In this document: positions 1 through 32,000 of the stretch, in pieces
How the letters are laid out: each line of letters starts with the position of its first letter
Position numbering within the stretch: position 1 is the first letter of the stretch
From: Candidatus Iainarchaeum sp.
GTDB taxonomy: Archaea; Iainarchaeota; Iainarchaeia; Iainarchaeales; JACQJH01
DNA: 32,000 bases
Assembly: GCA_016205145.1 (NCBI GenBank)
Contig: JACQJH010000001.1
Location: 90,001 to 122,000, forward strand
Reading direction: 5' to 3'
Translations under genes and position numbers: made by a program
Notes under the pieces: model-generated
What the model was told of the DNA's origin: nothing
Databases searched by the model: none
The model's input: the letters and a program-made list of their open reading frames with translations, nothing else

Positions 1-196
1 GCACGAATTCAATGTCCGAAATGCCGGTTTCTTCCATGACTTCGCGCCGGATGGTCTGCTCCTCGGTTTCGTTTGCCTCGACATGGCCTTTTGGGAAATC
101 CCAGTGGCCCTTGATGTAATGCAGGAGCAGGAACAGTGTTTCGCCTTTCGCGCCTTTCCTGAAAACCACGGCGCCGGCAGACTTTTCCTTGGGCAT
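1..196 (-). CDS. Nudix hydrolase (Ap4A-hydrolase-like); N-terminal 65 codons only, gene runs off the window start
   Basis: Reverse translation from the ATG at 196-194 gives MPKEKSAGAVVFRKGAKGETLFLLLHYIKGHWDFPKGHVEANETEEQTIRREVMEETGISDIEFV. GHVEANETEEQTIRREVMEETGI is a complete Nudix box (GX5EX7REUXEEXGU). It is absent from the ORF track because the window edge truncates it. Confidence 0.8.
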   Translation of the reverse strand, partial: MPKEKSAGAVVFRKGAKGETLFLLLHYIKGHWDFPKGHVEANETEEQTIRREVMEETGISDIEFV

Positions 197-327
197 GACA
201 GACAAAGAAAGCGAAATTGTTTTAAGCGACAACGCCCTTCGATTTTTTTTTTGGATTTATCTGATGAGGGAATGCCGCGCAAGGTCCGGATGGGCGCGTT
301 TATTAACTTCAGCGCGGTTATTTTTTT

Positions 328-666
328 ATGCGAAAGAGGCCTTCCAGGAATGCGCCAAGGCCGGTGAGGCGCCCCAAGGGTGTTGGGGCTGTCGGTTTTG
401 GAAGGCGCCGCATACTGGCAGACGCGGCTCAGGAAAACAGGCCGCTCCTGCAGGGTTATGACCTGCGGGAACCGCCAGTGGAATTGATATCAGCTTTTAG
501 AACGCTTTATGACCTGCATCGCAAGGAATATGACGGTCTTATGGCCGACCCTTCGCTGCACCAGCTCTTTGACTTTTATCTCGGCCAGGGCTTGAATCCG
601 GGGCAGGCTGCAAGAAAGGCGCTCGGATGGAAGCGGAAAACTTCCGGGGCGGCGGCCGTCAAATGA
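328..666 (+). CDS. hypothetical small protein (doubtful, start uncertain)
   Basis: ORF-track ORF. Only the C-terminal ~65 aa look protein-like (ELISAFRTLYDLHRKEYDGLMADPSLHQLFDFYLGQGLNPGQ). The N-terminal third is Arg/Pro-rich. It overlaps the convergent 659-1345 gene by 8 nt. No family recognised. Confidence 0.2.
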   Translation: MRKRPSRNAPRPVRRPKGVGAVGFGRRRILADAAQENRPLLQGYDLREPPVELISAFRTLYDLHRKEYDGLMADPSLHQLFDFYLGQGLNPGQAARKALGWKRKTSGAAAVK

Positions 667-1345
667 ACTGCTCATAATTCTTGCTGTTGAACTTGTACAG
701 GAAGCCCTTTATTTTGGCCCCGTTGCACGAGTATTCCGCCAAAACCTTTTCCTTTTCGCCGGAAAATTTTTCGAATTCGTGTTTCTGGCTCGGGTCGAAC
801 AAAAAGAATTTTCCGCTGATTTCGGTTATGGCGAACGCATGCGTTTCAAGGTTGTCCAGTTCCGCGATTACGACTTCGGCTTTTTCGTCGCCCAGGCCTG
901 CAAGCAGCGAACACAGGAACACTGCGAGGTCCTCGTCGTCGCCGAGCCTTTCAGACATTATTTCCGCGGGGGTCAGCCAGTAGTTGAGGCTCAGCTTTGG
1001 ACTGACAAATCTTATTTCGCTGCACACGAATGCGAACGCCTTTTTCGCGGCTTCGGCGTAATTTTTTTCGAATTCGAAGCCTTCGGGCTTTATCTGTTCG
1101 AGCGCGGACTGGATTGTCAGGTCATCGCCTGAAACCATGGACTTGATTTCGCCGATTGTGCGCTTTTCCCTTTCGTTGATGATGTCCGCGTATTTTTCAA
1201 GCAGCATGCGGAAAAGCCTCAGCTCGAGTTTTTCCATTGGGTCCGCGTTTTCCTGTCCGGTGTTTGGCGGGGCAGTTTCCGCTTTTTTCGCGGTTTCCGC
1301 ATCCGCGGCGCTTTCCGATAGCTTTGTCTGCTTTTCAACGGGCAT
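659..1345 (-). CDS. transglutaminase-like (papain-fold) domain protein, function unknown
   Basis: 228 aa. The C-terminal half has Cys, His and Asp in the order and spacing of the transglutaminase-like core: DLAVFLCSLLAGLG ... ETHAFAI ... FFLFDP. The N-terminus is acidic and low-complexity. Last gene of a same-strand run with coaE and coaD. Family call rests on motif recall only. Confidence 0.5.
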   Translation of the reverse strand: MPVEKQTKLSESAADAETAKKAETAPPNTGQENADPMEKLELRLFRMLLEKYADIINEREKRTIGEIKSMVSGDDLTIQSALEQIKPEGFEFEKNYAEAAKKAFAFVCSEIRFVSPKLSLNYWLTPAEIMSERLGDDEDLAVFLCSLLAGLGDEKAEVVIAELDNLETHAFAITEISGKFFLFDPSQKHEFEKFSGEKEKVLAEYSCNGAKIKGFLYKFNSKNYEQFI

Positions 1346-1430
1346 ACAAATGAAAGCCGTAGAAAATGCTTTTTAAGCAATGGAAATTGCAAGGCAGACG
1401 CTTTTTTCGTCAGTTGACGTGGCATGCAGT

Positions 1431-1910
1431 TCATGCCAGTTTTTTCTTGAGCCTTTTTTCAACGCCTTCCGGCACGAAGCCTGAAACGCTGCCCTTGAGT
1501 TTGGCGATTTCCTTGACGGTGCTTGAGCTCAGGTAAAAGTATTCCGCGCTTGTGACAATGAAAACCGTTTCGGTCTGCGGCGACAGCTGCCTGTTCACTG
1601 TCGCCTGCTGGAATTCGAATTCGAAATCCGAGAGTTCGCGCATTCCCCTCAGTATTACAGAGCATTTTTTTGCCCTCACATAGTCTACGAGCAGGCCTTT
1701 GAAGGAATCGACTTCTATGTCCAGGCCTTTCGCCGCGTTCTGAATCATTTCCTTTCTTTCCTGGACCGAAAAAAGCGGTTTCTTGTTCGGGTTGTCGGTC
1801 ACTGCAACGATTATTTTGTCGAAAATCTTGAGGCCGCGTTTTATGACATCAAGGTGCCCGAGTGTTATCGGATCAAAGGTTCCGGGATAGACCGCGGTTT
1901 TTTCAGACAT
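1431..1910 (-). CDS. coaD: phosphopantetheine adenylyltransferase, bacterial type
   Basis: 159 aa, collinear with bacterial PPAT: AVYPGTFDPITLGHLDVIKRG (nucleotidyltransferase T/HxGH motif), ILRGMRELSDFEFEFQ, YLSSSTVKEIA. Its start overlaps the coaE stop by 8 nt (AATGTCTGA). Confidence 0.9.
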   Translation of the reverse strand: MSEKTAVYPGTFDPITLGHLDVIKRGLKIFDKIIVAVTDNPNKKPLFSVQERKEMIQNAAKGLDIEVDSFKGLLVDYVRAKKCSVILRGMRELSDFEFEFQQATVNRQLSPQTETVFIVTSAEYFYLSSSTVKEIAKLKGSVSGFVPEGVEKRLKKKLA

Positions 1911-2475
1911 TTTTTATTCCCGCCTTTTCAAGGAATCTGCGCACCCCGGCTTCCAGGCTTTTTTCCGCGCCCGCATTATTTATGCTGAAATCCGCCTTTT
2001 TAACCTTCTGTGAAAGCGGCATCTGCGCCCTGACGCGCTGGAGGGCCTGCTTTTCCGTCAGGCCTTTTTTTTCCAGCCTCGCGACCTGCTGGGTTTGCCT
2101 GCAGTAGACCGCAACGCTTTTGGAGAAGCAGTTTTCAAGCCTTGCCTCGAAAAGCAGTGGAACGTCGACAAAGATTATGGCGCATTTCCTGCGTTCCAGG
2201 GCGGAAAATTTTTTGAGCAGTTCCCTGAGCACGAGCGGGTGGAGTATGCGTTCAAGCCTTTCCCTCGCCTTTGCGTCGGAAAAGATTTTTTCGGCCAGCT
2301 TTTTCCTGTCATTCGAGCCGAACTCTTTTTTCACGCGCTTTTTGACTTCCGGCTTTTTGTGCAGCTGCGCGACTATTTCGTCGCAGTCAACGGTTTCAAA
2401 GCCCCTGCGTTGCAGGATTTTGAGTACGGTCGACTTGCCGCACGCTATGCCGCCCGTCAGCGCGATTGTCTGCAT
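1903..2475 (-). CDS. coaE: dephospho-CoA kinase, bacterial/eukaryotic type
   Basis: 190 aa. P-loop IALTGGIACGKST, followed by DCDEIV, ILHPLV and FVDVPLLFE in the order seen in CoaE. Confidence 0.85.
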   Translation of the reverse strand: MQTIALTGGIACGKSTVLKILQRRGFETVDCDEIVAQLHKKPEVKKRVKKEFGSNDRKKLAEKIFSDAKARERLERILHPLVLRELLKKFSALERRKCAIIFVDVPLLFEARLENCFSKSVAVYCRQTQQVARLEKKGLTEKQALQRVRAQMPLSQKVKKADFSINNAGAEKSLEAGVRRFLEKAGIKNV

Positions 2476-2510
2476 GCAAGAATTGTTTTTGCGGAAAAAA
2501 GAAAAAGGCG

Positions 2511-3830
2511 CTAGTCGGAGGAAATGACGACTTCCTTTCCGCTGATTTTTTTGGCAATCGCCTGAAGGCTTTCACGCTTTTGCTCAACCGATGATTTGAG
2601 CCTGAACTGCTCTGACTTGAGCTGGGCCAGTCCATTGGTGGTTTTGGCGATGTCCTTTTCGTGGTCTGAGGCCTTTCTTTCGGCGTAAGCCATTTCCCTG
2701 GCTGTTTCGCTGTCGTTCAACTGCTTTTCCGCGGCTGCAAGCCCGACTTTCAGCCTGTTCATTTCCCAGAAAATGTTTTCGAAAAAATCGAATGCTTCAA
2801 GCTGCCTCAGTTCAAGCAGCCTCTTCTCCTTTTCCGCTTCGGCCTTGAACGAAATGCTTCCCTCTTCTATGGATTTCCTTGCCTGTGCGGCTATTTTTTT
2901 GAGGTGCTCGCCTTTCGGGTCGCGCTGCAAGGCATTGAAGGGCCTGGCCACGTACATTTCCGCGAGTTCAAGCATTTCGCCCGCAAGCAAATGCTTTGCC
3001 TTCGCGAGCTTTGTGAATTTGCGCAAAGGCTTTTCAGCGGAAAGAATTTTTGCCGTAGCCTTTTCTTTGAGCGCTTCCATTCCCGCTTCGAGCTCCGCTT
3101 TCTTTTCCCTCACTGATGCCAGGGCGGAGAACTCCTCCGACTTTTGCAGGGCATTCACTTTCGCGAGGTTTTCGGAGTGCGAGTCCTCGATTTCCTTCAG
3201 TTCAATCATAAGCTTCTGCTGCTGCGCAATGCTTTCCCTGTGGCTTTGTTCGGCCGAGAGCAGGTCTTCAACGGCTTTTTTCGCGCTTCCAGCCAGAAAA
3301 ACGTTTTCATTTTTAGCGAACTCCGCGTTCAGGCCTGAAAAAATGTCCTGCAGTTCCGCGACGTGCGAGCCGATTTCCTTGAGCTCGTCCTTCAGGTAAA
3401 CAGTCGAATACGCTATGTTCTTGCCCGCCGAAAAAATCTCCCGGTTCACAAGGCTGAATGATTCGCGCGAGTATGCCGCGGCTTCCTCCATGGAATAGAT
3501 TTTGGGCGGCTCAAGCCTTTTGGCGAGGCTCCCGATTTTTGCCATTGCGAGCCTGCTGCTCGTCGAAACGATTTTTTTGAGCTGTTCGTTCTGTTTTTCC
3601 TCGAGTGAAACAGACTTTGCGCCCTCGACGCCCGATTCAATGGCCCTGAGCAGGTGCTTTATCTCCGCGAAACGCATGGCGACTCTTTTTTGCAGTTCTT
3701 CTTTGCGCGGCGCGGTTTCGCTTTCAAGGAATTCAGCAACGTCCCCTGCTTTCAGCGAAACTTTCTTTTCTGCAGGAGTTTCCCCCGCCCTGCCCCTGAA
3801 CAGGCCTGAAAAAAAGTCCTTCAACGCCAT
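2511..3830 (-). CDS. long coiled-coil protein of unknown function
   Basis: 439 aa, rich in E/K/A/L with heptad-like stretches throughout. The N-terminus MALKDFFSGLFRGR looks amphipathic. First gene of the minus-strand run 3830->659. No family recognised. Confidence 0.6.
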   Translation of the reverse strand: MALKDFFSGLFRGRAGETPAEKKVSLKAGDVAEFLESETAPRKEELQKRVAMRFAEIKHLLRAIESGVEGAKSVSLEEKQNEQLKKIVSTSSRLAMAKIGSLAKRLEPPKIYSMEEAAAYSRESFSLVNREIFSAGKNIAYSTVYLKDELKEIGSHVAELQDIFSGLNAEFAKNENVFLAGSAKKAVEDLLSAEQSHRESIAQQQKLMIELKEIEDSHSENLAKVNALQKSEEFSALASVREKKAELEAGMEALKEKATAKILSAEKPLRKFTKLAKAKHLLAGEMLELAEMYVARPFNALQRDPKGEHLKKIAAQARKSIEEGSISFKAEAEKEKRLLELRQLEAFDFFENIFWEMNRLKVGLAAAEKQLNDSETAREMAYAERKASDHEKDIAKTTNGLAQLKSEQFRLKSSVEQKRESLQAIAKKISGKEVVISSD

Positions 3831-3855
3831 TCAAACCGAGGCAATTGTGCGGGAA

Positions 3856-3870
3856 AGGTTTTGAAAACCT
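3856..3870. promoter_or_regulatory. 15-bp palindrome AGGTTTTGAAAACCT in a divergent intergenic region
   Basis: aggtttt-g-aaaacct is a perfect palindrome centred ~33 nt upstream of the minus-strand ATG at 3830. It could be the TATA/BRE region or a regulator site for the coiled-coil/coaE/coaD operon. Confidence 0.3.
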
Positions 3871-3918
3871 ATTCTTCCTAAAACGCTTTTCTTTCACCGG
3901 CAGCCCGCCCGCCAAACC

Positions 3919-3928
3919 ATTAAAATAA
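3919..3928 (+). promoter_or_regulatory. TATA-like box for the RecJ-like gene (leaderless geometry)
   Basis: attaaaataa is centred ~26 nt upstream of ATG 3950, and no Shine-Dalgarno sequence lies between them. Confidence 0.45.
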
Positions 3929-3949
3929 CGCCTTTGCAGGAATGTTTTC

Positions 3950-5425
3950 ATGCCTGGAAACGCCAATGATAATGCCTTGACCCAGGTGCACAGCCCGCCC
4001 GCGCGCGATTTCAATGCGATGCAGTCGCGCCTTTCGGCAATGTCCGTGGAAGTGAAAAAGTGGAAGGAATGCGTTGTAGTGCACCACCATGACGCCGACG
4101 GGATTTCAGCAGGCTCGATTGCTGTGCAGGCCCTGCTGCGCAAAGGCATTGCAGTGAAGCACAAGGCGATAAAGCAGTTGTACAGGGAAGACTTTGAAAT
4201 GCTCCTCGCATTGGGCGAAAACTTTGTCTTTGTCGACTTCGGTTCCGGCCAGCTCTCGGATTTGAAAAAACATTTTCCGGAAAATTTTCTAGTTTTGGAC
4301 CATCATGCGCCGCAGGAAGACGAAAGCGGCAGGATTGTCGAACACGCATTCCATGCAAACCCCCTGCTTTTCGGCTTTGACGGCGGAAACGAGCTGTCGG
4401 GGGCGGGCATGGCGTACATTTTTGCGAAAACGCTTGATGCAAACAACAATGATTTGGCGGCATTGGCTGTTGTCGGGGCTGTGGGAGACATGCAGGACCT
4501 CGCATCCGGAAAGCTTGTCGGCCTGAATTCGGAAATCGTTTTGAAGGATGCGGTCGAAGCAGGCGTTCTTGGAGTGAAAAACGATTTGCGCCTGTACGGA
4601 AGGATTTCAAGGCCCCTGGTGCAGATGCTGTTGTTTTCAACCTCGCCCGTGTTGCCCGACCTCACTGCGCGCGAGGAGAACTGCAAGTCGTTCCTGCACG
4701 GCGCGGGCATCACCCTGTCGGATGAACACAATGCTTTCAGGAGCTATGAGGATTTGGCCATTGAGGAAAAGAAAAGGCTTTCAACAGCGCTTGTATTGCA
4801 CATGAATTCCTTCAATGTTCCCGAGTGGAAGATCCAGGAATTGTTCGGCGAAGTCTACACGCTTTTGCATGAAGGCAGAAAAAGCCCTCTGCGCGACGCA
4901 AAAGAATTTTCGACATTGCTGAACGCAGTCGGAAGGCACGGCGAACCCGATCTTGGCCTGGCCGTCTGCCTCGGGAACCGTGAAGAAGCGTATGGCAATG
5001 CGCTTGCATTGCTTGCCGAGCACCGCAGGCAACTCGCGCAAGGAATCGAGCTTGTTTCCGGAAACGGTCTGCAGGAATTCGAATCGTTTTATTTTTTTGA
5101 CGCGGGCGAAAAAATCAGGGACTCGATTGTCGGCATCGTTGCAGGCATGCTTTATTCAAGCGGAATCATCGGCACAGACAGGCCGATAATCGCGATGGCA
5201 AGGTATGACGACGGCACAATCAAGGTGAGCGCGCGCGCAACCAAAGACCTGGTGAGAAAAGGCCTGCATCTCGGAAAGGCTTTGCGAAGCGTCTGCGACA
5301 AATTGGGGGGCATTGCCGAAGGAGGGGGGCATGCGATTGCGGCAGGCTGCAAGATCGGGGAAAACGAAAAGGAAAGGTTTCTTGAACTGATGAATGAAGA
5401 GGTAAAGAATTATTTACGCGGCTGA
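3950..5425 (+). CDS. DHH-family phosphoesterase, archaeal RecJ/GAN-like nuclease
   Basis: 491 aa. DHH motifs occur in order: VVVHHHDADGISAG (I), FVDFGSG (II), LVLDHH (III), and GGGHAIAAG (DHHA1-type GGGH). Confidence 0.8.
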   Translation: MPGNANDNALTQVHSPPARDFNAMQSRLSAMSVEVKKWKECVVVHHHDADGISAGSIAVQALLRKGIAVKHKAIKQLYREDFEMLLALGENFVFVDFGSGQLSDLKKHFPENFLVLDHHAPQEDESGRIVEHAFHANPLLFGFDGGNELSGAGMAYIFAKTLDANNNDLAALAVVGAVGDMQDLASGKLVGLNSEIVLKDAVEAGVLGVKNDLRLYGRISRPLVQMLLFSTSPVLPDLTAREENCKSFLHGAGITLSDEHNAFRSYEDLAIEEKKRLSTALVLHMNSFNVPEWKIQELFGEVYTLLHEGRKSPLRDAKEFSTLLNAVGRHGEPDLGLAVCLGNREEAYGNALALLAEHRRQLAQGIELVSGNGLQEFESFYFFDAGEKIRDSIVGIVAGMLYSSGIIGTDRPIIAMARYDDGTIKVSARATKDLVRKGLHLGKALRSVCDKLGGIAEGGGHAIAAGCKIGENEKERFLELMNEEVKNYLRG

Positions 5426-5444
5426 ACCTATACTTTTTTGTGAA

Positions 5445-6161
5445 ATGATGCCGCTGAGAATTTTGCGTGAAAGGCGTGTCCCGGAGGAACGGCTCAAGGC
5501 GTTCTGGTGCGATTATGACAAGGGAAAAAGGCGTTCCACGACAAGAAGCAGGAGCAATGATCCCCGTGAACTGCCAAAGGCGTGGTTCGACCAGACCGGC
5601 GAAAGAAAACACGAGCCCATGGCGGTTTCGCTTGCCCCGCCATTGCCCGGAAGGGTCAGGAGCTTTTACGGCCAATCGCATCTGACGGCTTATCTTGCCG
5701 CGGCGGAGTTCTGCAACAGCGTCGGGAAAACCGGCGATTTGAAGTTTGCGGTTTTGCAGCCAACCCACATTCTCGGCGTCGACAGGCCGAATTTCAGGCT
5801 TGTTGAAAGGGTTTTTCACGCGCCCACGGTGGACAACGTTTTGTCTAATTCCGGCGGAAGCCTTTCGGGCGTTTCATTGTATGGCAAGGCCTTCGAGGAC
5901 AAAATGAAACGGAAAGGATTCGGCCTTTCCGGCAGGGAAAACTTTGAGAAACTGCGGTCCGACGTCCGGCGCGCTTATTCCGAACTTCGTGAAGCGCTTG
6001 TCGGCACTTTTGTGATGAAGCACAAAGGCGACCCGACAGTATTCGACTTCAAGGAACACAATTTCCTGGTCTTGGATTATGCGCCGGAAACCGGAAAGGT
6101 TTTGCTGGCGGTCGTAGATTACCTCAGCGACACCGCATTTTTGGGCATTAACCCGTTTTGA
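5445..6161 (+). CDS. hypothetical protein (start uncertain)
   Basis: 238-aa ORF. The C-terminal ~150 aa look globular (FVMKHKGDPTVFDFKEHNFLVLDYAPETGKVLLAVVDYL). The N-terminal ~60 aa are basic and low-complexity, so the true start may be the internal Met near 5619. Overlaps the MFS gene 3' end by 14 nt. No family recognised. Confidence 0.4.
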   Translation: MMPLRILRERRVPEERLKAFWCDYDKGKRRSTTRSRSNDPRELPKAWFDQTGERKHEPMAVSLAPPLPGRVRSFYGQSHLTAYLAAAEFCNSVGKTGDLKFAVLQPTHILGVDRPNFRLVERVFHAPTVDNVLSNSGGSLSGVSLYGKAFEDKMKRKGFGLSGRENFEKLRSDVRRAYSELREALVGTFVMKHKGDPTVFDFKEHNFLVLDYAPETGKVLLAVVDYLSDTAFLGINPF

Positions 6162-7257
6162 TTTCAGGGCTGATTTTTTCCGCTATTACAAGTGAAACAA
6201 CCGAGCCTGCCGCCGCGAACAGGAAAACGCTTTGCATTCCGAAAGCCTGCGCTATCGCCCCGCCGAGCAGGGGGCCGATGATGAGAGCGAGGCTTTGTAT
6301 GCTTCCAAGCAGGCCGGTCGCGGTCGCCTTTTCCGCGTTGTTTTCGGATAAGTTTATGAGGCAGCCCACGAATAGCAGGCTGAAAGACGCGGCGATTATC
6401 ATCTGGATCGGGATGATGTGGAAGTAGTCTGATACGAAGCCGAGGGCGAGGAAAGCGATTGCGGTTGCAATCGTTCCCGCCTTGATGAGTTTCCTGCTGT
6501 CCGTTGAATGCTTTTCCGCATAGCCGCCTATCGCGTGCATGAGAATGAACTGCGTCAGGGGGTTGACCGCCCATATTATGCCGAGCCAGAAGTTGCTTGC
6601 GCCGAGGCTTTTGAAAAACAATGGATAGACGACCCAGACCGAGTTCGCGGAAGTGTGCCTAACGAGGAATGTGAGGTAAACGGGCCAGTTTTTTTTCAAC
6701 AGCTGTTTGGGAAATTTCGGCACCGACATTTTTTGCGACCCGATTTCGGGCAGGAACAGGGAAACGATGAACGCGAGGAAAAAGAACAAAGCGCTTGCAG
6801 TGAAAATCTGCCCGCTTCCGGCAAGGAACGCGAAGATTATTCCACCAAAAAACCAGCCGAAACTTCCCCAAGCCGAAATGCCTGAAAGAGATTTTCTGGC
6901 TTTTTCGTGCCTTGAAGCCGCGGCCATGAGGGGAAAGGAGAAAATGCCGACGGCAAGGCCGGCGAAAAAGCGGATGACTGCCATTGAATAAAAGTCTGTA
7001 ATGAACAATTGCGCCAGGAATGCGAGTGAACTGGCAAGCAGGCCGGCCTTGATGAACGTATCGCGCCTGCCGGAGATGTCCGACCACCTGCCGAAAGCGT
7101 AGTATGAAAGGAAACTGCCCAAACCGAAAGCCGTGCCCGCCAGGCCGATTTCAAACAGCGAGAGGCCCAGGTCTTTTCCGAACAACGGGATGAAAAGATA
7201 GCAGAGCGCGTAGGCAACGTATGCCAGGAAGTATGATGCGCGCAGCCGCTTGTCCAT
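6148..7257 (-). CDS. MFS transporter
   Basis: The track ORF runs to 7599, but that extension would cover the divergent promoter and gene. The first sensible Met is at 7257 (MDKRLRASYFLAYVAYALCYLF...). About 12 hydrophobic segments and an MFS motif-A-like GRWSDISGRRDTF. Confidence 0.8.
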   Translation of the reverse strand: MDKRLRASYFLAYVAYALCYLFIPLFGKDLGLSLFEIGLAGTAFGLGSFLSYYAFGRWSDISGRRDTFIKAGLLASSLAFLAQLFITDFYSMAVIRFFAGLAVGIFSFPLMAAASRHEKARKSLSGISAWGSFGWFFGGIIFAFLAGSGQIFTASALFFFLAFIVSLFLPEIGSQKMSVPKFPKQLLKKNWPVYLTFLVRHTSANSVWVVYPLFFKSLGASNFWLGIIWAVNPLTQFILMHAIGGYAEKHSTDSRKLIKAGTIATAIAFLALGFVSDYFHIIPIQMIIAASFSLLFVGCLINLSENNAEKATATGLLGSIQSLALIIGPLLGGAIAQAFGMQSVFLFAAAGSVVSLVIAEKISPEIKTG

Positions 7258-7280
7258 GAATTGCTTGCAGGGCGTTAACA

Positions 7281-7290
7281 ATTTAAAACA
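7281..7290. promoter_or_regulatory. single A/T box shared by two divergent, apparently leaderless genes
   Basis: atttaaaaca is the only A/T-rich element in the 54-nt spacer 7258-7311. Its centre lies ~26.5 nt from ATG 7312 (+) and ~28 nt from ATG 7257 (-). Confidence 0.45.
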
Positions 7291-7311
7291 CTTGCCGCAA
7301 TCTTTGTTTGC

Positions 7312-8370
7312 ATGTCCGTTGAAGACGCATTGAAGCAGAACAAGCCGAAAATCGACCGGGAACTTGAAAAAATTCTGCCGCGCAAAATCGGCAAAGCCTG
7401 GGTCGAATGGTTTCTGGGCAGAAGCGCCTACGACTGTGATTATGAAACACTGACAAAATCCGTTTCGGAACCGATTTGGGATTTTTTGGACCGCGGCGGG
7501 AAAAGATGGCGCCCTACCCTGATGCTCTGGAGCCTTGAAGCCGTGGGCGGAAAACCGGAACAATTCTACGAGTTCACGGCGATGCCCGAATTCATTCACA
7601 CTGGCACCATTGTCGCCGATGATTTGGAGGACAATTCAACCGAAAGAAGGGGAAAGCCCTGCATGCATCTCTTATACGGTCTTGACATAGCATTGAACGA
7701 TTCCAACATAATGTACTTTTTGCCTGCCGTGCTCTTGTACCGCAACAAAAAGCTTTCTCCGGGCCAGAAGGAAAAAATTTACGATTTGTTTGCCGAGGAA
7801 ATGATGCGCGTTTCCATCGGCCAGGCCATGGACATATACTGGCACAGGCACCAGTCAGTGAAAGTTTCAGAGGCGAACTACCTGCAGATGTGCGCCTACA
7901 AGACGGGTGTTTTGGCAAGGTTTTCAGCCAGGCTCGGCGCGATTCTCGGCAACGCTTCCGAAAAGCAGGTTGAAGCTTTGGGCAAGTTCGGCGAAAGCCT
8001 TGGAGTTGCCTTCCAGATACAGGATGACATTCTCAACCTGAAGCCGGAGTCCGGAGAGTGGGGCAAGGAAGTGGGCGACGACATCCAGGAAGGCAAGAAG
8101 ACTTTGCTTGTGATCCACGCCCTTGCAAACGCGCCCAGGGAAAAGGCAAAGCGCCTGGCGGAAATTCTTGAAAAGCACAGTTCCGGCAAAAAGGATATTG
8201 CAGAGGCCATTGCAATAATGGATGAAGCCGGCTCTTTCGCCTACGCGGCAAAAATGGCTCTCGGAATAGTCGAAAAAAGCTGGGCGGAAGCCGAAAAGGT
8301 TTTGCCTGAAAGCATGGCGAAGGGAAAACTGCGCGAGTTCGCGTTCTTTGCCGTGAAAAGAAAGGTATAA
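7312..8370 (+). CDS. trans-polyprenyl diphosphate synthase (probably geranylgeranyl diphosphate synthase)
   Basis: 352 aa. First and second Asp-rich motifs are IVADDLEDNSTERRGKP and FQIQDDILNL, and GKKTLL is also present. Product chain length cannot be read by eye. Confidence 0.85.
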   Translation: MSVEDALKQNKPKIDRELEKILPRKIGKAWVEWFLGRSAYDCDYETLTKSVSEPIWDFLDRGGKRWRPTLMLWSLEAVGGKPEQFYEFTAMPEFIHTGTIVADDLEDNSTERRGKPCMHLLYGLDIALNDSNIMYFLPAVLLYRNKKLSPGQKEKIYDLFAEEMMRVSIGQAMDIYWHRHQSVKVSEANYLQMCAYKTGVLARFSARLGAILGNASEKQVEALGKFGESLGVAFQIQDDILNLKPESGEWGKEVGDDIQEGKKTLLVIHALANAPREKAKRLAEILEKHSSGKKDIAEAIAIMDEAGSFAYAAKMALGIVEKSWAEAEKVLPESMAKGKLREFAFFAVKRKV

Positions 8371-8408
8371 AAACAACGGAGCCGTTTTTTGATTGAACGG
8401 TCTTTTTT

Positions 8409-10781
8409 ATGAACGCACGCCTTGTTTTTGTCCTGCTGCTTGCGTTGCTTGCATTGGCTGGCTGTGCCGCGGTCGACAAGAAGACAATCGAGGCGTTCAA
8501 GGCAATTCCTGAAGTGCAGTCTTTTCTCGCGCAGAACCCCGATGCGCAGGTAACAGGCTATTCGCTTGACAAGCTGACGGTTGAAGGGTCCAAAAAGGAG
8601 CTCCTGAAGCAGTGCCCTGACCTGGAAATCAAGGACTATTTCCTGGTTTCGGCGAAATCCAAGGACGAAAGGCTTGAGGCATTGCTTGACAGGAAGTCAA
8701 GGGAAGTTGCCTGCATTTTGCGCACTAAAACCGCGAGGTGCGCCCTGGACGACTTCAAGTGCAGTGAAAGCGCCGGTCAGGGACAGGCAAAGCCGAAGTG
8801 CGTGGAAGGCGAGGTTTTGTGCAGCAACCAGTGCGTTGTCCCGTTGTGCGCATCTAACAGCGAATGCAACGACAATGACGCCAAAACCACTGACACGTGC
8901 AGCAGCGCGGGCAAATGCAATGCGAAATGCTCCAACAAGGAGGTGACCTGCAGGCCCAACCAGCTTTTGTGCAACGGCGCGTGCAAGAATGTTGCGTGCA
9001 GGGAGGACAAGGACTGCAATGACAGGGAAAGCCTTACAACTGACAAGTGCAGGAAACCGGCGTCATGCGAATCCTTCTGCGAAAACACGCCTTCAAGATA
9101 CCCGGTAAAAGTAAGCGTGCTGTCCGTTGACGATTTTTCGCCCAAGGTTGACGGCCCAATCAGCATTTTTGTCGGAGTAGCCAATCCTGACAACCACCAG
9201 TTGCAGTATACCCTGTTTGCCGGCAAGAAGGCGTTTTCAAACGTTGCCGCCATCAAGACGACAATCCTTGATTCAGGAAAGCAGAAAATCAAGGCGGTAA
9301 TCCACGACGTTGAAGCGGACGAGAACGTTTCCAAGGAAATCGAAATCAATGTGCGGCCGGCAACCGCAACTTCCCTGTGCGCGATTGACGAGAACTGCGA
9401 CGACGGCATAGACGGATCAGTCGACAAGTGCGAGAAGGCAGGCACCTGGGATGCACTGTGCAGGAACACTTACGCTGATTCTTCGCAAAAAGCGCTTCCA
9501 TCGATAGCGGGCTTTTCAAAGGCAAAAACCGAAAGCCTGAAATGGATTGAAGGCGGAACAAAAACCGTTTACTCGAAAGGCGGCGTGTCGGTTGAAGTGC
9601 TTGTCCTGCCGCTCAAAAACCATTTCCTGGCACTGGATTTTGCTTCAAAAAGCCTTGACACGTTCCAGAAAAAAACCTTTGTCGACGAAAACGGCGGCTA
9701 TTTCACTGCAAGCTATTTCACCTATTCAAAGGTTTTCTGGGTATCCGGCAACAACGCTGTAGCAGTAATGGCCCTGAACAAGGAAAAAGTCGACCTGGAG
9801 CAGTTCAGGAGCGCGCTCTTTGAAGTGCTTCCAAGCAATTCTGCTGCGCAGGGCATCTGCAGGCGCGGCGAGATTGCCTGCAACAACGAGTGCATCAAGC
9901 CTGTCTGCGTTAAGGATCTGGACTGCAATGACAAGAACACTGGCACTGATGACAGGTGCGAGAAGTCAAACAGCTGTGAAGCGGAGTGCAAGCATTCTGA
10001 TTTCGCTTTGCCTCCCGCCATAGACTATGTTTCATCGGATGTTTTCCGGCCAAATGCCGGGCAGAACTTTTCAGTCGCAATGTCCGCTGTCAGCGTTTCC
10101 GGCAACGCCCTGGATTACTCGATTGCCTTCGGGTTGAACGAGTTCAAGGGCAAGCCATCCGCAACGAATTGGTTTTCAAAAGCAGGCAAGCAGAAAGTGA
10201 AGCTGACTGCAAGAGACGTTGTTTCGGGAAAAACAGCAGTCAAGGAGCTTGAATTCAATATCCTTGCCACCACCGCGGCGCCGAGGTGCACTGCGGATGC
10301 CAACTGCTCCGACGGCATAGCAACGACAATCGATTACTGCCAGGGTTCAGGCACCGCCGGCTCGTTCTGCAAGAACATCCCTGAGACCAGCGAGGAAAAG
10401 CAGTTTGCCCCGAAGCTCGGCGGTTTCAAGCTTTCGGTTTTGCCGGACGTCGTTTTCCCGGTCCCGGCAAGAAAAGCGGTTTACGAGAACAACGGCCTGA
10501 AGGCGGAGGTTTTCATAGCTGAATTTGAAAGCCACGAGCGCGCTCTCGATTTTGTTTACAACGGCCTGAAGACCTTCCCGAAAGAGGGAACCGAAACTTT
10601 CAAGCAGAGTTTCGGCGGCTACTTCCAGCGCAGTTACCTGTCTTACCGCAAGGTTGCATGGGTTTCCGAGAACAAGGCAGTGCAGGTTTCGTCCTACAAC
10701 GCGGAAGCGCTTGACCTCAACGCCTTGTCCGACTATTACATGATAAATTATCCGAGCAAGACAGCCCAGCCGGCAAGCTAA
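8409..10781 (+). CDS. secreted Cys-rich lipobox protein with an internal ~300-aa duplication
   Basis: 790 aa. Signal plus lipobox: MNARLVFVLLLALLALAGC. Three 8-Cys modules (e.g. CRPNQLLCNGACKNVACREDKDCNDRESLTTDKCRKPASCESFCEN). The unit 8-Cys module / Ig-like segment / short 4-Cys module / alpha-beta domain occurs twice (8949-9836 and 9858-10760). Confidence 0.75.
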   Translation: MNARLVFVLLLALLALAGCAAVDKKTIEAFKAIPEVQSFLAQNPDAQVTGYSLDKLTVEGSKKELLKQCPDLEIKDYFLVSAKSKDERLEALLDRKSREVACILRTKTARCALDDFKCSESAGQGQAKPKCVEGEVLCSNQCVVPLCASNSECNDNDAKTTDTCSSAGKCNAKCSNKEVTCRPNQLLCNGACKNVACREDKDCNDRESLTTDKCRKPASCESFCENTPSRYPVKVSVLSVDDFSPKVDGPISIFVGVANPDNHQLQYTLFAGKKAFSNVAAIKTTILDSGKQKIKAVIHDVEADENVSKEIEINVRPATATSLCAIDENCDDGIDGSVDKCEKAGTWDALCRNTYADSSQKALPSIAGFSKAKTESLKWIEGGTKTVYSKGGVSVEVLVLPLKNHFLALDFASKSLDTFQKKTFVDENGGYFTASYFTYSKVFWVSGNNAVAVMALNKEKVDLEQFRSALFEVLPSNSAAQGICRRGEIACNNECIKPVCVKDLDCNDKNTGTDDRCEKSNSCEAECKHSDFALPPAIDYVSSDVFRPNAGQNFSVAMSAVSVSGNALDYSIAFGLNEFKGKPSATNWFSKAGKQKVKLTARDVVSGKTAVKELEFNILATTAAPRCTADANCSDGIATTIDYCQGSGTAGSFCKNIPETSEEKQFAPKLGGFKLSVLPDVVFPVPARKAVYENNGLKAEVFIAEFESHERALDFVYNGLKTFPKEGTETFKQSFGGYFQRSYLSYRKVAWVSENKAVQVSSYNAEALDLNALSDYYMINYPSKTAQPAS

Positions 10782-10985
10782 GCTTGGTTGAAGCAGCGGT
10801 TCGTTCGCCTATGCATGGGAAATGCCAAAAGGCTTTGATGCTTGAGTTGCGTGCGGACATCTTCACCAGTTGCCGAAAAACAGCATGCGGACGCTCCATT
10901 GCATTTATGAAACCATAAATATAAATATGCGGAATGCCTTTAACCGTATAAAATTAACCAAGATTTTTTTTTTGGAGGCGGAAAA

Positions 10986-11948
10986 GTGAAAAAAACAAGG
11001 ACGATTTTTATTCCACTAATACTGTTTGCCGCATTGGTCTTTGCGGGCTGCACACAGGCAAACGAAAAAACGGGTTTGCTGACACTCAGCGCCAACGAAC
11101 GCGTAAACATTCTTGACGGTGACAGGTACTGGTCATTAGGAGCAGGAAAAGCCGACGGCATAACAGGACAACCGTTGCAGGACACTTCAACAATCTACCC
11201 CGGCTCATTTTCAATAAGAGACCTCTGGGTGCAAAAAGACAGATTATTCATTGACAGAACCGGCAGAATCGGAATCGGAACAACAGCCCCAGAAGTCAAA
11301 CTTGACATAAAAGAATCCGACCAAACATACCCGCCCTTAAGAATAACCAACACGAAAAACGATGGTTACGCAGGCATCGTCTTTGGCACAGATAGCGGCA
11401 TACAAGGGCACATGGGAGCCGCAGGTTATTATGCTGCCAATCAAAAGCTGAGAAACTCCGTTTATTTCGGGTCGACAGGGGACAAAAGAGTGGTAATAAC
11501 CGCAAACGGGATTCCCAGGATGTTCATTGAGCCGACATACTTTCAAAGCTTTATAACAAATTCGCCAGATGCAAATGGATCTACATCCTTTTCTGCCTCA
11601 ACGACCATGACTGCCGGAAACCAAGGAAGAGGAATATATTTTAGGGTAATGGATATTCAGGGAACTCGGACAGCATTGAGCGTCTCATTAGATGCAGGGG
11701 GGTCCACCGGAGTTTTCAGCGTAAACGCCCAAAAACTGGAAACAAGTGGCGGTACTTCATTCACGGCACCACAGACCGCCTTGTCTGTAACACCGGAAAC
11801 AATAAGGTTAACATTACTGAATGGCGCAAGAATAAAGATAGCGTCCTCCGCACCGGCTAACAGGCAGCTTTGTATTACTGGACAGCAAGAATTGGGTTTC
11901 TGTTCGAGTGTAAATGCGGATGGTACGTGCACATGCGTGCCAGTTTAA
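10986..11948 (+). CDS. lipobox surface protein with a tail-fibre-like GIGTT motif; paralog of 31240-32000
   Basis: GTG start 7 nt after GGAGG. MKKTRTIFIPLILFAALVFAGC is a signal plus lipobox. Contains DRTGRIGIGTTAPEVKLDIKESD and a C-terminal 4-Cys motif CITGQQELGFCSSVNADGTCTC. A 200-nt stretch is ~90% identical to the inverted copy at the window end. Confidence 0.7.
   Translation: MKKTRTIFIPLILFAALVFAGCTQANEKTGLLTLSANERVNILDGDRYWSLGAGKADGITGQPLQDTSTIYPGSFSIRDLWVQKDRLFIDRTGRIGIGTTAPEVKLDIKESDQTYPPLRITNTKNDGYAGIVFGTDSGIQGHMGAAGYYAANQKLRNSVYFGSTGDKRVVITANGIPRMFIEPTYFQSFITNSPDANGSTSFSASTTMTAGNQGRGIYFRVMDIQGTRTALSVSLDAGGSTGVFSVNAQKLETSGGTSFTAPQTALSVTPETIRLTLLNGARIKIASSAPANRQLCITGQQELGFCSSVNADGTCTCVPV
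11217..11416 (+). repeat. left arm of an inverted repeat pair (partner 31796-31995)
   Basis: Hand alignment of 11217-11416 against the reverse complement of 31796-31995 gives 19 mismatches in 200 nt, with identical runs up to 32 nt (gacataaaagaatccgaccaaacatacccgcc). Confidence 0.85.
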
Positions 11949-11963
11949 ATTAGGCAAAACTTT

Positions 11964-11998
11964 AAGCCGGTTTACAGCCGGCTTTTCTTTTTTTCTTC
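11964..11998 (+). terminator. hairpin plus T-tract downstream of 10986-11948
   Basis: aagccgg-tttacag-ccggctt forms a 7-bp stem and is followed by ttctttttttctt. Confidence 0.5.
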
Positions 11999-12106
11999 CA
12001 AAGGTTCCGTGTGTCGCCTGTCCATCTATGGAATTCCTGCGCGGCTGATTTTTTTTCCACAAAAGCGTTAAAATAGTTTCTCCGCTTTTTTTAATCCGGT
12101 GAAAGC

Positions 12107-13363
12107 ATGGCGTTTGAACTGAGCGAAACCACCAGGAAATGGCTTCCGTCCGCAACCTTGGGCGTGAAGGAGCAGATAACAAGGACGGAAAAGGAACTGC
12201 AGGCACTGCACAGCAAATCCGATTACAAAATAGTCGTGCTTACAGCCGGCCAGCCGCATTTCAAGCCGACCGATGATGTCATTGCCGCGCTCAGCGAAGG
12301 CGGAAAGTTCACGCCCTACCAGCCTGTTTCAGGCTATCCTGAACTGAAAAGCCTTGTCGCTGAAATGGTTTCAAAGCAGGCCGGCAATTCTTATTCAGCT
12401 GAAAATGTGCAAATTTCCGTTGGAGGAAAGGAAGCGCTCTACAATGTTTTCGGCGCAATCACGAATGAGGGAGACGTTTTTTTTGTGCCCGCGCCTTATT
12501 GGGTTAGCATTCCAACGCAGATTGAAAGCTTCGGCGGAAAAGTTGTTGTCGTTGAGCCGGATGACAGCCTGAAGATTTCCGCACACGCACTTGAACAAGC
12601 CATAAAAAACGCGCCGCACGGGAAAAAGGTTGCATTGTACCTGAATTCGCCGTCCAATCCGACCGGCATGGTTTACTCGAAAGAAGAGCTTGAAGCAATA
12701 GCTGTGGTGTGTAAAAAGCACAGCCTTGACGTGGTTTCCGACGAATGTTACACGTCGCTCACTTTTGACGGCCTGGGCGTTGCTCCAAGCATTGCCTCGC
12801 TTGAAGGAATGGCTGAACGCACCGTAATCATTGGCACGATGTCAAAGCAATTCTGCGCGCCAAGCTACCGTGTAGGATGGGCAGTCGGGCCGAAAGACCT
12901 GATTTCCGGAATGAACAAAAGGCAGGCTGACATCAGTTCAGGCACTTCAATGCCTGCGCAGTTCGCGTGCTGCGTTGGGTTGAAAAGCGCCGCGGCAAAG
13001 GCGCGCACAGAGGAAATGGTTGAATATTACGAGAAGGCGCGTGACAATTTCATTGCAGGATTGTCGAAAATAATGGTCGGAGGAAAGCATGCATTCAAAA
13101 TAAACCAGAAACCGCAGGGTGCGTTCTATTTGTTTCCGGACGTGAGCGAGATTTACGGAAAAAGCTACGAATTCAACGGCCAGAAATTCAAAATCAACGG
13201 CTCCGAGGACTGCCAGCTTTTCTTCATGCGTTCCGGAGTGGCGTGCGTCAACGGAAAGTCTTTCGGCGCTGACAAGTGCGTGCGCTTTTCCTACGCTACA
13301 ACGAATGAAACGCTTGCGTTGGCGGTTGAAAGGTTCAGGGAAGCGATTGGAGCGCTCAAGTGA
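12107..13363 (+). CDS. class I/II PLP-dependent aminotransferase (aspartate aminotransferase-like)
   Basis: 418 aa. LNSPSNPTGMVYS, DECY and the PLP-lysine motif GTMSKQFCAPSYRVGW (SKxxxxxxxRxG). Confidence 0.85.
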   Translation: MAFELSETTRKWLPSATLGVKEQITRTEKELQALHSKSDYKIVVLTAGQPHFKPTDDVIAALSEGGKFTPYQPVSGYPELKSLVAEMVSKQAGNSYSAENVQISVGGKEALYNVFGAITNEGDVFFVPAPYWVSIPTQIESFGGKVVVVEPDDSLKISAHALEQAIKNAPHGKKVALYLNSPSNPTGMVYSKEELEAIAVVCKKHSLDVVSDECYTSLTFDGLGVAPSIASLEGMAERTVIIGTMSKQFCAPSYRVGWAVGPKDLISGMNKRQADISSGTSMPAQFACCVGLKSAAAKARTEEMVEYYEKARDNFIAGLSKIMVGGKHAFKINQKPQGAFYLFPDVSEIYGKSYEFNGQKFKINGSEDCQLFFMRSGVACVNGKSFGADKCVRFSYATTNETLALAVERFREAIGALK

Positions 13364-13372
13364 GATGATGCA

Positions 13373-13927
13373 ATGCCGGTGAATGAAGCTTTTGACCCTG
13401 GCCTGGTGCGCCAGCTTCTTGATTCCGCGCTTGCCCGCATGTCTGAGCAGGAACCGCAGCCTCAAAAGCCCGTTGACTGGAACATGGTTTTTGCCAACGC
13501 CGAAGCGGCAATAGCCGGCGGCGACAGAGCGAAAAGGGAGGCGGCCTTGGATTTTTTCCGCCTTGTCGACAAATATGCGTTGATTGCCGGGCATGAAACC
13601 GAAATAAGGCGGCTGCGCAAAGGCGCCAAGTATTTGGTGCCGGGAACGAGGATTGTGGATGTTTCCGGCTCTGTACTGCGGAAAATTTCGCTTCAGGCAG
13701 ACCTCATCCAGCGCAACAGGTTTCCTGCGGCCGAAGAATCGCGCCAGGCACTGGAGTTTGCCGATCGTTGCAGGACAAAAGTTTTGGGAATTCTTGTGCG
13801 CGCCTCACCCAACGCCAAAGAAATATTGGCGCGGGGCGGGAGAATAGAACGCGCCTTGAAGGCGGGGCGCAGGCCGCGGGACGCGTTGCCGCGAGCCACG
13901 AAATCCATGCGCCGCCCTCTGCAATAA
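13373..13927 (+). CDS. hypothetical protein
   Basis: 184-aa ORF starting 9 nt after the aminotransferase stop. Very basic C-terminal tail. No family recognised. Its stop is 2 nt from the convergent ppdK stop. Confidence 0.45.
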   Translation: MPVNEAFDPGLVRQLLDSALARMSEQEPQPQKPVDWNMVFANAEAAIAGGDRAKREAALDFFRLVDKYALIAGHETEIRRLRKGAKYLVPGTRIVDVSGSVLRKISLQADLIQRNRFPAAEESRQALEFADRCRTKVLGILVRASPNAKEILARGGRIERALKAGRRPRDALPRATKSMRRPLQ

Positions 13928-13929
13928 AA

Positions 13930-16590
13930 TCATTTTGCCTTTTTTTCCTTCAAAGCCGCCTGTGCAGCTGCCAGCCTTGCAATCGGAACCCTGTAAGGCG
14001 AGCAACTCACGTAATTCAGCCCGATGGTGTGGCAGAATTCCACGCTGGATGGCTCGCCGCCGTGTTCGCCGCAAATCCCGATTTTCAGGTTTTCGCGTTT
14101 CGAGCGGCCTTTCTGCACCGCGGTCCTGATTAGCTGGCCCACGCCTTCCTGGTCGAGCACCTGGAATGGATCATGCTTTATGATTTTCTTTTCCATGTAA
14201 GCCGGAATGAATTTTGCGGCATCGTCCCTTGAATAGCCCCAGGTCGTCTGCGTCAGATCGTTTGTGCCGAAAGAGAAAAATTCCGCGTACTCCGCGATGT
14301 CATCCGCTGTAAGGCATGCCCTCGGCAGTTCCATCATCACGCCAATCAAGAAATCAAGGTCGGCTTTCTTTTCCGACAGCACCTGCTTGGCAGTCGCGTC
14401 CACCAATGCCGCCATGTTTTTCATTTCATTGACATGGTTCAGGACCGGAATCATTATTTCGGGCCTGACGTCGACGCCTTTTTCCTTTGCCTCGACCGCT
14501 GCCTCGATTATTGCGCGAACTTGCATTTCGTTGATTTCAGGGAAGACGATGCCGAGGCGGCAGCCCCTGAATCCGAGCATCGGATTTATTTCGTGCAATG
14601 ACGCGATTTTCGCCTTGATTTTTTCCACGCTTACGCCCGTGCTCTGCGCGATTTCCGCGATTTCCTTTTCGCCTTCGGGCAGGAATTCGTGCAGTGGCGG
14701 GTCAAGCAGCCTTATCGTTACCGGCAGACCATCCATTGCCTTGAAAATGCCCTTGAAGTCCTCGCGCTGGAATGGAAGCAGTTTGTCCAAGGCCTTGCGC
14801 CTCTCCGCGGTTGTTTCCGCCAGAATCATTTCACGCATTGCCTTGATGCGGCTGCCCTCGAAAAACATGTGCTCGGTCCTGCACAAGCCTATGCCTTCGG
14901 CGCCGAACTTTCTCGCAACATCGGAGTCATGCGGCGTATCCGCATTCGTCCTCACTTTAAGCTTTCTGACCGCGTCAGCCCATTCCATCAATGTCCCAAA
15001 ATCGCCTGAAAGCTTTGGCTCGACAAGCGGCAGTTTTCCGAGATAGACCTTGCCAGTGCTTCCGTCCAGGGAAACCCAGTCGTTTTCCTTGACCGCAATT
15101 TCCCCTTCCGCGGTCTTCACCGAAAACCTGTTGTCCTTGTATGAAACGTGGATGTCATTGCTTCCGGCAACACAGCATTTGCCCATGCCGCGCGCTACGA
15201 CTGCAGCATGACTGGTGCTTCCGCCGCGCGCAGTGAGAATGCCCTGCGCAACGTTCATTCCTTCAATGTCTTCGGGCGTTGTCTCGACGCGCACGAGAAT
15301 AAGTTTTTTGTTTGCGTCCGCGTCATGCAATGCCTTCGCCTTTTCCGCTGTGAAAACAACCTGGCCGACTGCCGCGCCCGGCGAGGCGGCTATGCCGGAG
15401 GCAATGGCTTTTGCCTTCTGTGCCTCTTTTTCGTCGAACTGCTTGTGCAATAGCTGGTCGAGCTGTTCCGGCTTGACGCGCATGATCGCGGTTTCCCTGT
15501 CAATGAGCTTTTCCTTTTCCATGTCGACCGCAATTTTCACCGCCGCCTTTGCGGTGCGCTTTCCGCTTCTTGTCTGCAAAAGGAACAGCTTTTCATGCTC
15601 GAAGGTAAACTCGAAGTCCTGCAAATCGCGGTAATGCTTTTCAAGAATGTCGTAAACCTTCAGCAGTTCAGCGTAAACCTTTGGATGAGATTTTTTCATT
15701 TCGTCGACGGGCTGGGGCGTCCTTATGCCCGCAACGACGTCCTCGCCCTGCGCGTTGATCAAAAATTCGCCGTAATGCTCCTTCTCGCCGGTTGCGGGAT
15801 TGCGCGTGAAGGAAACGCCTGTTCCGCAGTCTTCTCCCATGTTTCCGAAAACCATTACCTGCACGTTCACGCCCGTTCCGGCGTCCTCTTTCAGCTTGTT
15901 GATGCGCCTGTATGACACAGCCCTCGGAACGTTCCATGAACTAAAGACGGCGTTGATGCCCATTTTCAGCTGCTCGAACGCTTCATTGGGAAAGCTTTTG
16001 CCCGCGTGCTTCTGCACGATTGCTTTGTACTCTTCAACCAAAACCTTGAGGTCTTCGACGGAAAGTTCCGTGTCAAGCTTCACGCCTTTCCCTGCCTTGA
16101 GCGCATGAATGGCTTCCTCGAAATGCTCATGCTGGACTCCCATGACAACGTCGCCGAACATGTGTATGAAGCGCCTGTAAGAGTCATACGCGCCCCTTTC
16201 ATTTTTGGTCGAGTGCGCCAATCCCTTGACGGTTTCGTCGTTCAAACCCAAGTTGAGGACAGTGTCCATCATTCCCGGCATTGAAACGTAAGAGCCGGAG
16301 CGCACGGAAAACAGCAATGGATTTTCCGGGTCGCCGAACTTTTTTCCGATTTTGGCTTCGGTTTTGGCAAGGCATTCTTTTACCTGTGATTCAAGGCCTT
16401 CCGGCCATTTTTTGCCCGAATCATAGAATTCATTGCAGGCCTCGGTTGAAACGGTGAATCCCGGTGGCACGGGCAGTCCGATTGAAGTCATTTCCGCGAG
16501 CTGTGCGCCCTTGTTGCCCAGCCTGAAAATCCATTCTTCCGAATTCGCATTTTTGACCTCATCAAACAAATACACGTACTTCTTTGCCAT
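13930..16590 (-). CDS. ppdK: pyruvate, phosphate dikinase
   Basis: 886 aa from MAKKYVYLFDE at ATG 16590; the track ORF extension to 16743 is rejected. Motifs: RLGNKGAQLAEM, the phospho-His loop GGSTSHAAVVARGMGK, CRTEHMFF and IGICGEHGGEPSS. aaggggtg lies ~8 nt upstream of the start. Confidence 0.95.
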   Translation of the reverse strand: MAKKYVYLFDEVKNANSEEWIFRLGNKGAQLAEMTSIGLPVPPGFTVSTEACNEFYDSGKKWPEGLESQVKECLAKTEAKIGKKFGDPENPLLFSVRSGSYVSMPGMMDTVLNLGLNDETVKGLAHSTKNERGAYDSYRRFIHMFGDVVMGVQHEHFEEAIHALKAGKGVKLDTELSVEDLKVLVEEYKAIVQKHAGKSFPNEAFEQLKMGINAVFSSWNVPRAVSYRRINKLKEDAGTGVNVQVMVFGNMGEDCGTGVSFTRNPATGEKEHYGEFLINAQGEDVVAGIRTPQPVDEMKKSHPKVYAELLKVYDILEKHYRDLQDFEFTFEHEKLFLLQTRSGKRTAKAAVKIAVDMEKEKLIDRETAIMRVKPEQLDQLLHKQFDEKEAQKAKAIASGIAASPGAAVGQVVFTAEKAKALHDADANKKLILVRVETTPEDIEGMNVAQGILTARGGSTSHAAVVARGMGKCCVAGSNDIHVSYKDNRFSVKTAEGEIAVKENDWVSLDGSTGKVYLGKLPLVEPKLSGDFGTLMEWADAVRKLKVRTNADTPHDSDVARKFGAEGIGLCRTEHMFFEGSRIKAMREMILAETTAERRKALDKLLPFQREDFKGIFKAMDGLPVTIRLLDPPLHEFLPEGEKEIAEIAQSTGVSVEKIKAKIASLHEINPMLGFRGCRLGIVFPEINEMQVRAIIEAAVEAKEKGVDVRPEIMIPVLNHVNEMKNMAALVDATAKQVLSEKKADLDFLIGVMMELPRACLTADDIAEYAEFFSFGTNDLTQTTWGYSRDDAAKFIPAYMEKKIIKHDPFQVLDQEGVGQLIRTAVQKGRSKRENLKIGICGEHGGEPSSVEFCHTIGLNYVSCSPYRVPIARLAAAQAALKEKKAK

Positions 16591-16813
16591 CCACAAAACA
16601 CCCCTTAATTGTCGAAGCCGCTTTCGTCCGGCGGTTTCGTCCGCCGGGTCCGAAGCTAAGGCCGTCCACTGTTGTGAACGGCCGAGCCGTTCGGCAAAAG
16701 CCAAACAGACAGCCTCAAAAGCCAATGAACCGATTTCCTGCAAAAAAGGGTTTTAAAGGGTTTTGGAAACTTGACCGCGGCAGGCTTTTAACCGCCGAAG
16801 CCGTATACTGGTA

Positions 16814-18424
16814 GTGGATCAAAACCTTCCAAAAGGCCAGTCCGCCATAGAATATCTTTTGCTGTTGGGCGCCGCGATTTTGATTGCCGCGGTTGTCGTT
16901 GCCTTGATTATTTTTGTGGGTTCCGGGGGCAAGCAGTCGGCGCAAAGAGGGTCGCAGACTGTTGCTGTAGCGCAGGGGAATCTTTCCAAATCCCTTGGCC
17001 TGCCAGGCCCCATCACCGACCGCGGCGGCGGAATTTTTGATTTGAAAAAGGATTTTGGCGCGAAAGGCGACGGGGTTTCCGACGATTATGAATCGTTCAT
17101 TGCTGCTGCGGCCAAGCTGAGCGGTTCGACTGACGCAACGCTTGTCATTCCTGCAGGGGACTATAAGATTGACCGGTACAAGATTTTGGCTGCGACTTCC
17201 GACGGCAGGCTTCCAAATGGCGTAACCGACATCAAGTTTTCCGGATGCAACGGCCTGGAAATTGTCGGCTTGGGAAAGGACGCATCGGGAAACTACAAGG
17301 CAAAAGTCGAGGTCAAGGGCGACTTTTACAGGTCGGCGGACCGCAGTGCCGTCAATGCCGCGGGCGTGACGGTGTGGAGTTCCAATTCCGGTTCGGTCAC
17401 GCCGTTTTATTTCGATCACTGTAACGGATTTTCCATTTCCGGCTTGGAATTGTACGGCAACAACGACAAGATGTCGCACGATCCGCGCGTCAGAGAACAC
17501 CCGTCAGGAATGGGCATTGCGACTTATGGCTGCAAAAATTATTCGATTTCCGACATTTTTGTGCACAACTTCCAGACGGACGGCATTTACCTTGGCGGCT
17601 CGGCAAGCCCCGTGGATTCGGGCGCAACCGTTGACGGCGTGGTTTCAAGCAGCAACGGCAGGCAGGGCCTCAGCATAATTCAGGTGAAAAACTCGACAAT
17701 AAAAAACAGCGTTTTCAAGGACACCGGCATTACGGGCGGAAGCGACACAGGATATAATCCGAGGGCCGGCGTTGACATCGAGCCGAACGTGAACGTCCCC
17801 AACATAACCGAAAATCTTGTTTTTGAAAACGACGAGTTCAGCAACAACCGCGGCTACCAGATTGTTTCAAGCGCTTATGTTGGCGGAATCGTGGTCAGGA
17901 ATTCAAGGGTTTTTTCGGGAAACCAGCGCAAGCTCGCCTATTTCAGGGTGAACGGCATTACAATCGAGGGCTCCGAATTCAAGACTTCTGCAAGGGAGTT
18001 TGCCCAGGACTGGGACAAGAGCGGATTCGGGGTCACTCTCATGGCGGGCGGAACCGCGCTTATAAAAAACAATCTCATAGAGGCATCCTCGTTGGCGTAT
18101 CCTGTGAAAACCGTTGGAATCCACAGGCCTTACGTGCACTTCTTTTCGGGAAGCGGGATAACCTTTGCGGGCAACAGAATTTCCACCGACTCAAGCTTTT
18201 TTTATCCCATTTCAGGGCAGGCTTATGACACCGCAATTTATTTGAACGTCGGCGAATCCTCGAACAACACTTTTTCGACCGGCATGACCGGCTTAAACCA
18301 TTTCGCAGTCGTTTACGGCCCGGCCACAAAAGTCGTTTCAGACGCGTTTTTGCCGCGGGACAATTTCAGGCCGCAGCCGGGATATGTTTGGACTGGCGCA
18401 GGCAACTCTTATTCGCAGAACTGA
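16814..18424 (+). CDS. class III (prepilin-type) signal peptide fused to a right-handed beta-helix, pectate-lyase-superfamily domain
   Basis: GTG start. N-terminus MDQNLPKG/QSAIEYLLLLGAAILIAAVVVALI (basic residue-Gly, then Q at +1, E at +5, then a hydrophobic helix). Followed by FDLKKDFGAKGDGVSDDYESF..VIPAGDY and repeated PbH1-like turns: NGFSISGLELYGNN, YSISDIFVHNFQTDGIYLGG, GLSIIQVKNSTIKNSVF, LVFENDEFSNN. Confidence 0.8.
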   Translation: MDQNLPKGQSAIEYLLLLGAAILIAAVVVALIIFVGSGGKQSAQRGSQTVAVAQGNLSKSLGLPGPITDRGGGIFDLKKDFGAKGDGVSDDYESFIAAAAKLSGSTDATLVIPAGDYKIDRYKILAATSDGRLPNGVTDIKFSGCNGLEIVGLGKDASGNYKAKVEVKGDFYRSADRSAVNAAGVTVWSSNSGSVTPFYFDHCNGFSISGLELYGNNDKMSHDPRVREHPSGMGIATYGCKNYSISDIFVHNFQTDGIYLGGSASPVDSGATVDGVVSSSNGRQGLSIIQVKNSTIKNSVFKDTGITGGSDTGYNPRAGVDIEPNVNVPNITENLVFENDEFSNNRGYQIVSSAYVGGIVVRNSRVFSGNQRKLAYFRVNGITIEGSEFKTSAREFAQDWDKSGFGVTLMAGGTALIKNNLIEASSLAYPVKTVGIHRPYVHFFSGSGITFAGNRISTDSSFFYPISGQAYDTAIYLNVGESSNNTFSTGMTGLNHFAVVYGPATKVVSDAFLPRDNFRPQPGYVWTGAGNSYSQN

Positions 18425-18483
18425 CGTTTGCCTTTTGTGCACTTGGGCGTGCCAAAGGATTTAATTTGTGTGAATGATATTTG

Positions 18484-20031
18484 ATGGTGAAACCGATGTT
18501 TTCCCGTGGCCAGTCCGCAATCGAGTATCTGCTGTTGCTTGGCGCCGCGATTTTGATTGCCGCGGTTGTCGTTGCCTTGATTTCTTTTGTGGGTTCGGGC
18601 GGAAAGACTTCGGCGCAGGAATCAGGCGTGCAGCAGAGGCTGGCAATGCAGAACCTTGCGGCTGTTGGGGGCATGGGTTTCTCCTATTCCTGTGTTGCTA
18701 ATGGTGTCTGCGAAGCCGATGAAACAATGCAGTCCTGTTCCGCGGACTGTGCTGGCAAGCCTTTCAGGCAGTACCTGCATTTTTATTCGGCGGAGGCGGG
18801 GGGTTCTGAGGTTTCTTCCGTGCCGGCGCCCATGCTTAACGTGCCCGCTTCGGGTTTGCGGCATTATATCTATGTCGAGCTTTCCGAAATGCACGGGCAT
18901 CTCAGTGTTTACCGTTCCGCCACCGTAAACAATGCGAATAACCGGTCTGTCGCGCTTTCACCCGGCGAAATCGACGCGCTGTTCAATCTTTACGGCGTGG
19001 AAACGGGCAATCCTGTTAGAGGGAAGAGCATGAACATGAGCATACTGCAGCGTGCCGACGTGCAGAAAATCCATCATGAACTTGCACAAGGCAATCCTGC
19101 GTATAATGCAAAGTACGGCAATGGCGGCCTGGAAACAGGGGTCGGGCTTGACGGTTCCGGAATGCCCGTTCTTGATGCTTCCGACAAGCTTGTGCCGGAC
19201 AGACCGGTACAGGATTACCAAGACGGCAAAACAATGCTGTGGCCGTTTTACTACAATGCCAGCGGCAAGCATAAGATGAGGGTTCTCTGGAACCTTAACA
19301 GCCCGGCGGTCAGGGAATATCTTGTGCGGTACGGCGTGAAAACCGCCTCTTTCAGTCCAAGCGGCGACCTGTTTATTGACAACACTATTTTTCCGGGCCA
19401 GGTGCTGGAGGATTATTCATATGTTTTTTCAGGTGCAAGGAACGGCCTTGCGGCGCATCTTTCCGGCATTACATTGGAAATTCGGGCAGAAATCGTGAAA
19501 CGGCTTGACGGAAAGGGGCTGATAATGAACGCTCTCAGGTTCACAAACTCCGACAATGAGATATTTTCTGATGCTGTTGTTGATTCCGGCCAGTTTGACG
19601 GTTTGATGGCCGAAAACCAGTTTTGGCGTGATGGCATTGCCATTGGCGGTTCTCCAAGGGGTGCGACGTCCGTTGCATGGTACCGGGATTTGACGCAGAA
19701 AATGAAATCAAAAGGCAAAAAGATTCTTTTTACGGCCTCCGGCTCCGGTTTTACGCGGGCTGATCCCTCAAAGATTTTGCCAGTTTGGTTATGGTTGCAC
19801 TTGGTTGCTGATGACAGCACGTATTTTCTATTGCCGGGCAATGGAGCCGATGGCGATTCGTTTGATAACCAGTTCCTTCCGTTTGTTTTTCCGCTCGGCT
19901 ATCCGCTTGACCAAGCACCGGTGCAGGACGGCAGTGTGTGGAGCAGGCGCTATGAGCGCGGCACGATTGTTTTTGACATTTCAAGCGGAAGGCTTGACGC
20001 CATAAGGTTCGAGGAAAACCCGCCCGGGTGA
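18484..20031 (+). CDS. class III (prepilin-type) signal peptide fused to a Cys mini-module and a GH-like domain; paralog of 26452-28209
   Basis: N-terminus M(VKPM)FSRG/QSAIEYLLLLGAAILIAAVVVALI; alternative ATG at 18496. 18541-18582 is 42/42 identical to 16868-16909. CVANGVCEADETMQSCSADC is followed by ~430 aa collinear with the 26452 gene (SGQFDGLMAEN, WLWLHLVADD, GYPLDQAPVQDGSVWSRRYERGTIVFD). The enzymatic family is not confidently named. Confidence 0.8.
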   Translation: MVKPMFSRGQSAIEYLLLLGAAILIAAVVVALISFVGSGGKTSAQESGVQQRLAMQNLAAVGGMGFSYSCVANGVCEADETMQSCSADCAGKPFRQYLHFYSAEAGGSEVSSVPAPMLNVPASGLRHYIYVELSEMHGHLSVYRSATVNNANNRSVALSPGEIDALFNLYGVETGNPVRGKSMNMSILQRADVQKIHHELAQGNPAYNAKYGNGGLETGVGLDGSGMPVLDASDKLVPDRPVQDYQDGKTMLWPFYYNASGKHKMRVLWNLNSPAVREYLVRYGVKTASFSPSGDLFIDNTIFPGQVLEDYSYVFSGARNGLAAHLSGITLEIRAEIVKRLDGKGLIMNALRFTNSDNEIFSDAVVDSGQFDGLMAENQFWRDGIAIGGSPRGATSVAWYRDLTQKMKSKGKKILFTASGSGFTRADPSKILPVWLWLHLVADDSTYFLLPGNGADGDSFDNQFLPFVFPLGYPLDQAPVQDGSVWSRRYERGTIVFDISSGRLDAIRFEENPPG

Positions 20032-20108
20032 ATTTTCGCCCAAGTCGGAATTCGGTGGCCCGGAAAGCTTTTTATATGGTTTTACACTATTTTCTATTGT
20101 GTTTTAAT

Positions 20109-20357
20109 ATGAATTTGACCGTCAATTTTTCCGGCCACGTTGAAGACGTAATTGAACGCCTCGTTGAAAAAGGCGTTGTCAAAACGAAATCCGAAGCGCT
20201 TCGGCTTGGCATTCTGAAGCTTGAAGAGCAGTATCTGCGCAGCCTTGACGCAGATGACCTGATTTTGGCTGAAAAGGCATGGGATGATTTCAAAGCAGGC
20301 AAGAACAAATCTCTGTCGGAAAGGGAGTTCTACTCTAAAACAGGCCTGAAAAAATGA
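20109..20357 (+). CDS. putative antitoxin (ribbon-helix-helix-like) of a RelE-family toxin
   Basis: 82 aa from ATG 20109; the track ORF starts at 20028. MNLTVNFSGHVEDVIERLVEKGVVKTKSEALRLGILKLEE has a strand-helix-helix pattern. Its stop overlaps the toxin start (ATGA, 20354-20357). Confidence 0.6.
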   Translation: MNLTVNFSGHVEDVIERLVEKGVVKTKSEALRLGILKLEEQYLRSLDADDLILAEKAWDDFKAGKNKSLSEREFYSKTGLKK

Positions 20358-20605
20358 GTTTTGAAGCGGTTTTTCTTGAATCTTTTGCCGATGACGTGGC
20401 AAGGCTTGACGGCAGCCAAAAAACGCTTGTTGAAAAAAGGCTCCGCAGGCTCACTGCAAACCCGTTTTCCGAAAAGCCACTTCACGGCCAGAAACGGTTT
20501 TGGGCTTCGAGGATCCTGAACCTGAGAATAATTTACCGCATTGAAGGGCAAAAAATATTTTTTGCCAGGGTTTCAAGCAGGAAAGACGTTTACAAAAACC
20601 TGTAG
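20354..20605 (+). CDS. relE: RelE/ParE-superfamily type II toxin
   Basis: 83 aa. FADDVARLDGSQKTLVEKRLRRLTANPF..PLHG....SRILNLRIIYRIEGQKIFFARVSSRKDVYK matches the RelE/StbE pattern (...RiiY.i......i..v.hRkdvY). Confidence 0.8.
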   Translation: MSFEAVFLESFADDVARLDGSQKTLVEKRLRRLTANPFSEKPLHGQKRFWASRILNLRIIYRIEGQKIFFARVSSRKDVYKNL

Positions 20606-20608
20606 CTG

Positions 20609-20642
20609 AAATTTTGGCAGGTTTGAAGACCTGCCAAAATTT
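20609..20642. terminator. perfect 14-bp hairpin between convergent stop codons (probable bidirectional terminator)
   Basis: aaattttggcaggt-ttgaag-acctgccaaaattt. It starts 4 nt after the relE stop (20603-20605) and ends 2 nt before the stop of the minus-strand gene (20644-20646). T-runs flank it on both strands. Confidence 0.6.
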
Positions 20643-20643
20643 T

Positions 20644-21639
20644 TCACGCAAGGATTTTTGGCACGAAGTCCGCCATTGTTTTCAGGCCGGCGCCCGCCGA
20701 GAATGCGACCGGAACCATGTTGACCGCGATCGCGGCCGTTGCCCTGTCGCCGTGAGTTCCGCCCGAGATTTTCATGTCGATTGGCGGCACGCCGTGGATT
20801 TTGACTGCGTCAAACGATTCCGCTTCCCCGATGCCGGCGCGGAAATTCATGGAAATTATTTCTTTTCCGTTCACTTTCGCCGAGGCAGTCTGCTTCACGC
20901 CGCGAACGCTTCCCATACTTATCGTTCCCCAGCTTAACGCAATCTCCTTGTCCGAGATTATCGGGCTGATTGTCTGGCTGAACTCGAAATCCTTAAAGCC
21001 AAGGCAGTGCGCTATCATTGAAAGCGATTCAGGCAGGCCGACGTGCCTGATTGTGCCTTCCGCAACCTTTTTGTCGAACTCTTCAACCGAAAGCGTGGAA
21101 CCGATTTTTTTCTGGAAGGGAACGCGCCTGTTCGAGGCGTCAATCTGCCTCGTGATTTCGATTTTTTCGATTTTCTGGCATGGCGCTGTAAGCATCAATG
21201 GCAATGCGTCCATTACAAAGCCGGGGTTGACTCCGACACCAAGCACGCTGACGTTGTTTTTGCCGGCGATTTTGTCCAAGCGCTCCGCGATTTTCCTGTT
21301 CTCGCCTATGGGGAAAGAAAGCTCTTCGGTTGTCGAAACCACGTTCAGGCCCGATTCAAGCGCTTCGATGATCTGCGGTTCTGCCTTGGCAAGGCTTGAA
21401 ACGGTTGTGTGAACAACAACGTCCGCTTTTGCCCCGGAGAAAACTTTTTTCGCGCTGTCAGAAACCGTTACGCCTGCACGTTTTCCATTGCACAGTTCTC
21501 CGGCATCCTTTCCGGCTTTTTGCGGGTCGATGTCAATCGCGCCAGCCAATTCAAGTGACTGCTTTTCAAGGCAAAGCCTCGCGGTTTCCATTCCAATAGT
21601 TCCCAAACCGTATTGAATGACCCTGATTTTTTTTGCCAT
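20644..21639 (-). CDS. DapB-like NAD(P)-binding oxidoreductase (2,4-diaminopentanoate / amine dehydrogenase-like family)
   Basis: 331 aa from MAKKIRVIQYGLGTIGMETARL (Rossmann GxGxxG) at ATG 21639, which is preceded by GGAGG. Also VVHTT, NVVSTTEE and C-terminal ISGGTHGDRATAAI. The gene is 26 nt downstream of the ThyX-like gene. Confidence 0.65.
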   Translation of the reverse strand: MAKKIRVIQYGLGTIGMETARLCLEKQSLELAGAIDIDPQKAGKDAGELCNGKRAGVTVSDSAKKVFSGAKADVVVHTTVSSLAKAEPQIIEALESGLNVVSTTEELSFPIGENRKIAERLDKIAGKNNVSVLGVGVNPGFVMDALPLMLTAPCQKIEKIEITRQIDASNRRVPFQKKIGSTLSVEEFDKKVAEGTIRHVGLPESLSMIAHCLGFKDFEFSQTISPIISDKEIALSWGTISMGSVRGVKQTASAKVNGKEIISMNFRAGIGEAESFDAVKIHGVPPIDMKISGGTHGDRATAAIAVNMVPVAFSAGAGLKTMADFVPKILA

Positions 21640-21665
21640 GCTTTTTTCCTCCCATTCCAAAAAAA

Positions 21666-23285
21666 TTATTTTTTGCCAATGCGCTCCAGCTTTTCATCCG
21701 CCTTCTTTTCCGCTTCCAGCCTTTCCAGGCCCGCGCCTTTCTCGTAGACGAATTTCATGAGTTCGAAGACAAGCGGGGTCGCCTTTTTCGCCTGATGGAA
21801 CATTTCGATTGAAACCCTTCGGTAGTCGGCGTGTCCCTGCGGCGTCGACCTCAGCTCAACCAAGTGGTACATTTCACGCGCGTTGAGAGTGAAATACCAT
21901 CTTATTTTGTACGCGAGCGGGACAACGTATTGTGCCTGCAACGGCATTTCCTTCGCGATTTTATCGTAAGTTTCCTTCGCTCCTGCCATTGCCTTTTCAA
22001 ATTCCTTCAAAACGCCCGCCTTTTCCAGTTCGGGATAAGTGTCATAGCCGAAGTTTGCCGTCAAAAGCTGGCGTTCCTGTGTAAGCTGGCGATGTCGGTG
22101 CAAGTCACGGAAGCCGCCGTAATTTGAGAGCAAGTCGAAAGTGTAGTATGCGTTTTCGAAGCTTCGCAAAGGCTTGTGCCTGCGGTTCTGCCTGTGCGCA
22201 AGAGATGCATGGATGACTTTGCGCTTTTCCTCTTCGCCCATTGCGGCAACGATTTTTTTGAGCTGGTGCAGGGGCTTGTCGCTGTGCGCGTAAAGCAGCG
22301 CGCAAACGATTTTGTTGTCGGCTTCCATGTCAAAGTCGACCAGTTCCACTTCCTTTGCCTGCTCCGCATGTTTGCCTGCAAGCAGTTCTTTTGCGGTTGC
22401 GTCAAGGTTTGCGTTCGCCTGCCTGAAAAAATCCTGTGTCGGGCCGCCGTATTTTCCGGCCGCGCGCTTGACGAAAGAAGGAATGTAAGTCAAAAGCTCT
22501 TCGTGCAATGAAGAAGCGATGCCGTTGATTTCCTTCAATGGCGAGGCGTGCATTTTGAGTATGAGGTATTCGAACGCCCTGCCATTGCCGTACAGGCCGA
22601 GGTTTGTCAGCGTTGAAGCAGGCAGGAGGCCGCGCAGGAGGTCGCAGGTTTTAGCCTTGATTGTCGACTTGTACGCGCGGTCGGTTGTCTCGGAGTCCTG
22701 CGGAAACCATTCCTCGGCCTGTGTTCTCACTTTCGGCACGAGTTCGGCGTACGTGCCGAACAGCAAATCGCACGTTTCCACGTAATCCTTTTCGAATGCC
22801 GACTGCATTATGCCAGGCTCGAGCAGGTACTGGTATCGGCCGCCCTCTTTCTCGTCAAAGTAAACGTAGCGCGTGCTTTTTTCCAGGGGGGAGAGGCCAA
22901 TGCGTGAATCCTCGAGGACTTTGCTTGCGATGATTGAAACCTTTTCGCATGCGACGTGCGCTCCGCCTAATTCCGCGACGGAATCGTCGCCGTAGCCGAC
23001 CAGAACGCGGTCGTAAAACTCTTCGGCTTTCTTGGTTGCGATTGCCTGCTGTTCTCCGTTTCCAAGTGAATAGTTGACGATTTCCCGGAAGCCGGATTCC
23101 TTGTCGGCAATGAATTCGTCGAGCAAAAGCCTGCGCAATGGTTTCGGCGAGCGCGAATAGCGCGAGAACAGTGCGCCTGAAACGACTTCGGGCAGGTTTT
23201 TGAGGACAAAGACGTTTTTGTCCATGTTCGAAAAAAACGGTTCCAGGATTTTCCGCTCTTCCGAGGAAAAAGAATTTTCCGCCAT
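21666..23285 (-). CDS. long-form ThyX-like (Thy1-fold) protein, putative FAD-dependent thymidylate synthase
   Basis: 539 aa. The C-terminal half has FRDLHRHRQLTQERQ and TLNAREMYHLVELRSTPQGHADYR, which align with the ThyX RHR motif and NxRxLxxxxxLR...H/Q region. N-terminal GALFSRYSRS suggests a second, degenerate copy. Confidence 0.6.
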   Translation of the reverse strand: MAENSFSSEERKILEPFFSNMDKNVFVLKNLPEVVSGALFSRYSRSPKPLRRLLLDEFIADKESGFREIVNYSLGNGEQQAIATKKAEEFYDRVLVGYGDDSVAELGGAHVACEKVSIIASKVLEDSRIGLSPLEKSTRYVYFDEKEGGRYQYLLEPGIMQSAFEKDYVETCDLLFGTYAELVPKVRTQAEEWFPQDSETTDRAYKSTIKAKTCDLLRGLLPASTLTNLGLYGNGRAFEYLILKMHASPLKEINGIASSLHEELLTYIPSFVKRAAGKYGGPTQDFFRQANANLDATAKELLAGKHAEQAKEVELVDFDMEADNKIVCALLYAHSDKPLHQLKKIVAAMGEEEKRKVIHASLAHRQNRRHKPLRSFENAYYTFDLLSNYGGFRDLHRHRQLTQERQLLTANFGYDTYPELEKAGVLKEFEKAMAGAKETYDKIAKEMPLQAQYVVPLAYKIRWYFTLNAREMYHLVELRSTPQGHADYRRVSIEMFHQAKKATPLVFELMKFVYEKGAGLERLEAEKKADEKLERIGKK

Positions 23286-23350
23286 TGCCCCACCAGACTA
23301 AATTAAAGCAATGGCAATGGTTAAATATTTCACTTTTGATTATTGTTTTC

Positions 23351-26300
23351 ATGCCCCATAAAACCGGCCGGCCGCGCCATTATTCCGACAGGGCCATTAA
23401 GCGGCCCGGAAGAGGCTTTTCGCATGGCCAGGGCTCTTTGGACCGCCTGATTCTCCTCGGAATCGTGGTTTTGGTTTTCGCAGTCATAATGCTTGTTGCC
23501 TTTTCCCGTCCGCATGAAAGGGCTGACGGGAAAGTGCAGGCCTATTATGCGGGGAATGGGCGGAGTGGCGTTCGTGAAGTGTTCGACTTTTTGGGCGTGC
23601 TAAAATTTGGCATGAATTCCGGTTCCGGCGGCCCTGAAATTAAGCCCGCCGTCATTCCGGGTGACGTGAACCAAAGCAAAAAGCCGGATGTCGTGCCCGC
23701 AACAGGCACTGACAAGGAACCCGTGATTCGGGCCTGCAGCAATGACTGTTCTTCCGCCGGCTTGAGGCAGTGTTCCGGTTCCGGCTATAATGTCTGCGGA
23801 AACTTTGACGAAGACGACTGCCTTGAATGGGGTTCCTGGACAGGCTGTCCTGACGGCCGGGCGTGCGCCAACGGAAACTGCGAAGTTTCTCGCGGGGTTT
23901 TTTCTTCTGAGGGCCTTGTTTCATACTGGCGTTTTGATGATTTGTCGGATTCGTTTGGTTCAAATGATTTGGTTATGTCCGGCAATGTTGTTGCGGGTTC
24001 TTCGCCTGATTGCGCTTTCGGCGGCTGCCTTGCCCTTGATTCTTCTTCCGGGCAGGCCGAAGCCAGGGGTTTGCCGGATTCGGGCGGTTTGTCTGATTTG
24101 TCGATTGCGTTGCGCGTCAAGTTTGGCGCCGGTGGCGATACTGCCACCCGGGCCTGGGTGGCGGGCTGGGCCGATGCGCAGGGCCAGGGCGTAGGTTTTT
24201 ACCGCTATGGCGCCAGCCAGCTTGTTTTTTTCGCCAACGGCGCGGATGGCAGTTTGACTGATTGCTGGAGTTCCGCCTTGAATGACGGCAAATGGCACCG
24301 GCTGGCGGGCGAGGCGTCTGAACAGCACATAACCTTGTTTGTGGACGGGTTTCCTCTTTGTTACAAGGCGCGTTCCGGCGCATTTCTTTCCGGCGCCAGC
24401 TTCAAGGCCGGCGGCCCGGTTTCCCCATCTGGCAGCGTTCTTGTTGACGAGCTGATGGTTTTCGACCGTTCGTTCACGCAGTTCGTTCACCCGCAGGCCG
24501 GTTACACTTTGCTGGGCGCTTTGCCATCCAACGCGCTTGGCATGAGGGGGCCGGTTATAGGCGCCGGCGGCGCGGTGCCGGGCGTGTACCTGTTTGACGG
24601 CAAAATATACTTTTTTTCCAGCATGGACGCATACAACTATTATAGCCTTTGCAGTTACGCCGTTTCAGGCAGCTCCGCGCGCTCTTTTGCTGTCGAGTAC
24701 GGTGATCGTTACAATACCTTCTTCGTGGACGGGGGCTTGGTGTGTGCGTGGCCGGCAAACCGCGGGCTCGCCGTTGCGCGTCCGCCTGACGACGGCTATG
24801 CCAATGAAGGGGCGGCCGCAACCACGCGGCTGCAGGCGGGCACGTTCCTGTCAACGGCCGGCCTTGACGGGCTGCCCGTGCACCGCAAGCGCCTAATTAC
24901 CGCGGGCTGGCTCAGCCCTGATTTGAAGTCCTTAAAGGAAGACCTTGGCGTGTACGACGAGTCCGGATTCGACGGCATCGCGATAGACGACGAGGTATTC
25001 TTCAATGAACCGGGCAGGCCGTGGCCATTGAATATATTTCAGAAGACCGCCTTAAGCACGGGCCGCAGGTACCGGGAAGGGCAGTTTGACGCCGTCGCCG
25101 GAGAAGTCGGGCAGGCCCTGGGAAAAGCGAAGAACCTGAAGCATAATTACATGGTACTCTATCTGGGCTGGACGCATTCGTCGGTTCTCGGCAACCACCT
25201 GAGCCCGGTGCTCGATGCGGACGGGATACCGGTATTCGACGCCAACGGCCTTAAGCTCCATAACCTGACTGCGGACGAGCAATGGCAAATCATTGCCGGC
25301 AACGCGCGGGTTGCAGCAGGGCTGGCGAAAAAGGCCGGCCTTGAAGGAATCATAATTGATACTGAACAGAACTATTCGGTCAACACCCAGGACCCCGGTT
25401 ACATTGCTTACAAGGGTTCTCCGCTTACCCTCAGCTACGAACAATCCGTGCCGGTCAATCCGGCGCCGTTCGCCGAGTACGAGGCCGCGGCCCGCCAGCG
25501 GGGGCAACAATTGGCATCCGCGATGGCCGAGGAGTATCCGGACATGACCGTGCTCTTCCATTTTGCGTACAGCCTGTACAGCGACAAGGACAGAAAGGAA
25601 ACAGGCGGAATCGACCAAAAGAGTTATTTGGAACGGTATACCCTACTGCCTGCCTTCATCGACGGCATGCTCGAAGGCGCTCCGGGCATCCGGTTCATTG
25701 ACGGCGACGAGTGGACCTACACCATCCGGCGGCGCGGGCAACTGCTTGACCGCAAGAAGCATTTCCTTGAAAACGCGCTTGAAAAATCCGCCACAAACAC
25801 GCCCGGGAACCGACAGATTGAATACGGTCAAGAGCTGTGGGCTACCGTGCTTGAGCAGACGCCCGATGATGCAGCTTGGGTTGATGTAAACTTTATTCCC
25901 GAAGATGAGATTGAATTGGCTAAGCAGTTCGGATACGGAATCCGCGACGCCTTGCGCGCAAGCGAGGGCATGGTTCTGATTTGGCACGCACAGCGTCCGC
26001 CGTGGCCGGTCTACCGGACTGCAAGAAATGGGCAGAGGTACCGCGCCCAGGGCGTGATGCCCGATTCTTTCAGACAGGCGATAAAGGATGCGCGCAAGAA
26101 TGTCGAGGGCAACACCAATCCGGTGATGCCGGTTGTCGGTTTTGTTTCGGCAGGCACGGGGGAAAAAGTTTCAATCACTTTGCCTGAGGCAAGCGACGCC
26201 GACGGGGATTCCTTGATTACCTGGGTTGACGGCCTGCCGGAAGGCGCGTCTTACGAGCCGCTTTCCCGCACAATCGAATGGCCGAACCCGCGCGCGGGAA

Positions 26301-26377
26301 TCTACTCCCTGTCTTACGGCGCTTCCGACGGCTTTTTGGAAGCCGCGGCACAGTTCAGCCTTGTGATTTACGGCTAG
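23351..26377 (+). CDS. large secreted multidomain protein: possible degenerate class III signal, Cys-rich module, LamG/ConA-like lectin domain, ~550-aa putative TIM-barrel-like domain, C-terminal Ig/cadherin-like domain
   Basis: 1008 aa from ATG 23351; the track start 23285 would abut the divergent gene. FSHG/QGSLDRLILLGIVVLVFAVIMLV. CSNDCSSAGLRQCSGSGYNVCGNFDEDDCLEWGSWTGCPDGRACANGNC. LamG-type GLVSYWRFDDLSDSFGSNDLVMSGN...WHRLAG...LFVDG...VDELMVFDRSF. GFDGIAIDDE and GLEGIIIDTEQNY. C-terminal ITLPEASDADGDSLITWVDGLPEGASYEP...GIYSLSYGASDG. Confidence 0.8.
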   Translation: MPHKTGRPRHYSDRAIKRPGRGFSHGQGSLDRLILLGIVVLVFAVIMLVAFSRPHERADGKVQAYYAGNGRSGVREVFDFLGVLKFGMNSGSGGPEIKPAVIPGDVNQSKKPDVVPATGTDKEPVIRACSNDCSSAGLRQCSGSGYNVCGNFDEDDCLEWGSWTGCPDGRACANGNCEVSRGVFSSEGLVSYWRFDDLSDSFGSNDLVMSGNVVAGSSPDCAFGGCLALDSSSGQAEARGLPDSGGLSDLSIALRVKFGAGGDTATRAWVAGWADAQGQGVGFYRYGASQLVFFANGADGSLTDCWSSALNDGKWHRLAGEASEQHITLFVDGFPLCYKARSGAFLSGASFKAGGPVSPSGSVLVDELMVFDRSFTQFVHPQAGYTLLGALPSNALGMRGPVIGAGGAVPGVYLFDGKIYFFSSMDAYNYYSLCSYAVSGSSARSFAVEYGDRYNTFFVDGGLVCAWPANRGLAVARPPDDGYANEGAAATTRLQAGTFLSTAGLDGLPVHRKRLITAGWLSPDLKSLKEDLGVYDESGFDGIAIDDEVFFNEPGRPWPLNIFQKTALSTGRRYREGQFDAVAGEVGQALGKAKNLKHNYMVLYLGWTHSSVLGNHLSPVLDADGIPVFDANGLKLHNLTADEQWQIIAGNARVAAGLAKKAGLEGIIIDTEQNYSVNTQDPGYIAYKGSPLTLSYEQSVPVNPAPFAEYEAAARQRGQQLASAMAEEYPDMTVLFHFAYSLYSDKDRKETGGIDQKSYLERYTLLPAFIDGMLEGAPGIRFIDGDEWTYTIRRRGQLLDRKKHFLENALEKSATNTPGNRQIEYGQELWATVLEQTPDDAAWVDVNFIPEDEIELAKQFGYGIRDALRASEGMVLIWHAQRPPWPVYRTARNGQRYRAQGVMPDSFRQAIKDARKNVEGNTNPVMPVVGFVSAGTGEKVSITLPEASDADGDSLITWVDGLPEGASYEPLSRTIEWPNPRAGIYSLSYGASDGFLEAAAQFSLVIYG

Positions 26378-26417
26378 CGGCCTATAACCGTTTGGCATTC
26401 TTTCATGGGCATGCTTT

Positions 26418-26492
26418 CTGTTTTAAAAAACCTTTCAGGGCAATCGTTTTTATGCATCCAAGCGACGCCATCAAGGGAACCGCGTCAAAAAG
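26418..26492 (+). repeat. direct repeat copy A: promoter plus first 13 codons (partner 28245-28320)
   Basis: ctgttttaaaaaacctttcagggcaatcgtttttatgcatccaagcgacgccatcaagggaaccgcgtcaaaaag is ~84% identical to copy B, with an identical 21-nt core cgtttttatgcatccaagcga. The TATA-like ttttaaaaaa (26421-26430) lies ~26 nt upstream of the conserved ATG at 26452. Confidence 0.85.
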
Positions 26493-28209
26493 ATTTTTCA
26501 TGCCGCATTTGAAACCGGTTGTTGTCTGCGCATTTGTGTTGCTTGTTTTGCTTTCCGGTTGCACCGCCACAAAAAGCAAAGGCGTGGAAAAGCCGGTTGA
26601 TTCCGACAAAAACTTTTTGGATTCAAACCAAGCCAAGTCCGCGCCCGAAACTGGCGGGCCGCGACAGCCGCCAACCACGGAATTGGTTGCTGAACAACCG
26701 GACGCCAATGTTCCGGATGCAAACGCCGGCGCACCCGACGTGAATGCAGCGGCTGCTGTCGTGTTTTGTAACCGGAACGGCGCCTGCGACACAAACGAGT
26801 CCGCGGTTTCCTGTCCGGCCGATTGTGCCATTCTTTCCGGAGGCGGAGGAGGCGGCAATTCGCCACAGCCGCCGTCAGGAAACGATAGCGGTTCGTGCAA
26901 TTCGGACGGCGCATGCAACGGAAACGAGGACACAGCTTCATGCCCTGCTGACTGCAGTGTAAGGCAGTTCAGGCATTATTTGCGGTTTTATGCTTTGGAT
27001 TACTATAATCGGTTTTCAACAAAGCCGCCGGCGCCGGAAGGGCTGGTTGAATTCACCATCACGCAGGGCACGCCTTTTGGCAACCTGCAGGATTATACTC
27101 ATTTTAATGTGACGGATTCCGGCCATGTTGTTTTGACAACTTCCACTGCGCCCAAAACTCTTGTTGCGTTGAGCCAAAGCGAGCTTGACGGCTTGTTTGC
27201 GCAGTATGGTTTTGGCGGGGATAAAAACAACATCTATTCTGGCGTGATTGCAAGGGCTGAAGTCGGGAAAATCCATGAGGAACTTGTAGAACGCCATCCG
27301 GAGCTTTTTCCGAACGGCACTGAATTGTTTGTCGGCGCCGTCATAGGGCCGGACGGGTTGCCCGAGCTCGTGGACAACTTTCCGGTCAGGGAAAGAAGCG
27401 ACATTGCCGACTACCAGCTTGGCAAAACAATGGTTTACCCGCTTCCATATTCGCCGGTCGGCTACGGGCGGTACCGGACGCTTTGGAATCACGGCAGCTG
27501 GGCGGTCAGGGTATATCTTGCAAGAAGGGCCAATAAGCTGGTGAATGGCGTTCCAGGCGTGGAGAATATTTTTTTGGATAACGTGCAATTGCCGGCTTAT
27601 ATCAAATATCTTGGCTCCCGTGTTGGTTCGGTTCCGGTGCCAAATTATGTTTCGCCCGGAAGCAGGGATGAACAGTTTGCTGTTTATGCGAACAATTTTG
27701 TTTCGGTTCTTACTGCCGTTCGCGTAAAAACCGGCGCAAAAATGCTTCTTAACGGTTTGTATGAAGTGAAGGCTAACCAAAGCATTTTTTTTCAAAAACT
27801 AATTGCGTCCGGCCAGTTTGACGGCCTTATGACGGAAAACGGGTTTTTTGCTGACGGCGTGGAAAACAATTTGGGCGGCAGCGCGGCAAGCGTGCAATGG
27901 TACTGGGATCAGGTGCAGTGGTTGAAGCAAAACGGCAAAAACGCGGTTTTTTTGGCGGGCGGGAAGGACGCTTCGAAGGCATCCAAGGCCTGGCTTTGGG
28001 TGCATTTAGTTGCTGACACCAATGTTTTCTTTTCGACCAATCCCAATGAACATTTTGACGTTTACGATTCTCCTTTGGGGTATCCTCTTGACCAGGCTCC
28101 GGTAAAAAACGGCAGCGTGTGGAGCAGGCGCTACGAGCGCGGCACGATTGTCTTTGACGTTTCGGGCGGAAGGCTTGACGACATAAAGTTTGTCGAAGGC
28201 CCGGCATAG
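26452..28209 (+). CDS. lipobox-anchored GH-like protein with two Cys mini-modules; paralog of 18484-20031
   Basis: MHPSDAIKGTASKRFFMPHLKPVVVCAFVLLVLLSGC; alternative start at 26500. FCNRNGACDTNESAVSCPADCA, a GGGGGG linker and CNSDGACNGNEDTASCPADCS. The body is collinear with the 18484 gene (SGQFDGLMTEN, WLWVHLVADT, GYPLDQAPVKNGSVWSRRYERGTIVFD). Confidence 0.8.
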   Translation: MHPSDAIKGTASKRFFMPHLKPVVVCAFVLLVLLSGCTATKSKGVEKPVDSDKNFLDSNQAKSAPETGGPRQPPTTELVAEQPDANVPDANAGAPDVNAAAAVVFCNRNGACDTNESAVSCPADCAILSGGGGGGNSPQPPSGNDSGSCNSDGACNGNEDTASCPADCSVRQFRHYLRFYALDYYNRFSTKPPAPEGLVEFTITQGTPFGNLQDYTHFNVTDSGHVVLTTSTAPKTLVALSQSELDGLFAQYGFGGDKNNIYSGVIARAEVGKIHEELVERHPELFPNGTELFVGAVIGPDGLPELVDNFPVRERSDIADYQLGKTMVYPLPYSPVGYGRYRTLWNHGSWAVRVYLARRANKLVNGVPGVENIFLDNVQLPAYIKYLGSRVGSVPVPNYVSPGSRDEQFAVYANNFVSVLTAVRVKTGAKMLLNGLYEVKANQSIFFQKLIASGQFDGLMTENGFFADGVENNLGGSAASVQWYWDQVQWLKQNGKNAVFLAGGKDASKASKAWLWVHLVADTNVFFSTNPNEHFDVYDSPLGYPLDQAPVKNGSVWSRRYERGTIVFDVSGGRLDDIKFVEGPA

Positions 28210-28244
28210 GTCAGCCGTTTTGTTCGCTGTTTGTCGTATCCGCG

Positions 28245-28320
28245 CTGTTTTAAAAATCCTTTTCCGGCCATTCGTTTTTATGCATCCAAGCGAAGCAATC
28301 CGGGCTTCCGCGTCAAAAAG
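28245..28320 (+). repeat. direct repeat copy B: promoter plus first 13 codons of coaBC
   Basis: ctgttttaaaaatccttttccggccattcgtttttatgcatccaagcgaagcaatccgggcttccgcgtcaaaaag. The TATA-like ttttaaaaa (28248-28256) lies ~28 nt upstream of ATG 28280. Confidence 0.85.
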
Positions 28321-29482
28321 CCTTTACGGAAAGCTCATAGTGTTGGGAGTTTCATCAAGCATTGCCGCAGTGAAGACTGTTGAAATTGCAAGGGAACTGA
28401 TCAGGCACGGCGCGGAAGTGCAGGCAGTGATGTCAAAGGGCGCGGAAGACATCATTGCGCCGGGGGCGCTGGAGTTTGCCACGGGGAAGCCTGTCATAAC
28501 GCATCTCAGCGGAATGGTCGAGCACGTCGACCTGTTCGGAGCGCATGGAAAAGCCGATTTGCTTTTGTTGTGCCCTGCAAGCGCAAACGTGATTGGAAAA
28601 ATCGCGAATGGCATAGCTGATGATGCCCTGACAACCATTGCAATGACTGTTGTTGGGGTGAAAAAGCCAGTCCTGGTCTGCCCGGCAATGCATTTGGAAA
28701 TGTGGCAGAACACTGCCGTCAGGGTGAACGTCGAAAAGCTTGGCGTGCTGGGCGCGGAATTCGTGCCGGCGAAAAGCCTTGAAGGCGCGGAAAAAATCGC
28801 GGACAAGGAAACGATTGTGCTGTTTGTGGAACGGGCGCTTTCCGGCAAAAGGCTTGCAGGCAAAAAGGTTGTCGTTTGCGCCGGCGCAACGCGCGAGGAA
28901 ATCGATCCCGTGCGCGTGCTGACAAACAAGGCATCGGGAAAAACCGGCGAGGAAATCGCAAAAGAGGCTTTCAGGCAGGGCGCACAAACCACACTTATAC
29001 ATAATCGGGATTGTTTTGTTTCCGGCATCAAATGCGTGCAGGCGCAAACCATCGAGGAATTCCGCAAGGCAATCCTTTCGGAGCTTGAAGGCGCGGATGT
29101 TTTCGTCTCGGCGGCGGCAATCGGCGATTTTGTAGTGGAAAAGGCGAAGGACAAGCTTGCTTCGGAAAAAGGCGTTGAATTGAAGTTCAGGCCCGCCCCT
29201 AAAATCCTCGCGGAAGTCGTGAAGAAATTTCCCGATTTGTTCGTTGTCGCGTTCAAGGCGGAAACGAACAAGGGGACGGAAGAGCTTGAAAAAATCGCAA
29301 AGGAAAAGCTGAAGGAACTGAAGCAGGGCTTTGTGGTTGCGAACGACGTGGCACATGGTGGAATGGGAACGGATGAAAATTCGGTTTTGATCGTCGGCAA
29401 AAACTTTTCGGAAAGCGTTTCAGGAAAGAAAAGCCTGATTGCCAGAAAAATCGTGGAAAAAATTGAATGCGGTCTGCCATAA
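28280..29482 (+). CDS. coaBC: bifunctional phosphopantothenoylcysteine decarboxylase / phosphopantothenate-cysteine ligase
   Basis: 400 aa from MHPSEAIRASASKSLYGKLIVLGVSSSIAAVK. CoaC region: PASANVIGKIANGIADDALT. CoaB region: VCAGATREEIDPVRVLTNKASGKTG and AAAIGDF. The start is chosen at the conserved ATG of repeat B rather than the track start 28190. Confidence 0.9.
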   Translation: MHPSEAIRASASKSLYGKLIVLGVSSSIAAVKTVEIARELIRHGAEVQAVMSKGAEDIIAPGALEFATGKPVITHLSGMVEHVDLFGAHGKADLLLLCPASANVIGKIANGIADDALTTIAMTVVGVKKPVLVCPAMHLEMWQNTAVRVNVEKLGVLGAEFVPAKSLEGAEKIADKETIVLFVERALSGKRLAGKKVVVCAGATREEIDPVRVLTNKASGKTGEEIAKEAFRQGAQTTLIHNRDCFVSGIKCVQAQTIEEFRKAILSELEGADVFVSAAAIGDFVVEKAKDKLASEKGVELKFRPAPKILAEVVKKFPDLFVVAFKAETNKGTEELEKIAKEKLKELKQGFVVANDVAHGGMGTDENSVLIVGKNFSESVSGKKSLIARKIVEKIECGLP

Positions 29483-29596
29483 TTTCCTTTGCGGAACCAA
29501 TTGTTTCACCAACCGAAAATGTCGGCACTGCCCGCCGCTAGGTTAACTGCCATATTTATATAGTACTTTGTTTCATGCTAATTTCGTTGTCTGCAA

Positions 29597-31009
29597 ATGC
29601 CGGCCGCGGTTGGAGTTGATTCGTTGAAAAAAAGCATGTTTTTCGTTTTGCTGTTTTTTGGTGTTGTTGTTTCGGGCTGCCTTCAAACTGACTCTGAAAA
29701 AGCCGCCATTGAGCTTTCAGCTTCGACTGTTGAAGGAAAACTCGCCAAGACCCTGATGGAATCGCTGAAAAAGACAGGCGAGTGCAGCGTATCGGATTAT
29801 GCCGGGGTTGCCGGCCCGGCCAACCCGCTGATAAGAAACATGGGCTTTAACGTTTCTCTTCCGACACAGGAGACCGAAGCCGCCGAATTGGTTGAAAATG
29901 CAAAAGAATGCAATGTGCAATTGCTGCGGAACGTTTTGGAAGTCGAAAAGGACAAAAAATACCAGGTCAACTACACTGCAAAAGTTGACAGTTCCTGCAA
30001 ATACTCCGGCCTAAAACCGGTTTTGTCGGCTTATATTTTGACGATTTCGGTCGACCTTGAGGAAAAAACAGCGGTTGTTGAAAAGGGAAAGCTTAAGGAC
30101 AGCATTGCACAGCAGGTATCAGAGTTCCAGCCGGCTTTTATGCTCATGGGAAAGTGCGCGGCTCCAATACTGCTCGGCATTGGATTTTTCGGGGACTTTT
30201 TGGGTTCAGACAGCGGCCCGGGCTTAGACGGCGGTCCAGACGAAGGGGAAAAGATAGCTTACGGCTTTGACGCTTTCTGGGATGATTCGAAACAAAACCC
30301 GATTCAGCTGTCGTGGAATCACGCCCAAAGTGACGGCCAGTACTATGTCGCAATTGAAATGTGGGCCACCGGCAACAGTTCGCCGCTTGGTTCAATTGAA
30401 ACGACCATAGAGAACTTAAAGGACGGCCCGGCGTTCCCGTTGGGCCACGTTTTCAGTTATGACCTGGACGGCGGGGAAATTTATTATGGCGGGCAGCTGT
30501 CATACCCGCACGAATTCAAGGTCGATGCCTATCTTTTGGACAGTGAATACAGCATTGTGGAAAAGTTCGGCTACAAGGAATTTTCAATTGGCGCGCCCCA
30601 ACAGCAGGAGGCGCCGGATGCAGCAGGCGTTGTTTCGAATTTTGTTGCAAGATGGGACGCCGAAGACAGCCAGAACCCCCTGAAGTTTACATGGGATTTT
30701 GTTCCGCAGGGCGGCCAGTATTTTGTGGCGCTTGACATGTGGAATACCGGCAACAGTTCGCCGCTTGGTTCGATTGAAATGACCATAGAGCGGTTAAAGG
30801 AGGGCTCGCCGTTCCCGTTGGGCCATGTTTATGCCGCGGAAGACGGAAGCGGCTCGCTTTATTGGGGCGGGCAATACACTTATCCGGACGTGTTCAGGAT
30901 ACACGCATACCTCTTGGACGAATCATATGATTTGGTCGGGGAAACAGCGTATGTTGAATTGACAAGAAACAATGCTGACGAAAGCCCGACATCGGTTCCC
31001 ATCGGATGA
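29597..31009 (+). CDS. lipobox protein with a C-terminal tandem 126-aa repeat
   Basis: 470 aa. ...KKSMFFVLLFFGVVVSGC is a signal plus lipobox; an in-frame TTG at 29624 is an alternative start. Two repeat units share W(D/N)xxQxxGQY(Y/F)VAx(E/D)MWxTGNSSPLGSIExTIExLK(D/E)GxxFPLGHV...YxGGQxxYPxxFxxxAYLLD. Confidence 0.75.
   Translation: MPAAVGVDSLKKSMFFVLLFFGVVVSGCLQTDSEKAAIELSASTVEGKLAKTLMESLKKTGECSVSDYAGVAGPANPLIRNMGFNVSLPTQETEAAELVENAKECNVQLLRNVLEVEKDKKYQVNYTAKVDSSCKYSGLKPVLSAYILTISVDLEEKTAVVEKGKLKDSIAQQVSEFQPAFMLMGKCAAPILLGIGFFGDFLGSDSGPGLDGGPDEGEKIAYGFDAFWDDSKQNPIQLSWNHAQSDGQYYVAIEMWATGNSSPLGSIETTIENLKDGPAFPLGHVFSYDLDGGEIYYGGQLSYPHEFKVDAYLLDSEYSIVEKFGYKEFSIGAPQQQEAPDAAGVVSNFVARWDAEDSQNPLKFTWDFVPQGGQYFVALDMWNTGNSSPLGSIEMTIERLKEGSPFPLGHVYAAEDGSGSLYWGGQYTYPDVFRIHAYLLDESYDLVGETAYVELTRNNADESPTSVPIG
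30260..30964 (+). repeat. tandem intragenic repeat, two units (30260-30589 and 30638-30964), period 378 nt
   Basis: Core blocks at 30371-30452 and 30749-30830 are ~88-90% identical at the nucleotide level (ggcaacagttcgccgcttggttc.attgaaa.gaccatagag...gttcccgttgggcca.gttt). Confidence 0.8.
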
Positions 31010-31182
31010 AAAACCGTCCTGAACAGAAAAGGGCACGGCTTGTTGGCATCGTTCCGGTCTGGCCGGGCTTTGTTCGGGTGTTGCGCCTGTTTTTGCGGCA
31101 ACAGTTATTGTGCGTCTTCTTTTTTTGGCGTAGTTGCCCAAGGAATTTTCAGCCGGACCCAAATGCGCCGGGCTGACCGGGA

Positions 31183-31224
31183 ATCGTAAAATAAAAAAGA
31201 AAAAGGCGCCGGCAAACGCCGGCG
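31183..31224 (-). terminator. GC hairpin plus U-tract downstream of the minus-strand paralog
   Basis: On the minus strand, cgccggc-gttt-gccggcg (7-bp stem, 31207-31224) is followed by cctttttcttttttatttt. It starts 16 nt after the stop at 31240-31242. Confidence 0.55.
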
Positions 31225-31239
31225 TTGAAGTGTTTTATT

Positions 31240-32000
31240 TCACTGGCAGCCGCACGTGCCGTCAGCGTTCGGCGCGGTCGAGCAGACGCCGAGCTTATTG
31301 TCCGGGGTAATACACACGATTTTGTTTCTTGCCCCGACCTGGAAGCCGGTGGTTGGCCTATGCCCTCTGTAGCTAAGCAATACGTCTCCGCCCAGCTCAA
31401 TTTGCTTCGCGTCGAGAAAAATATTGCTTTTGCGGCCAACGTAACCGCTTGCCCCATTATTTTCCATGGTAATGCCGGCATAATCATTTGAGCCGGCACT
31501 GCCGGACGGCGCAACAAACTGTTCGTTGCCCTGCTGTCGCAGTTCTATTCTATCGGCACTCACTGAGATACTTGAGTACAAAATGTTTCCGTCTGTCAGG
31601 GGTTGTTTCCGGTCTTCCATGTAAATCCCCCTCTGCACGTGATTTGGCATCCCAGTATTAAGCGATGAGTTCAAGCGAATATATGTAAAACCGTCGGCAT
31701 TTTTCGTCGCTATTTTGGTTGGAATGTCGGCATTTGTGCTGCCAAAATAGACCGAGTTTCTAAGCGTTTCGTTCGCCGCGTTCGGCCCGGCAACGCCCAT
31801 GTGCCCTTGTATGCCGCTGCCCGTGCCAAAGATGAGGCCAGCGTAACCGTCGTTTTTCGTGTTGGTTATTCTGAGCGGCGGGTATGTTTGGTCGGATTCT
31901 TTTATGTCGAGTTTTACTTCCGGTGTTGTGGTTCCGATTCCGATTTTGCCGGTTCTGTCAACGAATAATCTGTCTTTTTGCACCCAGAGGTCCCTGATTG
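31240..32000 (-). CDS. tail-fibre-like GIGTT-motif protein, paralog of 10986-11948; 5' end beyond the window
   Basis: The reading frame stays open to the window edge (..IRDLWVQKDRLFVDRTGKIGIGTTTPEVKLDIKESDQTYPPLRITNTKNDGYAGLIFG...). The C-terminal CITPDNKLGVCSTAPNADGTCGCQ has the same 4-Cys motif as the paralog. The Met at 31983 in the track is internal, judged from the paralog alignment. Confidence 0.7.
   Translation of the reverse strand, partial: IRDLWVQKDRLFVDRTGKIGIGTTTPEVKLDIKESDQTYPPLRITNTKNDGYAGLIFGTGSGIQGHMGVAGPNAANETLRNSVYFGSTNADIPTKIATKNADGFTYIRLNSSLNTGMPNHVQRGIYMEDRKQPLTDGNILYSSISVSADRIELRQQGNEQFVAPSGSAGSNDYAGITMENNGASGYVGRKSNIFLDAKQIELGGDVLLSYRGHRPTTGFQVGARNKIVCITPDNKLGVCSTAPNADGTCGCQ
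31796..31995 (-). repeat. right arm of the inverted repeat pair (partner 11217-11416)
   Basis: See the left arm: ~90% identity over 200 nt in inverted orientation. Confidence 0.85.

Follow-up and report, generated by a model that had tools for sequence, protein, structure and literature searches.

The long-form ThyX gene and its relatives

In the window, meaning the whole 32-kb stretch of DNA that was analysed, an open reading frame encoding 539 aa occupied positions 21666–23285 of the minus strand. It was followed on the same strand by a gene for a 331-aa NAD(P)-dependent enzyme and, beyond this gene, by a terminator-like hairpin. The 539-aa protein was approximately 2.4 times as long as the ThyX of Thermotoga maritima (220 aa), in agreement with the initial annotation, which had noted a ThyX-like protein more than twice the classical size. 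GenBank contains a 100% identical protein, annotated as "FAD-dependent thymidylate synthase", in a MAG of a Candidatus Diapherotrites archaeon. The Pfam family Thy1 (PF02511) was matched over two stretches (E = 2.1e-39, 135.8 bits for a gathering cut-off of 24.8), the best one covering residues 315–504. The score against the NCBIfam equivalog TIGR02170 was below the cut-off (62.8 versus 87.9 bits), and the best stretch was limited to residues 425–508. The AF2 model of the full-length protein showed a pLDDT of 84.2 and a pTM of 0.85, and ThyX chains were the only Foldseek matches of this model, with TM-scores of 0.68–0.75 relative to the target. The Thy1 fold was recognized by Foldseek in the whole model and also in the N-terminal half alone, and every chain matched by either model measured 179–246 aa. 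No solved structure of a long-form ThyX was found, the PDB sequence matches being weak and single-domain (E of about 0.004). Neither thyA nor a short thyX was present among the open reading frames scanned in the 32-kb window. The gene probably encodes the flavin-dependent thymidylate synthase of the cell, in a long, tandem two-lobe form, a function predicted here from sequence and modelled structure. In all likelihood, this DPANN archaeon produces dTMP itself, by means of a flavin-dependent enzyme.

The tandem two-lobe architecture is common and has been annotated before. There are more than 8000 homologues with a length near 540 aa, and tandem ThyX proteins of 500–600 aa constitute a very large family across DPANN archaea, CPR and other bacteria. 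At E ≤ 1e-30, 745 cluster representatives (50% identity) were obtained, including members of the CPR, Dormibacteria, Armatimonadota, Myxococcota and Eisenbacteria; they matched over the full length, in both lobes, at identities as low as 33%. Across DPANN phyla the identity was 54–60%. There were at least 547 matches among the GTDB species genomes, from which 80 loci titled DPANN or unclassified archaeon were kept. The gene for serine hydroxymethyltransferase, the enzyme responsible for regenerating the one-carbon donor, was a recurrent neighbour, found within 6 kb of ThyX in 15 of these 80 loci, and a FolC-like Mur-ligase-family gene was found within the same distance in five. The initial annotation had envisaged that the catalytic residues might all prove conserved in a well-characterised subfamily. 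The residues are indeed conserved when both lobes are considered, but the subfamily has no solved structure, and the searchable literature yielded no description of a two-domain ThyX or of ThyX in DPANN, and no activity data for the long form. Our verdict is that this is an ordinary housekeeping gene of an already known kind.

Two lobes and the counterparts of the active-site residues

The C lobe (residues 313–539, positions 21669–22349, minus strand) was aligned by hhalign with Thermotoga-type ThyX at a probability of 97.9% (E = 5e-13). It has the Thy1 fold, with counterparts of the RHR, Arg174 and His178 and a shortened substrate loop. The alignment placed the ThyX motif at RDLHRHRQLTQERQ, residues 393–406 (22068–22109, minus strand), where R397-H398-R399 correspond to the RHR, T402 occupies the place of the first Ser, and the Ser-x-Arg-Tyr segment is absent from the shortened loop. 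The segment HRHRQLTQERQ (residues 396–406) had been correctly read in the initial annotation as retaining the RHR, with no serines or motif spacing evident by eye. Conservation was counted in 133 diverse family members, down to 33% identity. R397 was present in 133/133, H398 in 128/133 and R399 in 132/133, and the position of T402 was a Thr in 108 and a Ser in 18. R479 (21849–21851, minus strand), aligned with T. maritima R174, was conserved in 132/133, and the position of T. maritima R147 was taken by Q452 (21930–21932).

The N lobe (residues 1–300, positions 22386–23285, minus strand) also has the Thy1 fold and keeps the dUMP-binding loop, without the RHR. It was aligned with Thermotoga-type ThyX at a probability of 95.9% (E = 6e-9). 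When modelled alone, the N half reached a pLDDT of 84.1, and its best Foldseek match was Mycobacterium tuberculosis ThyX (E = 2.9e-7, TM-score 0.57). The ThyX profile match of each lobe, together with the ThyX fold of the isolated N half, supports the single-chain pseudo-dimeric ThyX that had been put forward as one possibility. The counterpart of the ThyX motif in this lobe, aligned by hhalign with T. maritima R78–Y91, is DSRIGLSPLEKSTRY, residues 126–140 (22866–22910, minus strand). In it the RHR is replaced by DSR, and E135, S137, R139 and Y140 correspond to T. maritima E86, S88, R90 and Y91, with S137-T-R139-Y140 facing S88-G-R90-Y91. S137, R139 and R128 were invariant (133/133 each), Y140 was found in 131/133 and E135 in 130/133. 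The reported lack of the canonical Ser therefore holds for the C lobe and not for the protein as a whole; the "missing serine" was the effect of reading one lobe only. R218 (22632–22634, minus strand), aligned with T. maritima R147, was conserved in 130/133, and the position of T. maritima R174 was a Lys or Arg in the N lobe. The segment GDDSVAE (residues 99–105, 22971–22991, minus strand) was aligned with T. maritima G52-H-E-T55-P-F-E58; its G99 and S102 were both conserved in 133/133, and the pLDDT was below 50 over residues 94–104, which span most of it.

Over the first 60 residues, the alignment with canonical ThyX was not reliable. These residues contain FSRYSR (residues 40–45, 23151–23168, minus strand), a family-specific invariant motif distinct from the ThyX motif, with S44 conserved in 131/133 and R45 in 132/133, located at the end of a predicted helix (residues 33–43) which is the first of the protein. 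The surrounding GALFSRYSRS (residues 37–46) had been taken for a second, degenerate ThyX motif. This had to be abandoned, as the profile alignments placed the N-lobe motif at residues 126–140 and none of them put GALFSRYSRS on the ThyX motif. Compared to canonical ThyX, the N lobe carries an insertion of approximately 40 residues in addition to extra invariant motifs such as FSRYSR.

A contiguous RHRxxSxxxxSxR was found in neither lobe, and the motif was complete only when the two were combined. The catalytic and ligand residues (Arg78/His79/Arg80, Ser88/Arg90/Tyr91, Arg147 and Arg174) were all represented across the lobes, each in 128–133 of the 133 relatives, and the residues which the literature describes as contacting dUMP or FAD all had conserved counterparts, either in the N lobe or in the C lobe. 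The residues attributed to a third subunit (T. maritima T55/R165) may be supplied by either lobe, as S102 in the N lobe and R374 and R470 in the C lobe were all conserved. In canonical ThyX, one active site receives the RHR and Arg199 of M. tuberculosis (Arg174 in T. maritima) from subunit A, and Ser105, Arg107 and Tyr108 of M. tuberculosis (S88, R90 and Y91 in T. maritima) from subunit C (PMC6514825). Gln75 and Arg182 are provided by monomer A of PBCV-1 ThyX, and Ser88 and Gln89 by monomer B (PMC3498832). S88, R90, Y91 and R174 are kinetically important, and dUMP is activated by Arg174 in the T. maritima enzyme (PMC8316439).

Because canonical subunits separate the RHR and Arg174 from Ser88, Arg90 and Tyr91, the two lobes look like complementary half-sites. 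We propose a model in which the long form consists of two diverged Thy1 domains joined in one chain and would convert dUMP, with methylene-tetrahydrofolate and NADPH, into dTMP via FAD. In this model, the C lobe would play the role of subunit A, its RHR holding the FAD phosphates and contacting dUMP while R479 activates dUMP. The N lobe would play the role of subunit C by supplying the Glu-x-Ser-x-Arg-Tyr substrate loop (E135, S137, R139, Y140). R218, the counterpart of R147, which is assigned to the same subunit, also lies in the N lobe. Since each lobe has lost the residue set kept by the other, a dimer of the 539-aa chain, mimicking the canonical tetramer, would have only two active sites, both composite, where the tetramer has four, a half-of-sites arrangement. 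The model predicts that each lobe, once the domains were fused, retained one half only of the inter-subunit active site. This structural prediction is concrete and testable, and concerns a ThyX subfamily which is very large, extends over DPANN, CPR and a number of bacterial phyla and has no structure in the PDB.

Two other readings of the protein were considered. In the first, which makes more specific the different substrate suggested in the initial annotation, a Thy1-fold flavoenzyme would methylate another nucleotide, for example in the manner of a UMP/dUMP methylase like PolB or of some other enzyme that modifies pyrimidines, and would not be the housekeeping thymidylate synthase. In its favour are the score under the TIGR02170 cut-off, the unusual architecture and loop, the Gln452 in place of R147 in the C lobe, and the presence of PolB (4p5a) among the N-lobe Foldseek matches. 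We nevertheless regard this reading as unlikely: all listed dUMP-contacting residues of ThyX are conserved across the two lobes, the family is highly conserved between DPANN phyla, the synteny is with serine hydroxymethyltransferase and FolC-like genes, and PolB was ranked by Foldseek below ThyX. In the second, the C lobe alone would be catalytic, without the Ser/Arg/Tyr loop, and the N lobe would be a pseudo-enzyme domain with a structural or regulatory role only. The C lobe is the nearer to canonical ThyX, by its hhalign probability and by the best Pfam stretch, and the N lobe has no RHR. However, S137, R139, Y140, E135 and R218 show little or no variation in relatives down to 33% identity, which would not be expected if the role of the domain were purely structural, and canonical ThyX becomes severely slower with the substitutions S88A, R90A and Y91A (PMC8316439). 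The chances of this second reading appear slim.

The composite-site model can be carried further, tentatively. Long-form ThyX might be obligately asymmetric, a dimer with two composite catalytic sites (C-lobe RHR/Arg479 with N-lobe Ser137/Arg139/Tyr140) and two further sites around the N lobe, vestigial and perhaps repurposed, and might constitute the characteristic thymidylate synthase of ultra-small DPANN/CPR cells. The vestigial sites may serve, for example, for the binding of NADPH, folate or an allosteric nucleotide. The N lobe still has R128, S102 and a basic residue where Arg174 would stand, as well as the new invariant S44/R45.

The downstream DapB-like gene

The gene following ThyX (20644–21639, minus strand) encodes a 331-aa protein of the NAD(P)-dependent amine-dehydrogenase/2,4-diaminopentanoate-dehydrogenase family, here called DapB-like. 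The spacer between the two genes (21640–21665, minus strand) measures exactly 26 nt up to the next ATG, as the initial annotation had it, and the GGAGG reported there lies within a GGGAGG, 8 nt before the ATG (21639). The spacer starts with a run of seven T straight after the TAA, and the co-transcription stated in the initial annotation is putative; runs of at least five T followed 8 of the 24 open reading frames in the window. On the other side, a perfect 11-bp inverted repeat, TTTTGGCAGGT / ACCTGCCAAAA (20612–20639), forms a terminator-like hairpin where the DapB-like and ParE genes converge, and the 50-nt stretch containing it had a predicted RNA folding energy of −21.6 kcal/mol.

The protein contains a DAP_DH_C domain (PF19328, 119.4 bits) and a DapB_N Rossmann domain (33.9 bits), and was similar over its full length to amine dehydrogenases of the PDB (7xdu, 2e-57; AmDH4, 6g1h/6g1m, 4e-44), which bears out its first description as an amine-dehydrogenase/DapB-like enzyme. 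It does not classify as a DapB (4-hydroxy-tetrahydrodipicolinate reductase), as it scored 35.9 bits against TIGR00036 for a cut-off of 122 and its C-terminal domain is DAP_DH_C and not DapB_C. Its score for 2,4-diaminopentanoate dehydrogenase (Ord, NF040740) was 265 bits for a cut-off of 400. The two domains, the full-length similarity and the conserved catalytic Glu place it in the native amine dehydrogenase family (PF19328). This Glu, E105, is aligned with E102 of the Petrotoga mobilis AmDH4, and R164 is aligned with R161. Ile and Phe stand where AmDH4 has N163 and H264, and the substrate is therefore probably not 2,4-diaminopentanoate.

A DapB-like gene was found beside ThyX in none of the 80 related loci, nor beside the closest ThyX relative (69% identical). 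Conversely, ThyX was absent from the loci of the closest relatives of the DapB-like protein (74%, 68% and 66% identity), whose contexts differed. Beyond these, the identity of the homologues fell from 66% to 49%; most carried no name, and the named ones were bacterial (Planctomycetota, Acidoferrum). No composition signal of a recent horizontal insertion was detected in the DapB-like gene, its GC (0.525) and GC3 (0.61) being neighbour-like. A conserved ThyX/DapB-like operon was rejected, the pairing being missing from both sets of loci. A functional pair, in which the oxidoreductase would bring reducing equivalents to the flavin, as the initial annotation had suggested, or share a pathway with ThyX, would fit the common strand, the short gap with its ribosome-binding-like GGGAGG, the hairpin closing the unit after the second gene and the similar GC and GC3, but is most improbable in view of the loci just described, the drop in identity towards bacterial homologues, the T run straight after the ThyX stop and the direct oxidation of NADPH by canonical ThyX, an enzyme with neither a dedicated NAD(P)H-binding domain nor a dedicated partner (PMC3498832). 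The DapB-like gene is an unrelated chance neighbour, and it tells nothing about ThyX.

Comparison with known ThyX-fold enzymes

The Thy1 fold of both lobes is that of the canonical homotetrameric ThyX/FDTS enzymes, such as T. maritima TM0449 (PDB 1kq4/1o26) and M. tuberculosis Rv2754c (PDB 2af6/3gwc), and the chemistry is presumably the same. The counterparts of the canonical RHR, Arg174, His178, Glu58, Asn163 and Arg165 are in the C lobe, and those of Glu86, Ser88, Arg90, Tyr91 and Arg147 in the N lobe. Whereas canonical ThyX is made of four identical chains of ~220–250 aa, each with a contiguous ThyX motif, the long form has two diverged domains in one 539-aa chain and its motif is divided between them. 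Two active sites per assembly are predicted, compared to four in canonical ThyX. PolB (PDB 4p5a), a ThyX-like UMP/dUMP C5-methylase of polyoxin biosynthesis, shares the Thy1 fold but has a single domain, comes from a context of secondary metabolism and was a weaker match than bona fide ThyX.

The ThyX of Chlamydia trachomatis (CT632) is reportedly about 529 aa long and was reportedly characterised biochemically by Griffin et al. in 2005 (J Biol Chem). If this length is right, it would be a ThyX of double length whose thymidylate synthase activity has been demonstrated, which we mention as a lead only; no study on CT632 was found in the searchable literature. The Chlamydia trachomatis enzyme was purified and assayed (PMC3498832). 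Should this drug target have the same layout as the protein described here, its composite and asymmetric site ought to be taken into account in the design of inhibitors.

Two Thy1 domains in one chain

The 539-aa ThyX ORF (21666-23285, minus strand, ATG start) matched Pfam Thy1 (PF02511) in two stretches (E=2.1e-39) and scored 62.8 bits against the NCBIfam thyX equivalog, under the 87.9 cut-off. A 100% identical GenBank entry, from a Candidatus Diapherotrites MAG, is named 'FAD-dependent thymidylate synthase'. There were more than 8000 ThyX homologues; the matches listed (120) were 531-581 aa long, with 54-60% identity across Diapherotrites/Iainarchaeota, Micrarchaeota, Aenigmatarchaeota and Woesearchaeota. 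In GTDB species genomes, at least 547 encoding loci were picked up by a pattern scan. The exhaustive HMMER search of 1.84 billion cluster representatives returned 4262 matches at E<=1e-3, of which 745 reached E<=1e-30. Nearly all of the best 150 were 500-600 aa long and aligned full length, with identity down to 33%. Named family members include Curtissbacteria (CPR), Dormibacteria, Armatimonadota, Myxococcota and Eisenbacteria. The double-length ThyX is thus a large, cross-domain, already annotated subfamily, not peculiar to this Iainarchaeum genome. The gene is an ordinary housekeeping gene, and its product is best filed with the flavin-dependent thymidylate synthases, in the long tandem-domain subfamily already labelled ThyX in databases.

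The proposal of the initial annotation that one chain carries two Thy1 copies was borne out, as both lobes (residues 1-300 and 313-539) match ThyX by profile and the N-terminal half alone also does so by predicted fold. The AlphaFold2 model of the whole chain (pLDDT 84.2, pTM 0.85) retrieved only single-domain ThyX chains from the PDB with Foldseek, at TM 0.68-0.75 relative to the target, and no two-lobe ThyX structure was found there. Residues 1-300 modelled alone (pLDDT 84.1) again gave ThyX first, with the M. tuberculosis structure 3hzg at E=2.9e-7, TM 0.57 and rmsd 3.3 A over 189 columns. Per-lobe profiles, built from 133 diverse family members, were aligned to a Thermotoga-type ThyX profile after the T. 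maritima sequence had been checked against 1kq4. The C lobe aligned with 97.9% probability (E=5e-13) and the N lobe with 95.9% (E=6e-9).

The downstream dehydrogenase

The 331-aa DapB-like ORF (20644-21639, minus strand) lies downstream of thyX after a 26-nt spacer, which reads TAA-TTTTTTT-GGAATGGGAGG-AAAAAAGC-ATG from the ThyX stop to the DapB-like start. Co-transcription is possible, given the common strand, the spacing and a hairpin beyond the second gene. The T7 run abutting the ThyX stop codon (21659-21665, minus strand) counts against read-through. Termination in archaea is typically signalled by oligo-T tracts; T runs of at least 5 lay within 40 nt 3' of the stop for 8 of the 24 ORFs of the window, consistent with this mode of termination. 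The hairpin is a perfect 11-bp inverted repeat, TTTTGGCAGGT/ACCTGCCAAAA, at 20612-20639, where the ParE and DapB-like genes converge. The 50-nt stretch containing it folds as RNA at -21.6 kcal/mol, and the repeat resembles a terminator acting in both directions.

The 331-aa protein has DapB_N and DAP_DH_C domains and falls short of the equivalog cut-offs for dapB and for 2,4-diaminopentanoate dehydrogenase. An identical (100%) GenBank entry, from the same Candidatus Diapherotrites MAG as the ThyX entry, is called 'dihydrodipicolinate reductase'. Over its whole length the protein could be aligned with amine dehydrogenases of known structure (7xdu, 2e-57; AmDH4 6g1h/6g1m, 4e-44). It retains the Glu and Arg aligned with E102 and R161 of AmDH4 but has Ile and Phe in place of N163 and H264. 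As judged from its sequence, the protein is therefore an enzyme of the amine-dehydrogenase family, and not DapB or a true 2,4-diaminopentanoate dehydrogenase. Identity among its homologues drops from 66% to 49%, where the minority that carry an organism name are bacterial (Planctomycetota, Acidoferrum, 'NAD(P)H-dependent amine dehydrogenase family').

The idea that this dehydrogenase supplies ThyX with reductant is not supported by comparison with other genomes. With the 331-aa query, tblastn gave no match in the 80 related loci carrying long thyX, and the gene is absent beside P0002, a 69%-identical ThyX. Its own relatives (74%, 68% and 66% identity) adjoin VIT1, an RsmB-type methyltransferase, and a tRNA-intron endonuclease with Kae1; the partial genes upstream of two of these relatives do not encode ThyX. 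In canonical ThyX, NADPH itself donates the hydride and no partner takes part (PMC3498832). A gene of the NAD-dependent epimerase/dehydratase family (PF01370), which is not the same NAD(P)-binding neighbour as that of the window, lies directly downstream of long thyX on the same strand in about 11 of the 80 loci (L047, L056, L062, L064, L068, L069, L077, L079 and L080 included).

Other genes of the window

The other content is ordinary cellular: CoA-pathway genes, pyruvate phosphate dikinase, polyprenyl synthase, an MFS transporter and a ParE toxin. The CoA-pathway genes encode a cytidylyltransferase-like (PPAT-type) protein (1431-1910, minus strand), the dephospho-CoA kinase CoaE (1903-2475, minus strand) and CoaBC (28190-29482, plus strand). 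CoaE is of the bacterial type (PF01121, 130 bits), which is noteworthy here, since a different dephospho-CoA kinase is usual in archaea. The MFS transporter ORF (6148-7599, minus strand) and the polyprenyl synthetase ORF (7312-8370, plus strand) overlap at their 5' ends by about 290 nt; the true MFS start is probably further in, since the Pfam match begins at residue 118. Encoded side by side on the plus strand (16814-18424 and 18481-20031) are two proteins, each about 520 aa long, that have in common the N-terminal segment QSAIEYLLLLGAAILIAAVVVALI; by eye this segment resembles an archaeal class III (type IV pilin-like) signal peptide. The two may be paralogues that are secreted or displayed on the cell surface. 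The overlapping small genes at 20028-20357 and 20354-20605 (plus strand), the second encoding the ParE toxin (PF05016), have a GC content of 0.43-0.45 against 0.52 for the window, and probably form a mobile toxin-antitoxin cassette that borders on the DapB-like gene. Divergent from thyX, a 1030-aa ORF (23285-26377, plus strand) carries a ConA-like lectin/Laminin_G_3 domain; its nominal TTG start falls on the ATG of ThyX and probably extends the ORF too far.

Active-site residues of the two lobes

The strings HRHRQLTQERQ and GALFSRYSRS, quoted in the initial annotation, were found at residues 396-406 and 37-46. In the profile alignment, R397-H398-R399 of the C lobe correspond to R78-H79-R80 of T. 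maritima (Tm) and T402 to S83. The loop that follows is shortened, without a counterpart of Tm S88, R90 and Y91. Other C-lobe pairs are R479 with R174, H485 with H178, E377 with E58, and N468/R470 with N163/R165, and Q452 takes the position of R147. The N-lobe segment DSRIGLSPLEKSTRY (126-140) aligns with Tm R78-Y91 and has D126-S127-R128 in place of R-H-R. S132, E135, S137, R139 and Y140 correspond to S83, E86, S88, R90 and Y91, R218 to R147, and N234/R236 to N163/R165, with K244 at the position of R174. Among the 133 representatives, which share 33-57% identity with the query, S137, R139 and R128 are conserved throughout (133/133), Y140 in 131, and E135 and R218 in 130 each; in the C lobe the counts are 133 for R397 and E377, 132 for R399 and R479, 129 for R470 and 128 for H398.

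The reported loss of the canonical Ser thus holds for the C lobe and fails for the whole protein, since the aligned N-lobe segment includes S137. This segment, and not GALFSRYSRS, is the N-lobe motif counterpart. FSRYSR (residues 40-45; window 23151-23168, minus strand) is family-specific, with S44 in 131/133 and R45 in 132/133, and lies where the first predicted helix ends. GDDSVAE (residues 99-105; 22971-22991, minus strand) likewise consists of family-specific N-lobe residues, with G99 and S102 in 133/133; the AlphaFold pLDDT of its loop is <50.

According to a review of structures from M. tuberculosis and H. pylori (PMC6514825), subunit A contributes the RHR that holds the FAD phosphates and two residues that hold dUMP, Arg95 and Arg199 (Tm R78 and R174); subunit C contributes Ser105, Arg107 and Tyr108 (Tm S88, R90 and Y91), which hold dUMP as well; and Ser71 and Arg190 of subunit B (Tm T55 and R165) make further contact with FAD. 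Of these residues, S88, R90, Y91 and R174 matter for the kinetics of the enzyme (PMC8316439). By alignment, the C lobe retains exactly the subunit-A set without the C set, and the N lobe exactly the subunit-C set plus the Arg147 counterpart, without the A set. Because the canonical tetramer has 222 symmetry and the two sets are complementary, in a dimer of two-lobe chains two active sites would be complete and two degenerate. We infer that the N-lobe loop would reach the C-lobe flavin site in such a dimer. Candidates for the third-subunit residues are S102 of the N lobe (133/133) and R374 and R470 of the C lobe.

A Thy1-fold enzyme acting on another substrate, as had also been suggested, is disfavoured. 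All dUMP-contact residues are kept, and a serine hydroxymethyltransferase (SHMT; Pfam match E=7e-160) lies within 6 kb of long thyX in 15 of the 80 related loci, from Aenigmatarchaeota, Micrarchaeota, Norongarragalinales and unclassified archaea, the SHMTs being mutually only 52-60% identical. SHMT regenerates the methylene-tetrahydrofolate consumed by ThyX (PMC6514825). The residues and this context together favour thymidylate synthesis. IMP dehydrogenase and a FolC-like Mur ligase were near long thyX in nine and five of the 80 loci, respectively.

No description of a split-motif, half-of-sites layout was found in the literature searched, which omits most subscription journals. This residue-level account of how the long form may work amounts to a modest structural prediction that can be tested. 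The ThyX of Chlamydia trachomatis (CT632) is likewise long, at about 529 aa, and has measured activity. The Chlamydia enzyme has been purified and assayed (PMC3498832); a link between it and the present long ThyX is a lead only.

Follow-up and report, generated by a model that had tools for sequence, protein, structure and literature searches.

A multi-domain archaeal surface protein with a TIM barrel from an unnamed family: a predicted polysaccharide hydrolase

We asked what the function of a long hypothetical protein from a DPANN archaeon could be, and in particular whether its central part is an enzyme and how the protein is held at the cell surface. The gene lies in a stretch of 32,000 nucleotides that was analysed as a whole (the window). 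Its general design is a familiar one, that of glycanase-like surface proteins with several domains; it is probably a cell-surface carbohydrate-active enzyme, which we predict to be a surface-anchored polysaccharide hydrolase.

The gene and the domains around the barrel

The gene, its putative promoter and the parts of the protein are arranged as follows.

23321..23330, forward strand: TATA-like box TTAAATATTT, a putative promoter read from the sequence, 21-30 nt 5' of the ATG
23351..26377, forward strand: whole gene, 1008 aa and stop, identical to the hypothetical protein HY394_00570 (NCBI) from a Candidatus Diapherotrites MAG
23351..23428, forward strand: basic leader, aa 1-26, presumably cytoplasmic, with 7 K/R, 3 H and 1 D and with S-H-G as its last residues
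23429..23506, forward strand: predicted membrane anchor and possible degenerate class III (prepilin-type) signal, aa 27-52, made of QGSLDR and a hydrophobic helix
23507..23725, forward strand: linker or stalk, aa 53-125, recognised by its composition (rich in G, S, P and K), no family match
23726..23890, forward strand: eight-Cys module, aa 126-180, with C129, 133, 141, 149, 157, 166, 172 and 177
23891..24499, forward strand: LamG (concanavalin-A-like lectin) domain, aa ~181-383, by a Laminin_G_3 match
24500..24874, forward strand: orphan spacer, aa 384-508 (~125 aa), no homologue detected
24875..26119, forward strand: (beta/alpha)8 TIM barrel of 415 aa, aa 509-923, presumed catalytic, by profile, AlphaFold and Foldseek
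26120..26374, forward strand: C-terminal Ig-like domain, aa 924-1008, He_PIG-related, by BLASTP to P0002, with a sub-threshold Big_9 match

The same protein was obtained by independent gene calls, which start it at ATG 23351. Since there is no in-frame ATG, GTG or TTG between M1 and L30, the 26-residue basic leader, which had already been pointed out in the first-pass annotation, stands given this start. A TTG at 23285 was considered as an upstream start and rejected; it would adjoin the start codon of the divergent thyX gene, and both gene callers choose ATG 23351. Going by the usual spacing of archaeal promoters, the mRNA expected from the TATA-like box would have no leader or almost none. 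The GC content of the gene is 58%, compared with 47-53% in its neighbours.

A word-index search with the full protein returned only the protein itself, and a search with aa 125-512 gave no homologues. The single-sequence AlphaFold model of the latter region was unusable (pLDDT 33). In the exhaustive search, the spacer was the best stretch of none of the 150 matches listed, and Pfam recognised nothing in the eight-Cys module at E up to 10. The first-pass annotation had proposed an eight-Cys module, a LamG domain and a He_PIG-like C-terminal Ig domain. The first two proposals agree with our results, and the third is supported by a resemblance to He_PIG-bearing segments of a relative. The eight cysteines fall within aa 129-177. 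Laminin_G_3 (PF13385) matches aa 247-377 above its gathering score (E 2e-7; it scores 31.7 bits where the cut-off is 27.6), and the sequence and profile search of the PDB gave weak LamG matches and otherwise chance matches only. At the C-terminus, BLASTP aligned aa 909-1008 with two segments of P0002, the top relative (E 2e-6 and 5e-4), the second of which overlaps the Pfam He_PIG match of P0002 (aa 1012-1089); in the target itself Pfam reported no He_PIG (PF05345) and Big_9 alone, below the cut-off (E 9.5e-4).

The barrel, its relatives and its candidate catalytic residues

Most of the protein C-terminal to the LamG domain had been described as a single central region of about 550 aa, with acidic motifs resembling the strand ends of TIM-barrel hydrolases. 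While the region is indeed mostly a TIM barrel, it actually consists of two parts, the orphan stretch aa 384-508 and the barrel itself. AlphaFold, run with a 46-sequence alignment, gave eight alternating strand and helix units for the barrel domain (pLDDT 80.9, pTM 0.87), that is, a barrel and not the beta-sandwich repeats that the first-pass annotation had named as the contrary outcome. A Foldseek search of the PDB returned 155 matches at E<=1e-3, dominated by glycoside-hydrolase barrels and led by GH20, GH13, GH5, GH10, GH1 and GH35, which agrees with the strand-end reading of the motifs. The matches are weak, with query-normalised TM scores of 0.3-0.5, and sugar epimerases and old yellow enzymes are also among them. 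In the viral library a GH18-domain protein came out on top. Neither the target nor any of 46 relatives matched a GH family in Pfam, NCBIfam or PDB sequences.

Next, we asked how widespread the barrel is. An exhaustive phmmer search found at least 628 representative clusters (at 50% identity) with E<=1e-3, 78 of them with E<=1e-10. A family profile from which the target had been left out recognised aa 509-923 with 188.9 bits and E 3e-59, over profile positions 25-368 of 372. The barrels of the family have ~340-415 aa and share the consensus G-x-K-G-I-x-x-D-x-E-x-Y. No counterpart of the family was found in Pfam, NCBIfam or the PDB, and no characterised member in the literature; a word-index search with the family alignment returned 13 proteins, none named beyond 'hypothetical protein', and tblastn with a family member gave no match among plasmids.

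The relatives are bacterial in every genome in which they could be placed, and they carry a Sec or lipoprotein signal directly followed by the barrel. Of the domains that Pfam recognised in 30 relatives, Laminin_G_3 occurred four times, in two cases on the N-terminal side of the barrel, where the target also has it. He_PIG and the sugar-binding domain GH2_N were seen three times each, and CBM96, CBM_4_9, a ricin-B lectin and BetaGal_ABD2 once each. Since the LamG domain of one relative, P0016, has no pairwise similarity to the LamG domain and spacer of the target, the two LamG fusions look independent.

In seven of nine genome loci, the relatives lie among genes for GT4/GT1 and Glycos_transf_4 proteins, Bac_transf and epimerases, together with Poly_export (Wza) and Wzz/GNVR/AAA_31 (Wzc) genes, which are exopolysaccharide (EPS) biosynthesis clusters. 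The search for related loci used a 5-sequence alignment, which covers the Y[AS]LLPAF[LM]D subgroup only. The family is tied to EPS loci in Verrucomicrobiota, Planctomycetota, Armatimonadota, Alphaproteobacteria and Myxococcales. The context of three other members was uninformative or suggestive only (GH42, ALGX and MBOAT near P0158).

The following features of the barrel bear on its possible active site.

24965..24994, forward strand: GFDGIAIDDE, aa 539-548, containing FDG and strand beta2 (aa 542-545)
25163..25270, forward strand: target-specific insertion of ~35 aa after beta3, with low pLDDT, displacing the family motif WFDD
25337..25375, forward strand: GLEGIIIDTEQNY, aa 663-675, in which beta4 (aa 666-670) ends in D670-T-E672, candidate catalytic residues
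25700..25720, forward strand: DGDEWTY at the end of beta6, a second candidate catalytic cluster (D784, E787 and Y790)

The two acidic motifs singled out in the first-pass annotation are both present and fared differently. The DTE of GIIIDTE, which forms beta4, is the invariant D-x-E of the family: among 168 family domains D670 is conserved in 100% and E672 in 99%. In GFDGIAIDDE, on the other hand, it is G542 that is invariant, whereas the trailing DDE is confined to the target and not conserved. The residues of the second cluster are conserved in 92% (D784), 98% (E787) and 97% (Y790) of the same domains. According to the model, the target thus has conserved carboxylates (92-100%) at the end of beta4 (D670/E672) and at the end of beta6 (D784/E787).

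Every position with a conservation of at least 92% in the 168 domains is kept in the target, including D670, E672, R717, G718, L765, F769, G772, D784, E787 and Y790. Several positions with a conservation of 84-89% are changed (D832T, D641A, Y874M and W876L). D832, at the end of beta7 (84% D), is replaced by Thr; YVW in beta8 became MVL; and WFDD reads LTAD, its first Asp being replaced by Ala. As these well-conserved positions belong to the presumed catalytic face or its surroundings, the target is perhaps altered in its specificity or inactive. The barrel could then serve as an adhesin which, together with the LamG and Ig-like domains, binds a glycan of a host cell or surface. The lost positions and the 35-aa insertion in the beta3 loop are consistent with this, as is the life style of DPANN archaea, reportedly ectosymbiotic in most cases (PMC8407392). 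Nevertheless, we consider a non-catalytic barrel improbable in view of the intact set of the most conserved positions, D670/E672, D784/E787 and Y790 among them. Pseudoenzymes usually lose residues of precisely this kind.

The barrel family may also be enzymatic without being a glycosidase. EPS loci commonly include modifying enzymes as well as hydrolases, and the family could consist of polysaccharide-modifying enzymes, lyases, epimerases or transferases that act outside the cell on the EPS of their cluster. Ketose 3-epimerases appear in the Foldseek results and differ little from the glycosidases in E-value and TM score, and one family locus is close to ALGX and MBOAT acetylation genes. However, most of the fold matches are glycosidases, the conserved carboxylates, which come in pairs at the ends of strands, are in keeping with acid/base catalysis, and fusions to GH2_N, CBM96, CBM4_9, ricin-B and LamG domains are the usual signature of glycan-cleaving enzymes, so that a non-glycosidase activity seems quite unlikely to us.

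We therefore prefer a glycan-cleaving enzyme, for which the family fold, the conserved carboxylates, the CBM fusions, the secretion signals and EPS context of the relatives and the surface-enzyme neighbourhood of the gene itself argue together. Against it we have to set the low Foldseek TM scores with their non-glycosidase barrels, the lack of a match to a defined GH family and of a family member with a known tested activity, the absence of glycosyltransferase and export genes from the surroundings of the target, and the altered positions (D832T, LTAD and MVL).

The N-terminus and the display of the protein

How might such an enzyme be held at the surface? The N-terminus reads MPHKTGRPRHYSDRAIKRPGRGFSHG/QGSLDRLILLGIVVLVFAVIMLVAFS, the slash marking the candidate cut G26/Q27. 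By the positive-inside rule, the basic leader should have an N-in orientation. The hydrophobic helix comprises 19 residues (aa 33-51) and begins at +7 of the candidate cut.

Archaeal class III signals have Gly, Ala or Ser at -1 in front of the hydrophobic domain, and for archaeal prepilin peptidases a charged residue at -2 is critical, K/R and sometimes D/E; EppA substrates are marked by Gln at +1, and pilins typically have an acidic residue at +5 (PMC4371748). In the target, G26 directly precedes QGSLDR and the helix, in agreement with the rule for -1, and the Asp at +5 is acceptable. The residue at -2 is H25 and departs from the rule for a charged residue, although not absolutely, as the His is perhaps partly protonated. 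The H-domain that follows the cut should be free of interruptions, apart from the acid at +5; R at +6 is a second charge and, together with D+5, may interrupt the hydrophobic stretch. This further deviation was absent from the list of the first-pass annotation.

Two upstream genes, 3-6 kb away, carry class III signals that read KG/QSAIEYLLLLG, in which +2 is Ser and +3 is Ala. The first-pass annotation had seen a likeness between these signals and the N-terminus of the target, and this claim stands in part: G-1, Q+1, the acid at +5 and L+9 are common to all three, and so are L+7, L+10 and G+11. The Ser at +3 is not, since both upstream genes have Ala there, and H-2, R+6 and the missing Pfam match also set the target apart. 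PF04021 (Class_IIIsignal) matches the two neighbours, if below the gathering score (E 0.0016-0.0073), whereas neither aa 1-60 nor aa 21-56 of the target gave a match at E up to 10. No gene for a PibD/FlaK/EppA-type peptidase was found within the 32,000-nt window. The pilin-type signal of the target is thus unproven.

If the signal is nevertheless functional, a PibD- or EppA-type peptidase would cut at G26/Q27, and the mature protein, starting with QGSLDR and the hydrophobic helix, would enter a type-IV-pilus-like fibre or take up its tip; a bindosome-like assembly is another conceivable destination. There it would stand alongside the two upstream enzymes with class III signals and present its barrel at a distance from the cell. 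The acid at +5 and Q+1 agree with what is known of pilins and EppA substrates (PMC4371748), and with the following L-x-L-L-G the target mirrors its neighbours. As the two upstream proteins, which are enzyme-like, have weak but recognisable signals, the organism appears to send enzymes by the class III route. We also estimated, roughly and post hoc, that G-Q-x-S-x-[DE] in register before a hydrophobic helix has a chance of ~1e-4 to 1e-3. The failure of the Pfam model, the His at -2 and the second charge within the would-be pilin helix count against a pilin-like display, and so do the long leader (26 aa, as opposed to 7 and 10 aa in the neighbours) and the absence from the target of a ~110-bp signal cassette which the neighbours have in common with ~90% DNA identity. 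On balance, this kind of display seems to us rather unlikely.

We favour an uncleaved signal anchor. The basic leader would hold the N-terminus in the cytoplasm and the helix aa 33-51 would be the membrane anchor; less likely, a prepilin-type cut at G26/Q27 would come first and the same helix would then remain as the anchor. The flexible stalk and the disulfide-rich eight-Cys module would project the remaining domains away from the cell, where LamG and the C-terminal Ig-like domain may bind or position a glycan. The barrel aa 509-923 would cleave this glycan with the carboxylates D670-x-E672 on beta4 and D784/E787, with Y790, on beta6. In this picture the fold, the membership in the family, the conserved residues and the order of the domains are results of the analysis, as are the fusions and the gene context of the relatives; the hydrolysis, the catalytic role of the residues, the substrate, the topology and the fate of the N-terminus are predictions.

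Neighbourhood, possible substrate and comparison with known systems

The target is accompanied by a beta-helix (pectate-lyase-like) protein with a class III signal and by two GHL15-like proteins; there are no glycosyltransferase or export genes near it.

18481-20031: neighbouring gene, weak match to GHL15 (PF14885)
26278-28209: neighbouring gene, weak match to GHL15 (PF14885)

A kinship between the target and the GHL15-like proteins was considered and rejected. BLASTP gave local similarity only (E 0.038-0.27) and hhalign nothing, the neighbours obtained no score with the family HMM, and the target has no Pfam GHL15 match.

Since the barrel family is secreted, often fused to CBMs and usually encoded in EPS loci with Wza/Wzc and many glycosyltransferases, the likely substrate is an extracellular polysaccharide. 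The gene is found among surface enzymes and not among synthesis genes, which favours degradation of a foreign polysaccharide (of a host or biofilm) over the processing of a self-made polymer. A more far-reaching reading, which we offer only tentatively, is that the barrel belongs to an undescribed GH family of glycanases from Wza/Wzc EPS loci in bacteria, with the D-x-E on beta4 and the D/E pair on beta6. Horizontal acquisition would account for the archaeal copy, whose GC content exceeds that of its neighbours (58% against 47-53%), and this copy would be displayed by a decayed pilin-type anchor, digesting host or biofilm polysaccharide together with the beta-helix and GHL15-like class III enzymes.

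If the barrel family is catalytic, it is a sizeable unnamed group of carbohydrate-active enzymes, which could become a new family in CAZy and might act as glycanases on the biofilm matrix. The domain bounds aa 509-923 and the four candidate catalytic residues make the hypothesis directly testable. For the biology of DPANN archaea, the gene would enlarge a small group of neighbouring genes for surface proteins that act on polysaccharides. Two of these proteins have pilin-type signals, which bears on the way in which such small archaea feed on other cells or attach to them.

Among archaeal class III proteins that are not pilins, the sugar-binding 'bindosome' proteins of Sulfolobus are large and extracellular and have a prepilin-type N-terminus (PMC4371748), like the products of the two upstream genes; the motif of the target, by contrast, departs from the rule for -2 and is not recognised by the Pfam model. 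The GHL15-like neighbours are predicted extracellular barrel enzymes of the same locus, with a faint likeness around the beta4 motif of the target (E 0.038).

Of the known glycosidases, clan GH-K (GH18 chitinases and GH20 hexosaminidases) is represented at the top of both fold searches, with GH20 leading the PDB list and GH18 the viral one. In the target family as in GH18 enzymes, beta4 ends with D-x-E and beta6 is followed by a conserved Tyr. The GH18 motif on beta4 is DxxDxDxE; it is not complete in the target, which has its last D-x-E only (GIIIDTE), and the family consensus is without the first two Asp. The TM scores are 0.36-0.48 with an identity of ~10%, and Pfam gave no GH18 or GH20 match.

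Finally, several glycoside hydrolases are encoded in bacterial EPS loci, for example PslG (GH39), the hydrolase domain of PelA (GH166), BcsZ (GH8), Sph3 (GH135) and Ega3 (GH114). They are secreted or periplasmic, lie beside glycosyltransferase and export genes, and are mostly (beta/alpha)8 barrels with conserved carboxylates. The target has no sequence match or close fold match to them and its barrel is larger (~340-415 aa). On the other hand, the bacterial relatives of this barrel likewise sit in EPS loci (7/9), from which the target differs in being archaeal, membrane-anchored, multi-domain and encoded outside a biosynthesis locus.

Domain structure of the protein and its central barrel

The protein considered here is encoded by the following gene:

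23351-26377, + strand: target gene, ATG 23351 to stop 26375-26377, 1008 amino acids (aa)

An identical protein, encoded on a contig of 613 kb, is listed in the databases as 'MAG: hypothetical protein HY394_00570 [Candidatus Diapherotrites archaeon]'. It is probably a membrane-anchored, multi-domain surface enzyme, putatively glycan-cleaving, and its predicted catalytic domain comes from a large unannotated family linked to bacterial exopolysaccharide loci. The sequence features on which the first-pass annotation relied (leader, helix, eight cysteines, GFDGIAIDDE at aa 539-548, GLEGIIIDTEQNY at aa 663-675 and the C-terminal segment) were all found in place.

We searched 1.84 billion representative proteins with aa 384-930 using phmmer and obtained at least 628 matches at E<=1e-3, 78 of them at E<=1e-10. 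With few exceptions, the matched proteins are 350-600 aa long and their alignments fall in the latter half of the query. An alignment of the target with 45 single-domain relatives (46 sequences) shows that the homology covers all of aa ~512-925, and a profile of the 45 relatives without the target matched aa 509-923 at profile positions 25-368 of 372 (188.9 bits, E 3e-59). For aa 384-508, the first ~125 residues of the query, no homologue was seen among the phmmer matches listed, nor in a separate search. The central region, described earlier as a single stretch of 550 aa, is thus not one unit: an unmatched segment (aa 384-508) is followed by a barrel (aa 509-923).

That this region might resemble a TIM barrel had been a guess from strand-end motifs, and the structural model bears it out. 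AlphaFold2, run on the 46-sequence alignment, gave eight strands alternating with eight helices (mean pLDDT 80.9, pTM 0.87). Foldseek returned 155 matches in the PDB at E<=1e-3, all of them (beta/alpha)8 barrels and mostly glycoside hydrolases (GH20, GH13, GH5, GH10, GH1, GH35), with a few sugar epimerases and old yellow enzymes; in a viral library the top match was a GH18-domain protein (TM 0.43). Since the model is confident and the Foldseek matches are all barrels, we consider the predicted (beta/alpha)8 fold of aa 509-923 settled. Note that the PDB matches have query-normalised TM values of 0.3-0.5 and an identity of ~10%; judged by the model, no solved structure is closely related to this barrel.

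In the model, GFDG-IAI forms the start of strand beta2, and GIIID-T-E corresponds to strand beta4, with D-x-E at its C-terminal end. Conservation was calculated from 168 near-complete domains of the family.

Most conserved positions of the barrel family (numbering of the target, which keeps all of them)
D670: 100%
G772: 100%
E672: 99%
G542 (invariant in the family alignment): 99%
E787: 98%
F769: 98%
Y790: 97%
L765: 97%
R717: 94%
D784: 92%

D670 and E672 lie at the end of beta4 and D784 and E787 at the end of beta6, and we propose these two pairs as candidate catalytic carboxylates. On the other hand, the target deviates at several positions that are 84-89% conserved: D832 (end of beta7) is replaced by Thr, the loop that follows beta3 has LTAD instead of WFDD as well as a 35-aa insertion, and YVW on beta8 is MVL. 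These differences argue for a divergent specificity of the target barrel and leave room for a loss of activity. The main value of the analysis is that it flags a family for biochemistry and supplies domain boundaries as well as candidate catalytic residues; the kind of protein is otherwise familiar.

Outside the barrel, Laminin_G_3 (aa 247-377, E 2e-7, above the gathering score) is the only domain that Pfam recognises in the target, in agreement with the LamG-type lectin domain proposed before. The eight cysteines lie between aa 129 and 177, and this module and the linker have no family match in Pfam. At the C-terminus Pfam offers Big_9 alone, below threshold (E 9.5e-4). In P0002, the best phmmer match of the central region, two segments are similar to the final 100 aa of the target (E 2e-6 and 5e-4), and the second segment overlaps a Pfam He_PIG match of P0002. 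We read the C-terminus as Ig-like, with a probable relation to He_PIG, much as the first reading had it.

The N-terminus and the neighbouring surface genes

Three further surface genes of the window are needed for comparison:

16814-18424: beta-helix (pectate-lyase-like) protein with a class III signal
18481-20031: GHL15-like protein with a class III signal
26278-28209 (probable start near 26452), downstream of the target: GHL15-like paralogue with a lipobox (LLSGC) signal

The leader of the target contains seven K/R and one acidic residue and is followed by a 19-residue helix (aa 33-51), for which the positive-inside rule makes an N-in, C-out topology the natural reading. A pilin-type (class III) signal had been suggested, and the target does have G at -1, Q at +1, an acid at +5 and then L-x-L-L-G, like the KG/QSAIEYLLLLG of the two upstream neighbours. 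A Gln at +1 marks EppA-type substrates, also with Glu at +5, pilins typically have an acid at +5, and for archaea a charge at -2 is described as critical (PMC4371748). However, the target has His at -2, and the Pfam class III signal model, which matches both neighbours weakly, does not match the target. His at -2, Asp at +5 and the 26-aa leader (the neighbours have leaders of 7 and 10 aa) had been listed as its deviations; to these we add an Arg at +6, a further charge within the helix. The supposed S at +3 of the upstream genes is in fact S at +2 and A at +3 in both. Furthermore, the target lacks a ~110-bp signal cassette common to the two neighbours. The pilin-type signal fails two of its defining tests and is unproven, and we regard class III processing as unlikely. 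The segment A-F-S/R (aa 50-53) would also be compatible with the -3/-1 rule of signal peptidase I. The most likely fate of the N-terminus is that of an uncleaved anchor.

The cassette itself (16835-16945 and 18508-18618; ~90% DNA identity, with a perfect run of 42 nt) covers the class III signal, the hydrophobic helix and an FVGSGGK.SAQ segment of two otherwise unrelated genes, which points to recombination or gene conversion acting on an N-terminal 'display' module.

The two GHL15-like proteins are 37% identical and each contains small four-Cys modules; at the profile level they are not related to the barrel family. The window also has further Cys-rich lipoproteins. A 790-aa lipoprotein (8409-10781, LAGC lipobox) is internally duplicated and contains several Cys-rich modules, and another lipobox protein (29597-31009) has an internal repeat; surface proteins rich in Cys are thus common in the window. 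Two surface-protein paralogues (10986-11948, + strand, and 31240-31983, - strand) have no Pfam match and are 43% identical overall, with a near-identical 60-aa block (DRLFxDRTGxIGIGTTxPEVKLDIKESDQTYPPLRITNTKNDGYAG) and a common C-terminal Cys motif. Between the surface-enzyme genes, two small overlapping genes (20028-20605) are a probable toxin-antitoxin pair, as the second has a weak ParE_toxin match.

Start and origin of the target gene

The start at 23351 is also called in an independent assembly, and there is no in-frame alternative between M1 and L30. A longer ORF from a TTG at 23285 was set aside, since it would run right up to where the divergent thyX gene starts. This gene (21666-23285, - strand; Pfam Thy1) is separated from the target by a 65-bp spacer and encodes a ThyX-type thymidylate synthase of 539 aa; the usual ThyX length is about half of that. 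A TATA-like TTAAATATTT lies 21-30 nt 5' of the target ATG, a spacing that would suit a leaderless transcript.

The target has a GC content of 58.0% (GC3 66%) versus 46.8-53.2% GC in 16 other genes of the window, and the excess is spread across all its domains. Among 5.8 billion proteins there is no close match to the full-length sequence, and all barrel-family members with a nameable organism are bacterial. Together, these observations suggest horizontal acquisition, and the spread of the GC excess is consistent with transfer of the gene as a whole.

The barrel family and its gene context

None of 30 relatives scanned has a Pfam match across the barrel, and a scan of all 46 aligned members at E<=1 gave scattered single chance matches only. 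NCBIfam had no match, no relevant PDB sequence came up in a profile search, the database names are 'hypothetical protein' throughout and no characterised member was found in the literature. By these searches the family is large and unannotated in Pfam, NCBIfam and PDB sequences, and it may already be listed in CAZy.

The relatives start with Sec or lipoprotein signals, directly followed by the barrel. Their extra domains are of carbohydrate-binding types.

Additional Pfam domains among 30 relatives
Laminin_G_3: 4 (in two cases on the N-terminal side of the barrel, like the LamG of the target)
He_PIG: 3
GH2_N sugar-binding: 3
CBM96: 1
CBM_4_9: 1
Ricin-B lectin: 1
BetaGal_ABD2: 1

The order LamG - barrel - Ig of the target is therefore made up of fusions seen repeatedly in the family. 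Between relative and target, the LamG sequences are dissimilar, so the LamG-barrel fusions look independent. P0002 and P0003, the two closest relatives of the target barrel, are both longer than 1200 aa and have two barrel copies each; He_PIG domains are added in one of them, a GH2_N sugar-binding domain in the other.

The motif Y[AS]LLPAF[LM]D, which samples one subgroup of the family, was used to scan the species genomes of GTDB and turned up nine loci, each of them in a bacterial MAG (Alphaproteobacteria, Armatimonadota, four Verrucomicrobiota, Phycisphaeraceae, Myxococcales and one unclassified bacterium). In the Phycisphaeraceae MAG, the barrel-family gene (L011:7789-9426) adjoins a weakly GHL10-like gene and a giant TIG-domain protein; this pairing with a 'hypothetical glycosidase-like' barrel resembles the window of the target. 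The contexts of three other family members were uninformative.

In seven of the nine loci of this subgroup the barrel-family gene is surrounded by exopolysaccharide genes: GT4/GT1 glycosyltransferases, Bac_transf, Glycos_transf_4, NAD-dependent epimerases, Poly_export/SLBB (Wza) and Wzz/GNVR/AAA_31 (Wzc). Polymer-trimming glycanases of bacteria, for example PslG, PelA or BcsZ, are encoded in exopolysaccharide loci, and in these seven loci the barrel-family genes share that setting.

Follow-up and report, generated by a model that had tools for sequence, protein, structure and literature searches.

Gene arrangement at the coaBC locus

The window, i.e. the whole 32-kb stretch of a 613-kb contig that was analysed here, stems from the MAG of a Candidatus Diapherotrites representative (DPANN archaeon). 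It harbors the gene coaBC and, directly upstream on the same strand, a gene for a glycoside hydrolase (GH)-like protein, each with a conserved ATG inside its own copy of a direct repeat. The relevant features are the following:

18481-20031, forward strand: paralogue of the GH-like gene within the window, 516 aa, with a type-IV-pilin-like N-terminus, without lipobox and without a repeat copy (family HMM, E = 3e-108; 36% identity, E = 5e-81)
26418-26497, forward strand: repeat copy 1, derived from the promoter and first ~13-16 codons of coaBC, 5' of the GH-like gene (82.7% identity to 28245-28325)
26421-26430, forward strand: TTTTAAAAAA, TATA-box-like, centred 26.5 nt 5' of the ATG at 26452 (sequence reading; transcription start predicted)
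26445-26465, forward strand: 21-nt exact core of copy 1, -7 to +14 around the ATG (two matches in the window, none expected)
26452-28209, forward strand: chimeric ORF, 585 aa, MBI4052514.1, HY394_00575, 'hypothetical protein' (the NCBI annotation starts at the same ATG)
26500-26562, forward strand: second in-frame ATG and presumed native signal peptide MPHLKPVVVCAFVLLVLLSGC with the lipobox LSGC (direct reading)
26767-26958, forward strand: two Cys-rich modules (C..G.C...E...SCPADC) and a Gly/Pro-rich linker (one module also in the paralogue)
26950-28206, forward strand: predicted TIM-barrel GH-like domain, related to GHL15, GH114 and endo-fucanase (profile and fold searches)
28245-28325, forward strand: repeat copy 2, parental coaBC promoter and first ~15 codons (native status from comparison of CoaBC homologues)
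28248-28257, forward strand: TTTTAAAAAT, TATA-box-like, centred 27.5 nt 5' of the ATG at 28280 (sequence reading)
28273-28293, forward strand: 21-nt exact core of copy 2 (core search of the window)
28280-29482, forward strand: coaBC, 400 aa, MBI4052515.1, phosphopantothenoylcysteine decarboxylase / phosphopantothenate-cysteine ligase (Flavoprotein and DFP domains, TIGR00521)

The arrangement of the repeats is no assembly artefact, because each of three separate Logan assemblies (SRR12113383, -84, -85) matches the window without a difference over the two copies. Contigs of SRR12113383-85 were the only ones returned by exact-protein look-ups, which used the protein of the cassette between the repeats, CoaBC, the 1008-aa protein upstream and the 470-aa protein downstream; all of these contigs carry the cassette or are cut, and no empty-site allele was found among them.

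The direct repeat and its core

The two copies measure 80 and 81 nt and share 82.7% identity over 81 columns, with 13 mismatches and one 1-nt indel (MAFFT and BLAST). The pair was recovered with E = 2e-14 when the window was compared with itself by BLAST, and a repeat search of the window called it at 26421-26497 and 28249-28325. A preliminary description of this DNA had reported an element of 75/76 nt with about 84% identity, which agrees with 64 identical positions out of 76 over that span, as well as an identical 21-nt core containing an ATG. This core, CGTTTTTATGCATCCAAGCGA, is indeed exact in both copies; it occurs at two sites in the window, still at two if up to three mismatches are allowed, and never in 100 shuffles of the window. 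Relative to the conserved ATGs at 26452 and 28280, the whole element extends from about -34 to +46, and the shared N-terminal residues that had been claimed for both proteins are encoded as MHPSDAIKGTASK and MHPSEAIRASASK, respectively.

No significant homology was detected beyond approximately 26497 and 28325 or 5' of 26418 and 28245. For a downstream extension p values between 0.02 and 0.3 were obtained, varying with the window used for the comparison. On the upstream side, a 27-nt block lying 28 nt out of register (p = 0.008) was rejected, because it is unconvincing after multiple tests and coincides in part with a C-terminus found natively in the GH-like family.

Within the element, identity clusters in three blocks, namely the TATA-like box (12 nt), the start (21 nt) and positions +31 to +43 (13 nt), with the box (12/12) and the ATG region (21/21) being the best-preserved parts of copy 1. 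A 21-nt identical run is unremarkable at 83% identity, and the seven amino-acid differences between the encoded peptides look conservative, but not significantly so against random substitution (p = 0.13-0.21). Constraint on copy 1 is not statistically supported, the comparison comprising just two copies with 14 differing positions among 81. The divergence of about 17% furthermore indicates that the duplication was not a recent event.

Origin of the upstream copy

CoaBC matches TIGR00521 with 337.1 bits (cut-off 219.7, E = 1.5e-100) and contains the domains PF02441 (6.7e-29) and PF04127 (2.3e-46). Since the TIGR00521 alignment begins only at residue 17, the first 16 residues represent an archaeal-type extension. 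The homologues of CoaBC are archaeal, the next closest one being 52% identical, and an extension of the MHPS type proved to be present in other members of this group as well: the N-terminal motif HP(S/T/A)xxIxGxxSxxLxGK was found in 44 of 120 archaeal homologues, six of which, including the closest relatives, start with MHP. In contrast, the HP[STA] motif was seen in none of the 46 proteins related to the GH-like protein, which begin directly with signal or anchor sequences. The motif is thus native to archaeal CoaBC and foreign to the relatives of the GH-like protein; therefore, copy 1 derives from coaBC, and the earlier proposal that the promoter and 5' end of coaBC were captured by a duplication can be upheld with coaBC as the donor.

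Promoter-like boxes and predicted leaderless transcripts

Each copy contains a TTTTAAAAA box centred approximately 27 nt 5' of the conserved ATG, at the distance of 26-28 nt that had been noticed before. Archaeal TATA boxes are centred about 26-27 nt 5' of the transcription start, and on leaderless archaeal transcripts the 5'-terminal AUG is the start codon used. In addition, there is a T-A step at the ATG. The spacing corresponds to the geometry of an archaeal TATA box followed by a leaderless mRNA, and the mRNAs of both genes are probably leaderless. The same -27/-28 spacing of the box was found at other genes in the window (659-1345 and 3950-5425), which suggests that leaderless genes are common here. 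In the coaBC loci of the three relatives examined, an A/T-rich box is situated about 25-40 nt 5' of the MHP(S/A) start. TATA-like boxes with comparable spacing occur at other genes of the window as well, but without any of the extended repeat sequence; within 32 kb the element does not represent a common promoter consensus, the finding that the preliminary description had named as speaking against its reading.

The chimeric GH-like ORF and its protein family

In the chimeric ORF, 16 codons that come from or adjoin the coaBC copy are followed in order by the signal peptide of a lipoprotein, a linker rich in Cys and the GH-like domain. Its second ATG at 26500 lies 3 nt past the end of repeat copy 1 in the same frame, and no Shine-Dalgarno-like motif exists in the 20 nt 5' of it. 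The N-terminal part contains KRFFMPHLKP-VVVCAFVLLVLL-SGC with the LSGC at residues 34-37, so that it shows a positively charged n-region, a hydrophobic h-region and the lipobox pattern [LVI][ASTVI][GAS]C, and a lipoprotein signal peptide is predicted from these features; in the extended form its n-region comprises 22 residues, which is long for a lipoprotein. A similar lipobox, VSGC, is found in the neighboring gene at 29597-31009. The proteins downstream of the two repeat copies are unrelated, as had been stated: CoaBC and the lipobox-bearing (LLSGC) GHL15-like protein show no similarity beyond approximately codon 16.

A k-mer-prefiltered homologue search with the GH-like protein found only the protein itself, and the family was built by an exhaustive HMMER search (47 representatives). 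GHL15 is matched by 22 of 27 family members (best 2e-12), some members also match the Pfam family Cu-binding_MopE, and the family profile matches the PDB entry 9f9v (4e-12) and the GHL15 structure 9nhf (4e-6). The protein from the window itself scored 21.5-22.5 bits with Pfam GHL15 (PF14885), which is below the 27-bit gathering threshold and covers its C-terminal 40 residues only. A fold search with its AlphaFold model (pLDDT 88.7) returned 9f9v and PbFucA (8rg3) with probability 1.0, at TM-scores of only about 0.5-0.57. Judged from profiles and the predicted fold, the protein is best regarded as a distant relative and not as a demonstrated member of GHL15.

The preliminary description had also spoken of GH-like paralogues. 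This holds insofar as a paralogue exists at 18481-20031, but it is not the adjoining 1030-aa gene, which gave no match to the GH-like family. At the 3' ends of the two paralogues the nucleotide identity reaches up to 86% in the last ~30 codons; the amino-acid identity rises as well, hence selection and gene conversion are inseparable at this site.

How the GH-like gene might have acquired its promoter

The explanation that we regard as probable is that a segment of about 81 nt with the promoter, start and 5' codons of coaBC was duplicated to the front of the GHL15-like surface lipoprotein gene, which would borrow its promoter and start from there. The duplicated segment would comprise a basal archaeal TATA-like promoter, the transcription and translation start, and the first ~13-16 codons of coaBC. 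Ending in frame and 3 nt ahead of the lipoprotein's own ATG, the copy would most likely provide an active promoter, from which a leaderless transcript is made and translated from 26452, and the GH-like protein would carry a short CoaBC-derived peptide, by which the n-region of its signal peptide becomes longer. Because promoter and start codon are inseparable in leaderless genes, a captured promoter brings the first codons along. The copy could have arisen by a small dispersed duplication or template switch, or by a tandem duplication with subsequent deletion. Loss of the cassette by recombination between the repeats, as proposed before, would be plausible; the cassette is present in all three population assemblies.

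A rather unlikely alternative is that a promoterless GH-like ORF (about 26498-28244) was inserted as a cassette after approximately codon 15 of coaBC, whereby the 81 nt upstream of it came to lie on its other side as well, be it as a long target duplication or through a repair that restored an intact coaBC. Either copy could then be the original promoter, and the present structure and functional outcome would be the same as after duplication of the promoter segment, only the history differs. Such an insertion would account for the exact bracketing of the GH-like gene by the two copies, and at peptide positions 8-10 copy 1 (IKGT) resembles the CoaBC family consensus more than coaBC itself does (IRAS). 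It would also be in line with the coaBC loci of P0002, P0116 and P0004 (42-52% identity), which have other neighbors 5' of coaBC and no GH-like gene there, a comparison that is silent on the ancestral state. However, we know of no insertion mechanism that yields a target duplication of about 80 nt. Moreover, no integrase, recombinase or transposase domain was detected in the scanned ORFs of the window and no terminal inverted repeats were found in it, while the paralogue 6.5 kb away in the same locus favors local duplication and shuffling of surface-protein genes over import.

From the sequence, the upstream copy could also be a decaying relic. In this case, which we consider improbable, the GH-like gene would be translated from the ATG at 26500 with the MHPSD... 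peptide lying outside the protein, and its transcription would depend on read-through of the 1008/1030-aa gene upstream, or the copy would serve only as promoter plus a 48-nt 5' UTR. The peptide MPHLKPVVVCAFVLLVLLSGC alone makes a canonical signal peptide, selection on the copied peptide is not significant, and the upstream gene on the same strand is only 74 nt away from the GH-like gene, all of which would suit a relic. Against it stand the full preservation of the TATA-like box and the ATG region, the 16 codons that remain open and in frame, the lack of a Shine-Dalgarno-like motif in front of 26500, and the use of the 5'-terminal AUG on leaderless transcripts.

A still lower probability is given to the cis-regulatory reading that the preliminary description had considered for the co-regulation of the two genes. 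Here, the element would be a module under selection, such as a transcription factor site or a 5' RNA element, that is kept for the joint control of coaBC and the hydrolase-like gene and might belong to a larger regulon. The three blocks of identity and the location of the copies at two adjacent genes on the same strand might be read in this way, but nothing beyond a shared basal promoter speaks in favor of it and the block pattern is within chance at 83% identity. Neither an Rfam match nor a conserved stem was found for the element, a 5-bp stem that is possible in copy 1 being broken in copy 2; the other genes of the CoA pathway in the window (coaE and PPAT-like genes, 1431-2475) are without the element, and its part 3' of the ATG is already accounted for by the conserved N-terminal peptide of CoaBC. 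Finally, it is very improbable that the repeats are attL/attR-type sites at which a mobile element carrying the GH-like gene was integrated site-specifically. Direct repeats with an identical 21-nt core do surround a single accessory-type gene. However, no recombinase, integrase or transposase was detected in the scanned ORFs of the window, which also lacks a tRNA gene, the frequent target of such elements; outside the core, the two repeats have diverged by 17%; and an att site would leave unexplained that the left repeat is functionally placed as promoter and start and fused in frame. Moreover, the core was not found in two large public collections, neither of which includes the source MAG (a 25-nt pattern gave no match in public genome contigs and the 21-mer none in JGI metagenome contigs). 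The copy number of the element refers to the 32-kb window; further copies might exist elsewhere, in which case the element could be dispersed or mobile.

Implications

The duplication of the coaBC promoter segment fits the known reuse or capture of promoters and is, though real, not an extraordinary case; its special trait is the probably leaderless archaeal setting. It provides a clean natural example with an identifiable donor and direction of copying, and it illustrates that under leaderless mRNAs the start and first codons captured with a promoter would become part of the recipient protein, here of the signal-peptide n-region of a lipoprotein. For annotators of DPANN genomes this means that a seemingly mis-called 5' extension may be a true captured start. 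The wider importance hinges on whether a genome-wide survey finds more, since the present case is a single one with two copies, described from sequence.

Several other short patches of about 85% identity are common to otherwise dissimilar surface-protein genes in the window, and these patches hint that short-patch copying might be frequent in this genome. That short duplications of a promoter plus N-terminal codons are a recurrent route in DPANN archaea to activate and diversify surface-protein genes is a speculative idea with a small chance to hold. If true, promoter, transcription start and start codon would form one indivisible unit in archaea with leaderless mRNAs, new or relocated genes would be switched on only by copying the promoter together with codons of a neighbor, and the leftover direct repeats would make such surface-protein genes reversibly deletable.

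Comparison with known systems

The predicted GH-like domain resembles the GHL15 / GH114-like TIM-barrel hydrolases; the 419-aa C-terminal domain of the cassette protein belongs to a small family of which most members match GHL15. It differs from the Pfam family GHL15 in that the protein of the window itself is under the cut-off, and a role as hydrolase is putative.

Regarding the promoter, the arrangement resembles the reused or putative mobile promoters (Matus-Garcia, Nijveen & van Passel 2012, NAR). According to the account in PMC3575422, these are pairs of similar sequences (identity of 80% or more across 50 nt or more) that precede unrelated coding sequences of one genome. The repeat pair has 82.7% identity over 81 columns, the downstream coding sequences (CoaBC and a GHL15-like lipoprotein) are not paralogous, no recognised mobile element is involved, and the expected effect is a rewired transcription. 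However, as described in the same account, the survey scored the region from -150 to -50 relative to the start codon and dropped pairs whose similarity runs into the coding region, whereas the element reported here is located at about -34 to +46 and runs through the start codon and ~13-16 codons, a difference that would result from the leaderless-type architecture. Further differences from that account are the archaeal host, the probably leaderless mRNAs, and the two known copies being 1.8 kb apart.

In the rnk-citT case from the E. coli long-term evolution experiment (Blount et al. 2012, as cited in PMC3575422), a head-to-tail duplication of about 3 kb, in which the captured gene itself was duplicated, likewise set a gene under the promoter of its neighbor at the duplication junction and left the donor gene intact. 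Here, only 81 nt were duplicated, the 1.75 kb between the copies and with it the GH-like gene are single-copy within the unit, unlike in a tandem duplication of the rnk-citT type, and the junction is an in-frame protein fusion; moreover, the event is old, given the 17% divergence, and was not watched in real time as in the cited experiment. Finally, as in chimeric genes formed by partial 5' gene duplication, a regulatory region together with the first codons became fused to an unrelated gene body, but here the ~13-16 donated codons contain no domain and just extend the n-region of the signal peptide. The gain from the fusion, if any, would hence be in expression signals and not in protein function.

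A short repeat at the start of two unrelated genes

Direct-repeat search, MAFFT and a self-BLAST of the window agree on one repeat pair, which is associated with the following features.

26418-26497: repeat copy 1, 5' end of the GH-like gene
26421-26430: A/T box of copy 1, TTTTAAAAAA
26452: conserved ATG of copy 1
26452-28209 (+): GH-like gene
28245-28325: repeat copy 2, 5' end of coaBC
28248-28257: A/T box of copy 2, TTTTAAAAAT
28280: conserved ATG of copy 2
28280-29482 (+): coaBC

The copies align over 81 columns at 82.7% identity (13 mismatches, one 1-nt indel; E = 2e-14), and past these 81 nt no convincing homology was found on either of the two flanks examined. The preliminary description had reported a 75/76-nt element here; it is confirmed at its place, with 84% identity over that length. 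Its identical 21-nt core, CGTTTTTATGCATCCAAGCGA, occurs at exactly two sites in the 32-kb window, even when up to 3 mismatches are allowed, and had no match in 100 dinucleotide-preserving shuffles. Chance or assembly error as the source of the repeat is excluded; the structure is not an assembly artefact, because three independently assembled contigs (SRR12113383, -84 and -85) are identical to the window over both copies. It was also correctly recognized that an A/T box lies upstream of each ATG, the centres being at -26.5 and -27.5 nt, and that the genes behind the two copies are unrelated; they are coaBC (TIGR00521) and a gene for a distant GHL15-like protein.

Exact protein look-up identified the two products as MBI4052514.1 (HY394_00575, "hypothetical protein", 585 aa, annotated start ATG 26452) and MBI4052515.1 (CoaBC, 400 aa), both from a 612,963-bp contig of a Candidatus Diapherotrites archaeon MAG.

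The coaBC copy as the parental one

What lies behind copy 2 is an ordinary coaBC gene, whose product scores 337 bits against the TIGR00521 cut-off of 219.7 and contains Flavoprotein and DFP domains. The peptide encoded by its repeat copy, MHPSEAIRASASKSLYGK, is not peculiar to this genome. HP[S/T/A] plus xxIxGxxSxxLxGK stands before the Rossmann-type IVLGVTGSIAA motif in 44 of the 120 best CoaBC homologues, which all seem to be archaeal. The alignment to the bacterial-type model TIGR00521 begins only at residue 17. An exact MHP start is found in six of these 44, the closest relatives among them (P0002 MHPSQEI..., P0004 MHPAEAIKG..., P0011 MHPAEEIRG..., P0116 MHPSEAIKA...). In contrast, an HP-type start is missing from all 46 GH-like relatives; there, signal or anchor sequences come first. 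Hence, judged from these homologues, 28245-28325 is the parental copy, and 26418-26497 was duplicated from it, taking in promoter and 5' end of coaBC; the earlier idea that these were captured is supported. At positions 7-10 the IKGT of copy 1 is nearer the family consensus than coaBC's own IRAS; therefore, at least some of the divergence arose in coaBC itself, or the copy was donated by a slightly different allele of that gene.

At window ~29047-29554 (contigs L002, L003, L008 and L009) the Logan contigs of two of the three samples end within coaBC or shortly behind it, while SRR12113383 assembles through; strain-level variation or low coverage at the locus could be responsible. Genes for CoaE (dephospho-CoA kinase) and a cytidylyltransferase-like (PPAT-type) protein overlap each other at 1431-2475 (-), 26 kb from coaBC.

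The chimeric GH-like gene and its family

The GH-like gene is built of four parts:

Part 1: 16 codons from, or adjoining, repeat copy 1
Part 2: in-frame ATG 26500, opening a canonical signal peptide with lipobox (MPHLKPVVVCAFVLLVLLSGC)
Part 3: low-complexity linker with two Cys-rich modules
Part 4: C-terminal domain, 419 aa

The C-terminal domain appeared to be an orphan in a word-indexed homologue search; exhaustive HMMER search placed it in a small family with 47 representatives (E <= 1e-3). Pfam GHL15 matches 22 of the 27 aligned family members (best 2e-12), and the window protein itself reaches 21.5-22.5 bits, under the 27-bit cut-off. Solved structures hit by the family profile are 9f9v (4e-12) and the GHL15 protein 9nhf (4e-6), besides GH114 proteins and endo-1,3-fucanases; for a confident AlphaFold model (pLDDT 88.7, pTM 0.90) the top folds are 9f9v and the fucanase PbFucA (probability 1.0, TM 0.5-0.57). 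Because of these family, profile and fold matches the label GH-like is justified for what is predicted to be a distant TIM-barrel hydrolase-like relative.

Its in-window paralogue is ORF 18481-20031 (36% identity, E = 5e-81), which has a type-IV-pilin-like N-terminus in place of the lipobox; the adjacent 1030-aa LamG-containing gene was rejected for this role. At the paralogues' ends (28081-28200 / 19900-20020) the last ~30 aligned codons are identical at 26/30 aa, compared to ~36% overall, with 86% nucleotide identity and 70% at third positions; either gene conversion or very strong constraint on a C-terminal beta-hairpin could explain this.

Proposed working of the copied promoter

Archaeal TATA boxes are A/T-rich and centred ~27 nt before the ATG when the transcript begins at or within 1-2 bases of the start codon, i.e. 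when the mRNA is leaderless. In this archaeon the A/T boxes of both copies would be TATA boxes of probably leaderless mRNAs. TATA-like boxes occur at -27/-28 in other window genes (659-1345, 3950-5425) and at -35 to -40 in still others, and the coaBC genes of three relatives show an A/T box ~25-40 nt ahead of their MHP(S/A) start. The element is not a common promoter consensus in the window, where the other genes with a TATA-like box lack the extended sequence.

In a leaderless gene, promoter, transcription start and start codon form one compact unit, so that a promoter copy of working size carries the ATG and a few codons along. Probably the duplicated coaBC promoter drives the GH-like gene and ATG 26452 is its translation start, with promoter activity, transcription start and start codon being what we infer from the sequence; the CoaBC-derived residues would then lengthen the n-region of the signal peptide. 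Copy 1 ends at 26497, in frame with the lipoprotein's own ATG and 3 nt short of it, and direct reading found no Shine-Dalgarno-like motif before 26500.

It could also be that copy 1 is a decaying relic and that the gene is expressed from ATG 26500. The copied peptide shows no statistical evidence of constraint (p = 0.13-0.21), as this reading would have it, although two copies give no power to detect selection; however, the TATA box (12/12) and the start region (21/21) are the best-kept parts of copy 1. A selected co-regulatory element common to both genes is less likely, and nothing speaks for it beyond the shared basal promoter; Rfam gave no match, no stem is conserved, and the element is absent from the window's other CoA-pathway genes, coaE and the PPAT-like gene. 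An origin of the repeats as attL/attR is unlikely, the window containing no integrase, transposase or tRNA gene.

The copied promoter might have arisen by template switch or small dispersed duplication, by a tandem duplication after which one gene copy was lost, or by the ORF having been inserted into the 5' end of coaBC and coaBC then restored. The nearest CoaBC in the databases searched shares 52% identity, and the relatives' coaBC loci have different neighbours. The repeats could plausibly recombine and so delete the cassette, with a functional hybrid 5' end of coaBC being left behind; the exact-protein-match look-ups, with all matches from one site, contained no deletion allele.

Other repeats and genes in the window

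Self-comparison of the window revealed several more short, ~85%-identical patches between otherwise dissimilar surface-protein genes, which hints that short-patch copying may be common in this genome. A further reading of low probability starts from this hint: copies of a promoter with its first codons would repeatedly switch on surface-protein genes in DPANN archaea. A 110-nt patch (16835-16944 / 18508-18617, 85% identical) is common to the 5' coding regions of two surface-protein genes that adjoin each other but are otherwise unrelated: 16814-18424, which is beta-helix/pectate-lyase-like, and 18481-20031, the GH-like paralogue. In both, the patch specifies one and the same N-terminal segment of type-IV-pilin-like character, GQSAIEYLLLLGAAILIAAVVVALI.FVGSGGK. 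A 259-nt inverted repeat (31742-32000 / 11212-11470, 85% identity) connects an internal stretch of gene 10986-11948 with the 5' part of gene 31240-31983 (-), which possibly continues past the end of the window; both genes lack Pfam matches.

Downstream of coaBC, the 470-aa lipobox protein 29597-31009, without Pfam or NCBIfam match, contains an internal direct repeat (30334-30541 / 30712-30919, 74% over ~210 nt) indicating a tandem domain duplication. Weak internal direct repeats (9274-9796 / 10183-10717 and 8941-9055 / 9850-9964, 59-63% identity, spacing ~909 nt) inside the 790-aa ORF 8409-10781, which has no Pfam match, point to a repeated domain architecture of another putative surface protein. 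The ThyX gene 21666-23285 (-) is unusually long (539 aa), and its two matched Thy1 stretches suggest that it is duplicated or fused. Between the GH-like paralogue and a DapB-like gene, two small ORFs of 82 and 83 aa (~20109-20605; L002 1557-2053), one with a weak ParE-toxin match, may be a toxin-antitoxin pair.

Comparison with known promoter capture

The closest described phenomenon is promoter reuse by "putative mobile promoters", defined as upstream pairs at least 80% identical over at least 50 nt before unrelated genes of one genome (PMC3575422). The present pair agrees in identity and in the unrelated genes but differs in position, because it spans -34 to +46 relative to the start codon, whereas that survey covered -150 to -50 and explicitly filtered out promoters extending into coding sequence (PMC3575422). 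Promoter capture as in rnk-citT (cited in PMC3575422) is similar, but there the unit is a multi-kb tandem, while here the duplication is limited to 81 nt and the fusion at the junction is in frame. Hence, promoter reuse as such is already known, and the present case adds one instructive twist, in that a leaderless architecture would force the first codons to be transferred together with the promoter.

Follow-up and report, generated by a model that had tools for sequence, protein, structure and literature searches.

Why do two repeat units of a single archaeal gene, which differ at about half of their nucleotides over most of their length, share a short stretch of nearly identical DNA? The question is raised by HY394_00585, a gene within the window, by which we mean the whole 32,000-nt stretch of DNA that was analysed. 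The sequence comes from the metagenome-assembled genome of a DPANN archaeon, Candidatus Diapherotrites; the encoded protein is a 100% match to database entry P0001, which NCBI labels "hypothetical protein HY394_00585", and a Pfam scan of it finds no family. The window is ordinary chromosome: the CoaBC gene lies directly upstream of HY394_00585, the other genes include those for pyruvate phosphate dikinase, ThyX, an aminotransferase, a polyprenyl synthetase and CoaE, and several large secreted proteins are encoded in the same 32 kb. Rfam and tRNA scans of the whole window were empty. The gene and its N-terminal parts are as follows.

29597..31009, forward strand: gene HY394_00585, 470 aa, from the ORF listing
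29597..29680, forward strand: predicted signal peptide with lipobox, read from the sequence (KK n-region, hydrophobic FFVLLFFGVVV, then V25-S26-G27-C28)
29681..30256, forward strand: N-terminal region with four conserved Cys and a Gly/Asp/Pro-rich linker at its end, from alignment columns invariant between this protein and its orthologue

The product is probably a cell-surface protein, predicted to carry a lipid anchor through Cys28 (codon 29678-29680). Its putative signal peptide consists of a charged n-region at K11-K12, an h-region at F15-V25 and the terminal residues V25-S26-G27-C28, which fit the lipobox consensus [LVI][ASTVI][GAS]C (PMC12462473), so that the lipobox named by a first-pass annotation of this DNA stands. 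Signal peptides of the Haloferax AliA/AliB substrates end in the same way (PMC12462473). Lipoproteins are predicted to be prevalent in DPANN archaea (PMC12462473). A Cys right behind the hydrophobic segment is also kept in the orthologue P0002 and in relatives P0003, P0004, P0006, P0007, P0008, P0010, P0013 and P0016-18. The region that follows contains four Cys common to the protein and its orthologue (C63, C105, C134 and C187); relatives of this region were detected only in P0002, and it has no match in the Pfam scan. A full-length AlphaFold model, built on a two-sequence alignment, reached a pLDDT of 49 and was unusable.

The C-terminal half of the protein holds the two repeat units, and within each of them lies one copy of the similar stretch, referred to here as the core.

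30257..30604, forward strand: repeat unit 1, predicted FN3-like beta-sandwich domain (aa 221-336; from unit alignments and an AlphaFold model)
30635..30979, forward strand: repeat unit 2, same domain as unit 1 (aa 347-461; from unit alignments)
30368..30451, forward strand: probable gene-conversion tract, copy in unit 1 (aa 258-285, TGNSSPLGSIETTIENLKDGPAFPLGHV; 75/84 nt identical to the other copy)
30746..30829, forward strand: probable gene-conversion tract, copy in unit 2 (aa 384-411, TGNSSPLGSIEMTIERLKEGSPFPLGHV; 75/84 nt identical to the other copy)

The units are about 115 aa long, lie exactly 378 nt apart and are 47% identical as proteins; apart from a one-residue indel close to the start, they align without gaps. 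Comparison of the protein with itself yields 68 residue matches at an offset of 126 aa (next best offset, 39), and comparison of the DNA with itself yields a single peak at 378 nt, with 39% identity against a background of about 30%. The tandem 126-aa (378-nt) repeat described in the first-pass annotation is thus real, and the motifs quoted there as shared are present in both units. Tandem Repeats Finder misses the repeat here, the overall divergence of the units being too great. No variation in copy number was seen: the three independent assemblies described below agree, and the orthologue has both units.

Divergence is distributed very unevenly along the units. Between codon boundaries 30368-30451 and 30746-30829 the copies are identical at 75 of 84 nt (89.3%), while identity outside the core drops to 55.6% in the left part of the units and to 47.7% in the right part. 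The first-pass annotation had placed near-identical cores at 30371-30452 and 30749-30830, which gives 73/82 (89%), and had judged the flanks to be more diverged; both statements hold. It had also named uniform divergence across properly aligned units as the result that would overturn its reading. A maximum chi-square scan instead finds a best segment at 30334-30452 (101/119 identical, chi2 45.9), a value reached by none of 200 permutations of codon columns, and a separate repeat search pairs 30334-30452 with 30712-30830 at 85%. The repeat search found no further copy of the core elsewhere in the window. At the codon level, which the annotation had proposed to compare, the proportion of silent differences (pS) between the units is 0.13 in the core and 0.87, i.e., saturated, in the flanks.

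It should be noted that the source is a metagenome-assembled genome, and an error of assembly or binning could in principle make two cores look alike. Three Logan assemblies from separate runs (SRR12113383-85) reproduce the 1413-nt gene and its flanks with zero differences, which indicates that the similarity of the cores is not an assembly artefact. Moreover, the 84-nt tract is shorter than one read, yet its copies differ at nine positions. The chance that an artefact underlies the likeness is, in our view, close to nil.

The similar stretch has definable edges. Immediately to its left, unit 1 has the codon GCC and unit 2 has AAT; immediately to its right, unit 1 has TTC and unit 2 has TAT, which match exactly the TTC and TAT of the corresponding units of the orthologue. 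Codons at both edges are unit-specific and orthologue-like, and the tract is bounded. Its minimum length is 84 nt; with uninformative invariant bases counted in, the maximum is about 94 nt, since the invariant ATG TGG at 30359-30364 and T30452 may belong to it and carry no information. Within these bounds the longest perfect run covers 26 nt (30368-30393).

The nine differences lie at 30394, 30402, 30413-30415, 30424, 30428, 30431 and 30448 and are, in this order, A/G, C/T, AAC/CGG (i.e., A/C, A/G and C/G), C/G, C/T, G/C and C/T. Two of them are synonymous; the remaining seven are spread over five non-synonymous codons, and core dN/dS is about 0.75 from very small counts. At codon 30413-30415 (AAC vs CGG) all three positions differ within near-identical surroundings, which suggests two adjacent patches or patchy repair of a heteroduplex. 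As far as the sequence goes, the nine differences would fit an event that was not very recent, one that was patchy, or one on which selection acted afterwards.

The same list of mismatches bears on programmed variation. A surface protein with two similar repeats whose differences are clustered is what one would see with a template/variable pair of a diversity-generating retroelement (DGR). However, unit 1 has A at only three of the nine mismatches and unit 2 at none, both copies are in frame within one gene, and no reverse transcriptase was found in 25 Pfam-scanned ORFs or segments of the window (24 of the larger ORFs plus the N-terminal part of this gene). The first-pass annotation had rejected a DGR pair on the ground that mismatches are not restricted to adenines, and we agree; the probability that a DGR or another form of programmed variation is at work here is negligible.

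The decisive comparison is that with the orthologue P0002, a full-length protein of 472 aa, 60% identical, which has both units (DNA L001:965-2383). Below, W1 and W2 denote units 1 and 2 of the window gene, and O1 and O2 those of P0002. P0002 is the sole two-unit orthologue known from databases, and both the timing of the event and its restriction to one lineage are read from a comparison of four sequences; scans of GTDB genomes and JGI metagenomes returned no further two-unit orthologue and no pre-conversion allele, only single-unit relatives that were already known. The contig that carries P0002 is only 2.8 kb long, its downstream genes are unrelated to those of the window, and no synteny between the two was shown.

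In the flanks, each unit pairs with its counterpart: W1 and O1 agree at 64-71% of nucleotides, W2 and O2 at 69-73%, but W1 and W2 at 48-56%, and informative quartet sites favour W1O1|W2O2 at 45 positions, against 9 and 6 for the two other groupings. This unit-specific orthology indicates that the duplication is older than the split from P0002; by these sequences, then, it predates that split, and the units have since become saturated at silent sites. In the core, the order of similarities is reversed. W1 and W2 are 89.3% identical there, W1-O1 64.3%, W2-O2 61.9% and O1-O2 53.6%, so that paralogous segments within one gene are closer than orthologous ones, the reversal by which gene conversion is recognized; the quartet sites of the core, which are few, number 5 for W1W2|O1O2, 2 and 1. 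The W1 core is equidistant from O1 and O2 (54/84 each) and so points to neither unit as the donor.

The flanks also bear on the idea that the whole unit was duplicated recently and then diverged quickly, under positive selection, everywhere but in the core. Their pairing with orthologue counterparts at 45 of 60 informative sites contradicts it, and saturation at silent sites in the flanks would not be produced by positive selection on the protein. What speaks for recent duplication comes from two distant two-unit members of the family, P0010 (L008:1201-2367) and P0011 (L021:2-646). Their unit ends, 79% and 67% identical, respectively, group within each protein at 11 sites against 1, and in these two proteins the duplication may indeed be recent, since the ends also group by protein. 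Their cores are nevertheless more alike still: 98.7% identical in DNA within P0010 and 92.9% within P0011, against 68-69% between the two proteins, with all 40 informative core sites grouping the units by protein. In both, the core is clearly younger than the unit ends, and the mosaic of HY394_00585 thus recurs in them. For HY394_00585, recent duplication of the whole unit appears highly improbable.

Protein-level purifying selection is the most obvious competitor. A functionally critical core could keep its DNA similar simply through conservation of its amino acids, and the first half of the core is in fact the best-conserved motif of the whole family, in which N, P-x-G-S, L and then H-V are invariant or nearly so. 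Three observations oppose this explanation. First, the orthologue keeps the motif, but DNA identity between its own cores is no more than 53.6% and their pS is 0.86; sharing the motif without sharing the DNA, it demonstrates that constraint on the protein does not explain the DNA identity. Second, at conserved degenerate positions the codons are identical in 21 of 23 cases in the window core but in 12 of 28 in the window flanks (Fisher p = 3.6e-4), which is the homogenisation of silent sites that accompanies gene conversion; the orthologue core has 5 of 17 (p = 1e-4 against the window core). Codon bias of the lineage, which might force codons into identity, is opposed by the flank value of 12/28. 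Third, the loop that makes up the second half of the tract varies in length across the family, and protein constraint therefore does not account for the similarity of this half. Constraint does explain why the amino acids in the first half of the core (TGNSxPLGSIExTIxxL) are conserved. As the sole cause of the DNA identity, we consider purifying selection very unlikely.

Analogously, a nucleotide-level element kept in each core (a structured RNA, a regulatory site inside the gene or a signal for recombination) would produce high DNA identity with silent sites included, just as observed. Such an element should also be present in the orthologue, but it is not conserved there, the cores of P0002 being 62-64% identical to those of the window and 54% identical to each other, and the tract has neither an Rfam family nor a third copy within the window. 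We regard this explanation as exceedingly improbable.

With protein constraint and a conserved DNA or RNA element both failing, a short gene-conversion tract remains. We conclude that the core is, with high probability, a short tract of intragenic gene conversion between the two units that arose in this lineage well after the split from P0002. The tract itself, its bounds, its silent-site identity and the greater age of the duplication are read directly from the alignments, and the orthologue's cores, alike in neither DNA nor silent sites, demonstrate its absence from the sister lineage; a maximum chi-square scan of O1 against O2 gives 12.7, which is reached by 25 of 200 permutations and is not significant. 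That recombination was the mechanism, we infer from these patterns. Of the two options posed by the first-pass annotation, local homogenisation and strong constraint, the former is thereby supported; constraint by itself is insufficient.

The course of events may have been as follows. An ancient tandem duplication of an FN3-like domain of about 115 aa would have formed the C-terminal half of the protein, and the units would have begun to diverge before the split from P0002, eventually to silent-site saturation. Later, on the line leading to this genome, the units would have recombined homologously and a short stretch would have been copied non-reciprocally from one to the other, possibly as two adjacent patches around the unconverted codon 30413-30415. 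The tract starts at the most conserved motif of the family, where residual DNA similarity is highest, and extends across the otherwise variable loop; presumably, it is this motif that seeds the tract or sets its limits. Some nine differences would have arisen since, or would have been left unrepaired.

Gene conversion between repeats is textbook knowledge, and concerted evolution by this route is known for tufA/tufB in enterobacteria and for the Rib/alpha-C and SasG/Aap repeats of Gram-positive surface proteins. As in classical concerted evolution, paralogous segments here are closer within the genome than orthologues are between genomes, silent sites included. In classical surface-protein arrays, however, whole units are near-identical and copy number is variable, whereas here two old, saturated units have been homogenised over only about 84 of 345 nt. 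To our knowledge, the recombination biology of DPANN archaea is almost unstudied, and the locus, if read correctly, offers a clean, small case of intragenic gene conversion in such an archaeon. The closest experimental parallel is Sulfolobus acidocaldarius, in which conversion tracts are short-patch and discontinuous (PMC3367456). The present tract is likewise very short and, given the unconverted codon, possibly discontinuous; S. acidocaldarius, however, is a crenarchaeon that was supplied with donor DNA, whereas the event described here is intragenic, belongs to a DPANN archaeon and is deduced from sequence.

The domain in which the tract lies belongs, as far as sequence searches can tell, to a tiny, unannotated and undescribed family of about 20 proteins, at least partly of DPANN origin. 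A profile search run exhaustively against 1.84 billion representative proteins yielded only nine at E <= 0.001, and a second profile search added nine more members, all of a divergent subfamily. Pfam has no hit for either unit at E <= 1, and none for P0003, P0005, P0006, P0007 or P0010 at E <= 0.01; a sequence-profile search of the PDB gave only a chance antibody match (E = 0.41) and no related solved structure. Nearly all members have a predicted lipobox-like signal peptide ending in Cys, and many have Cys-rich or Thr-rich extracellular regions. The family alignment contains one sharply conserved motif, YYVALDMWxTGNSGPLGSIExTIxxL. Behind it lies the variable-length loop, which elsewhere in the family exceeds that of this protein by up to about 10 residues, and the loop is followed by an invariant His-Val. 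The process invoked for the tract is a known one and leaves current understanding unchanged; the extracellular domain family is undescribed, and is flagged here as a candidate for domain databases.

An AlphaFold2 model of the unit, based on a five-sequence alignment, has a pLDDT of 83.7 and a pTM of 0.77. It predicts a beta-sandwich of seven main strands with a short additional strand at 65-67 and one helix. In the model the core forms a loop (38-46), the helix (47-56) and a second loop (57-64), i.e., residues 258-266, 267-276 and 277-284 of the protein, placed between two strands. The beta-hairpin that the first-pass annotation had suggested for the core is not what the model predicts. Foldseek comparison with the PDB gave best E values of 7e-3 to 7e-2 at TM 0.47-0.56, mostly to FN3 modules, and comparison with viral models gave similarly weak FN3-like matches; in both libraries TM was about 0.45-0.56 and no match reached E <= 0.001. 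The matches include accessory domains of glycoside hydrolases (5jip SleM, 6i60 rhamnosidase, 2uvf exopolygalacturonase) and FN3 modules of cytokine receptors. The predicted sandwich may resemble FN3 and Ig-like domains, and we describe the modelled fold as FN3-like; by sequence, the unit does not fall within the fn3 family (PF00041). In the model it differs from FN3 modules in that a 10-residue helix with flanking loops, which bears the family motif, is inserted between two strands.

Tentatively, the protein could be a membrane-anchored extracellular binding protein whose loop-helix-loop, with its invariant Asn, Pro-x-Gly-Ser and His, residues N260, S266 and H284 among them, forms the putative binding surface; if the loop-helix-loop does serve in this way, the two domains would carry nearly the same site. 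The neighbourhoods of family members offer a weak hint of a link to metal homeostasis. A ZIP permease gene adjoins P0003, which is found on six contigs, in all five of those that reach far enough downstream, and in one variant a Fur gene is also near; ferritin and ZIP genes lie downstream of P0010, and a Fur-family gene (PF01475, E 2e-20) lies upstream of P0005. ZIP, Fur and ferritin genes thus stand beside members in three unrelated loci. No metal-linked neighbours are found in the window, on the P0002 contig or at two other loci, and the neighbourhoods of P0004, P0006, P0007 and P0008 are uninformative or lie on very short contigs. A more speculative proposal, which we consider rather doubtful, is that, wherever this domain is duplicated in tandem, recurrent conversion keeps the motif-bearing loop-helix-loop near-identical while divergence of the beta-sandwich scaffold is tolerated or even favoured, the ligand possibly being linked to metal uptake because of the genes at these three loci. 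If true, the protein would bind bivalently, through two sites that are identical although their scaffolds are not.

Two other pairs of paralogous genes in the window, unrelated to HY394_00585, show the same mosaic as its units, and this recurrence speaks for conversion here too. Positions 11212-11470 and 31742-32000 (inverted) are 85% identical over 259 nt; codons are identical at 22-23 of 27-29 positions in this pair, compared with about 1 in 8 further along. Positions 19887-20022 and 28068-28203 are 82% identical, and the whole proteins concerned are 37% identical. With these two additional mosaic pairs, ectopic conversion looks common among the surface-protein paralogues of this genome, where it may be a frequent event.

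The inverted pair of paralogues listed here, separated by 20 kb, carries a localized block of high nucleotide identity.

10986-11948, + strand: first paralogous ORF, similar segment at 11212-11470
31240-31983, - strand: second paralogous ORF, similar segment at 31742-32000

Overall identity between the two is 43%, and the 259-nt similar segments are 85% identical at the DNA level. Identical codons account for 22-23 of the 27-29 conserved ones in these segments, and for approximately 1/8 further along. Judging from the sequences, this is a second mosaic in the window, a conversion-like patch. A third mosaic patch is similarly indicated by codon identity in another pair of paralogues, the proteins of which are 37% identical.

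18481-20031: first paralogous ORF, similar segment at 19887-20022
26278-28209: second paralogous ORF (weak GHL15-like match), similar segment at 28068-28203

Here the DNA of the final ~45 codons is 82% identical, and 17/22 conserved codons are the same in both segments.

Two direct repeats coincide with the 5' ends of genes in the window.

16835-16944 and 18508-18617: 110-nt direct repeat, 85% identical
26421-26497 and 28249-28325: 77-nt direct repeat, 79% identical

The 110-nt repeat lies at the 5' ends of two neighbouring genes, 16814-18424 (a beta-helix protein) and ORF 18481-20031. Both encode secreted proteins, and they probably have a signal peptide or N-terminal segment in common. In each of two consecutive genes, CoaBC among them, the 77-nt repeat spans upstream DNA together with the initial ~13 codons (MHPS[D/E]AI...); the real start of CoaBC is probably the ATG near 28280 rather than the TTG at 28190 chosen by the mechanical ORF call.

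Homologues of the repeat gene's FN3-like domain include a divergent subfamily, P0010-P0019, with the motif EYWVYPxVGFTENxGPFGSTPEDEA, lipobox-like signal peptides and Thr-rich linkers. In its two-unit members (L008:1201-2367, L021:2-646), core DNA identity within a protein is 93-99%. Three different family-member loci, those of P0003, P0010 and P0005, adjoin metal-homeostasis genes; such neighbours were not seen at the repeat gene's own locus in the window.

L002-L007 (e.g., L002:7763-8506): ZIP permease gene beside P0003
L005:5785-6138: Fur gene beside P0003
L008:2655-4118: ferritin and ZIP genes after P0010
L013:1680-2096: Fur gene before P0005 (PF01475, E 2e-20)

The repeat gene and ORF 31240-31983 converge at their 3' ends, and the interval separating them holds what looks, from its sequence, like a bidirectional terminator.

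31205-31226: GC-rich hairpin of 9 pairs, T-runs on both strands

This single 32-kb DPANN stretch also contains three coenzyme A pathway genes (1431-2475 and 28190-29482), encoding a CoaE-type dephospho-CoA kinase (PF01121), a cytidylyltransferase-like protein that may be PPAT, and CoaBC. Because the CoaE type is a bacterial-style kinase, this gene may have been acquired horizontally.
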